Shown one piece after another: positions 1 to 64,000 of a stretch of 64,000 bases of DNA. Source of the DNA: an uncultured Candidatus Saccharibacteria bacterium. Its GTDB lineage: Bacteria; Patescibacteriota; Saccharimonadia; Saccharimonadales; CAZVRA01. Each line of letters begins with the position of its first letter. Within the stretch, counting starts at the first letter, position 1. The stretch spans positions 27,569 through 91,568 of the forward strand of contig CAZVRA010000001.1 in the NCBI GenBank assembly GCA_964630055.1. The letters are read 5' to 3'. The notes beneath the pieces were generated by a model. It was not told where the DNA came from and ran no database searches. It saw nothing but the letters and a program-made list of their open reading frames with translations. The position numbers were made by a program, and so were the translations under genes.

Positions 1-472
1 ATTTGGGGTTGTCGACTTAATGCGCAGCGCGCTTTATAACGGCAATCATGTCTACTGGCCAGCGATGATCATTGTGCTGGCTAGTGCCATTATGCAGTAC
101 TTCCAGGCCAAGCAGCTGGCTCCCGACGATGGCCAAAAGCGCGGGCTCAAGACTATACTGCGCGACGCCGGCAAGGGTCAGCAAGCCGATCAAACCGAGA
201 TCAACGCCGCTGTGGGTCGCAGTACTCGCTTTATGCTGCCAATATTTATTTTTATGGTGACTGTACGGATCGCCTCGGCCCTATCCTTGTACTGGCTAAT
301 TAGCGGCTTGGTAGCTTACTGGCAGCAGGCTAGAGTGTTGGCTCAGGACAAGACCGAAATGACCACCGCCGTAGACACGGTAACTAAAAATACAATCGAA
401 GCCGAAATTTTGCCTCCTAAAAAAACCAAACCAAACAAAAATAAAAAGCGCAATAAAAAACAAAGGAGGTGA
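1..472 (+). CDS. yidC: YidC/Oxa1-family membrane insertase, C-terminal part (5' end outside window)
   Basis: The frame is open from position 2 with no stop before the listed Met at 20. Hydrophobic ...LSLYWLISGLVAYWQQ is followed by a strongly basic tail (KKTKPNKNKKRNKKQRR), as in Gram-positive-type YidC. It is followed directly by jag, the conserved yidC-jag arrangement. Confidence 0.75.
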   Translation, partial: FGVVDLMRSALYNGNHVYWPAMIIVLASAIMQYFQAKQLAPDDGQKRGLKTILRDAGKGQQADQTEINAAVGRSTRFMLPIFIFMVTVRIASALSLYWLISGLVAYWQQARVLAQDKTEMTTAVDTVTKNTIEAEILPPKKTKPNKNKKRNKKQRR

Positions 473-474
473 CC

Positions 475-981
475 ATGGAAGAATCAATCTTGTATGCCAA
501 AAAATACATCGAGGACTTGCTGTCATTTTTTGGGCTCAACATAGAGGTCTACGCTACGAGCAGCGATGACGAAGTCATAGAAATCCACGTACCATCGACA
601 GCCTTAAACGGTTTTTTGATTGGACACAACGGCGAAACCATGCACGCTTTACAATATATGGTTTGTGCGGCTCTTAGGAATAACAACCATGAGGTTACAC
701 GCGTTAGCGTTGATATAGCCGATTATAAAAAGGGCCGAGCCGAGCGTTTGGGTGACAAGGCTAAACCATGGCTAGAAGAAGTAAAGAAAACCGGACAGCC
801 CAAGCATCTGCCGCCCATGAATGCTGCCGATAGGCGAACAATACATAAGTTGGCTGATGAATATGGCCTAACCACCGAATCTGAGGGCGAGGGTCGTGAT
901 CGGCACATTGTTTTGCGCCTGGAAAACGCCGAGCCAGCCAAGGCCGATGAGCCCCAAGATCCTCAAAAGCAGGACGATTAA
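475..981 (+). CDS. jag: Jag/KhpB RNA-binding protein (KH + R3H domains)
   Basis: The C-terminal MNAADRRTIHKLADEYGLTTESEGEGRDRHIVL matches the R3H signature. SD AAAGGAGG (462-469) lies 5 nt before ATG 475. The track start at 469 is a GTG inside the SD. Confidence 0.8.
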   Translation: MEESILYAKKYIEDLLSFFGLNIEVYATSSDDEVIEIHVPSTALNGFLIGHNGETMHALQYMVCAALRNNNHEVTRVSVDIADYKKGRAERLGDKAKPWLEEVKKTGQPKHLPPMNAADRRTIHKLADEYGLTTESEGEGRDRHIVLRLENAEPAKADEPQDPQKQDD

Positions 982-996
982 AAGTTAGCCGGCTGC

Positions 997-3639
997 TTAT
1001 TCGGCAACCCGATACTGCCTTGGCAAATAGTGGCTATAGTTGCTGGTTTTCCAGCAGGTCGCTCTTGAAGTGCAAACGGCTGGGTCATGTTCGGCATAAG
1101 CACTAAAAGCTTGGTCTTTGGCGGCTAAATCCGCGCCCTCTACATTGGGTGGGCTTAACATAGCGCTGTAATCTTGATAGAAGGCTATGGTCGGCACGGT
1201 TGCTCTGGCCGGCAAGGCCTTTTTGTATGCCTCAAAAGCAGTTTGAGCTATTCTTCCGGTAGCTATGTGGTCGCTGTGCTCAAACATGCCGTATGGGCCG
1301 TGGGCTGTCGATTGAGTCCGAATTTCGCTGGGTTCAAATAATTCAAATAATTCTTTTAGGCTGCTAACTAGCTGGTCCTTGCTGACGGTTGATTGTTTAT
1401 CGACGGTGGTTACTGTTGGTACTGCGCCCCTGTTAAGTTTACTAATACTGGCAAAATGACTCTTTTTGAAGCCTTCGCCCCTAGGGTTGCCGTCTGGCAT
1501 GCGAACGAAAATCAAGCTGACAGTTGGGTTGTTGTCGGGGTTGGTTAGATTGACAAACAGGCCGCTTTCGAGCTTGACGGTGTTTTCGTCCCAGTGCTGT
1601 TTTGGCTTGCCCATCATGGCGTTATATGCGCTCTGCGATCCTTTTTCGCGTCCCAGCCAGTAGAAAGCATCGGCACCGCTATCGCCAGCAGTTATATAAA
1701 TGGTGGTTATACATTTATGCGAATTTAGGCTATGCAACAGGTCTGGACTCATAAATAAAAGGTCATCATCTTGGTGGGCAACCACCTGGACTAGTGAGTT
1801 ATTGGCACATGATCGCTCCTCCAAATCCGAGCTCTTTTTGGGCAGTATAGCATCCTCAGTATTATTGGGTTTTAACACTACTCCTTCCGGCAGAGCGTGC
1901 ATGCCATCGGCGTAAAAAAGCAACATCTCTTTTGGCTTATCTAATGTGCCAGAAACCAAGACGTTAGAGTCGGGTTGACCAAAATGCTTCTGAATTGTAT
2001 CTAGGCTGCATTTTGGAAAATCAGTTAGCCCTTTTTCTAGACTGACTAAATAAGCAAAACTAGTTTTGCTTAGGTCAGGTTGCCAGGCGCCAGAATTGAG
2101 CACCCCTCTGGGGTTGGTGCAGTCGCTCAAGGGCACAATTTGTAGCTCGGGGTTGATATGCTTGGTTGGCACAACTCGCCAATAGTCACCAACTAAAGTC
2201 TTGTAATCGCGTTGTTTCATAATGCTAGCAATAGCCGCATTGCGCGCATTTATATCTGTCAGGGCTTGGTTTTGAGCCCAGGCTATTTGCCGTGCTCCCC
2301 AGATACTAAAAGGCATACTGACAGCCAAAACTAAACAAGCAAATTTTATGTACTGATCATTAAATACGACTTTGCTTTTGTTGCGTAGTTGCGTGGAAGC
2401 TAGAACAAACAAAGTAAAAAGCGCAATTGTTAAATAACGAGCATCGACCGGATGATAATGGTCGGTCAATACAAAACTCCCCAGCCCAGCTACAGACGAA
2501 AAAACTAGCATTTTTGTTAGTAGTACGGGTCGATCTGAATGGGGTAATCGGCGTTTGGATTTCTTGGTAGTTTGGGAATCCTGACGCCAAAATTCTTGTT
2601 GCAAAAACTTCCAAGCTGCGTAAACCAATGCCACCAGCAACCCAATATTTATTAGTAATCCTGGGCCAGCTGCCGATTTGAGATGGCCAAAGGCTAATGA
2701 TGGCATGGATTTGAATGTCAGGGCATCGAACGCTGGATTTGCGCCAAAATTAGTCGCCAAACCAGTGATGCCAAAAAATGTTCCCAAGACCAAGCTGCGC
2801 AACGATTTGATGAAAGAGTAGGGAGTTTGGCTCATAACAATATTGGTTATATGCAAAGCATTAATCAGCCGTAAAATAACTTCGGATCCCAACCATGCCA
2901 GCACAGTGATGATGAACCAGCGCATAGCTAAGTTTTTATTTTTAGGATCACCAATTTTTGTCTTACTCGGCAAGAAACCAATTATTAGGGCTATAACTGA
3001 CCCGCCCAGCGAAAGACCCAAAAACAACTTGTCGCTAGCTAGCAAAATTGCTAGTAGTAAAGTTGTGGCTACCGGCCAAAAACTACGCAAACTTGTAGAT
3101 TTAATTACTCCATACACAATTGCTATATAAAGAATATATTCCAAATTACGAGTGGTTAGCATTGCCATGTTGACCGGTAAAATGCCGCCGCTATAGGGTG
3201 CGGGCGGTGTTAATAAAAGCATACTAGCCAAGCCCAGGTACAGGGCGGTCAAAACAAATGGCCGTCGGTTAATTCGATAAAGCAAATATGCAAAGCTAGC
3301 CACAGTAAGGCAGCAAACAATGGTTGTAACAATTTTGTAATGAACGGCTTTTAGGCCAAGCCCCGCTACCAGCCACAATAGGGGTAGTTTAAATAAAAAC
3401 GTATGCTGCCCAGGCCAAGAGGCTTGTTTAAAAGTGTTGGCCGATTCCAGCAAACGGCTATTTATTAGCTGGTCGGCGTTGGTAGAGTGCACACCGGCCC
3501 CCCACCAGGACTGCAGCGCAGTCGCAATAAGCAACAATAAGCCAGCTAAAAGCGGTAACCACTGCCAGTTGGCTAGGATATTATTCGCACTTTTAGGTTT
3601 GGTTTTAGATTTAGTTTTTTTATTTAACTTTTTGGTCAT
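997..3639 (-). CDS. Fusion protein: N-terminal multi-TM GT-C-like (ArnT/PMT-like) glycosyltransferase plus C-terminal PIG-L/LmbE-family de-N-acetylase domain
   Basis: The N-terminal two thirds contain more than 10 predicted TM helices. The C-terminal ~270 aa (about nt 997-1800) carry VVAHQDDD, ITAGDSG and HSDHIATG, which match the PIG-L/LmbE AHPDDE...HxDH zinc-deacetylase pattern. I chose the start at MTKKLNKK (3639) because the ORF-track start at 3738 would overlap the upstream gene by 83 nt. Confidence 0.65.
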   Translation of the reverse strand: MTKKLNKKTKSKTKPKSANNILANWQWLPLLAGLLLLIATALQSWWGAGVHSTNADQLINSRLLESANTFKQASWPGQHTFLFKLPLLWLVAGLGLKAVHYKIVTTIVCCLTVASFAYLLYRINRRPFVLTALYLGLASMLLLTPPAPYSGGILPVNMAMLTTRNLEYILYIAIVYGVIKSTSLRSFWPVATTLLLAILLASDKLFLGLSLGGSVIALIIGFLPSKTKIGDPKNKNLAMRWFIITVLAWLGSEVILRLINALHITNIVMSQTPYSFIKSLRSLVLGTFFGITGLATNFGANPAFDALTFKSMPSLAFGHLKSAAGPGLLINIGLLVALVYAAWKFLQQEFWRQDSQTTKKSKRRLPHSDRPVLLTKMLVFSSVAGLGSFVLTDHYHPVDARYLTIALFTLFVLASTQLRNKSKVVFNDQYIKFACLVLAVSMPFSIWGARQIAWAQNQALTDINARNAAIASIMKQRDYKTLVGDYWRVVPTKHINPELQIVPLSDCTNPRGVLNSGAWQPDLSKTSFAYLVSLEKGLTDFPKCSLDTIQKHFGQPDSNVLVSGTLDKPKEMLLFYADGMHALPEGVVLKPNNTEDAILPKKSSDLEERSCANNSLVQVVAHQDDDLLFMSPDLLHSLNSHKCITTIYITAGDSGADAFYWLGREKGSQSAYNAMMGKPKQHWDENTVKLESGLFVNLTNPDNNPTVSLIFVRMPDGNPRGEGFKKSHFASISKLNRGAVPTVTTVDKQSTVSKDQLVSSLKELFELFEPSEIRTQSTAHGPYGMFEHSDHIATGRIAQTAFEAYKKALPARATVPTIAFYQDYSAMLSPPNVEGADLAAKDQAFSAYAEHDPAVCTSRATCWKTSNYSHYLPRQYRVAE

Positions 3640-3655
3640 AAATTTATGATAAAGG

Positions 3656-4585
3656 TTAATACTCTTTTTCGACAATAAATAAAGGTCGGTTTTTGCTCTG
3701 ATTATGGACATGCGATAAATAGAGCGACAAAATTCCAATCGACACTAGCACAATCCCCACCAGAAAGATAATTAGTATGCCGAGCATAGCTGTGCCGGTA
3801 AAACGCCAGTGCAGTGGGTCGCCCATAAGAATTTGCTCGATCAGCACGCTCAAGCCAAGCAACAGGCTCAGCGGGGTGATAATAAGCCCCATAATACCAG
3901 GGAAATACAGTGGTTGCGGCGACAATGACACGATACTGTTACTAGCCAGCCTAAGTAGCTGTGGGCCGCTGTAGCTAGCTTGTCCAGCGTGTCGCTCTTG
4001 GGCTGTAAATTCGACATAATCACGCTCAAAACCCAGCCAGTCAATTAGGCCGCGAGTAATTCGGTCGGATTCCGATAGGCGCAAAAAAGCTTTCTGCACT
4101 TGTTTGTCGATTAGCCTAAAATCGGTAGAGCCGGGGGTCATTTGGTCGTTGCCGACCAGATTGAACAGTTTGTAAAAAAGCCGCGAGCCAGCTCGGCGGA
4201 CAAGCGTTTCGCTGGCGGTGTCTTGCCGCACGCCAACAACCACTTTTGCGCCACCGCGCCATTTGCTAATAAATTCCGGAATTAATTTTGGCGGATGTTG
4301 GCCGTCGGCATCGATGGTTAGGATGGCGTCACCAGTGGCTTGGGCAATGCCGGCGGTAAGCGCCGCTTCCTTGCCAAAATTGCGCGACAAGCGAATAACG
4401 TGCACCGCCGGGTCATTTTGGGCAATGTGGCGCAGCACATTGGGGGTGTCGTCTTGGCTGCCGTCGTCGCAAAAGATTATTTCGTACTTAGCCGGCAAGT
4501 TTTTGAGCAGCGTTTCGTAAAAATGCTTAAGACCGCCAGCTTCGTTATAAACTGGCACCACAACCGATAACATGAGTTGCTTCAC
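3656..4585 (-). CDS. GT2 polyprenyl-phosphate glycosyltransferase (GtrB/ArnC/Ppm1-like) with C-terminal TM helices
   Basis: LSVVVPVYNE, FCDDGSQDDT and IDADGQHPP are GT-A/GT2 motifs. Two C-terminal TM helices are typical of the lipid-phosphate-sugar synthase subgroup. Confidence 0.8.
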   Translation of the reverse strand: MKQLMLSVVVPVYNEAGGLKHFYETLLKNLPAKYEIIFCDDGSQDDTPNVLRHIAQNDPAVHVIRLSRNFGKEAALTAGIAQATGDAILTIDADGQHPPKLIPEFISKWRGGAKVVVGVRQDTASETLVRRAGSRLFYKLFNLVGNDQMTPGSTDFRLIDKQVQKAFLRLSESDRITRGLIDWLGFERDYVEFTAQERHAGQASYSGPQLLRLASNSIVSLSPQPLYFPGIMGLIITPLSLLLGLSVLIEQILMGDPLHWRFTGTAMLGILIIFLVGIVLVSIGILSLYLSHVHNQSKNRPLFIVEKEY

Positions 4586-4618
4586 CGCCGTATTATAACA
4601 CCGATAGAGCCGTTGTTA

Positions 4619-5713
4619 TCAAAAACCACCCAAAGCTGACTCGTAAATCTTTTTTGTTTGCTCGGCCATGGTGCGCCAGGAGTATTTTTTAACCTGTTTG
4701 TAACCTTCGTCGACTAACTTTTGCCTTGTTTTGGGGCTGTTTAACACTTTCTGAATCGCCGCGGCCATTTCTTCGATATTTTCCGGGTCAAAATACAGCG
4801 CCGCATCGCCATAAACCTCGGGCAGGCAGGTAGCATTGCTGCTTACCACCGGTGCGCCGTAGGTCATGGCTTCTAGCCCCGGCAACCCAAAACCTTCGCT
4901 AAGGCTAGGGAAGACGTAGGCCGAGCAGTTTTGATAAAGCCAAACCAGCTCCTCGTCGGGAATAAAGCCGGTGAATACCACATTTTCGATTTTTTTTCTT
5001 TTGGCATATCTTTTTAAGATTTTATAATTTCTATCTGTTTTACCAGCTAAAACAAGTTTAACATCTGGTTGGGATTGTCTAAGGCTATCAAAAGCTTGCA
5101 TAAGTCGCCTAATATTTTTGTGGGGGTTTGGCCGTCCAACATAAAGCACAAATCTTTGGTACTTTAGCTTTTCGAATTCCTTGGCGGGCTTATCGATTTT
5201 GTCGGCTGATTCTGGCGTGACCGTAATCTTGCGGCTGTTTATCCTGGCGTACTTGGCTACGTCTTCCTTAACATAGTTAGTGGGCGTAATTATATGTTTG
5301 GACTTTCTGGCAACAATTATTACTAGCTTGCTATAAACAAATCTCTTTATATTAAAGACTAGCTTATTCTTGGCTGGATTACCAAATCTGAGGGTTGTTA
5401 AGTCGTGGATTGTCGTGATGGTTGGACCTAAATACAATAATGGCTGTTGGGCGAACGTAAAGTGAACCAAATTTGGTTTTAGTGAATAGACTTGTTTTAG
5501 TAAGCCCATTTGCTCGGCGAACGTGAACTCCTTATGAGGACAGGCAACTTTATTAAAACGCTTGTTTGATGGCTTCCAGTCATCCAAATCTTTTGGCTTT
5601 AAAAGTATAAAATAATCATTTTTTGTATCTATCTTTTGTAAATACTCAAGCAACTTGTTGACGTACTTGCCGCTACTTGTTCTTAGCTCCCTTGCATCAA
5701 TGACTATTCGCAT
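4619..5713 (-). CDS. GT4-family (GT-B) glycosyltransferase
   Basis: C-terminal SEGFGLPGLEAMTYGAPVVSSNATCLPEV matches the EX7E-type GT4 motif. Confidence 0.8.
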   Translation of the reverse strand: MRIVIDARELRTSSGKYVNKLLEYLQKIDTKNDYFILLKPKDLDDWKPSNKRFNKVACPHKEFTFAEQMGLLKQVYSLKPNLVHFTFAQQPLLYLGPTITTIHDLTTLRFGNPAKNKLVFNIKRFVYSKLVIIVARKSKHIITPTNYVKEDVAKYARINSRKITVTPESADKIDKPAKEFEKLKYQRFVLYVGRPNPHKNIRRLMQAFDSLRQSQPDVKLVLAGKTDRNYKILKRYAKRKKIENVVFTGFIPDEELVWLYQNCSAYVFPSLSEGFGLPGLEAMTYGAPVVSSNATCLPEVYGDAALYFDPENIEEMAAAIQKVLNSPKTRQKLVDEGYKQVKKYSWRTMAEQTKKIYESALGGF

Positions 5714-5728
5714 AATTGAAGCATAGTA

Positions 5729-7072
5729 TTAATTTGCCGGTTTAGCAACAGCCGAGCTTTTTTGTCTGGCCATAAACAGGCCCGCCAGGATCCACCATGT
5801 TAGTGATATACCATCGTCCGACCATGTATGCAGCAGTAAATTAGTTACACTAATGCCTAATAACGCCAAAGCCAATCCTTTAGAACTATGGCTTCCCGAC
5901 CATAGTACAAAGAAAATAATTGCTTGCAAGTAAATGAAAATGACTATACCAACCACGCCCACTTCTTGGCCTACTTGCAAGAAATAATTTTCGGCAATTC
6001 GTGTTTGGCTTGACCCGTTTAGGGCCGATGCTGGCCCAGCTTCGCCTACTCCACGACCGAGCGGATGAGCCATAACATCTTCAGCGGCAGCGACTGTAAG
6101 TTTTGCGTGCGAGCTGTTGGAAGTGCTTGTATTGGCATTGCTGTCGTTATGCATAAAAAAGGCAATTATTGTACTAGAAAATATTGTGCCTATCACAATA
6201 ATAAGTGCGACAGCTATTGAGACTAAACTATAAATTAAACGATTCCTTTTCCAGTGCCTTTGTACAAAAATAAAAAAACAGACGGCAATTATTAAGCAGG
6301 CTGCAATAATTGCGCTGCGTGAATAGGACACCAATATGCCCAATAATAAAACACTAATCATGGCTAAGCTCTTGATTAGCTCCTTGCTTTTAGTTCCTCG
6401 TCTCATGAACTGGGCTGTAATGAGCGATAAGCTAATGAGCAGGTAGGCTCCAAACACATTGGGTCCCCTTGATGTTCCCTGGGCTCTGATTAGCTGATGA
6501 CCGTCTATATTAACGTAATGCACAGAGGGTGGTATGCCTGCGGTTTGTCTATAGACTGGGTCGTAACCCATATGGGTTAATATGTTGGCTGGCAATACTA
6601 GGGCCTGTAAGATACCTAGTATTGCCAAAACCACACCCGTATAAGCCACAGCCTTTAATAAAAAAGCACTATCCTTAAGCGGTATTCGCCGTCCAAGCAT
6701 TTTGGCCATTAAATAAGCTGCCAAAAAATTAGCCCCAAGTACGTATCCTACGACATTATTGGTTCGCATCTTGGTGACTAGTAGGCTAATTGTATATACT
6801 AATAATAGTATAATTGCCAGGATAAAATCATTACTTTTAAGGTGTGTAATAAAGTCTTTCTTGGTATGCCTACCAGAAAGCAACTGACAACCAAATACCA
6901 CCAACAATAGTATTTGCTTCCATCCACTTATTAGTATCGGGTTAATTAATGGGTAGGTCAGGGTAGTTATAGGAGTAGTCAGTGGGGTTAGAATCAGTGT
7001 TACTAGCAGAAACCGAGCAACCCAACTTAGTTCCGACCAGGATGCTCTATATTTTTGTAACCTTTGTCTCAT
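5729..7072 (-). CDS. O-antigen ligase/polymerase-like (Wzy_C family) polytopic membrane protein
   Basis: About 11 TM helices. A central SYSRSAIIAACLI region is followed by a periplasmic-type loop, as in the WaaL/Wzy family. It is embedded among glycosyltransferases. Confidence 0.6.
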   Translation of the reverse strand: MRQRLQKYRASWSELSWVARFLLVTLILTPLTTPITTLTYPLINPILISGWKQILLLVVFGCQLLSGRHTKKDFITHLKSNDFILAIILLLVYTISLLVTKMRTNNVVGYVLGANFLAAYLMAKMLGRRIPLKDSAFLLKAVAYTGVVLAILGILQALVLPANILTHMGYDPVYRQTAGIPPSVHYVNIDGHQLIRAQGTSRGPNVFGAYLLISLSLITAQFMRRGTKSKELIKSLAMISVLLLGILVSYSRSAIIAACLIIAVCFFIFVQRHWKRNRLIYSLVSIAVALIIVIGTIFSSTIIAFFMHNDSNANTSTSNSSHAKLTVAAAEDVMAHPLGRGVGEAGPASALNGSSQTRIAENYFLQVGQEVGVVGIVIFIYLQAIIFFVLWSGSHSSKGLALALLGISVTNLLLHTWSDDGISLTWWILAGLFMARQKSSAVAKPAN

Positions 7073-7127
7073 ATAACAAAGTATACATAAAACATGCCAG
7101 TAGTTACCATTAGTTTGCTGCCATGTA

Positions 7128-8261
7128 TTAACGAGTTAGTTTTAATAATATTGAGTATAGCTGATCGGCATTCTTGTCCCAGCTGTATTGGTCTAGGACT
7201 TTTTTATAACCTATTTTTTTATTCGACTTCAATATGTCTAATAGTTTATTGGTTATATCTGCTACGTCGTCTTTATCAAAGTATGTTATTGCATTTTGGC
7301 CAACCTCCTTAATAACGGGAATGTTGCTGGCAGCTATTGGCGTGCCGTAGCTCATTACTTCGAGTATAGGCATACCAAACCCTTCGTAATGAGTCGGGAA
7401 CACAAATGCTGCGGCATTTGTGTATAAAAAATTACGTTGTTGTTCGGAAACATAGCCAGTCATGACTATTTTATAACCTTCTTGCTGCAATTTTTTTATG
7501 CGCTGCATCGTCTTGTCTATCAGCCAGCCTGTAGCGCCTGCCAGGACTAGACAATAATTATTGCGTATAAATTCTGGAAGCATAGTGTAGGCTTCAACTA
7601 GGTTAATAATATTCTTGCGCGGTTCTAACGTGCCAACAGTTAGAATGAATTTACCCTTTATGCCCGTCACGGGTTTTTGTGTGCTCGTGTTTTCTTTTGG
7701 GGGTATACCTATAACCACAATTTTACTTGCATTAATATTGTAATTATGAATAATCCGTTGTTTGCTAAATTCCGAAATGGTTATTACTGCATCGGCATTT
7801 TTTATGGATTTGGGCACAAATTTTGCCAGAAACATCTGGTTCTTTGGGGCGACATATTTTGGTACATCAACAAAGCACAGGTCGTATATGGCAACCATTT
7901 TGGGTATTTTTGTTAAACTTGGCCAACTTACAAAATTAGTAAAAATGACCACATCACCAGTCTGCTTAAACAAAAACTCTAAGGGTATTTGCAAGCCAAT
8001 TCGGCGCAATAGCGATAAAACTTTACCTGGTAGTAATCTAGATCTGACGTATCTGATATTTTTGCCGCTTGGTAGCTCGAGTTGGTCTTTTTTGCCTAGG
8101 AAACTAAAATAGTGACCAACAAGCTCTAGTCTATCTGGATATTTATTAGCCAGGGACTGTACCATGTGTTCTGTGAAATAGCCAACACCAGACTTAGGAC
8201 CGTTTACGAGAGGACTGGCATCAAATAGTATTTTTAATTTTTGCTCCGGGCTATTTTTCAT
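7128..8261 (-). CDS. GT4-family glycosyltransferase
   Basis: HYEGFGMPILEVMSYGTPIAASNIPVIKEV motif. Confidence 0.8.
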   Translation of the reverse strand: MKNSPEQKLKILFDASPLVNGPKSGVGYFTEHMVQSLANKYPDRLELVGHYFSFLGKKDQLELPSGKNIRYVRSRLLPGKVLSLLRRIGLQIPLEFLFKQTGDVVIFTNFVSWPSLTKIPKMVAIYDLCFVDVPKYVAPKNQMFLAKFVPKSIKNADAVITISEFSKQRIIHNYNINASKIVVIGIPPKENTSTQKPVTGIKGKFILTVGTLEPRKNIINLVEAYTMLPEFIRNNYCLVLAGATGWLIDKTMQRIKKLQQEGYKIVMTGYVSEQQRNFLYTNAAAFVFPTHYEGFGMPILEVMSYGTPIAASNIPVIKEVGQNAITYFDKDDVADITNKLLDILKSNKKIGYKKVLDQYSWDKNADQLYSILLKLTR

Positions 8262-9378
8262 AAAGCGGCATAAACCTTTTCTTGATTATATCTTCCAGCA
8301 CAAAGTTTTCTAAATATATTGTGCGGCCAAGCTGGCCCATTTTTTGTCGCATAGTTTTGTCGACGTAGAGTTTGGACATAGCCGCCTTCAGAGCCGAGCT
8401 GTTTTTTGGCGGGACTAGCAGACCGTTATGACTATCTTTTATTATCTCTGGGTTGCCACCCACATCACAGGCAATTATGGGCAGGCCCATTTTGCATGCC
8501 TCAATTAGGGCCAAGCTAAAACCTTCATGATAGCTAGGATGAACGAATATATCTCCGGCTGCAGCAAGCGGTAATGCATTGTCTGGGAATCCAAAAAAAA
8601 CAATATTTTTATTGTTTTCGGCCATTTTAATAAACTTGTTTTTGTCTGGGCCTTCGCCTAAAAGCCATAGTTTTGCATTGGGCTTGTTTAGGCGGCTAAA
8701 AGCGTCTATGAGCTCAGCAACGCCTTTTGTATCCACAAGGCGGGATAGGGCAACAAAAATAATGGAATTTTTGTCATCTTTTGGTCGGGACGTGGGCTTA
8801 ATATTTGGGCTAGGCACACCATTATGTATGACCTGATAGTTGTGCGGCAAATTACCAAGCTGCTGTTTTATTAGTAATTCCTCGCTGTAGCTCACTAAAG
8901 TAATGGCATACGCTAGCTTACTGAGCCAAAAAACCACTTTGCCGATAGGGTTCTTATACCAAAGTGAATGATTCTGGTATATATACTTAAGATCGGCATG
9001 ATCGGTCCAGATTATTTTTTTGCCTAATAATTTACCAGCAATGGTTGCTGCAATAAAGTCATCTTTGCTCTGTGGATGGACTATGTCAAATTTATGATGG
9101 ATTATCAGGGACAAATACCAGGCCGTTAAAACTGTCTGCCATAGAATATAAAGTGGTAACAGTAGTATATTGTTACTGCTCCAATCTTGTCTCGACCACC
9201 ACAAGCCCTTTTGATTTTTGACCTTATATTGTGTAGCTAAGGCGAGCAATTGTGGCGATCTAGAAACCACAGTAGCTTCTAGACCATTTTTGTTTAGTAT
9301 CTTGGCCAGTTCAAGAGGAAATCTCTCTCCGCCTCCAAAATCATACTCATAGGCATTGCGGATTATTAGCACCTTCAT
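8251..9378 (-). CDS. GT4-family glycosyltransferase
   Basis: YHEGFSLALIEACKMGLPIIACDVGGNPEII motif. I chose the start at MKVLIIRNAY (ATG 9378). The track start at 9399 is a TTG. Confidence 0.8.
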   Translation of the reverse strand: MKVLIIRNAYEYDFGGGERFPLELAKILNKNGLEATVVSRSPQLLALATQYKVKNQKGLWWSRQDWSSNNILLLPLYILWQTVLTAWYLSLIIHHKFDIVHPQSKDDFIAATIAGKLLGKKIIWTDHADLKYIYQNHSLWYKNPIGKVVFWLSKLAYAITLVSYSEELLIKQQLGNLPHNYQVIHNGVPSPNIKPTSRPKDDKNSIIFVALSRLVDTKGVAELIDAFSRLNKPNAKLWLLGEGPDKNKFIKMAENNKNIVFFGFPDNALPLAAAGDIFVHPSYHEGFSLALIEACKMGLPIIACDVGGNPEIIKDSHNGLLVPPKNSSALKAAMSKLYVDKTMRQKMGQLGRTIYLENFVLEDIIKKRFMPLYEK

Positions 9379-9385
9379 ATATATA

Positions 9386-9394
9386 AGCATATCA
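9386..9394 (-). promoter_or_regulatory. Extended -10 box (TGaTATGCT), 7 nt upstream of ATG 9378; leaderless-type promoter
   Basis: The minus strand reads TGATATGCT-tatatat-ATG. There is no SD between the box and the start. Confidence 0.4.
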
Positions 9395-9413
9395 TGCAAC
9401 TATCGTTGTATGC

Positions 9414-9422
9414 TGTTATAAT
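9414..9422 (+). promoter_or_regulatory. Extended -10 box (TGtTATAAT), 8 nt upstream of ATG 9431; leaderless-type promoter
   Basis: Reads gcTGtTATAAT-aacgtttg-ATG. No SD. Confidence 0.5.
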
Positions 9423-9430
9423 AACGTTTG

Positions 9431-10246
9431 ATGAGACGGTATATAAAAAAAGAGAACACAGCATTATTAAGAGAATTAGTAGCTTCTGATTTTAAATTAA
9501 GATATCAGGGTTCAGTGTTGGGATACGCCTGGTCGCTTTTAAGGCCACTCTTTATGTTTGCTATTTTGTATATTGTTTTTGCTCTGGTCTTTAAGGCTGG
9601 TAAAGGGGTGCCACACTACCCGGTTTACCTGCTGTTAGGAATTGTTCTATGGAACTTTTTTACTGAGATGACTCAACAAAGTCTAGGAGCTATTGTTGCG
9701 CGCGGCCAGTTAATACGAAAAATACGTATACCCAGATGGTTGATTATTGTATCTACCAGTATCAGCGCACTAATTAATTTGGCCTTAAACCTTTTTGTGG
9801 TAGTGGTATTTGCTCTTATAAACCATCTTAATTTTACGAGTAGTGTTGTCCTGCTTCCGTTTTACATACTAGAGATTTACTTGTTGGCATTAGGACTATC
9901 ATTGATCTTGTCGGCAATGTATGTTCGTTATCGAGACATTGGCTATATTTGGGATTTATTTATTCAGGCTGGGTTTTATGCTACTCCTATTCTGTATCCC
10001 ATAACTACTACTAGTAATATGCTGTCTGGTCATTGGGGTGCCTTAAAACTTATGTACCTTAACCCCTTGGCACAAGCGATTCAAGGAGCAAGAAATTCAT
10101 TCGTTACAAAAGAGACTTTAACTATTGGGGAAGTTTGGCATAGCCAATATGCTGTTTTGATGACCCTGGGAATTATTGGTGGGTTTTTGTTATATGGTAT
10201 TTTGTATTTCAAGAAGCGCGCTGACAGCTTCGCGGAGGATATTTAG
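9431..10246 (+). CDS. ABC-2 type polysaccharide/teichoic-acid export permease (Wzm/TagG-like)
   Basis: Six-TM ABC-2 architecture. It sits immediately upstream of a Wzt/TagH-like ATPase, with a 2-nt gap. Confidence 0.8.
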   Translation: MRRYIKKENTALLRELVASDFKLRYQGSVLGYAWSLLRPLFMFAILYIVFALVFKAGKGVPHYPVYLLLGIVLWNFFTEMTQQSLGAIVARGQLIRKIRIPRWLIIVSTSISALINLALNLFVVVVFALINHLNFTSSVVLLPFYILEIYLLALGLSLILSAMYVRYRDIGYIWDLFIQAGFYATPILYPITTTSNMLSGHWGALKLMYLNPLAQAIQGARNSFVTKETLTIGEVWHSQYAVLMTLGIIGGFLLYGILYFKKRADSFAEDI

Positions 10247-10248
10247 TT

Positions 10249-11439
10249 ATGCAGTATGATGCTCCGGCAATAAGTGTCAAGCAGGTTAGTAAATCATTTA
10301 AACTGCCCAAAGAAAGAGTATCCTCCATTAAAGGACTTTTTGTCGGCATGTTCAGGGGCAAGCGGACATATAATAAACAGAGAGTACTCAATAATATATC
10401 GTTCGATATAGGTAAGGGCGAGTTTTTTGGCATCGTTGGACGAAACGGATCTGGTAAGAGCACTCTACTTAAATTATTGGCTGGTATTTATTCCCCAGAA
10501 CATGGCTCTATTGAGATCAATGGCAAATTAACACCTTTTATTGAACTAGGAGTTGGTTTCAGCCCTGATCTTACCGGCCGAGAAAATGTATTTTTAAACG
10601 GTGCTTTGCTTGGTTTTAATCGCAAAGAGATGGATGCAATGTACGATGACATTGTAGATTTTGCGGAACTACACGGTTTTATGGATCAAAAGCTAAAAAA
10701 TTACTCTTCAGGTATGCAGGTTCGTCTAGCATTTTCTATAGCTATTAAGGCGCAGAACGATATATTATTGTTAGACGAAGTGCTAGCCGTTGGTGATGAG
10801 GCCTTTCAGTCAAAATGTTTAGATATATTTGAGCAGTATAAGGCTAACGATCAAACAGTTATTTTGGTGACTCACGATATGGAGGCGGTGCGTAAGTTTT
10901 GTGATAGAGCCCTACTAATTAATGATGGCCATATAATGCAGATCGGCAATCCGCGCGAAATAGCTGACACATACAGTGAGCTTAACAGGGATTCTGGCAG
11001 TGAAGTACCAGATATTAAGATGTCCAAGATAAGTAGTATAAAAACAATTCTGACTATTGTCGGGAGCTCTATAAAACAAAAAGATAAACCCGTATTTTTT
11101 GATATTGGCCAACAGGCGACGCTGTCTATAAGATGGGATGATACACTCAACGTCGATTCAGTAATGGTTGATTTATTTAAAAATAGTGGTGAGCATGTTT
11201 CAGGTTTTAATACTAAAAGAGAAGATGTGCAAGTTAGCGGCAACTCAGTGGCGGTCGATGTTAAGTTGGAACTGAGTCCAGACAAATATTATTTTTCGGT
11301 TCAGACCAGAGACAAAGAAGAAAAACCCCTAGAAACTAATTACAAGACATCAAAATTTACTATTAACAGAAGCTGGAAAGACGGAATTGATCTTTGGTCA
11401 GGCATGATGCCAATAGAACACAAATGGCATAAAGAGTAA
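10249..11439 (+). CDS. ABC transporter ATP-binding protein (Wzt/TagH-like) with an extra C-terminal domain of about 150 aa
   Basis: Walker A GRNGSGKST, signature YSSGMQVRL, Walker B ILLLDEVLAVGD. Residues from about 250 to 396 lie beyond the NBD. Confidence 0.85.
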   Translation: MQYDAPAISVKQVSKSFKLPKERVSSIKGLFVGMFRGKRTYNKQRVLNNISFDIGKGEFFGIVGRNGSGKSTLLKLLAGIYSPEHGSIEINGKLTPFIELGVGFSPDLTGRENVFLNGALLGFNRKEMDAMYDDIVDFAELHGFMDQKLKNYSSGMQVRLAFSIAIKAQNDILLLDEVLAVGDEAFQSKCLDIFEQYKANDQTVILVTHDMEAVRKFCDRALLINDGHIMQIGNPREIADTYSELNRDSGSEVPDIKMSKISSIKTILTIVGSSIKQKDKPVFFDIGQQATLSIRWDDTLNVDSVMVDLFKNSGEHVSGFNTKREDVQVSGNSVAVDVKLELSPDKYYFSVQTRDKEEKPLETNYKTSKFTINRSWKDGIDLWSGMMPIEHKWHKE

Positions 11440-11467
11440 GCGCTATCAATAAAATAGATCAATATGC

Positions 11468-12430
11468 TTATGTGGTTTTCCTGCCAAGCCTGAATTGGAT
11501 GAAATTGTTGATTCTATGTTTGACGGTACGAAGACCGCTGCGTCCAGTGCTACAGATGATAAATAACTGCTTAATTGCTACCCAAATACGACCATTTTTA
11601 GCTTGAATAAAGCTCAATTCTGTTAGATCTCGCAAAACTACGTTTTTTCTAGCCGCTCCATGCTTAGGATCTTCAGTTAAGTAGCTACTTAGGTTTTTTA
11701 CTAGTCGACGCCTTGGCACCAAAGAAAAATGATGAGTCTTGCCAAAATTAGTTAGATTAACCTTCATAAATTCTTCCATAACTTTGGACTTAGTAGATGT
11801 TATGCCGTCTGGGTTTATTCTCCAGCGGAATAGTGTTTGAGGTAATACGCATATATCACCTAGATGCACCATCTTGCTCCAGAGTTCATAGTCTTCGGTT
11901 GGCCCGCAGTCTGGATTGTACCCACCCGCTTCTATAAAGGCCGATCTGCGCATCATAATAGAGCCATGAGCTATTGGGTTGCGAAATAGCATAGCACGCA
12001 TTATATCGGATTTTTTAGTTGGTACAGAATCATTATAGATGACCTCGCCATCTTCGTTAATTACGTCAAAATTGCTAGCTACCAAAATGCAATTATGCTT
12101 ATTGTCAAGGACTTTCTTCTGAAATTCAAATCGCCTGGGTAGTGCAATATCGTCGGCATCTATACGGGCTAGATACTCTCCTTGCGCCACCTGGACCGCA
12201 TTGTTGAGCGCAGCTACTAAACCCTTATTTTCTTGGTTAACTATTTTAATTCTAGAATCAAAATTTTGATATTTTTTTAATATGCTAGCCGACCTATCTG
12301 TTGAGCCGTCGTTTACGGCTATAATCTCAAAATTTTCAAATGTCTGGTTGATAAGACTATGTAATGTTTCGGCTAAGAATGCCTCGCCATTATAAACTGG
12401 CAACAGGACCGATATTTTTGGTCTTTTCAT
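11468..12430 (-). CDS. GT2-family glycosyltransferase
   Basis: ISVLLPVYNGE, AVNDGSTDRS and RIDADDI motifs. Confidence 0.8.
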   Translation of the reverse strand: MKRPKISVLLPVYNGEAFLAETLHSLINQTFENFEIIAVNDGSTDRSASILKKYQNFDSRIKIVNQENKGLVAALNNAVQVAQGEYLARIDADDIALPRRFEFQKKVLDNKHNCILVASNFDVINEDGEVIYNDSVPTKKSDIMRAMLFRNPIAHGSIMMRRSAFIEAGGYNPDCGPTEDYELWSKMVHLGDICVLPQTLFRWRINPDGITSTKSKVMEEFMKVNLTNFGKTHHFSLVPRRRLVKNLSSYLTEDPKHGAARKNVVLRDLTELSFIQAKNGRIWVAIKQLFIICSTGRSGLRTVKHRINNFIQFRLGRKTT

Positions 12431-12498
12431 GCTATAAACACTATAGCATTTTAATCAATAAAAAACAGCTGTCCATCGTTAATTGTTGGGCTTAGTAG

Positions 12499-14667
12499 CT
12501 AATAACCTATTTGCTCTAACATTTTAGAAATGGCTTCTACATATGACTCTTGGGCGTGCATTCGACCAATTATGTCTGCAGCATTTTGTACTGTTCGAAG
12601 GCGAAGGTCTTGATCGGTCAATTCTAATATTTGCTGGGCGTACTCTTCTGCATTGTAAATGTCTTGCACTAAAAGTCCACAACTATTGTTCAGTAATTCT
12701 GGTATACCGCCTACGTTGCTGGCAACAATTGGCAGCGCAGCTTGAGTTGCTTCAAAAAGTACATTTGGCGTACCGTCGAAAGCAGAGGTATATAGATATA
12801 TATCATATTTATGAGTTGGTATGGCAGCAAAACCATCGTATGGACCATGATATTTAACATTTTGGGGCAATCTGCTTAGAAAATTTGTGTCGTATCCCGG
12901 ATCTATCTGTCCATACATATCTATAGTGATATCATTTGGTTGCAATAACCTGCCGATTGATGGGATCATATACGCTAGCTTCTCTGGTGCCAGACGAGCT
13001 GCCCACAATACTTTTAACTTAGTGTTGCTATGTGAATGTTTTTGTTTGGCGAGGTTCTTTTGTTTCTGAAGGTCTAAATCAACTGGTTGACGGTGCACCT
13101 TTATTAATTTAGTATCAAACCCATATTCGTCTCGCCACATATTTGCCACAGCTATATTGTCTGTAGTTACGGCACTGAGAAGTTCGTATATGGCTGGAAC
13201 GTGAGTATGTGAGTAGCCAAATATTTTACCGACTTTATTAATACTTTGGCTAAACGATGTAGCGACAATTTTTTTGCCGGTATTTATAATATAGTTCTCA
13301 TGTTTCAACACGAAATCATAGGCAAGCGCCGAATTAATTATGTGCAAATATGAAGCTCCCGAGTTTTCTATAAACTGTTCCATTAATCTATCAATTTGTT
13401 CTGCGGCCAGATTGCTGGTTATATTGCCGAAATCAACAAAGTCTATGTTGCCTAGTTTATTTGCCCAAACTGATTGACTGGGCAGGGTTGCCAATACTAA
13501 TACGCGTTTGCTGGGCCGCAGTTTCTGGATAGTTCTTGCGTAATTAATTGCAAAAAGGTCGGCGCCTCCTTTTATCATCCAAGGCACAAAAATGATGTAG
13601 TCATAATAATCATGCTTTGTGATGTCAACAAGCTTTTTGTATGCAAAACCAGTTTGGTAATGCGTGTCGGTCAAAGACTTATATTTCTGAACTGAAACAA
13701 TCAATTCTTTATCAGGGAATAAGTTTTTATCAATACTATTAATATCTCGCCACTCGTTTACTAGCCAATCAGGTAATTGGCTAACCTTTTGTGGCCTACC
13801 TTGCAATGCTAATTGTTGATATAAAGAAAATGCCCTGCGACCTAGACCATAACGTTTGGCAATTAATTTAAGCTGGTTTTTAATACCTGGTTTACTAATT
13901 AGTTTGGATGTATTTGGTTTTTCTATTTCTAAAGAACGTATGTGCTTAAAACATAGCAGTGGGTTAGATTTTAGCAAAGTCTTTTGCTCGCGATGGCTAT
14001 CCCAAACCGAACCATGTGATTTTCTACGTACGAACATCGTTGTTTCTGGTATGGTTATATTGCGGACAGACTCATATATGAGCATGCAGCTAAATAGCCA
14101 ATCCTCGAATCCATAGCCAGGCTCATCTACCGGATAACCGATTTTTTTAAATATTTCTGTGGGCCCAAAAATAATTGCGTTCCAACGACCAGACCAAACA
14201 CTTAATAGACTATCTGTTGATCTATTTGTTTCACCATATTTTTGTACTATAGCACTCATGTCGCCGAACTCGACTGTCATGTCTGAGTGAGCAACATAAT
14301 TTTTATTAGGCTTAGATTCCAGGGTTTTGTAGGCTTCTAAAATCCAGTTCTTGCTCATTAGGTCATCGCCATCTATGAGCGATATGTATGTTCCGTTAGC
14401 TTTATCTATGCAAAAACGCCTAGATCTTCCGGGTCCTCCAAAGGTATTGGTATATATTGTGTAGCCGGGAAAATATTCGGGTAGTCGGTTTAGATATTTT
14501 TTTAGTTCTGTAGTCGGGTTGTCTGCATGTACAATAACTTCAATAGTTAAATCGGGTATGTTGAGCCGTACAAAATCAATACTGCGTTTTATGCTGAGCA
14601 ATGTTTTGTGCAGAACAATACCTTCTCGGTGGCAAGTAACCGCAACAGTGACGTCTATGGTTGGCAT
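12499..14667 (-). CDS. Two-domain glycosyltransferase: N-terminal GT2-like plus C-terminal GT4-like
   Basis: The N-terminus has VAVTCHREG...IDGDDLMSKNW (GT-A DxD). The C-terminus has SAFDGTPNVLFEATQAALPIVASNVGGIPELL (GT4). Confidence 0.7.
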   Translation of the reverse strand: MPTIDVTVAVTCHREGIVLHKTLLSIKRSIDFVRLNIPDLTIEVIVHADNPTTELKKYLNRLPEYFPGYTIYTNTFGGPGRSRRFCIDKANGTYISLIDGDDLMSKNWILEAYKTLESKPNKNYVAHSDMTVEFGDMSAIVQKYGETNRSTDSLLSVWSGRWNAIIFGPTEIFKKIGYPVDEPGYGFEDWLFSCMLIYESVRNITIPETTMFVRRKSHGSVWDSHREQKTLLKSNPLLCFKHIRSLEIEKPNTSKLISKPGIKNQLKLIAKRYGLGRRAFSLYQQLALQGRPQKVSQLPDWLVNEWRDINSIDKNLFPDKELIVSVQKYKSLTDTHYQTGFAYKKLVDITKHDYYDYIIFVPWMIKGGADLFAINYARTIQKLRPSKRVLVLATLPSQSVWANKLGNIDFVDFGNITSNLAAEQIDRLMEQFIENSGASYLHIINSALAYDFVLKHENYIINTGKKIVATSFSQSINKVGKIFGYSHTHVPAIYELLSAVTTDNIAVANMWRDEYGFDTKLIKVHRQPVDLDLQKQKNLAKQKHSHSNTKLKVLWAARLAPEKLAYMIPSIGRLLQPNDITIDMYGQIDPGYDTNFLSRLPQNVKYHGPYDGFAAIPTHKYDIYLYTSAFDGTPNVLFEATQAALPIVASNVGGIPELLNNSCGLLVQDIYNAEEYAQQILELTDQDLRLRTVQNAADIIGRMHAQESYVEAISKMLEQIGY

Positions 14668-14692
14668 AGGCTTATTATATATGATACCAGCC

Positions 14693-17356
14693 TTAAGGAG
14701 TAACGTTCAGAGTAGTATTCCGTGTAATGCTAGAGTCCGCACTAACAGGAAAAGTGTTGGTCCATGTGTTATTGTACAGATTTGATATGAAAACGTAATA
14801 ATTACCAGCGCTACTAAAACTGCGACTCTTAGAGTATGTAAGTGAAGAATTTGCTGGTATTGTCATATTCTCTATGCCAGGAAAATCTACAATTCGTCCA
14901 GATGGGTCACGTGCTGCCACAATAGCCAACCCAGTATTGGCGGCATTATTGCTAAAGTTGCGTACGGTAAAGGTGGCGGTTACTGCCTGCCCGCTACTCG
15001 GGTTGCTTGGCGAAAGTGACAGTCCGCTTGTAATAACAGGGTTGTCCTTGAAGGTGGTGTTCATACTACGCACGATAGAGCCATCTTTTGGTAATGGATA
15101 ATTTGATTCCCACTGACCGTAGCGTAGGCTAGTTACAAAAAATCTGTAAGTACCTGACTTATCGAATACCCTGGACTTAGAATATGAGTAAGTAGTGTTG
15201 GGTGGTATCGTCATGTTAATATCTGCGGGAAAATCAACAATATTGTTTTGAGGATCTCTTGCACCAACTAAGAGCATATCTATGGACTCTGGTCTGTCAC
15301 TATCATTCCTCAAATCAAAAGAGGCCGTAACTGTGTCGCCTCGTACTGGTGTAGCTGGACTTAGGGTAAGATTTGTCTGAATTAACGGGTTATCTTTTAC
15401 ATTGAAATTAATTGTTCGGCTAACAGAGTTGTCTTGAGCCGCCGGATAGCTAGTGTCCCAGGTATTATTTTGGAATGTCGCAATAAAGGCTCTATAGTTG
15501 CCAGCTTGCTCAAAGCTACGACTTTTAGAATACGTGTAAGTGCTTTTAGCAGGTATTGTAATATCGAAGTCTGAAGGAAAATCAACAATATTGTTTTGAG
15601 GATCTCGAGCTGCTAGGAATATCTGTTTTATGGTAACGGGGTTTAGCGCATCGTTAGTGACTGCAAAGCTAGCAGTTACATTTTTGCCCTTAGCTGGATT
15701 GGCTATAGATAGTTGTGGCGAGCTAGAAAGTAGGGGATTGCTATTTATGGTTATGCTAGCACTACGGTTAATTCCTGGCACCGATGCTGGCTGGGATGAA
15801 GACCAACTACCATCGTACCAGCTACCAACTGTAACCGAGTAGGTGCCCGCCTGAGGGAAGCTTCTGGATTTCGTGTAAATCAAAGAGCTTTCCGCGTTTA
15901 TGGTTACATTTTGGTCTGCAGGAAAATCAAAATTTCCTGCTATATTACCACGTCCGATAAAGAGTGGATAACTTATACTTACTGCTTGCTTACTTAGGTT
16001 CTGTAAAGTCATAGAGACGTCTACACTCTGTCCACCAATTGCCGATGTTGGATTAAAGCTTGGACCGGCGCTTATTATTGGGTTTGGAAGTACGGATTTA
16101 CTTATGCTTCTTGATAGATTACCGCTAACATCATAAGGATAAAAATTACCAGCCCATCCGCCCAGGTTATTATCAAACGAGCAAACAAATATGTTTAGAT
16201 TACCAGATAGGCTAAGGTTTTTAGTGTAGCTAATAGTTTTGATTTCGCCAGGAGCCAAGTAGATGTCGTTTTGGAAGCCAAAATCGTAATAGGCTCCGTC
16301 ATTGCGTGCGCAAATGCCCAATCCACCAACTTTGATCGTGTATGCCGAGGAATTCCTCACTTCATAGGAGGCGGTTAAGTTTTCACCCCTGTATATACCT
16401 GAGGTGCTGGGTGTTGTAATCGTAAGACCTTTATTTAGAGTCACACTGGCATTGTATAGTCTGGTAGAGCCAAATAAATCCGAAAAAACTCTCCAGAAAT
16501 TACGATTACCATAAGCGCTACAACCATCACCAGTGCCATATAGATTATTTAATGCTGCCTGATTGGGCTGATAGGGCGTATAAGTGTATAGTGCCGCTGT
16601 AGCGCGATTTTGTATATATACGTCAGATCCGCCGCAGCCAGATGGGGCAACATTCCAAAGGATAAAATTAAATCTATAGGGTTTTTTATACTGCCACCAT
16701 GGTTGATCCATGTTATCTAGATACCATCTGAGTAGTGATGCGGCCTCATTCATCTGTAAAGAGAACCCGCCGTAATTAATATCGCAATTTGCTGAACCAC
16801 CTGGTCCGCTATCAGGGCAATGGGCACCCATAGCGTAAGTAAATTGCTTACGAAATGGCCAATCATCAGAGGTTAACGGGCCAGCCGATTCGGTCGCTAA
16901 TTTTACAAGCAAAACTTTAGGGTTGATGTTGTAACGCTGAGCAGCATTCCATATTAGTTGAGCCGCGCTCTGTGAGCCAGCAGGCCGCCAGCCGTCGGTT
17001 CGACCATAGTTACTTTCTGGTAGCCAATTACCGGGGCTAGTTTTTGGAACTTCGTAGTAATCTTTCAAGCAGGTGAAAGGAACGGGGTTACCTTTGCTAG
17101 CGCCATATTGGGCACGTGTTCCGCCACCGAACTCTGAAGTTTTGGTACCCCAGGTGTCGCAAGAAATTACTTTACTATTTAAAAATGACTGAATTTGGTC
17201 GACAGACATATCATACTTATTGACAAACATAGCGTCTTCTATAATATTGCCAGATTGCCAGTCGGCAGCATTAGCAGCAAAGGCCTTTACCGGCAAAAGT
17301 ATTGCGCTAATAATACTCAATGCTATTATTACAGCTACGAATCTGAAACTTTTCAT
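14693..17356 (-). CDS. Secreted 887-aa protein: signal peptide, Cys-rich N-terminal globular domain of about 270 aa, then five Ig-like repeats of about 116 aa
   Basis: Signal peptide MKSFRFVAVIIALSIISAILLPVKAFA|AN. Repeats start at residues ~306, 425, 540, 656 and 772. Each carries NP(L/V)I...VTA.F.V.N...ARDP...IVDFP...TIP...YSKSRSF..(A/S)G.Y. Confidence 0.7.
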   Translation of the reverse strand: MKSFRFVAVIIALSIISAILLPVKAFAANAADWQSGNIIEDAMFVNKYDMSVDQIQSFLNSKVISCDTWGTKTSEFGGGTRAQYGASKGNPVPFTCLKDYYEVPKTSPGNWLPESNYGRTDGWRPAGSQSAAQLIWNAAQRYNINPKVLLVKLATESAGPLTSDDWPFRKQFTYAMGAHCPDSGPGGSANCDINYGGFSLQMNEAASLLRWYLDNMDQPWWQYKKPYRFNFILWNVAPSGCGGSDVYIQNRATAALYTYTPYQPNQAALNNLYGTGDGCSAYGNRNFWRVFSDLFGSTRLYNASVTLNKGLTITTPSTSGIYRGENLTASYEVRNSSAYTIKVGGLGICARNDGAYYDFGFQNDIYLAPGEIKTISYTKNLSLSGNLNIFVCSFDNNLGGWAGNFYPYDVSGNLSRSISKSVLPNPIISAGPSFNPTSAIGGQSVDVSMTLQNLSKQAVSISYPLFIGRGNIAGNFDFPADQNVTINAESSLIYTKSRSFPQAGTYSVTVGSWYDGSWSSSQPASVPGINRSASITINSNPLLSSSPQLSIANPAKGKNVTASFAVTNDALNPVTIKQIFLAARDPQNNIVDFPSDFDITIPAKSTYTYSKSRSFEQAGNYRAFIATFQNNTWDTSYPAAQDNSVSRTINFNVKDNPLIQTNLTLSPATPVRGDTVTASFDLRNDSDRPESIDMLLVGARDPQNNIVDFPADINMTIPPNTTYSYSKSRVFDKSGTYRFFVTSLRYGQWESNYPLPKDGSIVRSMNTTFKDNPVITSGLSLSPSNPSSGQAVTATFTVRNFSNNAANTGLAIVAARDPSGRIVDFPGIENMTIPANSSLTYSKSRSFSSAGNYYVFISNLYNNTWTNTFPVSADSSITRNTTLNVTP
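14696..16441 (-). repeat. In-frame tandem domain repeats, period ~348 bp (116 codons), 5 copies
   Basis: A 31-nt exact DNA repeat, ggaaaatcaacaatattgttttgaggatctc, occurs at 15228-15258 and 15576-15606, offset 348 bp. The other copies are diverged at DNA level but conserved at protein level. Confidence 0.8.
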
Positions 17357-17868
17357 TTTGCCTCGATCGAAGTTGATGCCTCACTTACCTTTTTACTATT
17401 CTGTAGAATCTCTAAACTTATTTGCCAATTGCCTTGACCAATTTCATTGACAGGTATGTTAAAGCCAGCACAGCTGGAAAATTCAGGTTGGTATATTAGG
17501 GCGGTTGTTTTTTTGGTAGAGGACTGGCCGTTATTAATCGTCAGACTACAATCACCACTGCCAAGACCAGTAACTTTTGTTAGTACTACAACAGAGTTAT
17601 TTTGTTGATTGGCTGTTATGCTAGATACGATGCTAGGTTGGGGCTGAGGATTGTTTGAACCGTTATCGGAATTGGTTTTTGGGTTACCCGTGTCGTTGGT
17701 ACTATTAATAAATTGTTCCTTTTTTTGCTGGTTCTGAGCGGTTTCCTGTTGCTGGTTAATTTTTTGCTGTTTCTGTTCTGGAGTCTCGCGGTTAATAAAA
17801 ATATAAGACACTACAGCTAGGGCTATGAGACTCGTGCAGATAATTATTAATGATTTTTTATTTTTCAT
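17353..17868 (-). CDS. Membrane-anchored/secreted Gln-rich small protein, unknown function
   Basis: N-terminal TM anchor (LIIICTSLIALAVVSYIF) and a low-complexity Q/N-rich linker. Its stop overlaps the start of the 887-aa gene by 4 nt, which suggests an operon. Confidence 0.5.
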   Translation of the reverse strand: MKNKKSLIIICTSLIALAVVSYIFINRETPEQKQQKINQQQETAQNQQKKEQFINSTNDTGNPKTNSDNGSNNPQPQPSIVSSITANQQNNSVVVLTKVTGLGSGDCSLTINNGQSSTKKTTALIYQPEFSSCAGFNIPVNEIGQGNWQISLEILQNSKKVSEASTSIEAK

Positions 17869-17935
17869 TTTATGGCTTATTTACCCATTAAGCATTAACT
17901 CTATGTCATTATATCATAGATAAAATAAATGCAAT

Positions 17936-18607
17936 ATGCTAGTATGTTACTCGAGTATGGGTAAAACAAACAAAGAAATTATATCTTTTCTGAGTAGTCT
18001 GTCTCTGGATTCCGGGCTAATTCAGAAATTAAAGGTTAAATATCGACCCTTAGTCTGTCCATTTGAGGACCTTCTAAGTTTCACCGATAGTAAAAGGAGT
18101 GCTTTCGATGTTGGTTGTGGCGCCGGCCAATTTTGCGCACTGCTGGCAGAATTTACAGATTTAAAAAAAATACATGGCATAGAGATTGATCGAGAACTGG
18201 TTAATCGAGCTGGCGTAATAGCTAATCAGATTGAAAAAGGCAAAAAACTTACTTTCTCATATTTTGATGGCAAGACAATACCGAATAGTATAAAAAAATA
18301 TGATTTGGTTTATATGATTGACGTCTATCATCATGTGCCTACGGATGTCAGAGAAGACATGATGAAACAGATATTTCAGAAAATGAAGCGTGGAGCAATA
18401 CTTGTTTTTAAGGACATAGATAGAAGCTCTCCGCTGGTAATCTTCAACAAGATCCATGATTTAGTTTTTGCTCATGAGTTTGGTCACGAGATATCTTTTA
18501 GAAATGCTAAAGATATGCTATCGGGACTTGGCTATGAGATAACAGCTACTGATCGCAAGAATATAAAAGTATACCCTCATTATTTGGTGGTGGCTCGTAA
18601 GTCGTAA
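17936..18607 (+). CDS. Class I SAM-dependent methyltransferase
   Basis: Motif I FDVGCGAGQF plus a post-I acidic residue. An alternative start exists at Met8 (17957). Confidence 0.75.
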   Translation: MLVCYSSMGKTNKEIISFLSSLSLDSGLIQKLKVKYRPLVCPFEDLLSFTDSKRSAFDVGCGAGQFCALLAEFTDLKKIHGIEIDRELVNRAGVIANQIEKGKKLTFSYFDGKTIPNSIKKYDLVYMIDVYHHVPTDVREDMMKQIFQKMKRGAILVFKDIDRSSPLVIFNKIHDLVFAHEFGHEISFRNAKDMLSGLGYEITATDRKNIKVYPHYLVVARKS

Positions 18608-18627
18608 TTACTACAGGTCACTAAAAT

Positions 18628-19575
18628 CTAAAAATGGTTTTTCTCGTTAAATAGAGACGATACAGAATTATTTAGGTTCATGGCTTTTATAGCGTCTGCT
18701 ACGATTTTACCAATCGGTACTATATCTAGCTTATCAATCAACCCTTTGGGGGCAGGCAAAGTATCGGTTACTATAACCTTGCTGATAGGCGATTTTTGAA
18801 TTCTATCCACGGCCGGCTCGGAAAAAAGTCCATGAGTCGTTACGACCCAGACGTCTCTGGCGCCATTTTTTATAAGCAGCTCTGCTGCTGCGCATATGGT
18901 GCCAGCCGTGTCTATCATGTCATCATTAATTAGACAGTGCTTGTCTCTAACTTCACCAATTAAATGTACCGCTTCTGCTTTATCTCCTATTTTCCTATTC
19001 TTATGAATTATTGCCATGTCCGACCCTAGCTGCTCACAATATCGTTCGGTGAGCTTCACTCTACCTGCATCTGGGGATACTATAACTAGGTCTTCCATTT
19101 CTTCTGAGATAAGCTTGCGTAAGCGCCTTATTAGTACGGGCATGGCTATAAGATGGTCGAATGGGCCATTAAAAAAACCTTGGGTTTGGCCAGAATGCAT
19201 GTCTATGCTTACAATTCTATCGGCTCCAGCAGCGGCCAGAATATCTGTCACAAGCCGTGCCGTTATTGGTTCACGATCTTTGCTTTTTCGATCTTGCCTG
19301 GAGTATCCAAGATACGGGCAGACCGCAGTTATGCTGCGAGCCGAAGCGCGTTTCGCTGCATCAATCAATATCGCCTGCTCCATAATCGCTCCATTAACAT
19401 CGCCAAAATGAGTTTGGAATACAAAAACATTGGATCCTCTTACGGAGCTACCTAGGCGGAATTTTACTTCACTGTTAGCAAATTTCTGAAAATTAGAGTC
19501 ACTGATCTGGACACCAAGATGGTTTGCAACAGTCTTAGTAAAATCTTGGTTGTGGCTTCCGCAAAGTATTATCAT
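18628..19575 (-). CDS. prs: Ribose-phosphate pyrophosphokinase (PRPP synthase)
   Basis: DMHSGQTQGFF and the PRPP-binding loop INDDMIDTAGT. Strong SD GGAGG upstream. Confidence 0.9.
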   Translation of the reverse strand: MIILCGSHNQDFTKTVANHLGVQISDSNFQKFANSEVKFRLGSSVRGSNVFVFQTHFGDVNGAIMEQAILIDAAKRASARSITAVCPYLGYSRQDRKSKDREPITARLVTDILAAAGADRIVSIDMHSGQTQGFFNGPFDHLIAMPVLIRRLRKLISEEMEDLVIVSPDAGRVKLTERYCEQLGSDMAIIHKNRKIGDKAEAVHLIGEVRDKHCLINDDMIDTAGTICAAAELLIKNGARDVWVVTTHGLFSEPAVDRIQKSPISKVIVTDTLPAPKGLIDKLDIVPIGKIVADAIKAMNLNNSVSSLFNEKNHF

Positions 19576-19584
19576 AAGTCCTCC

Positions 19585-19713
19585 TCACAATTTATTAATA
19601 TTTGTTAATTCTTTGTACATGTCTTTATACCAGTATCTTTTTTCTGCGGTTAGGTACTTTGCATAATAAAGATATGTAAATAAACATACTAGAACTAGAA
19701 AAACCATGCCCAT
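19585..19713 (-). CDS. Possible 42-aa single-TM peptide (not in ORF track)
   Basis: Translates to MGMVFLVLVCLFTYLYYAKYLTAEKRYWYKDMYKELTNINKL. It fills the gap between the GT-C gene and prs, and its stop abuts the prs SD. It has no SD of its own. Confidence 0.25.
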   Translation of the reverse strand: MGMVFLVLVCLFTYLYYAKYLTAEKRYWYKDMYKELTNINKL

Positions 19714-19723
19714 AGTTAATGTG

Positions 19724-21613
19724 TTATTTGATTTTATAGATTTCATAAGACTCATCTCTATATATTAAACGTAAACTGCTTTTTCGCGCCAGTTTATTTT
19801 CTGGACTATCTATAAAAGTGAAAACGTATTTTACATTCTGTTTTTCTAAGGACTCCATCCATCCTAACTCATTGTCGCCCACTGGAACATATACGACCTT
19901 ATTGCTGTAGTCTGGTTTCCAAAGAGGGTATATAAAATATGGCTTTGAATCGTAGGCAATAACATCGCCATTACTTGCTTCTTCTTGCATAAAAACAAAG
20001 GCTCTCCCAGGTATAGAATCGTAGATAGAGCCACGGGTCGATCCGTGCCTTAAGCTGTCTAACTGTGATCTAATCCGCTCTGTAGAGAAGTAGCACATGG
20101 TTAAGTTTGTGAGCATAACTAGCAGTATAAGGATTATTGATATGATCTTTACTATGTTCGCTATTATTGGCTTTATGTTATTAAGCACTAGCCCAAGACT
20201 AAGAATGCCTATTAGTGGCAAGAACAATACATAACGACTATAAAAATTAAATGGATAGGCTGCAAAAACTACTAAGCATGCCGCAGATATTGCTAAGAAT
20301 AGCCAGTTTTTTTGTTTTATGGCTATATAAATTGCCACAATAAATGCAGGGAGCATGGTTATAAACCAGATTGGCCCGAGGCCGGCGTAAGGGGAGTCGT
20401 ATATGTAAAGACATTTCGCCCAGTTTGTTTGCTCTGTCCAGCTAAACCATATCCTCTCTAAACATGTTTTAGGCATTTTTTCTAAACCATACATATAATT
20501 AGAAAGATATTCCTCGTATGTTTTTCCGGGAAATATAGGCTTACCTAGAGCTTTAAGCCCAAAAGGGTAAAAAGGACTTTTATATAAAATATAGTTTTTT
20601 GCATACCAATAAAGTCCAAATGGCATTGCAGCAGCTGCGATTAAGATAGGCCTTAGATATTTTCTAAAATTTAGCCGACTCTTCTTTGGCAGGTTGATAT
20701 AAATGTTCCAGATCAGGAACAGCAAGATTGCGACAATAAAGAGCGAACCGGTAGACTTTATAGATATCAATAATGAAAATATTATACCGATAACAAATAA
20801 ATCAAAATTCGCTAGCTTTTCTTTAACACTCAAATAGAGGGCGCCAAAAAATAAAGAGCAAAGCATTACATCAACATAGGTTGTCTTGAGTTGATTTATT
20901 AGTACGGGAGTGAATAAGAACATTAGGGATGTAAAGCGAGCATTTTTTTTGCTAACTCCAATAGAAAGAGATAAATTGTATAACGCAACTACTGCTAACA
21001 ATAGAAATGGAAGCTGTGTTAAGTCTACGAGAATATCATTTCTGATTCCTAGTACGCTCCACATCTGTATGAATTCACCACCTTTAGGGTAGCCAATCAA
21101 CCAGGGTATGCTACTAGGAGAATCAAATATATGCTTGTTCTGTATAGCGTTGCCAATATAGGTCATGTGATACGCGTTGCCATCCCAATCTACCACCGGA
21201 AATATAACTCCTAAAAATATTATCCAAGCCAACGTCACTATAGATAGGAATGCGACAATGGAGAATAATGGATCATTTTTGATAGCCATGACCCAGTTTT
21301 TTAGTCTAATGTGCTTCTTGTAATCTAATATATAGTTAATTATTATTTTTTTACCGTTGCGCCAAAAGGTATAACTCAGAAGTACAGAGCACAAAAGAAT
21401 GTTCATTATAAATAAGTTTTTACGAGTAAGATTTTTTGTTACTCCTAATAGAAACTCAGAACTAACGATTTGCGCCAAAAAGAGCACAAACGTAGATACA
21501 AATCTGCGTGATCCCTTGTACTTTTTTGAATAAACCAATAAATCTAGAGACACCAAAATGAGCATATTCAATAATACCCATAATAAAAGGGCCGACAGAT
21601 TTAGGTTATTCAT
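19724..21613 (-). CDS. Polytopic GT-C-like (ArnT/PMT/GT39-83-like) glycosyltransferase
   Basis: More than 12 TM helices with the large loops typical of lipid-phosphate-sugar-dependent GT-C enzymes. I chose the start at MNNLNLSALLL (21613). The track start at 21703 would overlap the divergent gene. Confidence 0.55.
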   Translation of the reverse strand: MNNLNLSALLLWVLLNMLILVSLDLLVYSKKYKGSRRFVSTFVLFLAQIVSSEFLLGVTKNLTRKNLFIMNILLCSVLLSYTFWRNGKKIIINYILDYKKHIRLKNWVMAIKNDPLFSIVAFLSIVTLAWIIFLGVIFPVVDWDGNAYHMTYIGNAIQNKHIFDSPSSIPWLIGYPKGGEFIQMWSVLGIRNDILVDLTQLPFLLLAVVALYNLSLSIGVSKKNARFTSLMFLFTPVLINQLKTTYVDVMLCSLFFGALYLSVKEKLANFDLFVIGIIFSLLISIKSTGSLFIVAILLFLIWNIYINLPKKSRLNFRKYLRPILIAAAAMPFGLYWYAKNYILYKSPFYPFGLKALGKPIFPGKTYEEYLSNYMYGLEKMPKTCLERIWFSWTEQTNWAKCLYIYDSPYAGLGPIWFITMLPAFIVAIYIAIKQKNWLFLAISAACLVVFAAYPFNFYSRYVLFLPLIGILSLGLVLNNIKPIIANIVKIISIILILLVMLTNLTMCYFSTERIRSQLDSLRHGSTRGSIYDSIPGRAFVFMQEEASNGDVIAYDSKPYFIYPLWKPDYSNKVVYVPVGDNELGWMESLEKQNVKYVFTFIDSPENKLARKSSLRLIYRDESYEIYKIK

Positions 21614-21620
21614 ACAATTG

Positions 21621-21629
21621 ATTGTAGCA
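21621..21629 (-). promoter_or_regulatory. Extended -10 box (TGcTACAAT), 7 nt upstream of ATG 21613; leaderless-type
   Basis: The minus strand reads cTGcTACAAT-caattgt-ATG. Confidence 0.45.
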
Positions 21630-21634
21630 GACAC

Positions 21635-21643
21635 TGTTATAAT
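21635..21643 (+). promoter_or_regulatory. Extended -10 box (TGtTATAAT), 9 nt upstream of ATG 21653; leaderless-type
   Basis: Reads cTGtTATAAT-aatgcgtaa-ATG. The whole divergent intergenic region is only 39 bp. Confidence 0.45.
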
Positions 21644-21652
21644 AATGCGTAA

Positions 21653-23260
21653 ATGAAACGAAGATTTGTTAATTTTCTTAAAAACACAGATTGCTCGGAG
21701 CAACAGTACCTAAAAAGAGCTTTGCTATTTAATTTTTTGATTATCCTATTTGTTGGAGCGCTCCTGGCTTGGGTTTACGCAGAGCAAATCAACCCCGACG
21801 GCATCGCTTATTTAAAAATTGCCAGCCGATATGCCAATTTAGATATCGCAAGAGCCATTAATGGTTATTGGTCGCCTTTATTATCGTTACTATTAGTGCC
21901 GTTCATTTGGGTTGGTATAGAGCCAATCCATGCTTATAGAATAATCGTTGTTATAGTTGTCCTGGTTATAACTTCAAACATGTTGCTAATGATAAACAAT
22001 AGAGTTGGTTTGAAGCAAAGCTTTTGGGCTAAATTAACTGTCAGCATCAGTATTGGGTTAATAATGCTGGTTTGGGGTGTACAGGTTATTACGCCAGATA
22101 TTTTGAGTGGAGCCATACTGCTATTTTCTATAGAAATGGCTCAGAAATTCTACAACAAACCAGATTTCAAGAACGGTCTACTTAGCGGTAGTCTCTTTGC
22201 TTTAGTTTATTTAAGTAAAGCAGCGGCCATATCGGTGGCTTTGGTTTGTTTGACGGTTGTCATAGTATTTTTATTACTCAGTAAGTATGCCCGAGACAAT
22301 AATCTAAAAAAATACGCAGCAATCTTACTGCTAGCTTTCACTAGTATTGTGCTATCATGGTCGGCTCTTATTTCTTATAAATACCACAAGGTAACAATAA
22401 GTACTGCGGGATCTTATAACTTGGCTTTAGCTGGCCCAGACAAACCTTCGCACCCTCATTCTAGGTACGACACTATTTTGCCATCTAAGTACAATGATGA
22501 TATCTGGGCCTGGGACGACCCGAGTGTTATGCCGCCCCTACCAACCTGGAGTATTATGCGCCATAAGGAATTCTACTTACGGCAGATTATCAATAACCTA
22601 AATACTGCTTTAATCGATTTTTCTACTTTATCCCCTCTTCTTATTGGTGCAGTGATTATTTTAATTTTAAAAAAACAACGTGCTTTAGCCGATAATATGA
22701 CACTCTTTGCCGCAATTGGCTGCATTTTAGCCTATTCACTTGTTTTTATAGAACCTAGATATTTATGGCTAGCAGCTTTACCCCTAATGTTTTATGGCTG
22801 GACCGCTTTATTTGATAAACAACATGGCCGCACAACAATTAATGTCATGGCCATCTTTGTGTCAGCGGTTTCTTTGCTCAATTTGTTTCCGATATACCAG
22901 GACGCTACAAAAATTAAATATGTTTTTTCTAGTAATTCAACGTTAGCTAGGTCAATGGCTGCTACTGTGCCGGCAGGATCAAGGGTTGCCGGTCCGCAAG
23001 AGCGTTTTGAATATTGTTACTTTGCAAAATGGAACTGCATTAGTCAATATGTTCTGGCTAATGATGAAAGAGTGCGTATTGAGCAGATAGACCACCTCAG
23101 AAGCTCTGGAATAAAATATTATTTCGAAGCCGAAGCGCCTAAAGAGTTAGGTTTAAAACTGATTAAGAACAGTGTAGCCGCTGATAAGAAATGTCACAAT
23201 TGGACCAATGATCTAGAAGAAAGTTGTCCGCTGCGGCAACTTTCGATGTACGAGCTTTAG
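21653..23260 (+). CDS. Polytopic GT-C-like glycosyltransferase
   Basis: About 11 TM helices plus a C-terminal soluble domain. Overall architecture resembles ArnT/PMT-type enzymes. It is divergent from a second GT-C-like gene. Confidence 0.55.
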   Translation: MKRRFVNFLKNTDCSEQQYLKRALLFNFLIILFVGALLAWVYAEQINPDGIAYLKIASRYANLDIARAINGYWSPLLSLLLVPFIWVGIEPIHAYRIIVVIVVLVITSNMLLMINNRVGLKQSFWAKLTVSISIGLIMLVWGVQVITPDILSGAILLFSIEMAQKFYNKPDFKNGLLSGSLFALVYLSKAAAISVALVCLTVVIVFLLLSKYARDNNLKKYAAILLLAFTSIVLSWSALISYKYHKVTISTAGSYNLALAGPDKPSHPHSRYDTILPSKYNDDIWAWDDPSVMPPLPTWSIMRHKEFYLRQIINNLNTALIDFSTLSPLLIGAVIILILKKQRALADNMTLFAAIGCILAYSLVFIEPRYLWLAALPLMFYGWTALFDKQHGRTTINVMAIFVSAVSLLNLFPIYQDATKIKYVFSSNSTLARSMAATVPAGSRVAGPQERFEYCYFAKWNCISQYVLANDERVRIEQIDHLRSSGIKYYFEAEAPKELGLKLIKNSVAADKKCHNWTNDLEESCPLRQLSMYEL

Positions 23261-23262
23261 CA

Positions 23263-24690
23263 CTATTTCTCCTGCAGACCGGTCTCTGTAATAATAGACG
23301 ATTCTTGGTACTCGTCATCGCTATTTATGTCCCATAAGTCGTGCTTAGCATTGTCGGCAATATTCTCTGCCGCAAGCATGCCCATCAGTATACTGTGGTC
23401 CTGGTTGTTGTATTTGAATGCGCCGTAGCGGCCGATGATTTCTAGTTTTTTGTAGTCACGTAAAAAATCTTCAACTAGCTTGAGCTGAGGTTTGTATCCT
23501 TGACCATATACAGGGTAACACTTGGGCACTCGAATGACTTTACCTTCCTGTATTTGCTCTGGCTTAACCAAGCCAGTCATGGCTAACTCTTTTTTTGCCA
23601 GCTCAATATGTTGGTCGTCTTTCCAGCTCCAAAAGTCGTCTTCATCAAAACTCCAATATTCCATGGCGATGATGGCTTCTTTTTGACCCCTGTTGATCGA
23701 TGGTACCCAGTTTTGGAAGTTAGTAATTCGACCAGTGCGCAGCTCAGTGCTATGCACATAAATCCAGTTGTCTGGGAAGATATTCTTGGCCCTGACCTTT
23801 AAGTAAACAATGAGTGTATTACGAAACTTTAATGATTGGTTGGCTTTTGCGACTTTTGCTGGCACGTTGCTAAGACGGCCAACCAGAACGGTTAATGGCA
23901 TGGATGACACCACATGATCATAATCTATCTTTTTGCCGCTTTCTAACTGCACGCCAGTAACTGCCTTGCCGCGAGTTATTAGTTGTTCTACGGGTGTCTT
24001 TAGGTAAACCTTGCCACCATTTTTAGCAATGTACTTCCTCATTCTCTCATAAACTTCACCGGTACCCTTGTTGGGATAGGCAAACTGATCGACTAGTGTT
24101 TTGTGCTTCTCGCCACCGCCACCAAAGATAGCGCTTTTTATAGCTTCCGATAGCGAAAGTTTCTTGATGCGTTGTGAGGCAAACTCTGAATCTAATTTAT
24201 TACCAGGTATACCCCACAGTTTTTCGGTATATGTTTTAAAAAAGTGCCCATATAAGCGCTTACCAAAACGAGCGGTTACCCATGACTCAAACGTATTTCC
24301 CAATTGCGTGCCACCGGGTTTTACACGCTGCCAGCCGTAGCTTGCGACACAACTAATAGCTTCAAAAATACCCAAGTTGCCAAGGGCATTGCCGGCCTTA
24401 ATTGGGTAGTAATAGAACTTATTTCGGAAAAAAATTCGGGTTAACCGGTCGACCATAGCATAGTCTTTACCGATAACTTCTAGCCAAAGCTTATTGACTC
24501 GCGTATCGTTGCTAAAAAACCGGTGCGGCCCAATATCTACTATTTGCCCCCATAGGTCAAAAGAGCGTGCCATACCACCAACATAAGGTGAGGCTTCATA
24601 CAGGTCTACACTTACACCCTTTTTAGTAAGCTCATAAGCAGCGGTAATTCCCGCCGGCCCAGCTCCAATAACGGCAACTTTTTTATTCAT
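23263..24690 (-). CDS. FAD-dependent, UDP-galactopyranose-mutase-like (Glf-related) flavoenzyme
   Basis: Rossmann motif KVAVIGAGPAGITAAYEL. YTEKLWG resembles the YTEKQWG of E. coli Glf as I remember it. C-terminal IGRYGAFKYNNQDHSI resembles Glf GRLAEYKYYDMHQVI. Start chosen at MNKKVAV (24690). Confidence 0.65.
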   Translation of the reverse strand: MNKKVAVIGAGPAGITAAYELTKKGVSVDLYEASPYVGGMARSFDLWGQIVDIGPHRFFSNDTRVNKLWLEVIGKDYAMVDRLTRIFFRNKFYYYPIKAGNALGNLGIFEAISCVASYGWQRVKPGGTQLGNTFESWVTARFGKRLYGHFFKTYTEKLWGIPGNKLDSEFASQRIKKLSLSEAIKSAIFGGGGEKHKTLVDQFAYPNKGTGEVYERMRKYIAKNGGKVYLKTPVEQLITRGKAVTGVQLESGKKIDYDHVVSSMPLTVLVGRLSNVPAKVAKANQSLKFRNTLIVYLKVRAKNIFPDNWIYVHSTELRTGRITNFQNWVPSINRGQKEAIIAMEYWSFDEDDFWSWKDDQHIELAKKELAMTGLVKPEQIQEGKVIRVPKCYPVYGQGYKPQLKLVEDFLRDYKKLEIIGRYGAFKYNNQDHSILMGMLAAENIADNAKHDLWDINSDDEYQESSIITETGLQEK

Positions 24691-24700
24691 CTTCAGCAGG

Positions 24701-24709
24701 ATTGTAGCA
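24701..24709 (-). promoter_or_regulatory. Extended -10 box (TGcTACAAT), 10 nt upstream of ATG 24690
   Basis: The minus strand reads gTGcTACAAT-cctgctgaag-ATG. Confidence 0.4.
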
Positions 24710-24771
24710 CAGTTTTTGTCACAACAACTAGTTTCGTTGTATAAAGGACGTAGTTTATAATATAGAAGGTA

Positions 24772-25638
24772 ATGATAAGTGAAAAAGTTATTTTGCTTGC
24801 AAAAGCAATGCGTCCCAAGCACTACCTTAAGAATGGTTTGATCTTTTTGCCTGCTGTTTTCGGAGGTAATTTATTACATATGGCAACGTTAAGAATTTTG
24901 CTATTTTCGTTCGTTGCTTTTTCACTCGCTGCCTCATCAATATATATTTTTAACGATCTTAATGACCGTCAACTTGATTCCAAGCATCCTAAGAAAAAAA
25001 TTAGACCCATTGCTTCTGGCGCCATTAGCATGTGGCAGTCTCGAGTGCTGATGATTTCTTTGCTCCTGGCTGCTATACTGTTACAAGCATGGTCTGGCTC
25101 AATAGTTCTTAGTATCTATCTATTGGTTGGCTATGTGTTAATTAACGCATGTTATAGTTTAGGACTAAAAAATATACCCATAATCGATGTAGCAATATTA
25201 TCGCTAGGTTTTGTTATAAGAGTTTATTTTGGTGCTGTCAGCGTAAATATTGGCGTATCCACCTGGCTTTATTTATCAATTTTAGCTTTCTCATTCTATT
25301 TAAGTTTAGGTAAGCGCCGAAATGAAATTGCGGCTGTTGGCTCAACCACTCGCAAAGTTAATAGCCACTATACACAAGATTTTCTGGATAAAAATATGTA
25401 CGTGTGTCTGGCCCTCACATTAGTATATTATTCTCTCTGGACTATAGATCCAGTTCAGAGCCACAAAAGTCTCAAGCTTACTGTGCCATTGGTTCTTTTG
25501 ATTACAATGACTTACAGCTTAACCATAGAAAAAAGTCGTGCCGATGGTGATCCGGTGGAGGTTTTAACCAATAACAAGCTGTTACTTAGCATGGTTGTAG
25601 TCTATGTAGCGATGGTTATAGGACTAATCTATTTTTAG
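24772..25638 (+). CDS. UbiA-superfamily polyprenyl-phosphate 5-phosphoribosyltransferase (Rv3806c/DPPR-synthase-like)
   Basis: Eight to nine TM helices. FNDLNDRQLDSKHPKKKIRPIASG matches the NDxxDxxxD...HPxK.RPiA.G signature I associate with decaprenyl-phosphate phosphoribosyltransferases rather than MenA/UbiA/CyoE. Confidence 0.7.
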   Translation: MISEKVILLAKAMRPKHYLKNGLIFLPAVFGGNLLHMATLRILLFSFVAFSLAASSIYIFNDLNDRQLDSKHPKKKIRPIASGAISMWQSRVLMISLLLAAILLQAWSGSIVLSIYLLVGYVLINACYSLGLKNIPIIDVAILSLGFVIRVYFGAVSVNIGVSTWLYLSILAFSFYLSLGKRRNEIAAVGSTTRKVNSHYTQDFLDKNMYVCLALTLVYYSLWTIDPVQSHKSLKLTVPLVLLITMTYSLTIEKSRADGDPVEVLTNNKLLLSMVVVYVAMVIGLIYF

Positions 25639-25648
25639 AGGCTGATTT

Positions 25649-26218
25649 ATGGCAAAACCCCTTAATATTTTTGACTTTGATCATACTATATATGACGGTG
25701 ATTGTACTCTAGACTTTTATTTTTTTTGTCTTATCCGACAACCTTCAATATTGAAGGTTTGGCCCAAGCAGTTTTGGGCAGCATTTTTATTTCTACTTGG
25801 TATAAAAACAAGAGACGAATTCAAAAGTACTTTTTTAATTTTTGTTTCAGTACTTAAAAATCCAATGTTGAGGGTGAAGCAATTTTGGCAACACAATAGT
25901 AGAAAAATCAAACCATGGTACAAAAAAGTTGCATCTTCCGAGGACGTCATTATATCTGCTTCTCCTAATTTGATACTGGAACCAATCGCCAAAGAGTTGG
26001 GGGTAAAGGCTTTGATCAGCACAAAAATTGACGAAAAGGGCAGAATAGTTGGTCATAACTGCCGTGGCCAAGAGAAAGTTACTCGTTTCTATCAAGTTTT
26101 TGGAAACCACGCAGTGGGTAGAGCCTACAGTGACAGTAAGTCGGACATGCCGATGCTAAATCTAGCAGACCATGCTTTTATTGTAAGGGGCAACACTACT
26201 ACGATGATAGAGCTATAA
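25649..26218 (+). CDS. HAD-superfamily (subfamily IB-like) phosphatase
   Basis: Motif I FDFDHTIYDG and motif IV YSDSKSDMPML. It lies 10 nt downstream of the UbiA-like gene. Confidence 0.7.
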   Translation: MAKPLNIFDFDHTIYDGDCTLDFYFFCLIRQPSILKVWPKQFWAAFLFLLGIKTRDEFKSTFLIFVSVLKNPMLRVKQFWQHNSRKIKPWYKKVASSEDVIISASPNLILEPIAKELGVKALISTKIDEKGRIVGHNCRGQEKVTRFYQVFGNHAVGRAYSDSKSDMPMLNLADHAFIVRGNTTTMIEL

Positions 26219-26298
26219 ACAAAAAATCACCCAAAAAAATTTTCAAAAATCATCGAGCATTACCCATTTTATAGCTGTGGAACTATATATTTTATTAT

Positions 26299-27312
26299 TT
26301 ATCCTTCATTAAGCGCTCTTTGCCAGCGCCAAGCGTCGGCTAGGGCGTCGGCTAGGCTTTTTCTGGCCTGCCAGCCAAGTGTCTTGGCGGCTTTGCTGGT
26401 GTCGGCGTAGGCGGTGGTGATGTCGCCGGAGCGCCTGGGGCCAATTGAGTATTTAACCTTTTCACCAGTGGCTTGCTCAAAAGTTTTGATTAGCTCCAAT
26501 ACGCTAGTGCCCTTGCCAGCGCCGATGTTAAAAACGTCACTAGTTCTGGCGGCCATTTTCGCGCAAAATTCTATGGCCGCTACGTGCGCCTTGGCGAGGT
26601 CCACGACATGAATGTAGTCGCGGATGCAGGTGCCGTCTGGCGTGGGGTAGTCGTCGCCAAAAACGGTTAGGGGTGGAATTAGCCCGGCCACGGATTGCGT
26701 CAAAAATGGCACCAAACAGTTAGGTCTGCCAAGTGGTAGTTCGCCCAAAAGCCCCGACGGATGGGCGCCAATTGGGTTAAAGTAGCGCAGCAGCACACTT
26801 TTAAAATCGGCAGCGGCGGTAAAATCGCGCAAGATTACCTCGTCCATTTGTTTGGTGGCACCGTACGGCGAAGCGGCTGGCTGCATGGGCGAGTTTTCGG
26901 TTAGCGGCTGCTGATCGGTGTCGCCATACACGGTGCAGGACGACGAAAATACAAAATTCTGGACTCCAAGGTCTTGGCAAGTTTGCAGCAGATCAATTAA
27001 ACCAGCAACATTATTTTGATAATATTTAAGCGGTTGCTCGACAGATTCGCCGACAGCCTTAAAAGCGGCAAAATGTATAATGCCATCAATCGATTCGTTT
27101 TTGATGACCTTTTTTAGCGCCTCGTTATCACGATAATCTTGCTGGTAAAAAGTTGGCTGCCGGCCGGTTATTTTTTCTATGCCGTCCAGGGACGACTGGC
27201 GGCTGTTGCTCAAATCGTCCAATATGACCGGGTTATAGCCGGCCGCAAGTAGTTCTACGGCGGTATGCGATCCGATGTAGCCGGCACCGCCGGTAACCAA
27301 AATGTTTTTCAT
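26299..27312 (-). CDS. galE: UDP-glucose 4-epimerase (extended SDR)
   Basis: ILVTGGAGYIGSH and the PYGATK catalytic YxxxK. The length and C-terminal region are typical of GalE. Confidence 0.85.
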   Translation of the reverse strand: MKNILVTGGAGYIGSHTAVELLAAGYNPVILDDLSNSRQSSLDGIEKITGRQPTFYQQDYRDNEALKKVIKNESIDGIIHFAAFKAVGESVEQPLKYYQNNVAGLIDLLQTCQDLGVQNFVFSSSCTVYGDTDQQPLTENSPMQPAASPYGATKQMDEVILRDFTAAADFKSVLLRYFNPIGAHPSGLLGELPLGRPNCLVPFLTQSVAGLIPPLTVFGDDYPTPDGTCIRDYIHVVDLAKAHVAAIEFCAKMAARTSDVFNIGAGKGTSVLELIKTFEQATGEKVKYSIGPRRSGDITTAYADTSKAAKTLGWQARKSLADALADAWRWQRALNEG

Positions 27313-28463
27313 GTTTTTGCCTCACTTTCTGATTTTGCGACTAACTTTATAAAGCTATTCCTAAAATTATCCGCCGAAAACGCGTTGGCGGCGGCCTGTA
27401 TAGATGCCTTGTTCCAACTCCCTTGATCAAATTGTTTCAACACATCGCATAGGGAATCGACTGTTTGCTGGTCAAAAAATAGGCCGGTCTGGTCGTCCAC
27501 AACATAGTCTAGTGCACCGCCACCGCGGTAAGCAATAACCGGCAGGCCGGCGGCCATAGCTTCGACCGGGGAAATGCCAAAATCTTCTTCGCCAGGAAAT
27601 ATAAAAGCTTTAGCCGAATAAGCTAGAGCAACAAGTTCGTCGTCCGAAGCTCGGCCAGCAAATTTTATAGTTGGACCGGCCAGTTTTTTGAGCCTAGGGG
27701 TATCTGGCCCGCTGCCGACAACTGTCAGGGGAAGTGCCAGGCGATTACACGCTTCTATGGCCAGGTCAAAACGTTTGTAGGGAACATGCCGTCCCCACAT
27801 TATAAAACCCCTATGGCTATCTTGACGTTGCTTAACATGTTTAGGATTGTGCGAAAACCTCGCAATATTTATTGGAGGGTGCAAAACCGTGCTGTCACAT
27901 CCGTAATATTTTTTTATTTGATTCTTAATATGTTTTGAATTGGCTATGAATAGATCAACTTTTTGGGCTGCTTTATGGTCGCTAAGACGTAGCGATCTTG
28001 CAAGAACATTTAGACCGATTCGCGCCAGCCAATGAGGACGAAAGCTTGGCTTATTGTGATATTCGTCGTACTTTTCCCACAAAAAATGCGGTGGCGAATG
28101 ACAGTACGAAATATGCTTAGCGAAGCAAGAGAACCTTTTGACATGCTTAGCTTCGCCATTGCCGGATGAGCTAATTATTAAGTCAAAAGCACGAAGATCC
28201 AGCCTGGCAAACCACCACTGCCGTAGTAGCGGCAAAAACTTTCGCAGACGTGCGAATGGCCACCATTGCAAGTAGCCGGTAACTACTTTGTCGCCGAGCC
28301 GCCACCGCCATTCTGCCGAACAATATGATGTATAAATGGGTGCATCTGGGTAAAGTTTGTGCAGTTGCTCGACAACCAGTTCTGCACCACCGCCATATAT
28401 CCAATCTGCGACTATGACAACTTTTTTGCTGTCATTATCTTGGCTCATTTTGTGGTGGCTCAT
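27309..28463 (-). CDS. GT4-family glycosyltransferase
   Basis: EEDFGISPVEAMAAGLPVIAYRGGGALDYV motif. It has 4-nt overlaps with both neighbours. Confidence 0.8.
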   Translation of the reverse strand: MSHHKMSQDNDSKKVVIVADWIYGGGAELVVEQLHKLYPDAPIYTSYCSAEWRWRLGDKVVTGYLQWWPFARLRKFLPLLRQWWFARLDLRAFDLIISSSGNGEAKHVKRFSCFAKHISYCHSPPHFLWEKYDEYHNKPSFRPHWLARIGLNVLARSLRLSDHKAAQKVDLFIANSKHIKNQIKKYYGCDSTVLHPPINIARFSHNPKHVKQRQDSHRGFIMWGRHVPYKRFDLAIEACNRLALPLTVVGSGPDTPRLKKLAGPTIKFAGRASDDELVALAYSAKAFIFPGEEDFGISPVEAMAAGLPVIAYRGGGALDYVVDDQTGLFFDQQTVDSLCDVLKQFDQGSWNKASIQAAANAFSADNFRNSFIKLVAKSESEAKT

Positions 28464-29881
28464 TTTGCGCCCAAGCCGGTCAAGACTACTCGCAAGGTTT
28501 TTATTAAAATCACAATATCACCCCAAAAACTCCAGTTTTGGACATAGTACATGTCTAGTTTGCGGCGCTCCTCAAAACTAATATCTTGGCGGCCAGATAC
28601 CTGTGCCAGCCCAGTTAAACCAGATTTAACGCTCAGTATGGTATGACGCTTTTCGTAAGTGCTCATTTCTTCCGGGATCAGGGCTCTTGGGCCCACTAAG
28701 CTGATGTCCCCTTTCAGGACATTAAAAAGCTGAGGTAATTCATCCAAAGAGCTGCGGCGTAAAAACCTGCCTAAAGCTGTGACTCGAGGGTCTTTTTCTA
28801 GGCTGTAGCCATTTTGCTTATACTTTTCGTATAATTGAGGTTTGCCGAGTTTTGCAAATGCCTCCTTGTCGGACAAGCCGCTTATGCTATTAAAGTGAGT
28901 CCGAAATTTGAACACCTTAAAGTGTTGATTGTAGCGAGTAATACGCTCCTGCCGGAAAAAAACCGGCAAACCGCCGCCGACAACAACTTCCAAAAAAGCA
29001 ATCAAGATCATGATTGGTAAAGAAATTATTATTAAAATAAAACTTACGAAAATGTCGAACAGGCGTTTGACAATTCTTCCCCAGCCAATTAAGGCAGTTT
29101 GATGAATAGCGATCATAGGTTGACCAGCAAATAGGTCGACATGAATTTTGCCAACAAACAAGTCGTTAGCAGTTGGCACAAAACGGTAACTAATGTGGTG
29201 TTTTTGGGCGAACTGAAGGATGTCGTTATTGCGTAATTGGTCGTTATAAAGTTTGGTTTGGATTATGCTGTGAATTGGTGCGGTTATTTTTTGTGTAGCT
29301 TCTTGCAAATTGCTGTAACATTTAAAAAAGTCGGAAGTTTTGGCTACTACGCCAACAATGCGTTGACCAGTGAAAGCAGTCTGATGCATAGCTATGCCAA
29401 TTTCATCTGTTAGCCTAGTATCGCCAATTAGCAGGACATTGCTGACTCCAATGCCAAAACTGTATAAAGCCCGGCGTAGCATTCGAGCAAAAATTCTAAA
29501 CAGCAATAAAAATCCAAAACCAAGCGCTAGACCATAGGCCGGCACCAACCTGGCGGGGAATATTTTGTCGTTAGAGACAAAGTCGTAGCCAATCATCACC
29601 AATATGCCCAGTGCAGAACCAAAGAATAGTCGGCCAAATTCTGTAAAGCGCCTTTCGTAAATATTTGCCGAGTACAGGCCAATCAGGGCATGGACACCAA
29701 TCCACAGCGGGAGCGTGCTAGCTAATATGCCAAAAAAGGTTCGGGCTGGAACAAATTGCAGCAAAGGCCGAGCATCTAGCTTGACGCGCAGTATATAGGC
29801 CACTGTAAAAGCTGCAAGCAGAGCCAAAAAATCCCCGATTATTAGCATGATGGCATAGAATACGGAGGCGTTGTTTTTCAT
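28460..29881 (-). CDS. Polyprenyl-phosphate sugar-phosphate transferase (WbaP/bacterial sugar transferase family; initiating PGT)
   Basis: N-terminal TM helices, then C-terminal RRSSLDELPQLFNVLKGDISLVGPRA and LTGLAQV motifs. Confidence 0.85.
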   Translation of the reverse strand: MKNNASVFYAIMLIIGDFLALLAAFTVAYILRVKLDARPLLQFVPARTFFGILASTLPLWIGVHALIGLYSANIYERRFTEFGRLFFGSALGILVMIGYDFVSNDKIFPARLVPAYGLALGFGFLLLFRIFARMLRRALYSFGIGVSNVLLIGDTRLTDEIGIAMHQTAFTGQRIVGVVAKTSDFFKCYSNLQEATQKITAPIHSIIQTKLYNDQLRNNDILQFAQKHHISYRFVPTANDLFVGKIHVDLFAGQPMIAIHQTALIGWGRIVKRLFDIFVSFILIIISLPIMILIAFLEVVVGGGLPVFFRQERITRYNQHFKVFKFRTHFNSISGLSDKEAFAKLGKPQLYEKYKQNGYSLEKDPRVTALGRFLRRSSLDELPQLFNVLKGDISLVGPRALIPEEMSTYEKRHTILSVKSGLTGLAQVSGRQDISFEERRKLDMYYVQNWSFWGDIVILIKTLRVVLTGLGAK

Positions 29882-29939
29882 GACTGTATTATAAGGCCAA
29901 TTGGGCTGTTTAGACTAGTCTGCGAAGAAAAAATGAATT

Positions 29940-30422
29940 TTAGGCAGGTGTTATAGGGGTGTGTTCGGATTTGTCGCCCTTAAAAATTACTAATTTGTAT
30001 ATGGTAAAGTTCCAGATTATAACTATTCCAATGGCCACAGCTTTGGCTATTAGTTCGGCCAGGGCCAAATGGCCGCGATATTGGCTAGCGGACACGCTGT
30101 GCGATACTATGGTTATAAAGTGAGTGCTAAACCACAGGACAATTAAGGCGTTGACCACGTATAGTACGGCGCTTTTGGCAAAGCTTGATTTTTTGGATGG
30201 GTTGTTTTTGTGCCGTTCGAAAACCCAAAAATGATTGAGTAAAAAGCTGGTCGTGGCTGCCAACACAAACGAGCAAACGTTAGATACCGCAATAGAACGG
30301 TGCACCAGATTTCGGGCAATAAAGAACGTCATCGTATCTATTACAAAAGCAGTTACGCCAGCAATGAAGTACTTAAAAAAGTGCTTATTTTTGATTAGCC
30401 TTTGGATTTGTTTTATTACCAT
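29940..30422 (-). CDS. GtrA-family small membrane protein (putative lipid-linked sugar flippase)
   Basis: Four TM helices with FFKYFIAGVTAFVIDTMTFF...HFWVF, typical of GtrA. Start chosen at MVIKQIQ (30422) to avoid overlapping the LCP gene. Confidence 0.7.
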   Translation of the reverse strand: MVIKQIQRLIKNKHFFKYFIAGVTAFVIDTMTFFIARNLVHRSIAVSNVCSFVLAATTSFLLNHFWVFERHKNNPSKKSSFAKSAVLYVVNALIVLWFSTHFITIVSHSVSASQYRGHLALAELIAKAVAIGIVIIWNFTIYKLVIFKGDKSEHTPITPA

Positions 30423-30447
30423 GTGTTGCCATTTACTACCATATTTA

Positions 30448-32313
30448 CTACCATGTTGGGCCACTTGGTGTGCTAAAGTCACTGCCCAACACTATTATGA
30501 ATTGTGCGTCAGTAGCGTTTGAGTTGTTGCTGGAGCTGCTCGATGAGGTACCACCACTGCTCCCCGCTCCAGCCGAACCCGAGTTGCTACTGGCGTCTGG
30601 TAATGCCCCGTCGGGCACAGTGTTAGAAATAGATGTTTTAAAACGAAGGCTCAAGAAGCGCTCGGTAAACGGTTTTGCTTCGCTGGTTTTTTTGACAACA
30701 GTTGTGGTGGTTTGTTTGGATTTGCTTGTTTCTTTGACCACAACTTTGTATCCGTAACTCGAAAGTACATCGGCCACGGTTAGAGCCATGCCGGCTCGAC
30801 CAGTGCCATTATAAACAGCTACTGTTGGGGCTTCTTTTCGTAGCCAAGGATCCATCATATTGGTGCGAGCGTATGCACGGATTTTGCTAAAGTTGCCCGC
30901 TCCAGCCGAAGGAAGTACTACGGATTGGTTACCTATCATGCCGGTTGCCACCAAAGGACCGTCTGGTTTTGCGAGATCTAATGATTGGATTTTGTCATCG
31001 GCCATATTTTTGGTGCGTTCATAAAGTGATTTGGCTTCATCTACCGATAAATCGGTTCGGATATTTTTTTGTATGGCATTGGCCAGATTATTGAGCTTAA
31101 CCGGGTTGGCGATAATGCCAGTAGAGGTGGCTTTTTGACGGATAGCCACTAATAACTGGCGTTGATGTTCGTTGCGATCAAAATCGCCTCGTTGGCTGCC
31201 GTGTCGTGATCGGGCGTATTGCAGGGCGCGGAGCCCGTCCATGTGCTGCATGCCAGATTTAAATTTCCAGCCTGTAAAGGTATCGTTAATTGCGCCTGGT
31301 ACGTTGATGTCTACGCCGCCCACAGCATTAACGGTGTCTCTAAAAGCCGCGTAATCAGTTAGTAAGTATTTATGTATTGGCACGCCAGCTACGTTTCTGA
31401 CTGCCGAGATTGTTTGGCGAACTGCTTCGTCGCTGGCTTCGTCGGCTTTTTTGCCTTTGGATATGTTGTTTTCTTTAACTATGCTATATACGGCATTTAT
31501 TTTCATGGATGAGCCCGATACATTTACCCAAGTGTCGCGGGGTATGCTAAGTAGCGATGTATTTTGGTTTTCTAGGTCAATACTGGCAATCATCATAGTG
31601 TCGGTTAGGTCTGGTGCTTCGTTTTCGTTGCCGCCCCGTCCCATGAGTAGAATGTTTAGTCGGCCATCCCCCTCGGTGTTAAGGTGCTCTGGTTTAACCT
31701 TTTCGTTCAAAGCAGCCGACGAGGAGTTGCCGACGCCTTTAGAGAAAACGGAGTTCAAAAAGTTATAAAGACGAATCCCAAAAGCCGCACCCGAGGCAAG
31801 CAGAATAACTAATATAATGGCCGCAATTTTAAAACGCAAGGAACGACGGCTCCAAAAATTGCGCAGGCGGTGTTTGCGTGGCTTTTTGATCTTTTTGGTT
31901 TTTTCTTTAGTGTCGGATTCGTTATCCAATTTAATTTTGTCGTCATTCTTGGTGCTTAGCGGCTGCCCAAGCGAACTTTGTTTACCAAAAGCTCCAACTT
32001 GACGTCTGCTGGGAGCGGCAGCAACGCTGCCTGAACTTGTGGTGGATTTAGTACTATTGAGGTTGCCTTGTTGATCGGTGCCGACCCTTGCTGTATCAGA
32101 CGGCGAGTCTAATGATTTGGTGAGCCTAGAGTCGCCAATTACGCGGGGTTCGTTTAATATGCGACTGCCAGCCACGGTCTGGTTCATTGCGTTGTTGCCT
32201 CGGTAATAAATAGGCCGAGTAAGTGGACGGTTGCCACTATTTACAAAACCATCGATTGAACTACCGGCGCCTCCTTTTGAGGCTTTTTTTTTGTAACTTT
32301 TGAATGTTGGCAT
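30448..32313 (-). CDS. LytR-CpsA-Psr (LCP) family glycopolymer-peptidoglycan ligase with LytR_C-like domain and Ser-rich tail
   Basis: NILLMGRGG...DLTDTMMIASIDLENQNTSLLSIPRDTWV...ALQYARSRHG. A basic/Ser-rich N-terminus, one TM helix and a C-terminal GSAGAGSSGGTSSSSSSNNS tract. Start chosen at MPTFKSY (32313). Confidence 0.85.
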   Translation of the reverse strand: MPTFKSYKKKASKGGAGSSIDGFVNSGNRPLTRPIYYRGNNAMNQTVAGSRILNEPRVIGDSRLTKSLDSPSDTARVGTDQQGNLNSTKSTTSSGSVAAAPSRRQVGAFGKQSSLGQPLSTKNDDKIKLDNESDTKEKTKKIKKPRKHRLRNFWSRRSLRFKIAAIILVILLASGAAFGIRLYNFLNSVFSKGVGNSSSAALNEKVKPEHLNTEGDGRLNILLMGRGGNENEAPDLTDTMMIASIDLENQNTSLLSIPRDTWVNVSGSSMKINAVYSIVKENNISKGKKADEASDEAVRQTISAVRNVAGVPIHKYLLTDYAAFRDTVNAVGGVDINVPGAINDTFTGWKFKSGMQHMDGLRALQYARSRHGSQRGDFDRNEHQRQLLVAIRQKATSTGIIANPVKLNNLANAIQKNIRTDLSVDEAKSLYERTKNMADDKIQSLDLAKPDGPLVATGMIGNQSVVLPSAGAGNFSKIRAYARTNMMDPWLRKEAPTVAVYNGTGRAGMALTVADVLSSYGYKVVVKETSKSKQTTTTVVKKTSEAKPFTERFLSLRFKTSISNTVPDGALPDASSNSGSAGAGSSGGTSSSSSSNNSNATDAQFIIVLGSDFSTPSGPTW

Positions 32314-32322
32314 ATGCGGGCA

Positions 32323-32331
32323 ATTATAGCA
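32323..32331 (-). promoter_or_regulatory. Extended -10 box (TGcTATAAT), 9 nt upstream of ATG 32313; leaderless-type
   Basis: The minus strand reads taTGcTATAAT-tgcccgcat-ATG. Confidence 0.45.
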
Positions 32332-32434
32332 TAAGCCAGTCTTCAAAATCATTTTTCTTAAATTCTAAATGCTAAGAATCTTTTGAGCTATACTAGAAGC
32401 AATACCATTTTAATACCAGGACCTTTTAGACCTT

Positions 32435-32956
32435 ATGACCAGACATAAAAAACAGCGGTCACTGTACAAGCAAGCTATCGAATACACGATTAGCGGTGGG
32501 GCCTATTTTTGGTCTGGCTACTTGTGTTTTTTGTTGCTAGACAAGGGTCTTGGAGCCAGTTTTTTTTGGGCCAAGGCTCTGTCGACTCTTTTGGGCTGGA
32601 CAGTCAATTTTCTGTTGCAACGCTACTGGGTTTTTCATCACCCCGGTCTGGATAAGCAGGAAACAGAAGTCACCAAACGCTATATGGCTATCACGCTAGT
32701 AGACTTTGCACTCGACTACGCCATAGTTTGGGGCCTTAAACAGGCAGGAGTTACGCCATATATCGGCCAGTTTGTAAGCTCGGCCTTTTTTACAGTCTGG
32801 AATTATTTGTGGTACCGATTTTGGGTTTTCCCCAGCAAAGTCGCCCGACGCCCCAGAGTTACGCCTGCTCGAGTTGTAGCTCATCGGGCATATGGCCCTG
32901 GTGCCTTTCCCGAGCGCAAGCCAAGAAAAAGTAATAGGAGCAGAAGGGTCAAATGA
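32435..32956 (+). CDS. GtrA-family membrane protein
   Basis: Four TM helices, QRYWVFHH and WNYLWYRFWVF motifs, and a basic C-terminal tail. Confidence 0.75.
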   Translation: MTRHKKQRSLYKQAIEYTISGGAYFWSGYLCFLLLDKGLGASFFWAKALSTLLGWTVNFLLQRYWVFHHPGLDKQETEVTKRYMAITLVDFALDYAIVWGLKQAGVTPYIGQFVSSAFFTVWNYLWYRFWVFPSKVARRPRVTPARVVAHRAYGPGAFPERKPRKSNRSRRVK

Positions 32957-33426
32957 GCGACTCAGATACTATTCGTCCAACCAAAAAACAGCGCGATATT
33001 TTGTTGTTTGTAGAGTCATTTATTGTTGAGCATGGCTACAGCCCTAGTTATAGAGAAATAATGAAGGGGCTAAGGTATACCTCCGTGGCTACCGTTTCGT
33101 TACATGTCAACAGCTTGATTGACCGCGGCCATTTAATTAAGCGCGGCAATTCTGCTCGTTCGTTGGAGGTTGCCAAGACTTCTGCTGAAACCAAAAAAAT
33201 TACCACCAATCAAATTTCTGCCAGCCAAGAAAAATGGCTGATCAAGCAGGTCGATTACCACTTTGCTCAGATCGAGCAAGAAAAACGCCCCAGTTCGCAG
33301 TCGCTGGACAGTCTATTTGTGCTGGTCGGCGCCCTAAAAGTACTGGGGCTAGACGGCGCAGTGCAGTCTTTTATACCCAGGATTAGCGCCCTAAAACAAA
33401 AAACTATCAACCCGGCGGACAAATAG
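32953..33426 (+). CDS. LexA-N-terminal-type winged-helix DNA-binding protein lacking the S24 peptidase domain
   Basis: KKQRDILLFVESFIVEHGYSPSYREIMKGLRYTSVATVSLHVNSLIDRGHLIKRGNSARSLEV resembles the LexA DNA-binding domain. The C-terminal ~80 aa have no Ser/Lys peptidase motifs. It has an ATGA overlap with gtrA. Confidence 0.6.
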   Translation: MSDSDTIRPTKKQRDILLFVESFIVEHGYSPSYREIMKGLRYTSVATVSLHVNSLIDRGHLIKRGNSARSLEVAKTSAETKKITTNQISASQEKWLIKQVDYHFAQIEQEKRPSSQSLDSLFVLVGALKVLGLDGAVQSFIPRISALKQKTINPADK

Positions 33427-33500
33427 CAGTAGAGAGGTTAGCGGCTTGCTTTGATATTTTGGCTATTATTTTGGCTATATGCTGCACCCAAAATTAGGCG

Positions 33501-33506
33501 TACAAT
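33501..33506 (+). promoter_or_regulatory. -10 box TACAAT, 7 nt upstream of ATG 33514 (uppP); leaderless-type
   Basis: Reads ggcgTACAAT-atgagca-ATG. Confidence 0.35.
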
Positions 33507-33513
33507 ATGAGCA

Positions 33514-34353
33514 ATGGCTATACTGCAAGCAATATTTTTGGGCATCATCGAGGGACTAACCGAATTCCTGCCAGTCAGCAGCACCGGGCATCTTATTGTG
33601 GCCGAAAAACTGATTGGTTACCATGATGTTGCCGAGCTTTTTACGGTGGTAATCCAGGTGGGCGCCCTGGCGGCCGTAATTTGGTTTTACCGGCACGATC
33701 TGCTTGGCAAGGTGAACGGTCTTTTTGGCCGCCACAAGCAGGCAGTTAATTTTTGGCGCAACTGGATTGTGGCAACAATTCCGGCAGCCGCTGTCGGGAT
33801 GTTGGTTAACAAGCACATGGATGCGTTGGCGACAGTCAGGGTGGTAGCTTGGGCGCTGATAATTGGTGGTGTAATTATTTGGCTGATCGAAACTTACCAT
33901 AAAACCGTTGGTGCTAGTCAAGGTGGATCTACTAAGTCTACGCAAGGCTTGAACAGCAAGCCGCAGGCTAAACTTAACGAGTTAAGTATTCGCCAGGCAA
34001 TACAAGTTGGGATGTATCAAGTGTTGGCGCTGATTCCCGGTGTCTCGCGCTCGGGGGCCACAATTATGGGTGGTCTGCTCAGCGGCTTAGACCGCGTAAC
34101 GGCCACAGCTTTTTCTTTTTATTTAAGCCTGCCAATTTTGTTTTTGGCCAGCGCCTACAAGCTTTATAAAGGTCGGACCGACATTCCGCACATAACTGGC
34201 GGTGGACCGGCAATAATCGTTGGTACTCTGGCGGCCTTTGTGGCGGCCTTTTTGGTGGTCGGCTGGCTGCTACGCTATGTCTCGCACCATAACTTTAAGC
34301 CTTTTGCCTACTACCGCATTCTTCTGGGCATCGTTCTGCTGCTTTTTCTTTGA
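33514..34353 (+). CDS. uppP: Undecaprenyl-diphosphate phosphatase
   Basis: LQAIFLGIIEGLTEFLPVSSTGHL and PGVSRSGATI, the BacA/UppP signatures. Confidence 0.9.
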   Translation: MAILQAIFLGIIEGLTEFLPVSSTGHLIVAEKLIGYHDVAELFTVVIQVGALAAVIWFYRHDLLGKVNGLFGRHKQAVNFWRNWIVATIPAAAVGMLVNKHMDALATVRVVAWALIIGGVIIWLIETYHKTVGASQGGSTKSTQGLNSKPQAKLNELSIRQAIQVGMYQVLALIPGVSRSGATIMGGLLSGLDRVTATAFSFYLSLPILFLASAYKLYKGRTDIPHITGGGPAIIVGTLAAFVAAFLVVGWLLRYVSHHNFKPFAYYRILLGIVLLLFL

Positions 34354-34361
34354 GGGTAAGT

Positions 34362-35090
34362 ATGCACAAGGACAATAACAAATATTATGACCTTTTATCC
34401 ACGCAGGGTTATTTTGTGGCAAAAAACATTTTAGACGAGGATACGACTAAACGATTGAGTGAGCTATTCGATGAACAATATTTAAATGATATACCACAAC
34501 ATAATTTTTCTAAATCGGGGGCTTTGTGTGGATTGGATCTTAACGACAAGATAATAAGAAACTTGCTCTCCTGGCAGCCTACTATTAATTTAATAAAATC
34601 TATGGGTTTCTCTGATATAAAGCTTCATAGCTTTTATCTAACCGTAAAGCATCCTGGGGCAAAAGCTCTAAGCTGGCACAATGATACCTACTATAAAAGT
34701 AATTCTCATGAACCGCACGAGTTATTTGTAATATATTATCTTGATGAAACCAATAAGGATAATGGCTGCCTTCGTGTGCGGCCACGTAGTTTTGATGATT
34801 CAAAGAATACCAAGCGAGAGCCAAAAGATATACCCATAAAAGTTGGCGATGTTTTTATTGGCGATAGACGCATTGAGCATTCTACAAGACCTAACATTAC
34901 TAAACAATTCAGACGCGCTGTAACGATATCATACGCATTAAATTACTTTTGTTTGCCAGCTTCAATAAAAGAACTTGTTGTGAAGAATCGATGCGTTAAA
35001 GATTTGGCTCTATTGAGAAAAAAAGATATTGAGTCGCAGTTGAAAGAGTTACAAATAATGTTATTATACACTAATAATGGCAAATCCTAG
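34362..35090 (+). CDS. Phytanoyl-CoA dioxygenase (PhyH)-family Fe(II)/2-oxoglutarate oxygenase
   Basis: WHNDTYY (HxD) and a distal RRIEHS His. SD GAGGG lies 5 nt before ATG 34362. The track start at 34350 is a TTG overlapping the uppP stop. Confidence 0.6.
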   Translation: MHKDNNKYYDLLSTQGYFVAKNILDEDTTKRLSELFDEQYLNDIPQHNFSKSGALCGLDLNDKIIRNLLSWQPTINLIKSMGFSDIKLHSFYLTVKHPGAKALSWHNDTYYKSNSHEPHELFVIYYLDETNKDNGCLRVRPRSFDDSKNTKREPKDIPIKVGDVFIGDRRIEHSTRPNITKQFRRAVTISYALNYFCLPASIKELVVKNRCVKDLALLRKKDIESQLKELQIMLLYTNNGKS

Positions 35091-35985
35091 AAGTTATACA
35101 GAAGTAGGTCAATATTATGATCAGCAAGTAAACTATGCAAGAGCCGTTGGCGCCGGTTTAGTATGGTTTATGGCGCAGGACCACCTAAGCCCTTCTTTGT
35201 CTAACGAAGATATGTATGCCCTCGACAGCACTAAGTGGCGAGAGTCTATTTCCAGTAGAGTGATTTCCATGGCACGGGAGGCGGATATTAAAGAAGGTGA
35301 TACAGTACTTGACCTTGGGTGTGGTATTGGCGGTGCTGGTCGAGATATAACTCAGCAGCTAGGCGCTAATGTTGTAGGACTGAGTATAAGTTTCGAGCAA
35401 TTAAGAAACTGTTTGATTCTTCCGAAAATTAATCATTCAAAGTTCAGGTCATTGGTTAAATCTGATATGGCTGTTTTGCCGTTTAAAGATTCTGTTTTTG
35501 ATAAAGTTTATGCTGTAAATTCTATTTATCATGTAAACAAGCCAGAAGAAGTTGCAAAAGAAGCGTTTAGGGTTTTACAGCCTGGAGGCTATTATGCTAT
35601 TGATGATTGGTTCTTAGAAAGCTCCGCTACATTGCAGCAAGTAGAAACTCTGCGGCATAATTGGAGTACTGGAAATAATGGATTTCATAATTTTTCAAAT
35701 TTTATTATTAATCTTTATGAGGCTGGTTTTGATAATCTGAAAGTTATAGATTATACGCAGTCTGCAGGTGAATTTCTTTGTGATAGCAGATTTGGTAACA
35801 CGTATGATGAACAGGTTGCTCCAAAAATAATCGAAGCTTTTCCATTGCTATACGAGTATGATGGATACAAAGACGAGCACGCGCATAAAGCAGTAACACA
35901 ACTGAGAGATAACGTTTTGTTTATGGGAGAACTTTACAGAAACGGTGCTGCTTCCTATAAGCAAATAATAGCTTTCAAATCTTAA
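35077..35985 (+). CDS. Class I SAM-dependent methyltransferase (type 11-like)
   Basis: VLDLGCGIGGAG (motif I) and FDKVYAVNSIYHV...LQPGGYYAIDDW. It overlaps the dioxygenase gene by 14 nt. Confidence 0.75.
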   Translation: MANPRSYTEVGQYYDQQVNYARAVGAGLVWFMAQDHLSPSLSNEDMYALDSTKWRESISSRVISMAREADIKEGDTVLDLGCGIGGAGRDITQQLGANVVGLSISFEQLRNCLILPKINHSKFRSLVKSDMAVLPFKDSVFDKVYAVNSIYHVNKPEEVAKEAFRVLQPGGYYAIDDWFLESSATLQQVETLRHNWSTGNNGFHNFSNFIINLYEAGFDNLKVIDYTQSAGEFLCDSRFGNTYDEQVAPKIIEAFPLLYEYDGYKDEHAHKAVTQLRDNVLFMGELYRNGAASYKQIIAFKS

Positions 35986-36024
35986 GTCAATGTAGCAAAA
36001 AATACTATATCTGGGGAGACCTGG

Positions 36025-36150
36025 TTATGCTATGATGTTGGTACTTAACAATAGTAAAGCTGGAAGCAGGGTGTAAGTCCCTCACTGTGCCGCAACGGTA
36101 ATTGGAAAATTTTGCAGGCCGCAAAATGCCATAAGTCCGATACAGCGTAA
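36025..36150 (+). promoter_or_regulatory. Candidate cobalamin (B12) riboswitch aptamer, short form without a large peripheral extension
   Basis: The core at 36062-36101, GGAAGCAGGGUGUAAGUCCCUCACUGUGCCGCAACGGUAA, parallels E. coli btuB GGGAAUCCAGUGCGAAUCUGGAGCUGACGCGCAGCGGUAAGG. Hairpins are compensatory: AGGG/CCCU against CCAG/CUGG, and CCG-CAA-CGG against CGC-GCA-GCG. The 3' AAGUCCGAUACAGCG resembles AAGCCCGAAGACCUGCC. P1 is UUAUGCU (36025-31) paired with AGCGUAA (36144-50). Confidence 0.65.
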
Positions 36151-36199
36151 GTCTCTCGAGCATGAGCATTTTTATGTAGGTAAATACATAATTTTATTG

Positions 36200-36224
36200 C
36201 CCTCTCGAGCAGAGAGGGTTTTTT
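36200..36224 (+). terminator. Intrinsic terminator that also sequesters the SD of the downstream ORF (riboswitch expression platform)
   Basis: CCCTCTC-gagca-GAGAGGG followed by TTTTTT and then directly ATG 36225. The 3' arm GAGAGGG is the only SD-like element for that ATG. Confidence 0.6.
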
Positions 36225-37466
36225 ATGGCCGCGCTAGCCGAAGCAATTAGTTTGCATAATCCAGAATTAGTAGCCGAGCAACGGTACGATAACGCCAAGA
36301 GTTTTGATGTTTTGGCAAGCGTGCGAGCCTTTAGATACGACCAAGAAAACTTTGGGCGGGTACTGCCCGAGACTCGCCGGCAGGTGGCCGACGAAGAGCT
36401 AAGCCTGCTTGTTGAGGGGGTTGACCGCTCGGCTAGGACCGAATTTTTACTAACCAAACAGGGTGATGACCTGGCATTTTATAAAAATGGCCGGTGGCAA
36501 TCTTATACTGGCATGTTAATTACCGGCCAGGCGGTAGCGGCTCACGAAGCCAATGCCGACCCGCGCAAGCAGTTTTTGGCTGATGCCGCAGACAAAGATT
36601 TGGCCATTGGTTACAGGATGCGTCAGTTAAGACCGGGCCAGCAGTTTTTTTGGTCGTCAGCCTACGACCATGATGCAGAAGCTCAATACGGGGCAGAATT
36701 TATGGAGTCCTGCGGCCGTTTTCCTGATCGTAAAATGGCCTTTTTGTACCGAGCATATTGTGATCGCCACGGCAACGTCGTGATGCAGTCGCAAACGGTC
36801 GATAACAGCGACGACGAGGCCATATCGGCCGCGCTGGAGATGGCTCAAAGTAATCCTTGCCATGATTTGGACGACGCAGTTATGGCTTATGACGCGGTTT
36901 TGGAGCGCAAGCATGGTGGCAGGTTTTATGCTGGTCGCCAGGACGGGGTTGCTCAAGAAAACGCTTGGCTTATTTTGCAGCAGCACACCGATTTAATCGA
37001 CTACTTGCTGGACGGCCTGGAGTCTATGGCTGCTGGGCCGCTAAGTGATGTCGAGCTGGAGCTTAAAACAAAAAAGCATATTTACGGTGTTTGGGCGGCC
37101 TTTAAAAAGCGCCTAGACACTGGTACATTACCGACCAATAGTGCTGGATTTGCGCCACTCGACCCAGGTCTAACGATTGCTTGGCAGCAGCCTTGGGAGT
37201 TGCAGCAAGAGGTCCAGCAGGCCTTCAACTCATTTGCCAAACAGGGTATTGCCATGGTGGGCTGCGGTGGGCAAATAACCATCAGCCAGGGCGAAAGCGA
37301 TATATTGGCCATGGAAAGCAAAGATACATTCGATGTCATATTTGGTGCCGACGAAGACAAATATGGCTCGCTAGAATTTGAGTGCCCCAAAGGCTGCCGC
37401 AATCGTCGTCCGCGCGGCAAGCTCATAGATAATTGCCAAAAATGTGGCCAGAGCGTACGCTGCTAG
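36225..37466 (+). CDS. Orphan 413-aa protein with C-terminal zinc-ribbon (CPKGC...CQKCG)
   Basis: A long ORF, visibly more GC-rich than the preceding 1.6 kb. I recognise no family. The C-terminus is FECPKGCRNRRPRGKLIDNCQKCGQSVRC. Confidence 0.6.
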   Translation: MAALAEAISLHNPELVAEQRYDNAKSFDVLASVRAFRYDQENFGRVLPETRRQVADEELSLLVEGVDRSARTEFLLTKQGDDLAFYKNGRWQSYTGMLITGQAVAAHEANADPRKQFLADAADKDLAIGYRMRQLRPGQQFFWSSAYDHDAEAQYGAEFMESCGRFPDRKMAFLYRAYCDRHGNVVMQSQTVDNSDDEAISAALEMAQSNPCHDLDDAVMAYDAVLERKHGGRFYAGRQDGVAQENAWLILQQHTDLIDYLLDGLESMAAGPLSDVELELKTKKHIYGVWAAFKKRLDTGTLPTNSAGFAPLDPGLTIAWQQPWELQQEVQQAFNSFAKQGIAMVGCGGQITISQGESDILAMESKDTFDVIFGADEDKYGSLEFECPKGCRNRRPRGKLIDNCQKCGQSVRC

Positions 37467-37493
37467 TGCATATTGCTATTGGTTAATAAAGCG

Positions 37494-37499
37494 TATAAT
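37494..37499 (+). promoter_or_regulatory. -10 box TATAAT, 8 nt upstream of ATG 37508; leaderless-type
   Basis: Reads gcgTATAAT-aaatcaat-ATG. Confidence 0.35.
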
Positions 37500-37507
37500 A
37501 AATCAAT

Positions 37508-37672
37508 ATGAACAGCCAAGACGATGTTTATCAGGAGCTAGTCAACAATAAATCGCCCGAATTTTTTTGCGATAGTTGCGGGCATTACCCAATTGAGCCG
37601 GTTCATGGTCATTTTGTTTGCCCGGCCTGCCGGATGCCGACCAAATGCTGCGAAGGCGCTCCAGCCGATTAA
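37508..37672 (+). CDS. 54-aa zinc-ribbon protein (below ORF-track cutoff)
   Basis: Hand translation gives MNSQDDVYQELVNNKSPEFFCDSCGHYPIEPVHGHFVCPACRMPTKCCEGAPAD, with a CxxC-13-CxxC pattern. It fills the gap before nadD. Confidence 0.4.
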   Translation: MNSQDDVYQELVNNKSPEFFCDSCGHYPIEPVHGHFVCPACRMPTKCCEGAPAD

Positions 37673-37692
37673 TTTGCTATACTCCTAAGCAG

Positions 37693-38283
37693 ATGAAAAA
37701 GATTGGGATATACGCTGGTACGTTTGATCCGGTGCACAAGGCGCACGTTGCTTTTGCGCTGGCGGCGGCCAAGGATGCTAGGTTGGACGAGGTGTATTTT
37801 TTGCCAGAGGTGGCGCCGCGTTATAAAAATAATGTTTCTCATATAGCTCACCGCACGGCAATGTTGCGGCTGGCCTGCAGAGCCCATAGCCAGCTAAAAA
37901 TACTGGAGCTGCCCGACAAAGCTTTTTCTTGCGCCCGAACTTGGCCAAAACTACGCCGGCGCTGGCCGGAAGACGAACTTTTTTTACTGGTGGGCTCGGA
38001 TGTTGTGGCTCATATGGGCCGCTGGACCGGGGTGGAACAAATGTTGCCACAGATGGGCTTGGTGGTGGCAGTTCGTGGGACGTCGCAAACGGCCGACTTG
38101 CAATTGCATGTCGCCAGCCTGCCGGCTGCACCAAAAAACCTAAAGGTTATCGATAGTCCGGAGCCGGCAATTAGTTCTCGCGCTATAAGGCATCATTTGC
38201 GGGCTGGCGGCAAAACCGATTCACTTTTACCAAGCGTAAGCAACTATATATCTGGCCAGTGGCTTTACCAAAGAATACCTTAA
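37693..38283 (+). CDS. nadD: Nicotinate-nucleotide adenylyltransferase
   Basis: MKKIGIYAGTFDPVHKAH ((T/H)xGH-type motif) and ISSRAIR near the C-terminus. Start chosen at ATG 37693. The track start at 37618 is a TTG. Confidence 0.85.
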   Translation: MKKIGIYAGTFDPVHKAHVAFALAAAKDARLDEVYFLPEVAPRYKNNVSHIAHRTAMLRLACRAHSQLKILELPDKAFSCARTWPKLRRRWPEDELFLLVGSDVVAHMGRWTGVEQMLPQMGLVVAVRGTSQTADLQLHVASLPAAPKNLKVIDSPEPAISSRAIRHHLRAGGKTDSLLPSVSNYISGQWLYQRIP

Positions 38284-38311
38284 TACAATGCAGTGCAGTG
38301 CAAAAAGTAGC

Positions 38312-40000
38312 TTAGTTTTCGGCGACTTCGTAGTGGCTGTGCAGGTAAGCCTGGTGTTGTTCTCGGAACCGTTTGAACTCGGTCTTTTTAAAGCCGCTGC
38401 GCTTGATAAAAGCACCAATTTTTTCGCTGCCCATATAATGAGGCATCATAACGTAGCTGGCGCCTAGCTCATACAGGTTATCGGCTTCGGCTACGTTTTC
38501 GGCATGACAAATAATCATAATATTTGGGTTTTGATCTAGCAGTAATTTAACCAAAAATTGACTAGTGGCAAAATCGGTTATGGTCGAAACAGCCAATTTC
38601 ATATGTTCCAGACCTATTTCGTCAAGCAACTCTATGTCGCTCACGTCACCATATATGTAATCGACCTTTTGTCGTTCTAATTGGTCAATTATCTCTGGAT
38701 CATAATCGATAACAAGATATCGTTTGTTGAGTCGATCGAATACCTTCATAAACTCGTGTCCGCCTTTACGATAGCCGAACAGGACTATATCATGACGGCG
38801 CTTTCGAACGCGTTCGCTATGGGTTTTGCTGCGCTCATAAATATGCAAGCGTTTTTCGAAAATATCAAATAATTTGTCGGAGTAAACAATTAAGTATGTC
38901 GAAACAGTTATAGAAATAAGTGCAATTATGGTGGTGATGCTAACTAATTGACTGCCGACCAGGTCTATTTTTTGCCCCAAAATAATAAATATCAACGAAA
39001 ATTCGCTAATTTGGGCTGTGGCCAGTGCCGCTTTAAAGCTGGTTCGTTTGGTATAGCCAAGCACTCCCATCAGCCACAGAACAATCAGCGGTTTAATGAC
39101 AATAACTATAAAGCACCCCATGAGAATAAAGGGTAGTAGTGTCACCCAATGATCAAAATTGAGTCTTGTGCCAAGCGTTATAAAGAAAACGACAATAAAA
39201 AAGTCGCGTAGCGGACGTAACTTGGCGCTAATTTCTTGAGTGTAGGGGAGGCCTGCCAGCGCTACGCCAGCCAGTAGGGCACCAATTTCTAGGGAAAACC
39301 CAGCATGTTCAAAAAGGGCGGCAAAGCCGAACCCCCAGCCCAGGGCAAAAAGGAATAGAAATTCCTGGCTGCCAGATATTAGTTTATTGAACCTAGGCAA
39401 GATGACCATACCTATAAACAAAAGCGGCACTGCAATGACGGCTCCTTTTAGACCAAGTTGCATTAGGCTGCCAACACTAATGCCGTCGCCAGCTTTGGCT
39501 GTAATAAGCAGTAAAGCAATGGCAGCCACAATGTCTTGCACCAGTAGGATACCAGTTAAAACTTTGCCATAAAGCCTGGACTGTTCTTTTTTGTCGGTCA
39601 GTAGTTTTAAAATTATAATGGTGCTGCTAAGAGCCAAGCCAAACCCCCAAAAGACAGATTCGGTATTGGTTAGCCCCAAAACCCTGCCACACAAAAAACC
39701 TATCGCCATAGAGGCAAAAACCTGTAGAAAACCGGCCAGGGAGGCAATTTTACCAACCTCTCGTATGACCTGAGGATTAAGACCAAGGCCAATTATAAAT
39801 AGAAGCAGGGCAATGCCAATGCTCGAAAAAACCTCAATGGTTTGCGGGCTATGCACTAAATTAAGAACCGACGGGCCTACGATTAGACCCGTAATAATAT
39901 GCCCAATTATTAGGGGCTGACGCAAAATGCGCATTATTAATGACACGCCAGCTGCTAGCGCCACTACAATACTCAATTCCGCAAAAAGTGAATAATGCAA
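38312..40000 (-). CDS. CPA2-family cation/proton antiporter with C-terminal RCK/TrkA-N domain (KefB/C-like)
   Basis: About 12 TM helices, then a DIVLFGYRKGG Rossmann-like RCK domain. Confidence 0.8.
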   Translation of the reverse strand: MHYSLFAELSIVVALAAGVSLIMRILRQPLIIGHIITGLIVGPSVLNLVHSPQTIEVFSSIGIALLLFIIGLGLNPQVIREVGKIASLAGFLQVFASMAIGFLCGRVLGLTNTESVFWGFGLALSSTIIILKLLTDKKEQSRLYGKVLTGILLVQDIVAAIALLLITAKAGDGISVGSLMQLGLKGAVIAVPLLFIGMVILPRFNKLISGSQEFLFLFALGWGFGFAALFEHAGFSLEIGALLAGVALAGLPYTQEISAKLRPLRDFFIVVFFITLGTRLNFDHWVTLLPFILMGCFIVIVIKPLIVLWLMGVLGYTKRTSFKAALATAQISEFSLIFIILGQKIDLVGSQLVSITTIIALISITVSTYLIVYSDKLFDIFEKRLHIYERSKTHSERVRKRRHDIVLFGYRKGGHEFMKVFDRLNKRYLVIDYDPEIIDQLERQKVDYIYGDVSDIELLDEIGLEHMKLAVSTITDFATSQFLVKLLLDQNPNIMIICHAENVAEADNLYELGASYVMMPHYMGSEKIGAFIKRSGFKKTEFKRFREQHQAYLHSHYEVAEN

Positions 40001-40021
40001 ATATAAGCCCTTACTTTATTT

Positions 40022-40285
40022 TTATTTGTGATTATCTAAAGTAGATATTAAGATCAACACAGCGCCAACAAATAAGAAAGCAGCGCCCACGCCCATTAAA
40101 AAGATTCTGGTTCGGGCGTCGGACTGCAGGGCGCCAATGCCAACCGTAATGGCTCCGGCAAATATTATGCCCGAGCTAGCAGCCAAGTTGGTGACTATTT
40201 TGGGGACACGAATAACTCGTGACGTTAAATTTGATCTTGTGCTGGTCTTGGTGACTCGATTGTTCTTGGTTTTTGGTTTAGCCAT
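40022..40285 (-). CDS. Small two-TM membrane protein, unknown function
   Basis: A basic N-terminus followed by two hydrophobic helices. It lies 21 nt downstream of the antiporter gene. Confidence 0.45.
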   Translation of the reverse strand: MAKPKTKNNRVTKTSTRSNLTSRVIRVPKIVTNLAASSGIIFAGAITVGIGALQSDARTRIFLMGVGAAFLFVGAVLILISTLDNHK

Positions 40286-40343
40286 GACTTATATGCCTTC
40301 CATTTTGTTTATTCTACTTTTAAGTATACAAAACATGAGCAGT

Positions 40344-40373
40344 TTGACAAGCCTGGAATGTTTGTAGTACTAT
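40344..40373 (+). promoter_or_regulatory. Sigma70-type promoter TTGACA-18-TACTAT
   Basis: TTGACA at 40344-49 and TACTAT at 40368-73. It points into a 300-bp region with no ORF-track gene. Confidence 0.45.
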
Positions 40374-40507
40374 GGTCACATTCTTTGCTTTTTGGTGATT
40401 GTTATCACAACATCGCCACAAATTAAGGCACAGAAAAACAAAAAATTTACAAAAAAGCCAACAAAAAATTTTGAGACGGTTTTTTGTTGACCTAAAAAGG
40501 AGGAGTT

Positions 40508-40597
40508 ATGGGTATTAAAATAAAAACAATATCAAGGGGGTATAAAGTGGAAGTAAGAGTCAAGCGCCCAACTTGGGCCCAATTCCTACACTACTAG
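40508..40597 (+). CDS. Possible 29-aa highly basic peptide
   Basis: A perfect SD AAGGAGG (40497-503) precedes ATG 40508. The peptide is MGIKIKTISRGYKVEVRVKRPTWAQFLHY. A terminator follows 24 nt downstream. Confidence 0.35.
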   Translation: MGIKIKTISRGYKVEVRVKRPTWAQFLHY

Positions 40598-40621
40598 AAG
40601 CCCGTTGTTTCTATGCCTAAA

Positions 40622-40650
40622 AGCCGGTCACATGACCGGCTGTTTTTGTT
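40622..40650. terminator. Bidirectional intrinsic terminator
   Basis: AGCCGGTCA/TGACCGGCT palindrome, flanked by AAAA on one side and TTTTTGTT on the other. It sits between convergent transcription units. Confidence 0.65.
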
Positions 40651-40689
40651 ACTAGGCAATTTTGCGAGAACAAATATACTTGAGTCTCA

Positions 40690-41367
40690 TTATTGCTTAT
40701 TGGCGCTAGCTATGGCTTCGTCAATCAGTTTTTCGAAGCCAGGTAGGTCGCGGGGTAAATCTTTGTCGTTGATCTTTTTGCCTTGCAGGATAAAAGTAGG
40801 TGTACCCTTAATATCTATTTTGGTGCCTTCGTTGTAATCGGCATTAATTAGGGCATTTATAGAGTCGCTAGCGTAGTCTTTTTTGAATGTGTCTACATTA
40901 AGTCCTAGCTGGCTAGCGTAGCTTTCGAATATGCCAATTACATTATTGCTAGATTCCCAGGACTTTTGTTGCTCGTAAAGCAGGTCGTGCATTTCCCAGA
41001 ATTTGCCTTGTTTGTCGGCGGCTTCGGCTGCTCGAGCGGCAGCTCTGGCATTTTGGTGAATGGTCAAAGGAAAATTACGGAACTGGAACTGGATATCGGC
41101 TTGGTATTTTTGGACCAAAGCTTTAATCAGCGGATGATAACCGCCACACGCTGGACACTGGTAATCACCGTACTCTACCAGAGTTACCTTTTTGGCATTT
41201 TGGCCAGTAACGTGATTACTTGGTGCCACAGTTTGACCGCCATTAGAACCGGATCCAGTTTGATTAGATTTATCTTTTGTAAACCAAAAAACCGCGCCCA
41301 AACCCACCACGCACAAGATTAAAATGCTCGCAAAACGTCTATCCATGACATTTATATTAACATACAT
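40690..41367 (-). CDS. DsbA-family thiol:disulfide oxidoreductase, membrane-anchored
   Basis: CPAC active site in a thioredoxin fold (YGDYQCPACGGYH) and an N-terminal signal anchor. An alternative start exists at Met8 (41346). Confidence 0.75.
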   Translation of the reverse strand: MYVNINVMDRRFASILILCVVGLGAVFWFTKDKSNQTGSGSNGGQTVAPSNHVTGQNAKKVTLVEYGDYQCPACGGYHPLIKALVQKYQADIQFQFRNFPLTIHQNARAAARAAEAADKQGKFWEMHDLLYEQQKSWESSNNVIGIFESYASQLGLNVDTFKKDYASDSINALINADYNEGTKIDIKGTPTFILQGKKINDKDLPRDLPGFEKLIDEAIASANKQ

Positions 41368-41380
41368 TTTTAACGCCCAG

Positions 41381-41389
41381 TGGTATTAT
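41381..41389 (+). promoter_or_regulatory. Extended -10 box (TGgTATTAT), 7 nt upstream of ATG 41397; leaderless-type
   Basis: Reads agTGgTATTAT-aataatt-ATG. Confidence 0.45.
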
Positions 41390-41396
41390 AATAATT

Positions 41397-42530
41397 ATGT
41401 GGCACTTAATATTGATTTTGTTATTGGCGGCAGCGACGTTTTTGGGTATTTCCCTAAAAAAGATTTACTCAAACATTCCGGCAAAAGAGCTTAAGCGGCG
41501 GGCTGCTAACGGAGATGAGCTAGCGGCTTTGCTTTACCGTGCGGTTGGCTATGGTATGAACCTTCAGGTTCTTTTGTGGGCAATTATTGGCATTTGCGCC
41601 GCCGGATTTTTTGTTTTGACTGCCCGTTTTTTGCCCAGTTGGCTAGCATTTTTGGGCTCGATTGCGCTACTGTGGTTTGGCTTTGCTTGGCTGCCCAATA
41701 CCCGCGTTACCAGGCTGGGCAACGAGGTTGCTCGACGGGCGGCACCAATATTGGCGGCAATATTGAACAAGCTTTACCCCTTAACCAACAAGATTAGCCA
41801 AGCAATCAGGAAGAACCGATACGTTGCGATGCACACTGGGCTGTTTCAGCGAGAGGATCTTTTGGAGCTGCTAGACAAGCAGGCAAGACAGACCGATAAC
41901 CGAATTACGGCCGACGAATTGTCGATTGCCAAGCACGCTCTGCAATTTGGCGACAAGACCATTCAGCAGACCATGACACCCAAGCGAGTTGTTCGCACCG
42001 TTGATGCCAACGAGCCTATCGGTCCGCTACTCATGGATGACCTGCACAAAAGCGGCTTTTCGCGCTTTCCGGTTATGGACGGCGAGCAAATAATTGGCAC
42101 TCTGTTTTTGCGCGACCTGGTTGGTCTAAAAGGCGGCGGTAAAGTCCGCGATCATATAAAAAAACGGGTTTATTATGTCAACGAAAGCCAACCGTTGGCG
42201 CAGGTTTTGGCGGCCTTTTTAAAAACCAAGCACCACCTGTTTATTGTCGTTAACGAGTTCGAAGAAACGGTCGGTATTATTACCATAGAGGACGTCATAG
42301 AACAGGTGTTGGGTAAGCGAATTATTGATGAGTTCGATAATTACGACGATATGCGGGCGGTGGCGGCTCAGCAAGCCAAGCAAGATAAGAAGAATCATAA
42401 GCACGCTGTCGAAGACGGTTCTGCCGCAGCCACAAAAACAGTACCAACGGTGCCAAAAAATGCCTCCAGAGACGCTCCAAAAACGTCCCCAGCCAAAACC
42501 GAGGCCCAATCGGCCACCGCTAAAGAGTAA
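41397..42530 (+). CDS. CNNM/DUF21 transmembrane domain plus CBS-pair protein (CorC/HlyC-like transporter-associated)
   Basis: Four N-terminal TM helices, then tandem CBS motifs (IMTPKRVVRTV..., GIITIEDVIEQVLG). I saw no CorC_HlyC C-terminal domain. The tail is low-complexity. Confidence 0.7.
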   Translation: MWHLILILLLAAATFLGISLKKIYSNIPAKELKRRAANGDELAALLYRAVGYGMNLQVLLWAIIGICAAGFFVLTARFLPSWLAFLGSIALLWFGFAWLPNTRVTRLGNEVARRAAPILAAILNKLYPLTNKISQAIRKNRYVAMHTGLFQREDLLELLDKQARQTDNRITADELSIAKHALQFGDKTIQQTMTPKRVVRTVDANEPIGPLLMDDLHKSGFSRFPVMDGEQIIGTLFLRDLVGLKGGGKVRDHIKKRVYYVNESQPLAQVLAAFLKTKHHLFIVVNEFEETVGIITIEDVIEQVLGKRIIDEFDNYDDMRAVAAQQAKQDKKNHKHAVEDGSAAATKTVPTVPKNASRDAPKTSPAKTEAQSATAKE

Positions 42531-42533
42531 TTG

Positions 42534-42542
42534 TGATATAAT
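42534..42542 (+). promoter_or_regulatory. Extended -10 box (TGaTATAAT), 9 nt upstream of ATG 42552; leaderless-type
   Basis: Reads tTGTGaTATAAT-agcgcccat-ATG. Confidence 0.45.
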
Positions 42543-42551
42543 AGCGCCCAT

Positions 42552-43865
42552 ATGGAACGCGTATTAAACAGAGATGTGGCGGCTCATGCCCAGCAAAAAA
42601 TAATGGTGCAGGGCTGGCTGCATAAAAAACGTTTGCTTGGCGGGCTGAACTTTATAACGGTCCGAGATCGGTCGGGTTTATTGCAGGTTCTTGCCGAACA
42701 AGCTAGCGAGGTAGAAAAACTGCGCGGCCTACAAATCGGCACAGTTTTGCAGATTGAGGGCACGGTTTTTCCAGACGATCGAGCGCCCGGCGGCGCCGAA
42801 CTACATGATCCTAACATTACCGTTTTGGTGCCAGTAACAGATGAGCCGCCCATAGAAATAGACAAGCCGCTTAGCCACAAAAGCGAACATCTAGACACTT
42901 TATTTGAGCACCGAGCAATTGGACTGCGTAACTTACAGGAGCAAAAGATATTTCGCATCAGAGCTAACGTGGTGCGCGAAATCCGCGAATATTTGCATGC
43001 CCGCGAATTTGTCGAGATCGACACGCCCAAGCTTTTGGCCGAACCTACCGAAGGTGGGACCGAGGTCTTCCAGCTCGATTATTTTGGCAAAACGGCTAGT
43101 TTAGCCCAGAGCCCGCAATTTTATAAACAAATTATGGTGGGCGTTTTTGAACGAGTTTTCGAAATTGGCCATAGTTACCGGGCCGAGCCTAGCGCCACAA
43201 CTCGCCATTTGACCGAACTGACCATGCTAGATATAGAAATGGGTTTTGTTAGTGGCCACGATGAGGTTCTGGACCTGGTAGCCGACATGACCATGACGGT
43301 TCTAGGTAATATTTACAACACCCACAGTGAAGACCTAAAAAGCTGGCAGGCGCCAGAGCTCAAGCTGCCTGCAGACGGCCATGTACCACGCTATACCATT
43401 GCCCAAATTCACGAAATGTACACCAAGGCCACCAAAAACGACACCACCAAGGAGAAGGACTTAACACCAGACGAAGAACGGTGGATTGCCGATTATGTTC
43501 GTAAAAACCAGGGCAGCGATTTAGTTTACGCCACCAATTTTCCCAAAGAAGCCGGCAAGTTTTACCATAAGTTTAATGACGACGACACTGTTGCCTGGGG
43601 CGACTTAATATTCAGAGGCTTAGAACTGGCCACTGTACCGCTCCGCGAAAACAGCTACAAGGTTATGCTAAAGCAAATGACCGATGCCGGTCTAGACGTT
43701 AGTCACAAAGGTTTTGGGCCTTATCTGCAGGCGTTTTGTTACGGGTTGCCGCAGCATGGTGGTTGTGGTTTTGGCATTGACCGTTTTGTCGAGAAAATCA
43801 TTGGCCTAAAAAATGTTAAAGAAGCCACGCTGTTCCCGCGCGATATTAACCGATTAGACCCCTAA
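42552..43865 (+). CDS. aspS: Aspartate--tRNA ligase, archaeal/eukaryotic type (class IIb, ~437 aa)
   Basis: N-terminal OB fold, LAQSPQFYKQIMVGVFERVFEIGHSYRAE (motif 2 region) and GGCGFGIDRFV (motif 3). Its size fits type-2 AspRS. AsnRS is not formally excluded. Confidence 0.75.
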   Translation: MERVLNRDVAAHAQQKIMVQGWLHKKRLLGGLNFITVRDRSGLLQVLAEQASEVEKLRGLQIGTVLQIEGTVFPDDRAPGGAELHDPNITVLVPVTDEPPIEIDKPLSHKSEHLDTLFEHRAIGLRNLQEQKIFRIRANVVREIREYLHAREFVEIDTPKLLAEPTEGGTEVFQLDYFGKTASLAQSPQFYKQIMVGVFERVFEIGHSYRAEPSATTRHLTELTMLDIEMGFVSGHDEVLDLVADMTMTVLGNIYNTHSEDLKSWQAPELKLPADGHVPRYTIAQIHEMYTKATKNDTTKEKDLTPDEERWIADYVRKNQGSDLVYATNFPKEAGKFYHKFNDDDTVAWGDLIFRGLELATVPLRENSYKVMLKQMTDAGLDVSHKGFGPYLQAFCYGLPQHGGCGFGIDRFVEKIIGLKNVKEATLFPRDINRLDP

Positions 43866-43899
43866 TTTTTGTAGTATTTTCGTCATAGCATAAGCCTAA

Positions 43900-43908
43900 T
43901 GATATTAT
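43900..43908 (+). promoter_or_regulatory. Extended -10 box (TGaTATTAT), 6 nt upstream of ATG 43915; leaderless-type
   Basis: Reads aaTGaTATTAT-tgatac-ATG. A -35-like TCGTCA lies 17 nt upstream. Confidence 0.45.
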
Positions 43909-43914
43909 TGATAC

Positions 43915-45693
43915 ATGGCAGAGCTTGAACCAGAACTTAAGCAGGAAAGTGCTCAAGGTGCTCAAAGCACCCCAACAACTGAGCCGTTTGACGATCACGA
44001 ATTAAATGCCGTAGTAGATGACATTGCCAGCAACGATAGCGATGCTCTTTTGGCTGCCGAAGATAAAGAGATCCAAAAGGCTTTTAACGAAGAGCCCCGC
44101 GTTAGCATAAAAACCAAAATAAATCGGGCAATAATTTCATGGTGGCAGAACAAAAAGCTAAGATACGCAAGCTTAAGTGCGTTGGCTGCAACAGTTGTTA
44201 TTCTGGCAATAGTGCCAACTACTCGCTACTTTTTCTTAAACTCATTTGGTGCCCGCGCTAGCGTCAACATGATTATTTACGATGAGTCAACCCACTTGCC
44301 ATTAAAAAACGCTCAGGTTTCGGTGGCCAATGCTTCGGGAAAGACAAATAACGAAGGCCAGATCAAGCTAGAGCATGTAAAACTGGGCAAAACTAACTTA
44401 ATTATCCAGAAAAAAGCTTATGCTTTAACAAAACGACCCATGACAGTGGGTTTAGGCAGCAATCCGCAGGGTAATATCGACATCAAGCCAGTTGGAGCGC
44501 AGTATAGTTTTGTTATAACCGATTGGTTGAGCGGCAAGCCAATCGAAAAAGCCGAAGCCTCTAGTGGCGATTACGAGTCTAGGTCAGATAAAGATGGCAA
44601 ATTATTATTAACGGTTGATGTTACAACCGATCAAAACCTAGACATAACCATCAAAACAAACGGCTATCGCAACGAAAAAATTCACCTAGACACCAATACT
44701 AATAACGAACAAAAAGTTCAGCTAGTACCAGGTCGCAAACATCTGTTCGTCAGCAAAAGGTCAGGAAAATACGATCTCTACAGGGTAGATGTTGATGGCA
44801 AAAATGAACAAGTAATTATTGCTGGAACTGGTAACGAGCGAAACGACATAGCTATTGTGCCCCATCCAAAGGAGGAGGTGGCGGCCTTTGTATCTACCCG
44901 CGACAATGTGCGCGATAGTGATGGCTACCAGCTAAGCACGCTGACTTTTGTTAATATCGAAGATAACTCTACTAAATCGGTTATCCAATCGCAAAGAATT
45001 CAGGTTTTGGGATGGTCCGATAGTAAGTTAGTTTTTGCCCAAATTACTGCCGGTGCCAGCGGATCTAACCCTAACCGACAAAAAATAATAACTTACGACT
45101 ACAAAAGCGGCGACAAAAAGGAGTTAGTTAGCCTCAATAACTTAAATGATGTCATGATGATTGGCAACGATATTTACTACGCGCCTTCGTCTTATCTAGG
45201 CGGGTCGCAAGTAGGATTGCAGAAAATATCGGCCGATGGTGCTAATCGTCGGACTTTACTCGACAAAGAAGTCTGGACAATAATTCGTAGTAGTTACGAT
45301 AAATTAGATCTCGGTGGCGGGCAGCAGTGGTACGGTTATAAAATTGGCGACAGTGGCGCAACCAAGCTGTCTGGTCAGCCAGCCAGTCTTAAGAATCGAC
45401 TATATACTACAAGTTCCGATGGGGGTAACGCTCTGTGGGTGGATGAACGCGATGGCAAAGGGGTTTTGCTGCTTAGTAGTGTCGGCGCTAATGCCACGGC
45501 CGAGGATAAGATTATGCATAGTCAAAGTGGACTTCAGGTACCAGTTCGCTGGTTAAACGATAGTTCAGTTGTTTATAGGGTGCAAACTGCTTCCGAAGTG
45601 GCCGATTACGTTTTAAGTACCGATGGCGGCAGCGCTCATAAAATAAGGGACGTTACAGCGACAACCGGTGCGAATCGCTGGTATTATTACTAA
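43915..45693 (+). CDS. Membrane-anchored envelope protein: acidic N-terminus, one TM helix, CarboxypepD_reg/PEGA-like beta-sandwich domains, TolB-like beta-propeller
   Basis: TM helix ASLSALAATVVILAIV. VSVANASGKTNNEGQIKLEHVKLGKTNLII is of the CarboxypepD_reg type. FVSKRSGKYDLYRVDVDGKNEQVII is a TolB/PD40-like blade. Confidence 0.55.
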   Translation: MAELEPELKQESAQGAQSTPTTEPFDDHELNAVVDDIASNDSDALLAAEDKEIQKAFNEEPRVSIKTKINRAIISWWQNKKLRYASLSALAATVVILAIVPTTRYFFLNSFGARASVNMIIYDESTHLPLKNAQVSVANASGKTNNEGQIKLEHVKLGKTNLIIQKKAYALTKRPMTVGLGSNPQGNIDIKPVGAQYSFVITDWLSGKPIEKAEASSGDYESRSDKDGKLLLTVDVTTDQNLDITIKTNGYRNEKIHLDTNTNNEQKVQLVPGRKHLFVSKRSGKYDLYRVDVDGKNEQVIIAGTGNERNDIAIVPHPKEEVAAFVSTRDNVRDSDGYQLSTLTFVNIEDNSTKSVIQSQRIQVLGWSDSKLVFAQITAGASGSNPNRQKIITYDYKSGDKKELVSLNNLNDVMMIGNDIYYAPSSYLGGSQVGLQKISADGANRRTLLDKEVWTIIRSSYDKLDLGGGQQWYGYKIGDSGATKLSGQPASLKNRLYTTSSDGGNALWVDERDGKGVLLLSSVGANATAEDKIMHSQSGLQVPVRWLNDSSVVYRVQTASEVADYVLSTDGGSAHKIRDVTATTGANRWYYY

Positions 45694-45715
45694 ATTTTTG
45701 TGTTAATCTATAAGC

Positions 45716-46387
45716 ATGAGCTTTTTTAACAACATTAACAATACTTCCAGCGCTTCATTTAGACCAAAAACAGGAGTCCGCAGCATGATGATGCTGATTA
45801 GCACCGTTCTTGCTGTTGCAGTTTGCGCAATGATCGTCTTTTGGGCATTCAAATTATCTATGGCCGAAAAAAACCGGCGCTTAAATGACCTAAGCGGCAA
45901 TACAGATTCAGGCCAAGCGCCCATCCCTAGCGACGGAAATAGTGCTGGATCATCTGGTCAAGCGCCAGATAGTTCGGGGCAGGCAAGCACACCTGGTGCA
46001 GCTGGAGCAGCGGGTGGAACAGCGGGTGGTAGGACTAGGTCGGGTGCTGCGCCCGGCGGTAGTGCACCAACTGGCGCCGGTTCGTCTAGCCAATCCATAG
46101 GCACTGCTTGTGGGGTGGTTGGTATGCCAGAAGGTGTTTGTACCGCCATGAACTCTATCGAGCAATCAGGTGTCAAAAATAGCCCCTATGTCGATCAGAC
46201 TAACGCGGCTAGTCTACCCGATGGCGTAACCGTTTCAATCAATAAGTCGAGCTGGTCTATGCAGGCCGTCAATCAGGGAACAGCTAGCTTTACAGCTCAA
46301 TATAACGGCCAGACCTACACTGGTGTGGCAACATTTAATAATGCTTCTGGATCTTGGCGGGCCGTTAGTGTGGTATTGAACCAATAA
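45716..46387 (+). CDS. Membrane-anchored protein with a Gly/Ala/Ser-rich linker, unknown function
   Basis: One TM helix (MMLISTVLAVAVCAMIVFWAF), a low-complexity G/A/S/P stretch and a C-terminal globular domain of about 90 aa. Confidence 0.5.
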   Translation: MSFFNNINNTSSASFRPKTGVRSMMMLISTVLAVAVCAMIVFWAFKLSMAEKNRRLNDLSGNTDSGQAPIPSDGNSAGSSGQAPDSSGQASTPGAAGAAGGTAGGRTRSGAAPGGSAPTGAGSSSQSIGTACGVVGMPEGVCTAMNSIEQSGVKNSPYVDQTNAASLPDGVTVSINKSSWSMQAVNQGTASFTAQYNGQTYTGVATFNNASGSWRAVSVVLNQ

Positions 46388-46407
46388 GTAATAGGCAGAC
46401 AATTTTT

Positions 46408-46623
46408 ATGAGAGAAGATTTTAACCCACTAGATTTAAGTCCTGCGCCACCGCCGCAGGTTAATACTGTTGTCAAAGCTCCCAAGGCAACCGTTCACCGG
46501 GTTTCTATTGGCCCCTTAATTCGCTCCAAATTTGTTAGATTAATTGTTTTGGCAGCCATTCTGTTTTTTTTGGCCTTTGGGTCTTACTTTGGCGTGTCGT
46601 GGTATTTGCTGAATCGCACCTAG
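46408..46623 (+). CDS. Small C-terminally anchored membrane protein, unknown function
   Basis: 71 aa with a single TM helix (LIVLAAILFFLAFGSYFGVSWYLL). Confidence 0.35.
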   Translation: MREDFNPLDLSPAPPPQVNTVVKAPKATVHRVSIGPLIRSKFVRLIVLAAILFFLAFGSYFGVSWYLLNRT

Positions 46624-46670
46624 GTAAAATTGTCGCCATAACACGCCATAAATTATTTGTGGTTGAGCTG

Positions 46671-46701
46671 TTGACCAGCACCAGCATCCCTGTGTTACAA
46701 T
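46671..46701 (+). promoter_or_regulatory. Promoter TTGACC-19-TGtTACAAT with a 32-nt leader carrying an SD
   Basis: TTGACC at 46671-76 and TGtTACAAT at 46693-701. The leader carries AAGGA before ATG 46734. Confidence 0.4.
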
Positions 46702-46733
46702 ATGTTTATTAAACATAAGGACAATAACTGAAG

Positions 46734-47603
46734 ATGAAAAAAATCCACCTCATACTTAGGTTGACCGGTAGTTTTGTCGGTCTGGCTGCTATTGTGCTGG
46801 CCCCAATGACTGTAGCTGCCGCAACTACCAATACAACCACCACTAATACCACAGCACCAGCCAGTACCTCACAGACTACAACTAGCACTAACAGTACCAA
46901 CCCTGCAAATAGCACCGCCAACACCATTACCACTACTAAGAGTGAGGAAATGCAGGAGTACGAAAAGTTGGTTGAGGGGGTCAAAAAAACTCCCCAAGCC
47001 GATCGCCTAAAGTCTAGGCTGGCCGAGCTTAAGGTTAAGTTAACAGATGTCGAGACAGCAAAGTATAAGGCAAAGTGTATGGCTGCTCAAAATACGGTAC
47101 GAACTACCGAAAAGCAGGTCGACGGCGGAGTCACCTCCCGTATAGGCGCCTACAATGAACTGCTTAAGCACCTAGACGACCTCACAGCAAAAATCAAGGC
47201 AGGCGGCAAGGATACGACAGAGCTTTCCAAGGAGCGAGGAATTTTGGCCGAAAAGATCAGTCTTTTTAAAACCGATTTGGCCAAATACAAAGTAGCTCTT
47301 AATGACTTGGGCGCACTTGGTTGTCAGGCCGATCCCACAGCTTTTAAAGCTACGCTAGAGTCGGCTCGGGCAGCCAGGCTAGCTGTTGCCAAAGATGCGG
47401 CCGACATACGGACTTATGTTAATGGCCCTATCAAGACCACACTAAAAGATCTGCGAACTAAGATTGATCCGGAGTCTAGTGCAGCCAACTCCAGCACCAC
47501 TACTAATACCACTACTAATCCCAGCACCAACAGCGGCACTAATAGTACAAATAGCACCACCCAAAACGGCAATAATTCAACAACTAAAACGGGGACTAAC
47601 TAA
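46734..47603 (+). CDS. Secreted helical/coiled-coil protein with Thr/Asn-rich termini
   Basis: Signal peptide (...APMTVAAA). TTNTTTTNTTAPASTSQTTTSTNSTNPANSTANTITTT at the N-terminus and SSTTTNTTTNPSTNSGTNSTNSTT at the C-terminus. The core is heptad-like. Confidence 0.55.
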   Translation: MKKIHLILRLTGSFVGLAAIVLAPMTVAAATTNTTTTNTTAPASTSQTTTSTNSTNPANSTANTITTTKSEEMQEYEKLVEGVKKTPQADRLKSRLAELKVKLTDVETAKYKAKCMAAQNTVRTTEKQVDGGVTSRIGAYNELLKHLDDLTAKIKAGGKDTTELSKERGILAEKISLFKTDLAKYKVALNDLGALGCQADPTAFKATLESARAARLAVAKDAADIRTYVNGPIKTTLKDLRTKIDPESSAANSSTTTNTTTNPSTNSGTNSTNSTTQNGNNSTTKTGTN

Positions 47604-47605
47604 CT

Positions 47606-48334
47606 ATGGATGATATAATGCGACCAAAACCGGGCAGCCAGCCCAGTACAACTTTATCTCCAGCAGCCAATGGCTCTAGCCCTGTGGCGGGCGTTGGTGC
47701 TAGCGCTGGGGTTGGGTCAAGCCCATCGTCGATTCCGGTGAATTTTGGAGACACTCCAGGTGCTTCTGGTGCTGCACCTAGCAGTGCAGCTCCGTCTGCG
47801 CAAAGTACGGAGAATGTGGTGAACATTACTCCCACACCTGTTGCATCGGCTCAAGAGCCAACTCCTGCCAACCCAGCTGATCCCATGACGGCTATAAATG
47901 CCAACGATAACACGCCACGCCAAACTGGTGCTGGTTTGGATTTCTCTTCGCTCTCCGATAGTGATGCCAAAGATTTAGGTATTGCTAAAACAGCCGAGCC
48001 AGCTCCGGCAGCTCCCCTGGGCGCAACTAATACTAATATGAGCGCTTATCCAACAGGTCAGCCGCGCAAGCGCAATAATAAGCTGGCCATAGCTATAATC
48101 GCTACTTTGGTAGTCCTGGCTGTTGGCGGCGGCGGTGCCTTTGCTTATTTGCAAACTCGTAAAAAACCCGCGCCTACTACCAAAACAACTCAAACCGCTG
48201 CGCCTACTGTTAGTTCGGTTAAAGCAACTGACGTTGACAAAACGGCCGCCGACCTAGATGCTACCATGAAGAAAATCGACGACACCAAAGAGTATACAGC
48301 CAACGATCTTGCCGATACTACGCTTGGCTTGTAA
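47606..48334 (+). CDS. Pro/Ala/Ser-rich protein with one TM helix near the C-terminus, unknown function
   Basis: A low-complexity N-terminal 150 aa, TM helix LAIAIIATLVVLAVGGGGAFAYL and a short C-terminal domain. It starts 2 nt after the preceding gene. Confidence 0.5.
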   Translation: MDDIMRPKPGSQPSTTLSPAANGSSPVAGVGASAGVGSSPSSIPVNFGDTPGASGAAPSSAAPSAQSTENVVNITPTPVASAQEPTPANPADPMTAINANDNTPRQTGAGLDFSSLSDSDAKDLGIAKTAEPAPAAPLGATNTNMSAYPTGQPRKRNNKLAIAIIATLVVLAVGGGGAFAYLQTRKKPAPTTKTTQTAAPTVSSVKATDVDKTAADLDATMKKIDDTKEYTANDLADTTLGL

Positions 48335-48376
48335 TCTGTAAAAAAGCAGCTAAATAAAATAATCTAGAAATCTAGG

Positions 48377-49699
48377 CTAGACGAAATTGGCCCGCAGCCA
48401 CTCGTCTAGGCTGTCGCCGCCACCACCGGCCATGCCAACAACCATGTCGCCGGCCGCCAAATGTTGTCTGATTACTGCGGCTAATTTTTCATCACGCTCC
48501 ATGGCTACAGCAATCGACGGGTCGGCCAGCTGCTCAATTAGCTCAATAGGAGGTATTATCCGTTGATCTGGGTCTTCGCGCGCTAAATAGCTTGGTATCC
48601 AGTATAATTTGTCAGCTCCCGCGAAACAGTCTCCATAGTCGTTCAGCATGTGGTGTTGCCGACGGTTGGTTAACGGTTCGTAAACAATAACTAGCTTTCC
48701 AGACGGTTTGGGTTTTAGGCTTTTGTCTTGGGTGCGTGCTTGGCACAGCTCTCGGGCGGCCGACAGACCGCCTCGTATTTTTTCGGGCGTGTGTGCATAA
48801 TCACTAAAAAGTCCCGGCGCTATTTCTTCCATGCGCCGTTGAAGACCAGGGAATTTATTAATGTGGTTTATTAGCTGGGCTAAGGGGATTTTGGTTACTT
48901 CATGAACGGCTTGTATTGCTAGCCAAGCATCTAGCCGGTTGTAGCGGCCGAGTATGGTCAATTTGGCAATGTCTGGGTGATCTGGGTCCAGTACCTCGAG
49001 TTTTTTGGTGCTATTTAAGCCCAAATAATCGTAGTCCTCGCACCAAATAAAAGAATAATCGGACTGAGCCAAAAAATCTCGGAATGCCTGGTTATAATTG
49101 TCTCTGGTGGGGAAGATCTCGTGGTGATCCCAAGAAACTCCAGTTATAAGCGAAACATGCGGTTTAAAGGCCAAGAAATTACGGTCGAATTCGTCACATT
49201 CGTAAACAAAAAACTGACCAACCGAATCAAATGCCCCCATGTCGGCAAAACTGGTTTTGGCAGGCAAAATGTAGCTGATTGGCTGGCCAATAGCTTTTAG
49301 TAGCCAAACAACCATGGCGGTGGTGGTCGTTTTGCCGTGTGTGCCGGCAATAGCAATTAGTTTTTGGTTTTTGTCACTAAGTATTTTGTTTAGTAGCTCA
49401 TCACGTTTACTTCGGCGGATACCTTGTTGGTCAACAAAAGCAAACTCTGGCGCATTTGGGTTTTCTTTGCTAACTGCCGAAGAATAAACATACCAATCTA
49501 TTGGTTGATTTTTGTGGACAGTCTCGATTTGTTCGCGGGATTGCCCAATATGAATATTTTTAATACCGTGCTTTTTTAAATAAGCAATATACTGCGAATC
49601 TTGCTTATCGGATCCAGAAACTGTGTAGCCGGCCTGCTTAGCAACCATTGCCAGCGGACCCACACCAGCTCCGCCAATACCGCTAAAGAAAATGTGCAT
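48377..49699 (-). CDS. Mur ligase family enzyme (MurC- or Mpl-like UDP-N-acetylmuramate ligase)
   Basis: MHIFFSGIGGAGVGPLAMVAKQAGYTVSGSD (MurC/Mpl N-terminal Rossmann) and the P-loop IAIAGTHGKTTTTAMV. No other mur genes are nearby, so I cannot separate MurC from Mpl. Confidence 0.7.
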   Translation of the reverse strand: MHIFFSGIGGAGVGPLAMVAKQAGYTVSGSDKQDSQYIAYLKKHGIKNIHIGQSREQIETVHKNQPIDWYVYSSAVSKENPNAPEFAFVDQQGIRRSKRDELLNKILSDKNQKLIAIAGTHGKTTTTAMVVWLLKAIGQPISYILPAKTSFADMGAFDSVGQFFVYECDEFDRNFLAFKPHVSLITGVSWDHHEIFPTRDNYNQAFRDFLAQSDYSFIWCEDYDYLGLNSTKKLEVLDPDHPDIAKLTILGRYNRLDAWLAIQAVHEVTKIPLAQLINHINKFPGLQRRMEEIAPGLFSDYAHTPEKIRGGLSAARELCQARTQDKSLKPKPSGKLVIVYEPLTNRRQHHMLNDYGDCFAGADKLYWIPSYLAREDPDQRIIPPIELIEQLADPSIAVAMERDEKLAAVIRQHLAAGDMVVGMAGGGGDSLDEWLRANFV

Positions 49700-49770
49700 A
49701 TGTTTATAGTACAGGGGTGGTGGCTGTGGTGCAAGAGCTCCTGGGTGCTAGGCGGCAAGTTTGCATCACA

Positions 49771-50382
49771 TTAAATGTCCTGAAGCTCGGCTTTAACCCA
49801 TTTTTCTAGGCCAAAACGAATAACAAACAAAGCCAGCGAGACGCTAGTAACAACCAGCGACCAGCCAGCCAAATCTGGACTCCAAAGCGGCGAAACAAAA
49901 TCAAATTTATATAAACTATCTGGTATTGGTTGTTCCTGAATGCCACGCTTAGATACATAATCGGTTACACATGGTATGCGGCCGCTGCCAGAAAGCCCTT
50001 TGGGAAACAATCTTTCGCACTCAATCTGAGCCTCGTTATAAGTTTTGGTGTTGGCCGAATTAACGCGGCTTTTTTCGGTGGCCAAGAGCTGTTCGTAGCG
50101 GTATTTAAGTTGAATCGGTGGCTTGATGGCTGTTGGACCGCTAGCTAGATCTGTGTTCATATGTCCATAAATATATTGGCGAAGGTTGCGCAGGGCAGTC
50201 TCGACATCTCCGTTATCTTGGTCAGCTTTACTCACTTGGTCGCGAAGTTTAAGAGCAGTCATATTGTTGTTGCGCAGCGCCATTATGCAAACAACGCCGC
50301 TAATTACCGCTACACCCAAAAATAACCAAGGACTAACGGTCCTGAGTTGTCGCAAGAATCGTTTAAAAAAACGCTTATCCAT
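49771..50382 (-). CDS. Hypothetical protein with N- and C-terminal TM helices
   Basis: Start chosen at MDKRFFKRF (50382). The track start at 50601 would overlap the divergent small gene and its promoter. Confidence 0.45.
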   Translation of the reverse strand: MDKRFFKRFLRQLRTVSPWLFLGVAVISGVVCIMALRNNNMTALKLRDQVSKADQDNGDVETALRNLRQYIYGHMNTDLASGPTAIKPPIQLKYRYEQLLATEKSRVNSANTKTYNEAQIECERLFPKGLSGSGRIPCVTDYVSKRGIQEQPIPDSLYKFDFVSPLWSPDLAGWSLVVTSVSLALFVIRFGLEKWVKAELQDI

Positions 50383-50546
50383 AAGCACTATACTACAGAT
50401 TAAACATCTTTTAGTACAGATAGACAGATATTTTATTGCATATTTAACAGGGGTAGTAAGCATAAAAGTTGTTTTTTGCTGTTGACAATCACCTTTCAAC
50501 AGGGGTATGGTAGTGGGGCCAACTAAAGAAAGAGAGGGAGAGTAAG

Positions 50547-50747
50547 ATGGCAGCATACAAGCACACAAACTCAAAAGGGGTAACATACTACCTAAACTCA
50601 AAGAAGGTCACACTTCGCGGCGGTAAAGAACAAACTATTTACTATTTCAGTAAAGACCAGCGACCAGAGGCCACGGCTTTGCCAGATGGTTTTAGCGTCA
50701 ACGAAAACCCACGCAACGGCTTTCTGACCGTCAAGCGCGACAGATAG
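50547..50747 (+). CDS. Small (66 aa) basic protein, unknown function
   Basis: Good SD (GAGGGAGAG) before the ATG. A TTGACA-18-TATGGT promoter lies at 50482-50511. A strong terminator follows. Confidence 0.5.
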   Translation: MAAYKHTNSKGVTYYLNSKKVTLRGGKEQTIYYFSKDQRPEATALPDGFSVNENPRNGFLTVKRDR

Positions 50748-50782
50748 TAGTACTCGCTTTTAAAATAGAGTATTCAATAAAA

Positions 50783-50812
50783 CCCCTCCATAGTTTGGAG
50801 GGGTTTTACTTT
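50783..50812 (+). terminator. Intrinsic terminator
   Basis: CCCCTCC-atagttt-GGAGGGG followed by TTTTACTTT. Confidence 0.7.
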
Positions 50813-50824
50813 GCATATTCAGAC

Positions 50825-50833
50825 TGATACAAT
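50825..50833 (+). promoter_or_regulatory. Extended -10 box (TGaTACAAT), 8 nt upstream of ATG 50842; leaderless-type
   Basis: Reads acTGaTACAAT-acataaat-ATG. A -35-like TTTACT lies 17 nt upstream. Confidence 0.45.
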
Positions 50834-50841
50834 ACATAAAT

Positions 50842-51609
50842 ATGAGCAAATCCTTTGATAATATTGTCCATGTTCGGGATCTTACCAAAATATACGACGG
50901 TAAAAAAGTAGTTAAAGGCATTAGTTTTGAGGTCAAAAGAGGCGAAGTATTCGGCATTTTGGGCCCCAATGGTGCCGGCAAAACCACCACTTTAGAAATG
51001 ATGGAGGCTCTGCGCCCTATCGATGGTGGTAGCGTTGTTATTGACGGTATAGATGTGGCCAAGGAGCCATACCAACTGCGCCGGATTATTGGGGTGCAAC
51101 CTCAGTCGCCTAGTTTTCAGGACAAAACCAAGCTTAGCGAACTTATCGAGATGTTCGCCGCTGCTTATGGCCAAAAAGTTCGGGTCAATAGCTTTTTGGA
51201 AGACGTTCAGTTGCTAGACAAAAAGAATGCCTACGTCGAAAGCCTGTCGGGCGGGCAACGGCAGCGTTTTTCTATTGCTGCGGCCCTAGTTCACAACCCT
51301 AAAGTCTTCTTTTTGGACGAACCAACTACCGGCCTAGACCCGCAAGCCCGGCGTAATCTTTGGGACCTTATCCGCGAGGTGCGCGACCGCGGCGTCACGG
51401 TTATAATCACCACTCATTATATGGACGAGGCCGAAATACTCTGCGACAGGATTGCCATTATGGACCGCGGCAAAATTGTTAAACTAGATACGCCCAAAAA
51501 CCTAATTCGCCAACTGCTAGACAAAGGCTTCGAAAAAGCCCAACAGGTGCAACAGGCCAACCTAGAGGACGTTTTTATTGACCTAACCGGAAGGGGACTT
51601 CACCAATGA
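50842..51609 (+). CDS. ABC transporter ATP-binding protein (ABC-2/DrrA-like exporter subfamily)
   Basis: Walker A GPNGAGKTT, signature LSGGQRQR and Walker B VFFLDEPTTGLD. Confidence 0.85.
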   Translation: MSKSFDNIVHVRDLTKIYDGKKVVKGISFEVKRGEVFGILGPNGAGKTTTLEMMEALRPIDGGSVVIDGIDVAKEPYQLRRIIGVQPQSPSFQDKTKLSELIEMFAAAYGQKVRVNSFLEDVQLLDKKNAYVESLSGGQRQRFSIAAALVHNPKVFFLDEPTTGLDPQARRNLWDLIREVRDRGVTVIITTHYMDEAEILCDRIAIMDRGKIVKLDTPKNLIRQLLDKGFEKAQQVQQANLEDVFIDLTGRGLHQ

Positions 51610-52715
51610 GCGGTAAACTGCATACGGTTTTAGTGTTTATCAAGATCAACACTCGCCGGTTTTTCCGTGACCGGCTGGCAATTTTCTTTACTGTGGCTTT
51701 TCCGCTAATTTTCCTGGCGGTTTTTGGTGGAATTTTTGGCAAAAATAGTGATGTCAGCTTTAGAGTTGCTGTTATAAACCAATCCAAAAGCCAATTTGCC
51801 GGCGATTTTGCCAAGCAGCTGCACGAAACCAAATCGTTTAAGGTCAACGAACAAGTAACTACCATACCTCAGGCAAAAGAACGCATGAACAGGGGCGAAA
51901 TAGATGCCGCCATAGTCTTGCCAGAAGATTTTGGCCAGGTTGTTAATGGCAACAGCTATCCATCTGGCCAGGCTCAGGTGCTTTATAGCCAAAATAGCGC
52001 CCAGGCCGGCAACACCTTAGTGTCGGTCATGGACGGCGTTATGAAGGGCATAAACACCCAGTTTACGCACGCGGCAGCGCCGTTTAGTGTAAAAGGCGAG
52101 CAAACAAACGACCGCGGCTTGTCGTCGTTCGACTACACGTTTTCGGGTCTGTTGGGCTTTTCCATACTTGGTATCGGCATTTTTGGGCCAATGAATGTAT
52201 TTCCGGAGCTCAAAAAGCAGGGAATTTTGCGCCGCTTGCACACTACTACCCTTAGAGTTTGGCAGTATTTTATGGCCACCATGGTGTCCCAGGCCCTTAT
52301 TGGCCTACTTTCGTTTGCTATTCAGTTTGCGGTGGCGATTTCGCTGTTTAAGTTGCGGGTAGTCGGCAACTTTGGCGAGCTAGCTATTTATCTGCTAGCT
52401 AGCACTATAATGATTTTGGGTATCGGCTTGGCGCTGGGCGGTTGGGCCAAAAACGAGCGCCAAGTAGCGCCGCTTGGCAACATTATTACGTTTCCGATGA
52501 TGTTTTTGTCTGGTACCTTTTTCCCACGGTTTCTAATGCCCGACTGGCTGCAAAAAGCCTCGTCCTACTTGCCGCTAACCCCAGTTATCGACGGTATCCG
52601 CCTAATTGCTAACGAGGGCAAACACCTCAACCAGCTAGGGCCGCAACTATCGATGATCGCCATCTGGACACTAGTAATCTACGTAATTGCCTTTCGCGTT
52701 TTCCGCTGGGAATAG
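51606..52715 (+). CDS. ABC-2 type transporter permease
   Basis: One N-terminal TM helix, a large external loop and five C-terminal TM helices. It has a 4-nt overlap with the ATPase gene. Confidence 0.75.
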   Translation: MSGKLHTVLVFIKINTRRFFRDRLAIFFTVAFPLIFLAVFGGIFGKNSDVSFRVAVINQSKSQFAGDFAKQLHETKSFKVNEQVTTIPQAKERMNRGEIDAAIVLPEDFGQVVNGNSYPSGQAQVLYSQNSAQAGNTLVSVMDGVMKGINTQFTHAAAPFSVKGEQTNDRGLSSFDYTFSGLLGFSILGIGIFGPMNVFPELKKQGILRRLHTTTLRVWQYFMATMVSQALIGLLSFAIQFAVAISLFKLRVVGNFGELAIYLLASTIMILGIGLALGGWAKNERQVAPLGNIITFPMMFLSGTFFPRFLMPDWLQKASSYLPLTPVIDGIRLIANEGKHLNQLGPQLSMIAIWTLVIYVIAFRVFRWE

Positions 52716-52784
52716 AGCCAATTACTGCACCTAGGCTTATGGTTGTCGTGCATAACCCAGCAGTTAGACATAACCATAAGAGAG

Positions 52785-52793
52785 TGTTATAAT
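52785..52793 (+). promoter_or_regulatory. Extended -10 box (TGtTATAAT), 7 nt upstream of ATG 52801; -35-like TAGACA 17 nt upstream
   Basis: Reads TAGACA-17-TGtTATAAT-tatcaaa-ATG. Confidence 0.5.
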
Positions 52794-52800
52794 TATCAAA

Positions 52801-52974
52801 ATGACAAACCAAACACCCAACAATTTAACCCCAGACAACAATAATTATGACTTCCTAGCCGATGGTTCAAATAGTGTTCTGCCTCGCCCAGGTGACTGGA
52901 GTCACCATAGTGACGAACAAATAGCAATCAACCGAAGCTGTGCAGCCAACACTACCTGGCATGGAAGGTCATAG
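52801..52974 (+). CDS. 57-aa ORF at a leaderless-type start; possibly the true 5' end of the next gene, in a different frame
   Basis: Hand translation gives MTNQTPNNLTPDNNNYDFLADGSNSVLPRPGDWSHHSDEQIAINRSCAANTTWHGRS. It overlaps the 52940 ORF out of frame. Confidence 0.3.
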   Translation: MTNQTPNNLTPDNNNYDFLADGSNSVLPRPGDWSHHSDEQIAINRSCAANTTWHGRS

Positions 52975-53785
52975 TCAAAAAGTGCCCAAAGTAGACCATC
53001 CTACTTTGCCTCTAGAATTCGAAAATACTGAGCCAGAATTAAGTGATACCAAGCCAGAGGGCAAGAAAAAACTAAAGGCTTTCGGCGGCTATGTAAAAGA
53101 AGAGCTATATAAGCTGTTTGCCGGCGACCAGCTAGATATAGACACGGTAGAGCCAAAAGAAAAAGACTGGATTGGTCGTAATTTAGCAGAAGTTGTTTTG
53201 ACGCGTAAGCATGGTAAAAGGAACAAAGATAATAACGACAAAGACAGGGGTGTATTTATTTTTGATGGCGTGCCTCTGAATGCTACTGAATATACCATGA
53301 TAGTACGAAGCCCAGAAAAATTTGGTCAAGCTGTGGTGGCTCGAACAATACAGAACCAGGATCTAGATGACGAACTTGTCGACAAAGGACAGCGATCTGG
53401 CCAGCATGCATTTGAATCAAAATTAGATAGCATGCAGGATCACCTGCAAAAACTTATTGAGCATAGAAATATGGTAAAAGAACTTCAGCGAGAAATCGGA
53501 ATGCCTGGTTTTGCCCATAAGTCTGATGAGCGTATGAATCAGCTCACATCGGTTGTTTGTAATGAACTAAAAACAATTATTGATGTAGCACGGCCCTTGC
53601 GTGGTTGGGATGATGAGCGGACACTACGGGCCAAGTCTGCTTTGGTAGCCTACATGGTTACCGGCGGACAGCGTGAAAGAGTCAAGCATTGGGGCGAAAT
53701 GGCTCAACTATGTCGCAATTATCTTTCGGTTAGAATAAGCTTGTTTAGTAAGCAGATCAGCGCAACCCAAAAACGCTTGGGTTAA
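52940..53785 (+). CDS. Hypothetical 281-aa soluble protein
   Basis: A long ORF with a GTG start and no convincing SD, and no recognisable motifs. An alternative ATG exists at 52961. Confidence 0.45.
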   Translation: MQPTLPGMEGHSQKVPKVDHPTLPLEFENTEPELSDTKPEGKKKLKAFGGYVKEELYKLFAGDQLDIDTVEPKEKDWIGRNLAEVVLTRKHGKRNKDNNDKDRGVFIFDGVPLNATEYTMIVRSPEKFGQAVVARTIQNQDLDDELVDKGQRSGQHAFESKLDSMQDHLQKLIEHRNMVKELQREIGMPGFAHKSDERMNQLTSVVCNELKTIIDVARPLRGWDDERTLRAKSALVAYMVTGGQRERVKHWGEMAQLCRNYLSVRISLFSKQISATQKRLG

Positions 53786-53791
53786 TCATTG

Positions 53792-54760
53792 ATGAATATG
53801 CTTAACGGTTTGCCTCGACCATTTTTTGTGCTGGCCCCAATGGACGACGTTACCGACACAGTTTTTCGGCAGGTGGTGGCCAGTCTGGCGCCGCCTGATT
53901 TATACTTTACGGAGTTTGTGAACGTCGATGGCTTGCAAAGTCCGGGCAGGGAAAAGCTACTACCTAAGTTGCAATTTAGTGCCGCCGAACAGCCAATTGT
54001 CGCTCAAATCTGGGGCAAGGATCCCGAAAATTACTATAAAACAGCCCAGGATATTGTGCGGATGGGCTTTGTGGGCGTGGACATAAACATGGGCTGTCCC
54101 GACAAATCTGTGGTTAAAAATGGTTGTTGCTCGGCTCTTATAAATAGCAGGCAACTGGCAGGGCAGATTATTGAGGCCACAAGGGAAGGCGCGCACAGTA
54201 TTGCGCCGCACTTCCCTGTTAGCGTCAAAACCAGGTTGGGTTTTAGCCAGACCGACTTTAGTTGGACAGAGTTTCTGTTGCAGCAAAAACTTAACATGTT
54301 AACTATCCACGGACGAACCAAAAAAGATATGTCGAAGGTTCCCGCTCGCTGGGACGAGATCGGCCGCGTTGCCGAGCAGCGCTCTTCCCTGTCTCCAGAA
54401 ACGCTAATTGTTGGCAATGGCGATGTTACTGACCGGGCCCAGGGGGAACAGCTAGCCAGGCAATATGGGCTAGACGGCATTATGATCGGCCGCGGTATTT
54501 TTGCTGATCCGTTTGTATTTGCTAGGCCGAGCCCATGGCAGGAGCTTTCTCGGCAGCAACGTATAGATCTTTATACTAAACATGTTAAGCTTTTTGCCAA
54601 TACTTGGCAGCACGGCGAACGCAAGCTGCATACGCTTAATAAATTTTGCAAAATTTACATCGAAGGCTTCCCTGGCGCCAAAAGTTTACGCGAACGGCTA
54701 ATGGCTGCTCAATCAACAGACCAGCTACTGGAAATTTTAGAACAATCTGTTACAATTTAA
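53792..54760 (+). CDS. dus: tRNA-dihydrouridine synthase
   Basis: FVLAPMDDVTD and DINMGCPDKSVVKNGCCSALI (the catalytic Cys region of Dus-family TIM barrels). Confidence 0.85.
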   Translation: MNMLNGLPRPFFVLAPMDDVTDTVFRQVVASLAPPDLYFTEFVNVDGLQSPGREKLLPKLQFSAAEQPIVAQIWGKDPENYYKTAQDIVRMGFVGVDINMGCPDKSVVKNGCCSALINSRQLAGQIIEATREGAHSIAPHFPVSVKTRLGFSQTDFSWTEFLLQQKLNMLTIHGRTKKDMSKVPARWDEIGRVAEQRSSLSPETLIVGNGDVTDRAQGEQLARQYGLDGIMIGRGIFADPFVFARPSPWQELSRQQRIDLYTKHVKLFANTWQHGERKLHTLNKFCKIYIEGFPGAKSLRERLMAAQSTDQLLEILEQSVTI

Positions 54761-54819
54761 TCTGTTAACCGAAGAACGGTAGCTTACAGCATGACTGTAC
54801 TATGTTCCGATTACACCAT

Positions 54820-54895
54820 GGGGGTGTAGCTCATCGGTTAGAGCAGGCGGCTCATAACCGCTTGGTAGTTGGTTCGATTCCAACCACCCCCACCA
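54820..54895 (+). tRNA. tRNA with CAU anticodon, most likely tRNA-Ile2 (lysidine-modified), CCA encoded
   Basis: Cloverleaf GGGGGTG-TA-GCTC-ATCGGTTA-GAGC-A-GGCGG-CTCATAA-CCGCT-TGGTA-GTTGG-TTCGATT-CCAAC-CACCCCC-A-CCA. The anticodon arm plus variable loop (AGGCGxCUCAUAAxCGCUUGGU) resembles E. coli and B. subtilis tRNA-Ile2 as I recall them. tilS is present in the window. Confidence 0.85.
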
Positions 54896-54908
54896 TTAAG
54901 GTAAAACT

Positions 54909-55361
54909 ATGCATCAAAAAATAAAAAAATACTTAGAAAATTCGTTGGCGCAGTCACTGCGAGATAGTCGCAGTTTAGGGCTGTTGGCTTTTGGCGTGAT
55001 TGCTCTGCTGGTTACCTGGAGCGGCGTTAAAGCCGTGCAAAACAACTATGACCTTCAGAAGCAAATTTCTAAGCTCGAACAGCAAAATGAGGTTACACGT
55101 CTAGAAAACGAAAACCAAAAACTACGCAACGAATATTACAAAACCGACGAATTTTTGGAATTGTCGGCCCGCCGCCAGTTTGCCAGGGCTGCGCCTGGTG
55201 AACGGCTGTATTTAGTTCCCAAAAATGTTGCACTGGCGCACACGGTAGATCTAAAAAATGCAACTTCTAAAAATTCGGTGACTATTGCCAAGCCGACTTA
55301 CCGAAAAAACTTTGAAGCTTGGATTAATTTTTTTCTACACCGCCCTAGCGTCAACGAGTAG
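54909..55361 (+). CDS. FtsB/DivIC-family septum formation initiator
   Basis: N-terminal TM helix, a coiled coil (QKQISKLEQQNEVTRLENENQKLRNEY), then DEFLELSARRQFARAAPGERLYLVP, typical of this family. Confidence 0.6.
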   Translation: MHQKIKKYLENSLAQSLRDSRSLGLLAFGVIALLVTWSGVKAVQNNYDLQKQISKLEQQNEVTRLENENQKLRNEYYKTDEFLELSARRQFARAAPGERLYLVPKNVALAHTVDLKNATSKNSVTIAKPTYRKNFEAWINFFLHRPSVNE

Positions 55362-55400
55362 CCTGGGCTATTTTGTTAGCCAAACCTACAAGCTCATCTG

Positions 55401-55429
55401 TTGACAGTCCAGACATTTATTGTTAGAAT
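55401..55429 (+). promoter_or_regulatory. Near-consensus promoter TTGACA-17-TGtTAGAAT for the initiator tRNA
   Basis: TTGACA at 55401-06 and TGtTAGAAT at 55421-29, about 38 nt upstream of the tRNA. Confidence 0.6.
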
Positions 55430-55467
55430 TATAAGCTGAAATACATGATAAGTTTGGTTCCATTCAT

Positions 55468-55542
55468 CGCGGGGTGGAGCAGAGGCAGCTCGCGTGGCTC
55501 ATAACCACGAGGTCGCAGGTTCGAGTCCTGCCCCCGCTACCA
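55468..55542 (+). tRNA. Initiator tRNA-fMet (CAU), CCA encoded
   Basis: The 5' CGCGGGGTGGAGCAG is identical to the E. coli tRNA-fMet start. It has a C1xU72 mismatch and A11:U24. The anticodon loop is CTCATAA with GG/CC closing pairs. Confidence 0.9.
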
Positions 55543-55550
55543 AGAAAAGT

Positions 55551-55576
55551 GACTCATCGCAAGATGGGTCTTTTTT
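55551..55576 (+). terminator. Intrinsic terminator after tRNA-fMet
   Basis: GACTCATC-gcaa-GATGGGTC followed by TTTTTT. Confidence 0.65.
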
Positions 55577-55603
55577 GTATAAATTAATAATGTTTTTCGC
55601 ATA

Positions 55604-55612
55604 TGTTATTAT
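55604..55612 (+). promoter_or_regulatory. Extended -10 box (TGtTATTAT), 6 nt upstream of ATG 55619; leaderless-type
   Basis: Reads aTGtTATTAT-ctagac-ATG. Confidence 0.45.
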
Positions 55613-55618
55613 CTAGAC

Positions 55619-56140
55619 ATGGATAATCAGGGCGAAAATTTATCGCCATCAGACAAGCTAAATACTCCAGAGCTAAATAAGCTTCTTGCTGCTCACACAC
55701 AGCAAATAAAGAGCGCCGGCATAGACGCAAGTTATTTAACAGCTGCCGAAAGGCAATATGCTGGCGATACGGCAGCAATGCAACGATCCGTGGAATTAAC
55801 CGCTCAAGAGGATCAGCCGCTTGAAGTTTTTGTTAACACTGACACAGATGGACAAACCGAAACTTTGTTTTTGCGTCGCATTGATTCGTCCAATAACGAG
55901 TTGACTGATACTGTCAAGGGGGTGAAATCTGAACCTCTGGATGAAGACGCTACAGAAGATGAGGTTTTAGAGCATCATGAACTAACCGATGCCACGACGG
56001 CAGTAATGGTGGCTGAAATAGACAAAGCTAATGGTCAAATTGTGCATCAAGACCACGCCTTTACCAACCAGCAAATAAAGGTTTTGTTAAAGCAGGTTGA
56101 GGAATTGAGGGCTGCAAACCTACTAACGGAGATTAATTAG
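55619..56140 (+). CDS. Hypothetical acidic 173-aa protein
   Basis: An ORF with no recognisable motifs and an acidic composition. Confidence 0.45.
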   Translation: MDNQGENLSPSDKLNTPELNKLLAAHTQQIKSAGIDASYLTAAERQYAGDTAAMQRSVELTAQEDQPLEVFVNTDTDGQTETLFLRRIDSSNNELTDTVKGVKSEPLDEDATEDEVLEHHELTDATTAVMVAEIDKANGQIVHQDHAFTNQQIKVLLKQVEELRAANLLTEIN

Positions 56141-56143
56141 GAA

Positions 56144-56941
56144 GTGCCAGAAGACCATATAGAAAAAAATCGTAACAAGCAGGTTTTGTCATCCGATAAG
56201 GTGAAATTGTCGCCAAGTTCGGCATTTTTGCAAGAGATTGCTAAAGAGCAGGCAGGTAGCTCGGCCGATCATCAGCAAGCAATAAACCCTAGCTTGCCTG
56301 ACCAGCAAAATACCAAGCCATCGTTCGAACAAGAATACCAGTCTATCTATCCAGAGCTAAAACCCAAACCAATAAATGGTGACTCTTGGAAGCCTTCTGA
56401 CCAGTCGGTCGGTAGTCAGAGAGTAGAAAAGCTAGGCTTTTTTGATGGCGTGCCAAAAGGTGTGATTGTAATTGTTGTCTTAACAATACTGGGTGCACTG
56501 AGCTATCTGCTATTTGGTCAAGCACCAGGCTACCAAAATGGCAACGGAGGCGTAATAATGGCTAGTATTATTGGGGTAATGCTAGCGCTTGGGCTGCTTT
56601 TTGGCAGTAATATTTGCCGCATGCTTTTTATGATATTTGCATTTTTAACTGCTATGAACGCATTTCTAGGACTTTTCCAGGTTACAGACCTGAGACAGAA
56701 GCGAGACATTTTAAAAGAAAAATTTAGCACCGAAATAACTCAGCTTGAAGAAAAAACTAACAAAACCAACGAAGATAAAAATGATTTGGAAGAAAAAAAG
56801 AATGCCATGAGGACCCTTGAAGGCGCAACTGACGCTAGTTTTGTCCAGCTGTACGTTTTATTTACTTTTAACATGGCCTACTCGATTTTTGTGCTATCGT
56901 ATCTTTTTAAGTCTTCTGTAAAAAACTATTACGGGCAATAA
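56144..56941 (+). CDS. Hypothetical membrane protein (soluble N-terminus, 3-4 TM helices, coiled-coil insert)
   Basis: GTG start 3 nt after the previous stop. TM helices VIVIVVLTILGALSYLLF, IIGVMLALGLLFG and MLFMIFAFLTAMNAFLGLF. Confidence 0.45.
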   Translation: MPEDHIEKNRNKQVLSSDKVKLSPSSAFLQEIAKEQAGSSADHQQAINPSLPDQQNTKPSFEQEYQSIYPELKPKPINGDSWKPSDQSVGSQRVEKLGFFDGVPKGVIVIVVLTILGALSYLLFGQAPGYQNGNGGVIMASIIGVMLALGLLFGSNICRMLFMIFAFLTAMNAFLGLFQVTDLRQKRDILKEKFSTEITQLEEKTNKTNEDKNDLEEKKNAMRTLEGATDASFVQLYVLFTFNMAYSIFVLSYLFKSSVKNYYGQ

Positions 56942-57030
56942 AAATCCCTGTCAAGGATGCCATTATCTGGGCCTCAACAGGGATTAATTATTGTCTGAAA
57001 TGATTTACAAGTCAGACGCCAACGGCTGGA

Positions 57031-57327
57031 TTACCAGCTGCGACCACCGCCGTTACCACCGAAGTCGCGTCGTGGGCGATCTTCGCGGGGGCGGGCTTGG
57101 TTGACGGTAATGCTGCGGCCGCCTAAGTCTGAGTTGTTCAGAGCTTTTTCGGCTGCTTTGCCTTCGTCGTCGCTTTCGAATTCTACAAAGCCAAAGCCTT
57201 TGCTGCGGCCAGTGTCGCGGTCCTTGATAACTGTGGCCGAAGCAACAGTACCATGGGCGCTAAACAATTCGTTAAGCTCTTCGTCAGTGGTTGCGAATGG
57301 CAAGCCACCTACAAATAATTTGTACAT
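57031..57327 (-). CDS. RRM (RNP-1/RNP-2) type RNA-binding protein with Gly/Arg tail
   Basis: RNP-2 LFVGGL, RNP-1 KGFGFVEF and a C-terminal RDFGGNGGGRSW. Confidence 0.85.
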   Translation of the reverse strand: MYKLFVGGLPFATTDEELNELFSAHGTVASATVIKDRDTGRSKGFGFVEFESDDEGKAAEKALNNSDLGGRSITVNQARPREDRPRRDFGGNGGGRSW

Positions 57328-57533
57328 AGTATGATTTTCTTTCCTATCTGTTAATTCCAGGTACGACCAAACCTTACGACCGTTTTCTGCTTGAACCGTG
57401 CCTCTGGTTTAACCGCGAGATAGGACTCTGAGCGCGAGAACTAGTATAAGAACCTGCTTCGTCATTAAAACACGAAAGACGTTAATAAGCAAGGACATTT
57501 TAGACGCTATTGGCGCTATTTTATAACAAACTG

Positions 57534-57561
57534 TTGACAAATAAACAAACTTGTGTATAAT
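57534..57561 (+). promoter_or_regulatory. Consensus sigma70-type promoter TTGACA-16-TATAAT with no annotated gene directly downstream
   Basis: TTGACA at 57534-39 and TATAAT at 57556-61. The next recognisable gene, a tRNA, starts 300 nt downstream. Confidence 0.4.
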
Positions 57562-57865
57562 ACATACTAGTTTTAACGCGATAAAACAAAAACATTCAAC
57601 ACATAAAAACCTAAAAACGTAGCGACCTAAAATGTGCCCTAAAGGCAAATTTAGCGGTTCGCATACTAATGGAAAGAAAACTAAAATGCCCCTATTTAAA
57701 GATACCTTTGCTTACGAACTATTACCAACTAGCGACACTTCCCTGAGCCAATACGACGATATTTTGCAATAAAATTGCTCACAAGTTCATAAGGCGAGTT
57801 TTGTAAATTGCTCCCGCCAGGCTAGCTTAACAGAGAGAAATATGCTATATTTGCAGGGCTGGTCT

Positions 57866-57942
57866 GGCAGGGTAGCTCAGTTGGTTAGAGCGCAGGACTC
57901 ATAAGCCTGAGGTCGCGAGTTCAAACCTCGCCCCTGCTACCA
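57866..57942 (+). tRNA. Elongator tRNA-Met (CAU), CCA encoded
   Basis: GGCAGGG-TA-GCTC-AGTTGGTTA-GAGC-G-CAGGA-CTCATAA-GCCTG-AGGTC-GCGAG-TTCAAAC-CTCGC-CCCTGCT-A-CCA. The D-arm TAGCTCAGTTGGTTAGAGC is like elongator Met. It has G1-U72 and A31/G39 irregularities. I assigned it partly by elimination against the other two CAU tRNAs. Confidence 0.8.
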
Positions 57943-57966
57943 GAATAGAACAAACGTTATTATCTA

Positions 57967-57993
57967 TTAGCGCTTTTGGGCGCTAATTTTGTA
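57967..57993 (+). terminator. Intrinsic terminator after tRNA-Met
   Basis: TTAGCGC-ttttgg-GCGCTAA followed by TTTTGTATTT. Confidence 0.6.
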
Positions 57994-58014
57994 TTTAACC
58001 ATTGAGCTAGCAAC

Positions 58015-59082
58015 ATGAATTTAACTGATTTTGATTATAACTTGCCGGAAGAGGCAATTGCTTTGTATCCGCCACAAGAGAGGGGCGGTTCGCGCTTGTT
58101 GGTTTTGGATCGGCAAACCGGCCAGCTGCAGGACGATCATTATACCAACCTGGTGGAGTATTTGCAGTCCGGCGACTTGCTGGTTATTAACAATACCCGG
58201 GTTCTGCCGGCACGCCTGCTGGCTCATACCGAAGCTGGTTCCCAGCGGGAGTTACTTCTGCTGGAGCAGCACGGCAAGAGCCGTGATCATCACCAAAGCC
58301 TGGCTATGCACAGGGGTAAACTGCGCGCTGGACAAACCTTGGTTTTGGACAAGGACAACGACATTAAAATTAAAGTGGAAGAAGTTTTTGCCAACGGCAC
58401 GGCTAGCATTAGCTGTCAGCAGGATCTGTGGGAGTTGGCCGAACAGGTTGGCAGCGTGCCGTTGCCGCCGTACATGCACCGTTCGGAAGGGCCGGGCGAC
58501 CGGGAGCGTTACCAAACAGTTTTTGCTCGGGCTAAGGGGTCGGTGGCAGCGCCCACTGCCAGTCTCAACTTAACCGAAGAGCTGTTGTTAAAAATACACA
58601 ACCACGGCGTGCATGTTGTAGAAATTACCTTACACGTTGGTTTAGGGACTTTCATGCCAATTCGGGTAGACGATGTCGCGCAGCACAAAATGCATCAGGA
58701 ATACTTCGAGATAAACGTTGATGCAGCCGAAGCCATACGTTTAGCCAAGCAGGACGGCCGGCGGGTGGTAGCGGTAGGTACTACTGTTACGCGCACTCTG
58801 GAGTACGCCGCCGAACAAATTTTGACGGGCCAGCAGAGCATTAGCGGCGAGGCCGATATTTTTATTTACCCTGGCTATAAATTTAAAATGGTCGATGCTA
58901 TGCTAACTAATTTTCACGCTCCAGAATCTACGGTTCTAATGATGGCGGCAGCCTTTGCTAGTTGGCCTCACTTGCAGGCCGCTTACCGGCATGCGATGGA
59001 CAAAAACTATAAGTTCTTAAGCTACGGCGACAGCATGTTTATAATGAACGGTGTGGAGGCAGGACCAAATGACCACAAATAA
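58015..59082 (+). CDS. queA: S-adenosylmethionine:tRNA ribosyltransferase-isomerase
   Basis: MNLTDFDYNLPEEAIALYPPQERGGSRLLVL and C-terminal MLTNFHAPESTVLMM...YKFLSYGDSM. Confidence 0.9.
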   Translation: MNLTDFDYNLPEEAIALYPPQERGGSRLLVLDRQTGQLQDDHYTNLVEYLQSGDLLVINNTRVLPARLLAHTEAGSQRELLLLEQHGKSRDHHQSLAMHRGKLRAGQTLVLDKDNDIKIKVEEVFANGTASISCQQDLWELAEQVGSVPLPPYMHRSEGPGDRERYQTVFARAKGSVAAPTASLNLTEELLLKIHNHGVHVVEITLHVGLGTFMPIRVDDVAQHKMHQEYFEINVDAAEAIRLAKQDGRRVVAVGTTVTRTLEYAAEQILTGQQSISGEADIFIYPGYKFKMVDAMLTNFHAPESTVLMMAAAFASWPHLQAAYRHAMDKNYKFLSYGDSMFIMNGVEAGPNDHK

Positions 59083-60295
59083 AAACTATAGTTTTGAAAT
59101 TGTTGGCAAATTATCGGGTACGCTGGCTCGGGCCGGGGTGTTGCGCACGCCGCATGGCACTATTAAAACGCCGGCTTTTATCGTTGGTGGCACGCAGGCT
59201 ACTGTTAAGGCGCTGACGCCCGAGCAAGTCCAGGGCCTGGGCGGACAGGCAGTGCTGGCCAATACTTATCACCTTATGCTTAGGCCTGGCGCTGATGTCG
59301 TTGAGCGCGCTGGGGGGTTGGGCAAATTTATGAATTGGCCCGGGCCGACCTTTACCGACAGTGGTGGATTTCAGGTTTTTAGCCTGGGAATGGCATACAA
59401 AAAGGGCATTGAAGCAGTGGCGCACAGCCAAAAAGGCGATGCGGCTCAGGCCCGACATAGCCACGGACAGCTGGCCAAAGTAGACGACGAGGGGGTGAGC
59501 TTCCGCTCGCATCTGGATGGTAGCTCGCTGCGGATGACGCCAGAGAGCTCGATGCAATTGCAATGGCAAATTGGCGCCGATATTCACATGGCTTTTGACG
59601 AGCTGACCTCGCCCCTGGCCGGGTCCGAATACATTAGACAGGCGCTTAACAGAACTCATGCTTGGGCCGAGCGCTGCCTGGTTGAGCATAAGCGCTTGTG
59701 GGCCGAAAATAGCGCCGCTAGCCGGCCATACCAGGCATTATGGGCGGTGGTACAAGGGGGTCGTGACCAGGCACTGCGCCGCAAGTCGGCTAAATTTTTG
59801 GGTAATATGGATTTTGATGGGTTTGGTATTGGCGGAGTATTCGAGCCGGCCGAGATTCCCGAAGTTGTTAAATGGGTCAACGAAGAGCTGCCCCGGGACA
59901 AGCCAAAGCATTTGCTGGGTATTGGCTCGGCTGTAGAGGATCTTTTTTTGGGTGTCGAGTACGGTATCGATACTTTTGATTGTGTGGCGTTTACGCGCCA
60001 GGCGCGTAATGGGTCTATTTATACAGATGTTAAAAGATTTAACATTACTAATGCACAGTATTGCGACGATTTCGCACCATTGCAACAAAATTGCAATTGC
60101 TATACCTGCGTAAATTATTCGCGAGCTTACATACACCATTTGTTTCGGGCTGGCGAAATGCTAGCGGCCACTTTAGCTTCGATTCATAACGAGTATTTTG
60201 CCGTTCAGCTAGTCAGTAAAATGCGCGACTCTATTTTGGATGGCAGCTTTTTAGAATTTAAACAGGATTACTTGGCTAAATTCAATCAAGCTTAA
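59069..60295 (+). CDS. tgt: tRNA-guanine transglycosylase (queuine tRNA-ribosyltransferase)
   Basis: TPAFIVGGTQATVKAL, FTDSGGFQVFSL, IDTFDCV.FTRQARNG and zinc site CNCYTCVNYSRAYIHHL. Start chosen at ATG 59069, overlapping queA by 14 nt. Confidence 0.9.
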   Translation: MTTNKNYSFEIVGKLSGTLARAGVLRTPHGTIKTPAFIVGGTQATVKALTPEQVQGLGGQAVLANTYHLMLRPGADVVERAGGLGKFMNWPGPTFTDSGGFQVFSLGMAYKKGIEAVAHSQKGDAAQARHSHGQLAKVDDEGVSFRSHLDGSSLRMTPESSMQLQWQIGADIHMAFDELTSPLAGSEYIRQALNRTHAWAERCLVEHKRLWAENSAASRPYQALWAVVQGGRDQALRRKSAKFLGNMDFDGFGIGGVFEPAEIPEVVKWVNEELPRDKPKHLLGIGSAVEDLFLGVEYGIDTFDCVAFTRQARNGSIYTDVKRFNITNAQYCDDFAPLQQNCNCYTCVNYSRAYIHHLFRAGEMLAATLASIHNEYFAVQLVSKMRDSILDGSFLEFKQDYLAKFNQA

Positions 60296-60324
60296 ATTAG
60301 TTTCTTGATTATGCCTATAAAATC

Positions 60325-61122
60325 GTGATAAAATACCACTCTAGTATGGTAACTACTTATACTAGCGAGAAGCCGATAAATGACCGCCAATATGGCGGTC
60401 ATTTTTTTAATGATGAACTAATATCAGGAATTGAGCTTGAATCAGTTGATAATATAATTAACGGTGACGAGATATCTTGTGATTATGATGATAACCACCA
60501 GCAGATAGCAGGTCTAAAAAGCCTGGCGGATAATTTTTTTAATCGAAATCATGACCTAATGCCTGCTGGTTGTGGTGTTATTACGCATGAGCCTACAGAT
60601 GAATTACCCGATCTTAACGGTCTGCCCAGGCACACAAGCACTACTCTAGGCATCGACATGCGCCCACATATTGAGGGTGCAAAGCTGCGCAGTAATGGCA
60701 AGGGCCGATTTTATTATGGCAGCGGAATCGTTGCTTGGCAGCTAATACGCCAAGATCATCTACAGGTTAAAACAGTCGAGCTCGAATCGGGCTACTGCAA
60801 TAACGGCAAGCCAAAATTATGTGTTGGAAGAGGTAAAACTCGTTTGCAAGACGGGGCAAGTAGAATATTGGCAGAGGGAAAGCTATCTGGCGAGGATATT
60901 GCTGATTTGCATGAGACGGTTCAGAGGATTATTGGTTCTTCGGCGCTGGCTGAGCAGCTCGTCAGTCTCAGGGCCAAACGTGCTCGAACAATTCGAGAAA
61001 TGGCGGATATGATGCTCAATGCTTCTGACCAAAATTGGCAAACTTATAGCAATGATTATCGTAGGCAGACTAAACTGATGGAATCTATTGGTTTGACGCC
61101 CTTGTGGAGTATTTTGACTTAG
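60325..61122 (+). CDS. Hypothetical 265-aa protein
   Basis: An ORF with a GTG start (alternative ATG at 60346) and no recognisable motifs. Confidence 0.4.
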   Translation: MIKYHSSMVTTYTSEKPINDRQYGGHFFNDELISGIELESVDNIINGDEISCDYDDNHQQIAGLKSLADNFFNRNHDLMPAGCGVITHEPTDELPDLNGLPRHTSTTLGIDMRPHIEGAKLRSNGKGRFYYGSGIVAWQLIRQDHLQVKTVELESGYCNNGKPKLCVGRGKTRLQDGASRILAEGKLSGEDIADLHETVQRIIGSSALAEQLVSLRAKRARTIREMADMMLNASDQNWQTYSNDYRRQTKLMESIGLTPLWSILT

Positions 61123-61149
61123 CTTTACGCTTGCTAATCCAGAAATTAT

Positions 61150-61677
61150 TTACATCCATCGGACCAGCTCGGCATTGGGAATTTTATCTAGAAAGTTGGC
61201 GCCTGGTTTGGCATGATAGCGAATGGCTCTTCCGATGGCTCCATGGCCAACTAGCAAAACCTTTTTGGGCTTTTTTGGGTGATGAGCAAGAAAATCCAGA
61301 ACAGTTTTACCACGGATAAGCAGATCATCAATTTGCTCTATATTTTTATATGGCGCTTTTTGTCCAATGATACTTAAGGTTGCGGCGTGTTTAGGGCTCC
61401 ATTCGGTTTTTTCGAGTTCGCCAAAATTTCGTTCAATTAGCTCCGGTAAAATCTCGATATTATCTATTGGGTAACCAGTGGCTGTGGCAAATTCCTCGGC
61501 CGTGTGCTTAGCGCGCGCAAGTGGCGAGCATAATATAAGGTCAAATTTAGGCGAGCCGGCTGCCGCGGCTCTGGCTTGTTGGCGTCCTTCGTCCGCCAAA
61601 GGGGTGTCGGTATGCCCACCGTAAAGACCTTTTTTATTGAGCTCACTTAAACCATGACGTAGATAATATACCTGCAT
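61150..61677 (-). CDS. Histidine phosphatase superfamily (phosphoglycerate-mutase/CobC-like) protein
   Basis: YYLRHGLSELN (RHG catalytic motif) and LLVGHGAIGRA (the second His). Confidence 0.75.
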   Translation of the reverse strand: MQVYYLRHGLSELNKKGLYGGHTDTPLADEGRQQARAAAAGSPKFDLILCSPLARAKHTAEEFATATGYPIDNIEILPELIERNFGELEKTEWSPKHAATLSIIGQKAPYKNIEQIDDLLIRGKTVLDFLAHHPKKPKKVLLVGHGAIGRAIRYHAKPGANFLDKIPNAELVRWM

Positions 61678-61682
61678 TATTA

Positions 61683-61689
61683 TATAATA
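61683..61689. promoter_or_regulatory. Overlapping face-to-face -10 boxes in a 20-bp divergent intergenic region
   Basis: On the plus strand, TATAAT (61683-88) lies 9 nt before ATG 61698. On the minus strand, TATTAT (61684-89) lies 6 nt before ATG 61677. Confidence 0.4.
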
Positions 61690-61697
61690 ATGTTTCT

Positions 61698-62657
61698 ATG
61701 GCATTAGGACAAGACGAATCTAAAATTTTTATTAAATCTATGCAGCCTGGAACCTATATAGTGGCTGTTTCGGGCGGAGTAGATTCGATGTCCTTACTAC
61801 ATATTCTAAACAACTATCACGCTTCGGGCCTAAAGTTGATCGTGGCTCACTTTGACCATGGCATAAGAACAGATACAGCCGATGACATTGATTTGGTCAA
61901 AAATACAGCCCAAAATTACGGACTAGAATTTTTGTTGGGCCACGGTAGGCTAGGTGCTGGAGCTAGTGAGGCAGCCGCTAGAAAAGCTCGTTATAGCTTT
62001 TTGCAAAAATGTCGCAAACAATGCGGTGGAGTTGCAATTATTACGGCCCATCACCAAGATGATGTTATAGAAACAGCAGCAATTAACCTAATTAGGGGAA
62101 CTGGCATAAAAGGCTTATCTGCATTAAAAAATCAAACATTTGTTAAACGCCCACTACTGGATGCGACAAAGTTGCAAATAGAACAATATGCCAAACAAAA
62201 TAACATTCAATGGCGCCAGGATTATACAAATAGCGATGAAAATTACTTGCGAAATAGAGTTCGGCGTCTGCTACAAAGCATTACTTCCAAGCAGCGACAT
62301 GATTTGTTAAATATTATTAAAAAATCTGGATTATTAAGTACCGAAATGGATGCGGTTGTTAAAGAAATGTTAAAAATAGATAACAAAAATAATTTAAAAA
62401 CTACAAAAAATAGTGTTATGGAGCGAGATTTGTTTTGCGCTTTACCTTATTCGGTGGCTAAAACAGTAATGGCTTTTTGGCTAAGGACAAACAAAATAGC
62501 GGCTTTTGATTCTAAGGCGGTGGAACGGTTAACTTTAGCTAGTAAAGCGGCGCGGATTGGCACTAGACATAATATTTATGGCAACAAATGGCTGATTGTC
62601 AATAAAGACAGCCTGCACCTAGACATGCACTCAAACTTAAAAGTTCTTGGCAAATAG
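61698..62657 (+). CDS. tilS: tRNA(Ile)-lysidine synthase
   Basis: PP-loop VAVSGGVDSMSLLHIL, followed by TAHHQDDVIET. Confidence 0.85.
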   Translation: MALGQDESKIFIKSMQPGTYIVAVSGGVDSMSLLHILNNYHASGLKLIVAHFDHGIRTDTADDIDLVKNTAQNYGLEFLLGHGRLGAGASEAAARKARYSFLQKCRKQCGGVAIITAHHQDDVIETAAINLIRGTGIKGLSALKNQTFVKRPLLDATKLQIEQYAKQNNIQWRQDYTNSDENYLRNRVRRLLQSITSKQRHDLLNIIKKSGLLSTEMDAVVKEMLKIDNKNNLKTTKNSVMERDLFCALPYSVAKTVMAFWLRTNKIAAFDSKAVERLTLASKAARIGTRHNIYGNKWLIVNKDSLHLDMHSNLKVLGK

Positions 62658-62687
62658 TAATAAAAATAGTTATAATAGGGCAACTAT

Positions 62688-64000
62688 ATGGATAAAAAAT
62701 CTCTGCGTAGTTCTAAACAGTCACCAAGACTGCCAGGCGGCCCTAAAAAAGGCGGCACGCTCAAGAATGCCGGTTTTGTGGCTCTACTAGTGCTTGTTTC
62801 GCTAGTGGTTTATGCCAGCTTTGCGCAGCCTAGTAAGCTAAAACAAACTTCTTTTTCTAATTTGCTGCAAAGAGCAAATAATGGCGAGATTAGTAAAATT
62901 ACCATCAAAGGTAACGACCTAGAGATAACACCCAAGGGTCAGGACAAGCCAACCGAGAAATCCTACAAGGAGCCGGGTTCTAGCATATATGAGCAAGGGT
63001 TAACTAACCGTTCTGTCGATTTAGACGTTAAGCCAAACAGTAGCAACGGTGATTTCTGGCTCAGCTTGGCTAGTGGTGGCATACCAATCATTATTTTTGG
63101 TGTAATACTTTTCTTTATTATGCGCAGTGCTCAGGGTCAAGGCAATCAGGCAATGAGTTTTGGCAAAAGCCGCGCGCGGCTGTATGGTAACGAAAAAGAC
63201 AAGGTTACTTTTAAGGATATTGCTGGCAGCGAAGAGGCCAAAATTGATCTGCAAGAAATTGTGGAATTTTTGAAATACCCTAAAAAGTTTGAATCAGTCG
63301 GAGCTAAAATACCAAAAGGCGTGCTTTTGGTGGGGCCACCAGGAACCGGTAAAACTATGTTGGCACGGGCAGTCGCTGGCGAGGCCAACGCACCGTTCTT
63401 TAGCATTAGTGGTTCGGAATTTGTAGAAATGTTTGTTGGTGTGGGCGCTAGCCGTGTCCGAGATTTATTTGCAAAAGCAAAAAAGAACGCGCCTTGCATA
63501 ATTTTTATAGACGAAATCGACGCTGTTGGCCGCAAGCGCGGTAGCGGCATGGGCGGTGGCCACGACGAACGCGAACAAACACTCAACCAAATCCTGGTCG
63601 AAATGGATGGTTTCGAGCAGGGCACTAATGTAATTGTGCTGGCGGCTACTAACCGAGCCGACGTGTTGGATGCGGCGTTGCAGCGTCCGGGTCGTTTTGA
63701 TCGACGGGTAAATATTGATTTGCCTGATCGCAAGGACCGAGAGGCAATTCTAAAAATTCATTTTGCGAGCAAGCCTCTGGCCAAGAATGTCGATCTAGAC
63801 GCATTGGCGGCTAAAAGCGCTGGCTCATCAGGTGCGGACTTGTCTAACATCGCCAATGAGGCGGCCATAATTGCCGCTCGCCATGACCGCAAGGAAATAA
63901 CTCAAGATGATGTTACGGCGGCGTTCGAAAAAGTGGCTATTGGTCCAGAGCGCAAGAGTAAAGTTATGAACGAGCGCGAAAAAGAGATTACGGCCTACCA
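62688..64000 (+). CDS. ftsH: ATP-dependent zinc metalloprotease FtsH, N-terminal ~437 aa (3' end outside window; absent from the ORF track because there is no stop)
   Basis: Hand translation from ATG 62688 gives two TM helices, Walker A GPPGTGKT, Walker [10 protein letters not shown] and the SRH region [19 protein letters not shown]. Confidence 0.9.

What the first reader, a model, noticed from the sequence alone, without database searches (positions are those of the whole stretch)
18628..26218. Arabinogalactan-style lipid-linked pentofuranose pathway (prs, two GT-C enzymes, Glf-like flavoenzyme, DPPR-synthase-like UbiA, HAD phosphatase)
**Seen in sequence**
- A UbiA-superfamily protein (24772-25638) carries FNDLNDRQLDSKHPKKKIRPIASG. 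I associate this signature with decaprenyl-phosphate 5-phosphoribosyltransferase (M. tuberculosis Rv3806c), not with quinone or heme prenyltransferases.
- A HAD phosphatase follows it 10 nt downstream. This is a candidate for the 5'-dephosphorylation step, which in mycobacteria is done by the PAP2 protein Rv3807c.
- It is divergent from a Glf-like flavoenzyme (YTEKLWG and GRYGAFKYNN motifs).
- Next come two divergent GT-C-like polytopic enzymes and prs, the PRPP supplier.

**Context in the flanking cluster**
- Every other module of the mycobacterial arabinogalactan logic is present: galE, an initiating phosphoglycosyl transferase, GT2/GT4 enzymes, a Wzm/Wzt exporter, two GtrA proteins (compare Rv3789) and an LCP ligase (compare Lcp1).

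**Inference**
- This organism may build a wall-linked glycan that is decorated outside the membrane with furanose residues from a polyprenyl-phospho-pentose donor.
- I saw no DprE1-type (VAO-fold FAD) or DprE2-type (short SDR) epimerase in the window. The donor may therefore stay as polyprenyl-P-ribofuranose, or the 2'-epimerisation may be done by non-orthologous enzymes.
- Such a pathway outside the Corynebacteriales, in a CPR-like reduced genome, would be unusual. It could also be relevant to interaction with actinobacterial hosts.
Basis: partly seen in the sequence, partly recalled or inferred. Interest (0 to 1): 0.72.

Follow-up and report, generated by a model that had tools for sequence, protein, structure and literature searches.

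The report
Lipid-linked ribofuranose wall-decoration gene cluster
This stretch of a probable Saccharibacteria genome encodes a recently described kind of pathway that loads ribose from PRPP onto a membrane lipid and adds it to a wall sugar polymer outside the cell; it is a new example of a known, widespread system, not a mycobacterial speciality.

Summary
The UbiA-family protein (24772-25638) is a homologue of polyprenyl-phosphate 5-phosphoribosyltransferase. Its only solved relative is M. tuberculosis Rv3806c (E 3e-31), and 9 of the 11 PRPP-contacting residues mapped are identical. The HAD-IB phosphatase 10 nt downstream has intact catalytic motifs and is a conserved or fused partner in many phyla. 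Both polytopic proteins model with high confidence as GT-C glycosyltransferases. The flavoenzyme is a true UDP-galactopyranose-mutase-type enzyme.

Together with GtrA flippases, this matches the "three-component" extracytoplasmic pentofuranosylation system of Kelly et al. (PNAS 2024). No DprE1/DprE2-type epimerase was found in the window, so the most likely donor is polyprenyl-P-ribofuranose.

The claim of rarity fails. More than 588 species-level genomes across many phyla carry close homologues. Among them is a Lactococcus plasmid with the same GT-C/UbiA/HAD/GtrA module.

The mutase belongs to a separate branch. None of its 80 closest relatives lies near UbiA or HAD; instead they sit beside GalE, GtrA and GT-C-like genes. 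That hints at an undescribed lipid-linked galactofuranose route.

Verdict: observation confirmed, interpretation partly supported, a new member of a known kind.

The parts
24772..25638 (+). Polyprenyl-phosphate 5-phosphoribosyltransferase (PPPRS), UbiA fold, a homologue of Rv3806c and of the C. youngae ORF15 C-terminal domain
   Evidence: - NCBIfam: the best matches are decaprenyl-P phosphoribosyltransferase models at 172 and 169 bits, and the HAD-UbiA fusion family NF006088 at 154 bits. Quinone and heme models score 43 bits or less.
- The only PDB hits are Rv3806c 8j8j/8j8k, E 3e-31.
- Rv3806c PRPP and Mg contacts map as R22/K28/Y70/N73/D77/K87/R90/Y138/K143 -> R14/K20/Y58/N61/D65/K75/R78/Y128/K133, all identical. 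Q135 -> N125 and Y157 -> F147 are the two changes.
25649..26218 (+). HAD-IB phosphatase, the candidate polyprenyl-P-5-phosphoribose 5'-phosphatase
   Evidence: - PF12710 at 73 bits and TIGR01490 at 88 bits.
- Catalytic motifs D9-x-D11-x-T13, S103-A-S105, K143 and D162-x3-D166 are invariant in an alignment of 10 UbiA-linked HADs.
- A homologue lies within 4.2 kb of UbiA in 47 of 85 loci, and directly downstream in 32.
- Fusions exist: UbiA::HAD (P0068) and HAD::GtrA (L004).
- Biochemical precedent: the ORF15 PRP domain.
19724..21613 (-). GT-C glycosyltransferase "A" (629 aa), the best candidate for the extracytoplasmic pentofuranosyltransferase
   Evidence: - AF2 model pLDDT 90.5.
- The top 27 Foldseek PDB hits are all GT-C-fold membrane proteins, nearly all glycosyltransferases: ArnT at 8e-7, then AglB, DPY19, Pmt4, ALG9, AftA, PimE, Emb and AftD.
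- D144, Y148 and H149 are invariant in the loop after the core's first TM helix.
- 22 close homologues lie on contigs of the same length as contigs that carry UbiA homologues.
- A homologue sits about 1.4-2.5 kb from UbiA in L001, L003, L005, L006 and L007.
19585..19755 (-). 56-aa single-pass membrane protein, overlapping the end of GT-C A
   Evidence: ORF. It is 34% identical (E 1e-9) to the 59-aa gene that follows the GT-C A homologue in L005. The function is unknown; it may be a GT-C partner.
21653..23260 (+). GT-C glycosyltransferase "B" (535 aa), a distant paralogue of A; donor uncertain (second pentofuranose or galactofuranose)
   Evidence: - AF2 model pLDDT 91.1.
- Foldseek top hits are ALG12, ArnT, OST/AglB, AftA, PglB and AftB.
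- D49 after TM1 is invariant.
- hhalign A against B gives probability 97.4%, E 1e-11.
- Homologues sit next to UbiA-HAD (L088), in a GtrA-flavoenzyme-GT-C operon (L086), or next to a flavoprotein, a GT2 and GtrA (L087).
23263..24690 (-). UDP-galactopyranose-mutase-type flavoenzyme (eukaryote-type UGM homologue, NCBIfam PRK07208.1-4)
   Evidence: - NF005548 at 555 bits, above its cut-off of 389.
- Full-length PDB matches to T. cruzi and A. fumigatus UGM, E 1e-19.
- The equivalents of AfUGM H63, Y104, F158, W167, R182, Y317, R327, Y419, R447, Y453, N457 and S461 are conserved in the window protein and in at least 81 of 82 family members.
18628..19575 (-). Ribose-phosphate diphosphokinase (Prs), the PRPP supplier
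   Evidence: TIGR01251 at 339 bits, NF002320 at 350 bits. It lies within 3.5-7 kb of UbiA-HAD in L001, L003, L005, L006 and L007; outside Saccharimonadia only one partial match (L055, ~9 kb away) was seen.
26299..27312 (-). UDP-glucose 4-epimerase GalE, the probable UDP-Gal supplier for the mutase
   Evidence: TIGR01179 at 422 bits, above its cut-off of 262. GalE-like genes are the commonest neighbours of the flavoenzyme family (16 of 247 neighbouring ORFs; 9 loci with one directly adjacent). A galE and a PGT homologue lie in the same relative arrangement in L090, which has no UbiA or HAD.
29940..30482 (-). GtrA-family protein 1, a candidate flippase for a polyprenyl-P-sugar
   Evidence: PF04138 at 61 bits, with four predicted TM segments. 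Its assignment to the ribose or hexose branch is unresolved.
32435..32956 (+). GtrA-family protein 2, syntenic in Saccharimonadia relatives
   Evidence: PF04138 at 68 bits. It is 44-49% identical to the GtrA next to PGT and LexA in L002 and L005.
3656..4585 (-). GtrB-like GT2 with two C-terminal TM helices (a polyprenyl-phosphate hexose synthase type), a second lipid-sugar donor synthase
   Evidence: PF00535 at 124 bits. TM segments at 231-249 and 268-286. Homologues at 29-49% identity lie within about 10 kb of the flavoenzyme in 9 of 80 loci.
27309..29881 (-). GT4 plus the initiating phosphoglycosyl transferase, which start the glycan backbone
   Evidence: PF00534 and PF02397; TIGR03025 at 331 bits.
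30448..32352 (-). LCP ligase, which attaches the polymer to peptidoglycan
   Evidence: PF03816 at 125 bits plus LytR_C.
9428..11439 (+). Wzm/Wzt-type ABC exporter for the polymer
   Evidence: PF01061 and PF00005.

Best explanation
The segment encodes a three-component extracytoplasmic pentofuranosylation system of the kind defined in Citrobacter youngae. It is embedded in a wall-polysaccharide gene cluster of a probable Saccharimonadia (CPR) bacterium.

Proposed steps of the ribose branch:
1. Prs makes PRPP (function shown by homology).
2. [quoted passage not shown]
3. The adjacent HAD-IB phosphatase removes the 5'-phosphate, giving polyprenyl-P-ribofuranose (inferred from linkage, fusions and the ORF15 precedent).
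4. A GtrA-type protein flips the donor across the membrane (inferred; which of the two GtrA proteins does this is unknown).
5. GT-C "A" transfers the furanose to a polymer outside the membrane (inferred from co-occurrence). That polymer is started by the phosphoglycosyl transferase and GT4, extended by GT2/GT4 enzymes, exported by Wzm/Wzt, and finally attached to peptidoglycan by the LCP enzyme.

No DprE1/DprE2-type or ORF13-type auxiliary epimerase was detected next to the module, so the sugar most likely stays ribofuranose.

The UGM-type flavoenzyme is a separate branch. With GalE it makes UDP-galactofuranose. Its use here is unproven: either a cytoplasmic GT, or, through the GtrB-like GT2 and a GtrA, GT-C "B".
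For: **UbiA homologue.** Profile scores favour DPPR-synthase models and the ORF15-type fusion family by more than 100 bits over any prenyltransferase model. The only solved relative is Rv3806c. Of the 11 PRPP/Mg-contact residues mapped, 9 are identical and 2 are conservative changes. The paper states that the phosphoribose contacts are not shared with true UbiA enzymes. The ORF15 catalytic residues N247/D248/D251/D255 and R366/E369 correspond to N61/D62/D65/D69 and R182/E185, by register inferred from the NF006088 profile coordinates. All of these are invariant in the family alignment.

**HAD.** Its catalytic motifs are intact. A homologue lies directly downstream of UbiA in 32 of 85 loci from many phyla and within 4.2 kb in 47. 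UbiA::HAD and HAD::GtrA fusions exist. The ORF15 PRP domain is biochemically proven.

**GT-C fold.**

**GT-C A linkage to UbiA in Saccharimonadia.**

**Same module elsewhere.** Lactococcus plasmid pF27D carries hypothetical-462aa/DPPRS/HAD-IB/GtrA, with an LCP gene about 1 kb further on. A human-gut fragment deposited as phage (unverified) carries UbiA/HAD/small membrane protein/SDR-like protein/polytopic 565-aa protein; those last three roles were read from the ORF translations and not scanned.

**No epimerase.** No DprE1/DprE2-type protein in the window.

**UGM assignment and independence from the UbiA module.**
Against: - Nothing here is biochemical. Neither the lipid acceptor nor the sugar finally transferred has been observed.
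- The UbiA homologue falls below NCBIfam's equivalog cut-offs (172 against 207 bits). It is therefore a relative of the actinobacterial enzyme, not an orthologue.
- The HAD did not match the N-terminal half of the NF006088 fusion model at E <= 0.01. Orthology with the ORF15 PRP domain is therefore unproven.
- Neither GtrA gene is adjacent to the module, and neither could be assigned to it. The ArnE/EamA-like small membrane gene that follows GT-C A in relatives is missing from the window.
- An epimerase could be encoded elsewhere in the genome. Only 64 kb of a contig of at least 292 kb was seen.
- GT-C B also occurs beside UbiA-HAD in one relative (L088), so which GT-C uses the ribose donor is not settled.
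- One Bacilli operon (L031) includes a UGM-type gene within a UbiA/HAD/GtrA/GT-C operon. A link between the two branches therefore cannot be fully excluded.
Confidence: 0.72

Rival explanations
1. A mycobacterial-type arabinofuranose pathway. Polyprenyl-P-ribose is epimerised to polyprenyl-P-arabinofuranose (or to xylofuranose) by non-orthologous or distantly encoded enzymes, and the GT-Cs act as arabinosyl or xylosyl transferases.
For: - Other members of this system class add an epimerase to diversify the pentose: ORF13 gives Xylf and DprE1/E2 give Araf.
- A Sinorhizobium nod plasmid shows UbiA-GtrA-FAD oxidoreductase-SDR.
- Relative L004 has an unannotated 521-aa protein (no Pfam match) next to an SDR about 6-8 kb downstream of its UbiA module.
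- Only 64 kb of the genome was examined.
- GalE-like SDRs can be pentose epimerases in this context.
Against: - No FAD_binding_4 oxidase or short SDR occurs in the window.
- The only SDR near the module passes the GalE equivalog cut-off by a wide margin (422 against 262 bits). A galE and PGT homologue keep the same arrangement in a relative that has no UbiA or HAD within 10 kb (L090).
- The flavoenzyme has the UGM fold and all UDP-binding residues, not the VAO fold of DprE1.
Confidence: 0.13
2. The UGM-type flavoenzyme is an integral part of the pentose pathway. It would act on the lipid-linked pentose as a ring mutase or redox-neutral epimerase, rather than on UDP-galactose.
For: - It is transcribed divergently from the UbiA gene across an 81-bp gap.
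- In the Bacilli locus L031, a 32%-identical copy is the last gene of an operon reading HAD::polytopic, UbiA, GtrA, GT-C::GtrA, flavoenzyme. That operon is flanked by hsp and glmS genes and contains no Gal genes.
- The family is often adjacent to GtrA and GT-C-like genes.
Against: - None of the 80 closest relatives (54-81% identity) has UbiA or HAD within 10 kb.
- GalE is the commonest neighbour.
- The uracil-stacking residues (Y104, F158, W167) and the diphosphate-binding residues of UGM are invariant or nearly so, including in the L031 and L086 copies. This points to a UDP-sugar substrate.
Confidence: 0.07
3. The UbiA homologue is an ordinary prenyltransferase (quinone, heme O, or archaeal-type lipid), and its position beside glycan genes is coincidental.
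For: It belongs to Pfam UbiA (72 bits). It has weak matches to UbiA, heme O synthase and DGGGP synthase models (43 bits or less).
Against: - All those matches are far below their cut-offs.
- No prenyltransferase structure is hit at E < 0.01, whereas Rv3806c is hit at 3e-31.
- The phosphoribose and K/R-cluster residues specific to Rv3806c are conserved.
- The conserved partners are HAD, GtrA and GT-C genes.
Confidence: 0.02

Closest known systems
Citrobacter youngae O1/O2 three-component pentofuranose side-chain system (ORF15 PPPRS with its PRP domain, ORF14 flippase, ORF12 GT-C = GT136, optional ORF13 epimerase); Kelly et al., PNAS 2024 (PMC11127046)
   Same: - A PRPP-dependent UbiA-fold polyprenyl-P phosphoribosyltransferase with the same catalytic residues.
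- A HAD-superfamily 5'-phosphatase.
- A small-membrane-protein flippase candidate.
- A GT-C enzyme that would add the furanose outside the membrane to a finished polymer.
- Ribofuranose as the default sugar when no epimerase is present.
   Different: - HAD is a separate gene downstream, not an N-terminal domain, and did not match the fusion model's HAD half.
- The flippase candidates are GtrA-type rather than ArnE/F-like, and they are 3.7-6.8 kb away.
- The GT-Cs have no detectable sequence match to any Pfam GT family, and membership of GT136 was not testable.
- The host is a monoderm-type CPR bacterium with an LCP ligase, so the target is a wall polymer rather than an LPS O antigen.
Mycobacterial decaprenyl-P-arabinose pathway (Rv3806c, Rv3807c, DprE1/DprE2, Rv3789, Emb/Aft GT-Cs) with Glf/GlfT and Lcp1
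   Same: - The first committed enzyme is homologous, with conserved PRPP contacts.
- There is a GtrA-family flippase candidate, like Rv3789.
- GT-C transferases are used.
- An LCP ligase is present.
- A Galf-forming mutase is present.
   Different: - The phosphatase is HAD rather than PAP2.
- There is no DprE1/DprE2 in the window.
- The GT-Cs resemble ArnT, ALG and OST at least as closely as Aft or Emb.
- The mutase is the eukaryote-type UGM family rather than bacterial Glf (TIGR00031 31 bits against a cut-off of 304).
- The UbiA homologue is below the DPPRS equivalog cut-offs.
GtrA/GtrB/GT-C (CsbB-GtcA-YfhO type) three-component glycosylation of Gram-positive wall polymers and O antigens
   Same: A lipid-phosphate monosaccharide donor, a GtrA flippase and an extracytoplasmic GT-C. 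The window also holds a GtrB-like GT2 (3656-4585) and two GtrA genes.
   Different: The donor synthase of the module in question is a PRPP-using UbiA-fold enzyme plus a phosphatase, not a GT2 that uses a UDP-sugar.
Rhizobial Nod-factor arabinosylation (as I recall it, Azorhizobium noeC/H/O/P) and Pseudomonas aeruginosa pilin D-Araf clusters
   Same: A UbiA-type PPPRS with GtrA and a polytopic transferase, outside the Actinobacteria. Example seen here: a Sinorhizobium plasmid locus, L171.
   Different: Those clusters include DprE1-like FAD oxidase and DprE2-like SDR genes and lack a HAD partner.

Membership tests
Three-component extracytoplasmic pentofuranosylation system (Kelly et al. 2024) | A UbiA-fold polyprenyl-phosphate 5-phosphoribosyltransferase with DPPRS/ORF15 catalytic and PRPP-binding residues | tested here: met
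   The N61/D62/D65/D69 and R182/E185 motifs are present, and 9 of the 11 Rv3806c PRPP contacts mapped are identical.
Three-component extracytoplasmic pentofuranosylation system (Kelly et al. 2024) | A phosphatase that removes the 5'-phosphate (a HAD-family PRP domain in the prototype) | tested here: inconclusive
   A HAD-IB gene lies 10 nt downstream with intact DxDxT, SAS, K and DxxxD motifs. Its linkage and fusions are conserved. However, it did not match the HAD half of NF006088, and its activity is untested.
Three-component extracytoplasmic pentofuranosylation system (Kelly et al. 2024) | A small membrane flippase encoded with the system | tested here: inconclusive
   Two GtrA genes lie in the same cluster, but neither is adjacent and neither could be assigned. 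GtrA is adjacent or fused in L004, L031 and L169.
Three-component extracytoplasmic pentofuranosylation system (Kelly et al. 2024) | A GT-C-fold glycosyltransferase encoded with the synthase | tested here: met
   AF2 models with pLDDT 90-91 and Foldseek hits made up almost entirely of GT-C enzymes. There is an invariant Asp in the first extracytoplasmic loop.
CAZy GT136 (C. youngae ORF12) | Sequence similarity to ORF12 and its D31/E34/H106/R349 active-site set | not testable with these tools
   No ORF12 sequence was available. hhalign against the GT-C of an ORF12-like system (L170) gave no match, but that protein's family is itself unverified.
Mycobacterial DPA / arabinogalactan pathway | An orthologous DPPR synthase (NCBIfam equivalog) | tested here: not met
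   172, 169 and 132 bits against cut-offs of 207, 234 and 474. It is a homologue, not an equivalog.
Mycobacterial DPA / arabinogalactan pathway | The DprE1 (VAO-fold FAD) and DprE2 (SDR) 2'-epimerase pair | tested here: not met
   None was found among the window ORFs scanned. The rest of the genome was not available.
Mycobacterial DPA / arabinogalactan pathway | A PAP2 phosphatase (Rv3807c type) | tested here: not met
   No PAP2 protein was found in the window. A HAD-IB protein stands in its place.
UDP-galactopyranose mutase (functional class) | FAD Rossmann fold, a flavin-loop His, and the Arg/Tyr set that binds the UDP diphosphate and uracil | tested here: met
   Full-length alignment to TcUGM and AfUGM. 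The H63, Y104, F158, W167, R182, Y317, R327, Y419, R447, Y453, N457 and S461 equivalents are present and are conserved in at least 81 of 82 relatives.
Bacterial Glf (TIGR00031 / PF03275) | A score above the family cut-off | tested here: not met
   TIGR00031 scored 31 bits against a cut-off of 304, and there was no PF03275 hit. The protein belongs to NCBIfam PRK07208.1-4, which carries no assigned function.
UbiA-type aromatic, heme or lipid prenyltransferases | A score above the family cut-offs for UbiA, MenA, CyoE or DGGGPS models | tested here: not met
   All scored 43 bits or less against cut-offs of 180-375. No prenyltransferase structure was hit.

The most novel reading that the evidence does not exclude
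The UGM-type flavoenzyme may define a second, undescribed extracytoplasmic furanosylation route. The partners would be GalE, the GtrB-like GT2, a GtrA and a GT-C (here GT-C B). In this route UDP-Galf is loaded onto polyprenyl phosphate, flipped, and transferred by a GT-C outside the membrane. The Saccharibacterial wall glycan would then be decorated externally with two different furanoses, Ribf from PRPP and Galf from a lipid-linked donor.

The supporting pattern is that this mutase family keeps all its UDP-binding residues yet repeatedly sits next to GtrA and GT-C-like genes. Literature searches found no description of a polyprenyl-P-galactofuranose donor.
Probability: 0.22. Interest if true: 0.65.

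Novelty: new member of a known kind. Interest (0 to 1): 0.36.

Why it matters
Almost nothing is known about the wall glycopolymers of Saccharibacteria, which live attached to actinobacterial hosts. This cluster predicts a specific and testable surface chemistry: a peptidoglycan-linked polysaccharide carrying ribofuranose side chains added outside the membrane. It also names the genes to knock out in the few tractable strains.

It extends the 2024 three-component pentofuranose system to the candidate phyla radiation, and shows a common split UbiA/HAD/GtrA form in Gram-positive lineages and on a dairy Lactococcus plasmid. It identifies a lineage-specific GT-C family as the likely transferase.

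The side observation, a UDP-Galp-mutase family linked to GtrA and GT-C genes, could point to a new lipid-linked galactofuranose donor.

Tried and rejected
- **Sequence searches for the two polytopic proteins.** Pfam, NCBIfam and PDB gave nothing. Only structure prediction resolved them.
- **Context link between the flavoenzyme and UbiA.** This failed for all 80 closest relatives. Only a 32%-identical copy in L031 is linked. I therefore dropped the idea that the flavoenzyme is a core pathway enzyme or a DprE1 substitute. Its invariant uracil- and diphosphate-binding residues point the same way.
- **GalE as an ORF13-like lipid-pentose epimerase.** I judged this unlikely, because GalE passes the equivalog cut-off and a galE/PGT pair is found in a relative without UbiA or HAD. 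It is not excluded.
- **Assigning GtrA1 or GtrA2 to a branch.** Similarity to UbiA-linked or UGM-linked GtrAs was inconclusive.
- **hhalign of GT-C A and B against the GT-C of an ORF12-like system (L170).** No match.
- **HMMs of A and B against polytopic neighbours of the flavoenzyme.** These hit only 3 proteins, so those neighbours belong to other families.
- **Recovering the source contig by exact protein look-up.** The taxonomy therefore rests on the nearest homologues being Saccharimonadales MAGs and on shared synteny.
- **Literature searches.** Searches for PRK07208, for Saccharibacteria plus decaprenyl, and for a lipid-linked Galf donor found nothing relevant.
- **Quinone or heme prenyltransferase reading.** Rejected.

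Full report
**1. What is in the sequence**

- prs, 18628-19575 (-).
- Two divergently oriented polytopic ORFs, 19724-21703 (-) and 21653-23260 (+).
- A flavoenzyme ORF, 23263-24822 (-).
- A UbiA-family ORF, 24772-25638 (+), carrying FNDLNDRQLDSKHPKKKIRPIASG.
- A HAD ORF, 25649-26218 (+), 10 nt downstream of the UbiA ORF.

The apparent 5' overlaps of the divergent pairs disappear if the first polytopic gene starts at M31 (21613, 629 aa) and the flavoenzyme starts at M45 (24690, 475 aa). These are also the lengths of the NCBI-sourced proteins in the protein collection.

Pfam and NCBIfam confirm the following:
- prs: TIGR01251, 339 bits.
- galE: TIGR01179, 422 bits.
- A GT4.
- A WbaP-type phosphoglycosyl transferase: TIGR03025, 331 bits.
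- Two GtrA proteins.
- An LCP ligase.
- A Wzm/Wzt pair.
- A Wzy_C protein.
- Several GT2/GT4 enzymes.
- BacA.

No FAD_binding_4 (DprE1-type) or short SDR (DprE2-type) protein appeared among the ~62 non-nested window ORFs of at least 110 aa that were scanned.

**2. The UbiA homologue**

Its best NCBIfam matches are three decaprenyl-phosphate phosphoribosyltransferase models (172, 169 and 132 bits) and NF006088 (154 bits). NF006088 is a 482-position model, and the window protein aligns to its C-terminal half, positions 194-476. Models for UbiA, MenA-type enzymes, heme O synthase, chlorophyll synthase and DGGGP synthase score 43 bits or less. The only solved structures matched at E < 0.01 are the two Rv3806c entries (3e-31).

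I compared that alignment with the residues listed in the Rv3806c structure paper. The contacts map as follows:

| Rv3806c residue | Role | Window residue |
|---|---|---|
| N73, D77 | Mg / ribose | N61, D65 |
| K28, Y70 | 5'-phosphate | K20, Y58 |
| R22, K87, R90, K143, Y138 | pyrophosphate K/R cluster | R14, K75, R78, K133, Y128 |
| Q135 | ribose O3 | N125 |
| Y157 | 5'-phosphate (Phe in some mycobacteria) | F147 |

The paper states that the phosphoribose-binding residues are not shared with true UbiA prenyltransferases. This is therefore a discriminating test, and the protein passes it.

The NF006088 coordinates put the window's N61/D62/D65/D69 and R182/E185 in register with ORF15 N247/D248/D251/D255 and R366/E369. 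Those are the residues mutated in C. youngae. All of them are invariant in the family alignment.

The scores are below NCBIfam's equivalog cut-offs. I therefore call the protein a polyprenyl-phosphate phosphoribosyltransferase homologue, not an orthologue of the actinobacterial enzyme.

**3. The HAD protein**

It is a HAD-IB member (PF12710, 73 bits; TIGR01490, 88 bits). The nucleophile motif D9-x-D11-x-T13, the S103-A-S105 motif, K143 and D162-x3-D166 are all invariant in an alignment of ten UbiA-linked HADs from different lineages.

In 85 loci carrying a UbiA homologue, a HAD homologue lies within 4.2 kb in 47. In 32 of them it lies directly downstream on the same strand. Three kinds of fusion exist:
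- UbiA::HAD (P0068, 483 aa, 60% identical in the UbiA part).
- HAD::GtrA (L004).
- HAD fused to a large polytopic domain (L031).

In C. youngae ORF15 the fused HAD ("PRP") domain removes the ribose 5-phosphate, and this was shown by mass spectrometry of a D18A mutant. The inference that the window HAD does the same is strong, but it is still an inference. The HAD did not match the HAD half of NF006088 at E <= 0.01.

**4. The two polytopic proteins**

Neither has a Pfam, NCBIfam or PDB sequence match. Some homologues do carry weak PMT or PMT_2 hits.

AlphaFold2 models built on homologue alignments are confident: pLDDT 90.5 and 91.1, pTM 0.92 and 0.91.

Foldseek against the PDB returns almost only GT-C glycosyltransferases.
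- For A: ArnT (8e-7), AglB, DPY19, Pmt4, ALG9, AftA, PimE, Emb and AftD.
- For B: ALG12, ArnT, OST/STT3, AglB, AftA, PglB and AftB.

Each has an invariant Asp in the loop after the first core helix: D144 in VDWDGNAYH for A, and D49 in NPDGIAY for B.

Profile comparison shows that A and B are distant paralogues (97.4% probability, E 1e-11). A carries about four extra N-terminal helices.

A 56-aa single-pass protein (19585-19755) overlaps the end of A. It is conserved in that position in relatives.

**5. Which parts travel together**

In Saccharimonadia relatives (UbiA 52-64% identical), one arrangement recurs in L001, L003, L005, L006 and L007:
- GT-C A, a ~60-aa protein and an EamA/ArnE-like ~124-aa protein;
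- then a GT4;
- then UbiA and HAD;
- then a large ~720-750-aa protein with no Pfam match and a ~180-aa protein;
- then prs.

In addition, 22 close GT-C A homologues lie on contigs whose lengths equal those of contigs that carry UbiA homologues.

The window lacks the EamA-like gene and has an extra GtrA instead.

GT-C B is rarer (26 homologues, the next best at 33% identity). It appears in three settings:
- beside UbiA-HAD (L088);
- in a GtrA-flavoenzyme-GT-C operon (L086);
- with a flavoprotein, a GT2 and GtrA (L087).

The prs linkage is seen mainly within Saccharimonadia; outside it only one partial match about 9 kb away (L055) was found.

**6. The flavoenzyme**

It passes the NCBIfam PRK07208.1-4 cut-off (555 against 389 bits). 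That family has no assigned function. It aligns over its full length with T. cruzi and A. fumigatus UDP-galactopyranose mutases (about 1e-19).

I compared it with the published ligand-contact table for AfUGM. The following equivalents are present:
- The flavin-loop His (H63).
- The diphosphate binders R182, Y317, R327, Y419 and Y453.
- The uracil-pocket residues Y104, F158 and W167.
- R447, N457, Q458 and S461.

All of these are conserved in at least 80 of 82 family members. N163 is replaced by T or S, and N207 is uncertain. This is a genuine UDP-sugar pyranose/furanose mutase of the eukaryote-type lineage. It is not bacterial Glf (TIGR00031, 31 bits against a cut-off of 304), and it is not an amine oxidase or a phytoene desaturase in the functional sense.

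Its 80 closest metagenomic relatives (54-81% identical) never have UbiA or HAD within 10 kb. Their recurrent neighbours are:
- GalE-like genes: the largest neighbour cluster, and directly adjacent in 9 loci.
- GtrA: 11 loci, including four of the six closest relatives.
- Polytopic proteins with at least 8 predicted TM segments: 38 of 80 loci within 3 kb, 25 directly adjacent.

Of the 32 closest polytopic neighbours (within ~250 nt), about 13 hits were to recognisable GT-C families or to DUF6020, which co-occurs with PMT_2 in L031: PMT_2, GT87, PMT, ALG3, PIG-M and DUF6020. Four are FtsW/RodA, one is Wzy_C, and most of the rest have no Pfam match.

The mutase is therefore best read as a separate galactofuranose branch working with GalE. 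The window juxtaposes it with the ribose module.

The one counter-example is the Bacilli operon L031. It reads HAD::polytopic, UbiA, GtrA, GT-C::GtrA, then a UGM-type gene, and is flanked by hsp and glmS genes. This keeps a small probability for a functional link.

**7. Comparison with what is known**

Kelly et al. (PNAS 2024) showed biochemically that C. youngae adds alpha-Ribf or Xylf side chains through four parts: a PPPRS with a fused HAD phosphatase, a small flippase, a GT-C enzyme (GT136) and an optional epimerase. [quoted passage not shown] The window's module fits this definition.

The family is not rare.
- A scan of one genome per species found at least 588 relatives.
- The best 80 (40-60% identity) come from these groups:
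  - Saccharimonadales;
  - Bacilli, Erysipelotrichaceae and many Clostridia;
  - Planctomycetaceae;
  - Spirochaetia and Treponema;
  - Alphaproteobacteria;
  - Muribaculaceae and Prevotella;
  - Coriobacteriia;
  - Selenomonadaceae;
  - Limosilactobacillus.
- A mobilisable Lactococcus cremoris plasmid carries hypothetical-462aa / "decaprenyl-phosphate phosphoribosyltransferase" / HAD-IB phosphatase / GtrA, with an LCP gene about 1 kb beyond GtrA. These are the annotations as deposited.
- A human-gut fragment deposited as phage (unverified) carries UbiA, HAD, a 118-aa small membrane protein, a 321-aa SDR-like protein and a 565-aa polytopic protein. I assigned these last three roles from the ORF translations; they were not scanned against Pfam.
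- A Sinorhizobium nod plasmid shows the arabinose version: UbiA, GtrA, an FAD oxidoreductase and an SDR.

Compared with mycobacteria, the window shares only the first enzyme, a GtrA-like flippase candidate, the use of GT-Cs and an LCP ligase. It lacks the PAP2 phosphatase and DprE1/E2, and its mutase belongs to a different lineage.

The backbone, ABC-exporter and LCP arrangement is the general plan of Gram-positive wall glycopolymers.

**8. Mechanism proposed**

Ribose branch:
1. PRPP is made by Prs.
2. It is converted to polyprenyl-P-5-phosphoribose by the UbiA-fold PPPRS.
3. That is converted to polyprenyl-P-Ribf by HAD.
4. The donor is flipped, by a GtrA; which one is unknown.
5. The sugar is transferred to the exported polymer by GT-C A, possibly together with the 56-aa protein.
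6. The polymer is ligated to peptidoglycan by LCP.

Steps 2-5 are inferred from homology, conserved residues, gene linkage and the biochemical precedent.

Galactofuranose branch:
1. UDP-Glc is converted to UDP-Galp by GalE.
2. UDP-Galp is converted to UDP-Galf by the UGM-type enzyme.
3. What happens next is open. Either a cytoplasmic GT uses UDP-Galf, or Galf is loaded onto polyprenyl phosphate by the GtrB-like GT2 (3656-4585, with two C-terminal TM helices) and transferred by GT-C B.

**9. Verdict**

This is a new member, in a CPR lineage, of a known and widespread kind of system.

Searches of the paper library found nothing on this pathway in Saccharibacteria. The most novel reading still open is a lipid-linked galactofuranose route built around the UGM-GtrA-GT-C association. 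I found no description of such a route.

The organism was not identified directly. Saccharimonadia is inferred from the nearest homologues and from shared synteny.

Noticed in passing
window 23263-24690; loci L086, L090-L092, L131, L166 and others among L089-L168: The UGM-type flavoenzyme family keeps every UDP-binding residue, yet it repeatedly lies beside GtrA and polytopic GT-C-like genes and GalE. GtrA-UGM-GT-C operons occur, for example, in L086 and L090. This suggests a lipid-linked galactofuranose donor route that the literature searches did not find.
   Followed up: partly
L002 383-1834; L004 10830-11816; L031 7732-9993 and 11331-13271: Gene fusions tie the pathway parts together: UbiA::HAD (483 aa), HAD::GtrA (328 aa), HAD fused to a polytopic domain of about 570 aa (753 aa in total), and GT-C::GtrA (646 aa).
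   Followed up: partly
window 997-4585 (-): A GtrB-like GT2 (309 aa, two C-terminal TM helices) is followed by a 913-aa protein with at least 9 TM segments and a C-terminal PIG-L/LmbE-type deacetylase domain. This may be a third lipid-sugar plus polytopic-transferase pair, perhaps adding an N-acetyl-hexosamine that is then deacetylated.
   Followed up: no
window ~6000-26000: G+C is 36-41% across the glycan gene block and 44-53% in most of the rest of the window. This is consistent with a variable or horizontally exchanged surface-glycan island.
   Followed up: no
window 14693-17868 (-): An 887-aa protein with an N-terminal hydrophobic (signal-like) segment and visibly repetitive C-terminal sequence, with no Pfam match, is followed by a 171-aa membrane-anchored protein. 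Weakly similar proteins (21-35% identity) sit between HAD and prs in relatives L001 and L003-L007, so they may belong functionally to the same surface system.
   Followed up: partly
window 54820-54895, 55468-55542, 57866-57942: There are three tRNA-Met (CAT) genes within 3.1 kb, presumably an initiator, an elongator and a tRNA-Ile2-type (lysidine) copy. A PP-loop ATPase (ATP_bind_3 family, to which TilS belongs as I recall) lies at 61698-62657.
   Followed up: no
window 32953-34353: A LexA-like DNA-binding protein lies between GtrA2 and BacA. The order PGT, GtrA, LexA-like, BacA is conserved in relatives L002 and L005. This hints at a regulator tied to the lipid-carrier and glycan genes.
   Followed up: no
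L004 16811-20526: In one Saccharimonadia relative, the region about 6-10 kb downstream of the UbiA/HAD::GtrA module holds an unannotated 521-aa protein (no Pfam match), a 294-aa SDR, a small GT2 and another GtrA. The first two could be an oxidase and reductase pair that epimerises the lipid-linked pentose; that reading is my own and is unsupported by any domain match.
   Followed up: no
L169 (Lactococcus cremoris plasmid pF27D, NZ_CP068515.2 ~23.2-26.4 kb): A mobilisable dairy Lactococcus plasmid carries the same module (hypothetical 462 aa, DPPRS, HAD-IB, GtrA) beside Wzx/Wzy-type polysaccharide genes and an LCP gene. Ribofuranose-type decoration may therefore be a plasmid-borne, phage-relevant trait in lactococci.
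   Followed up: no
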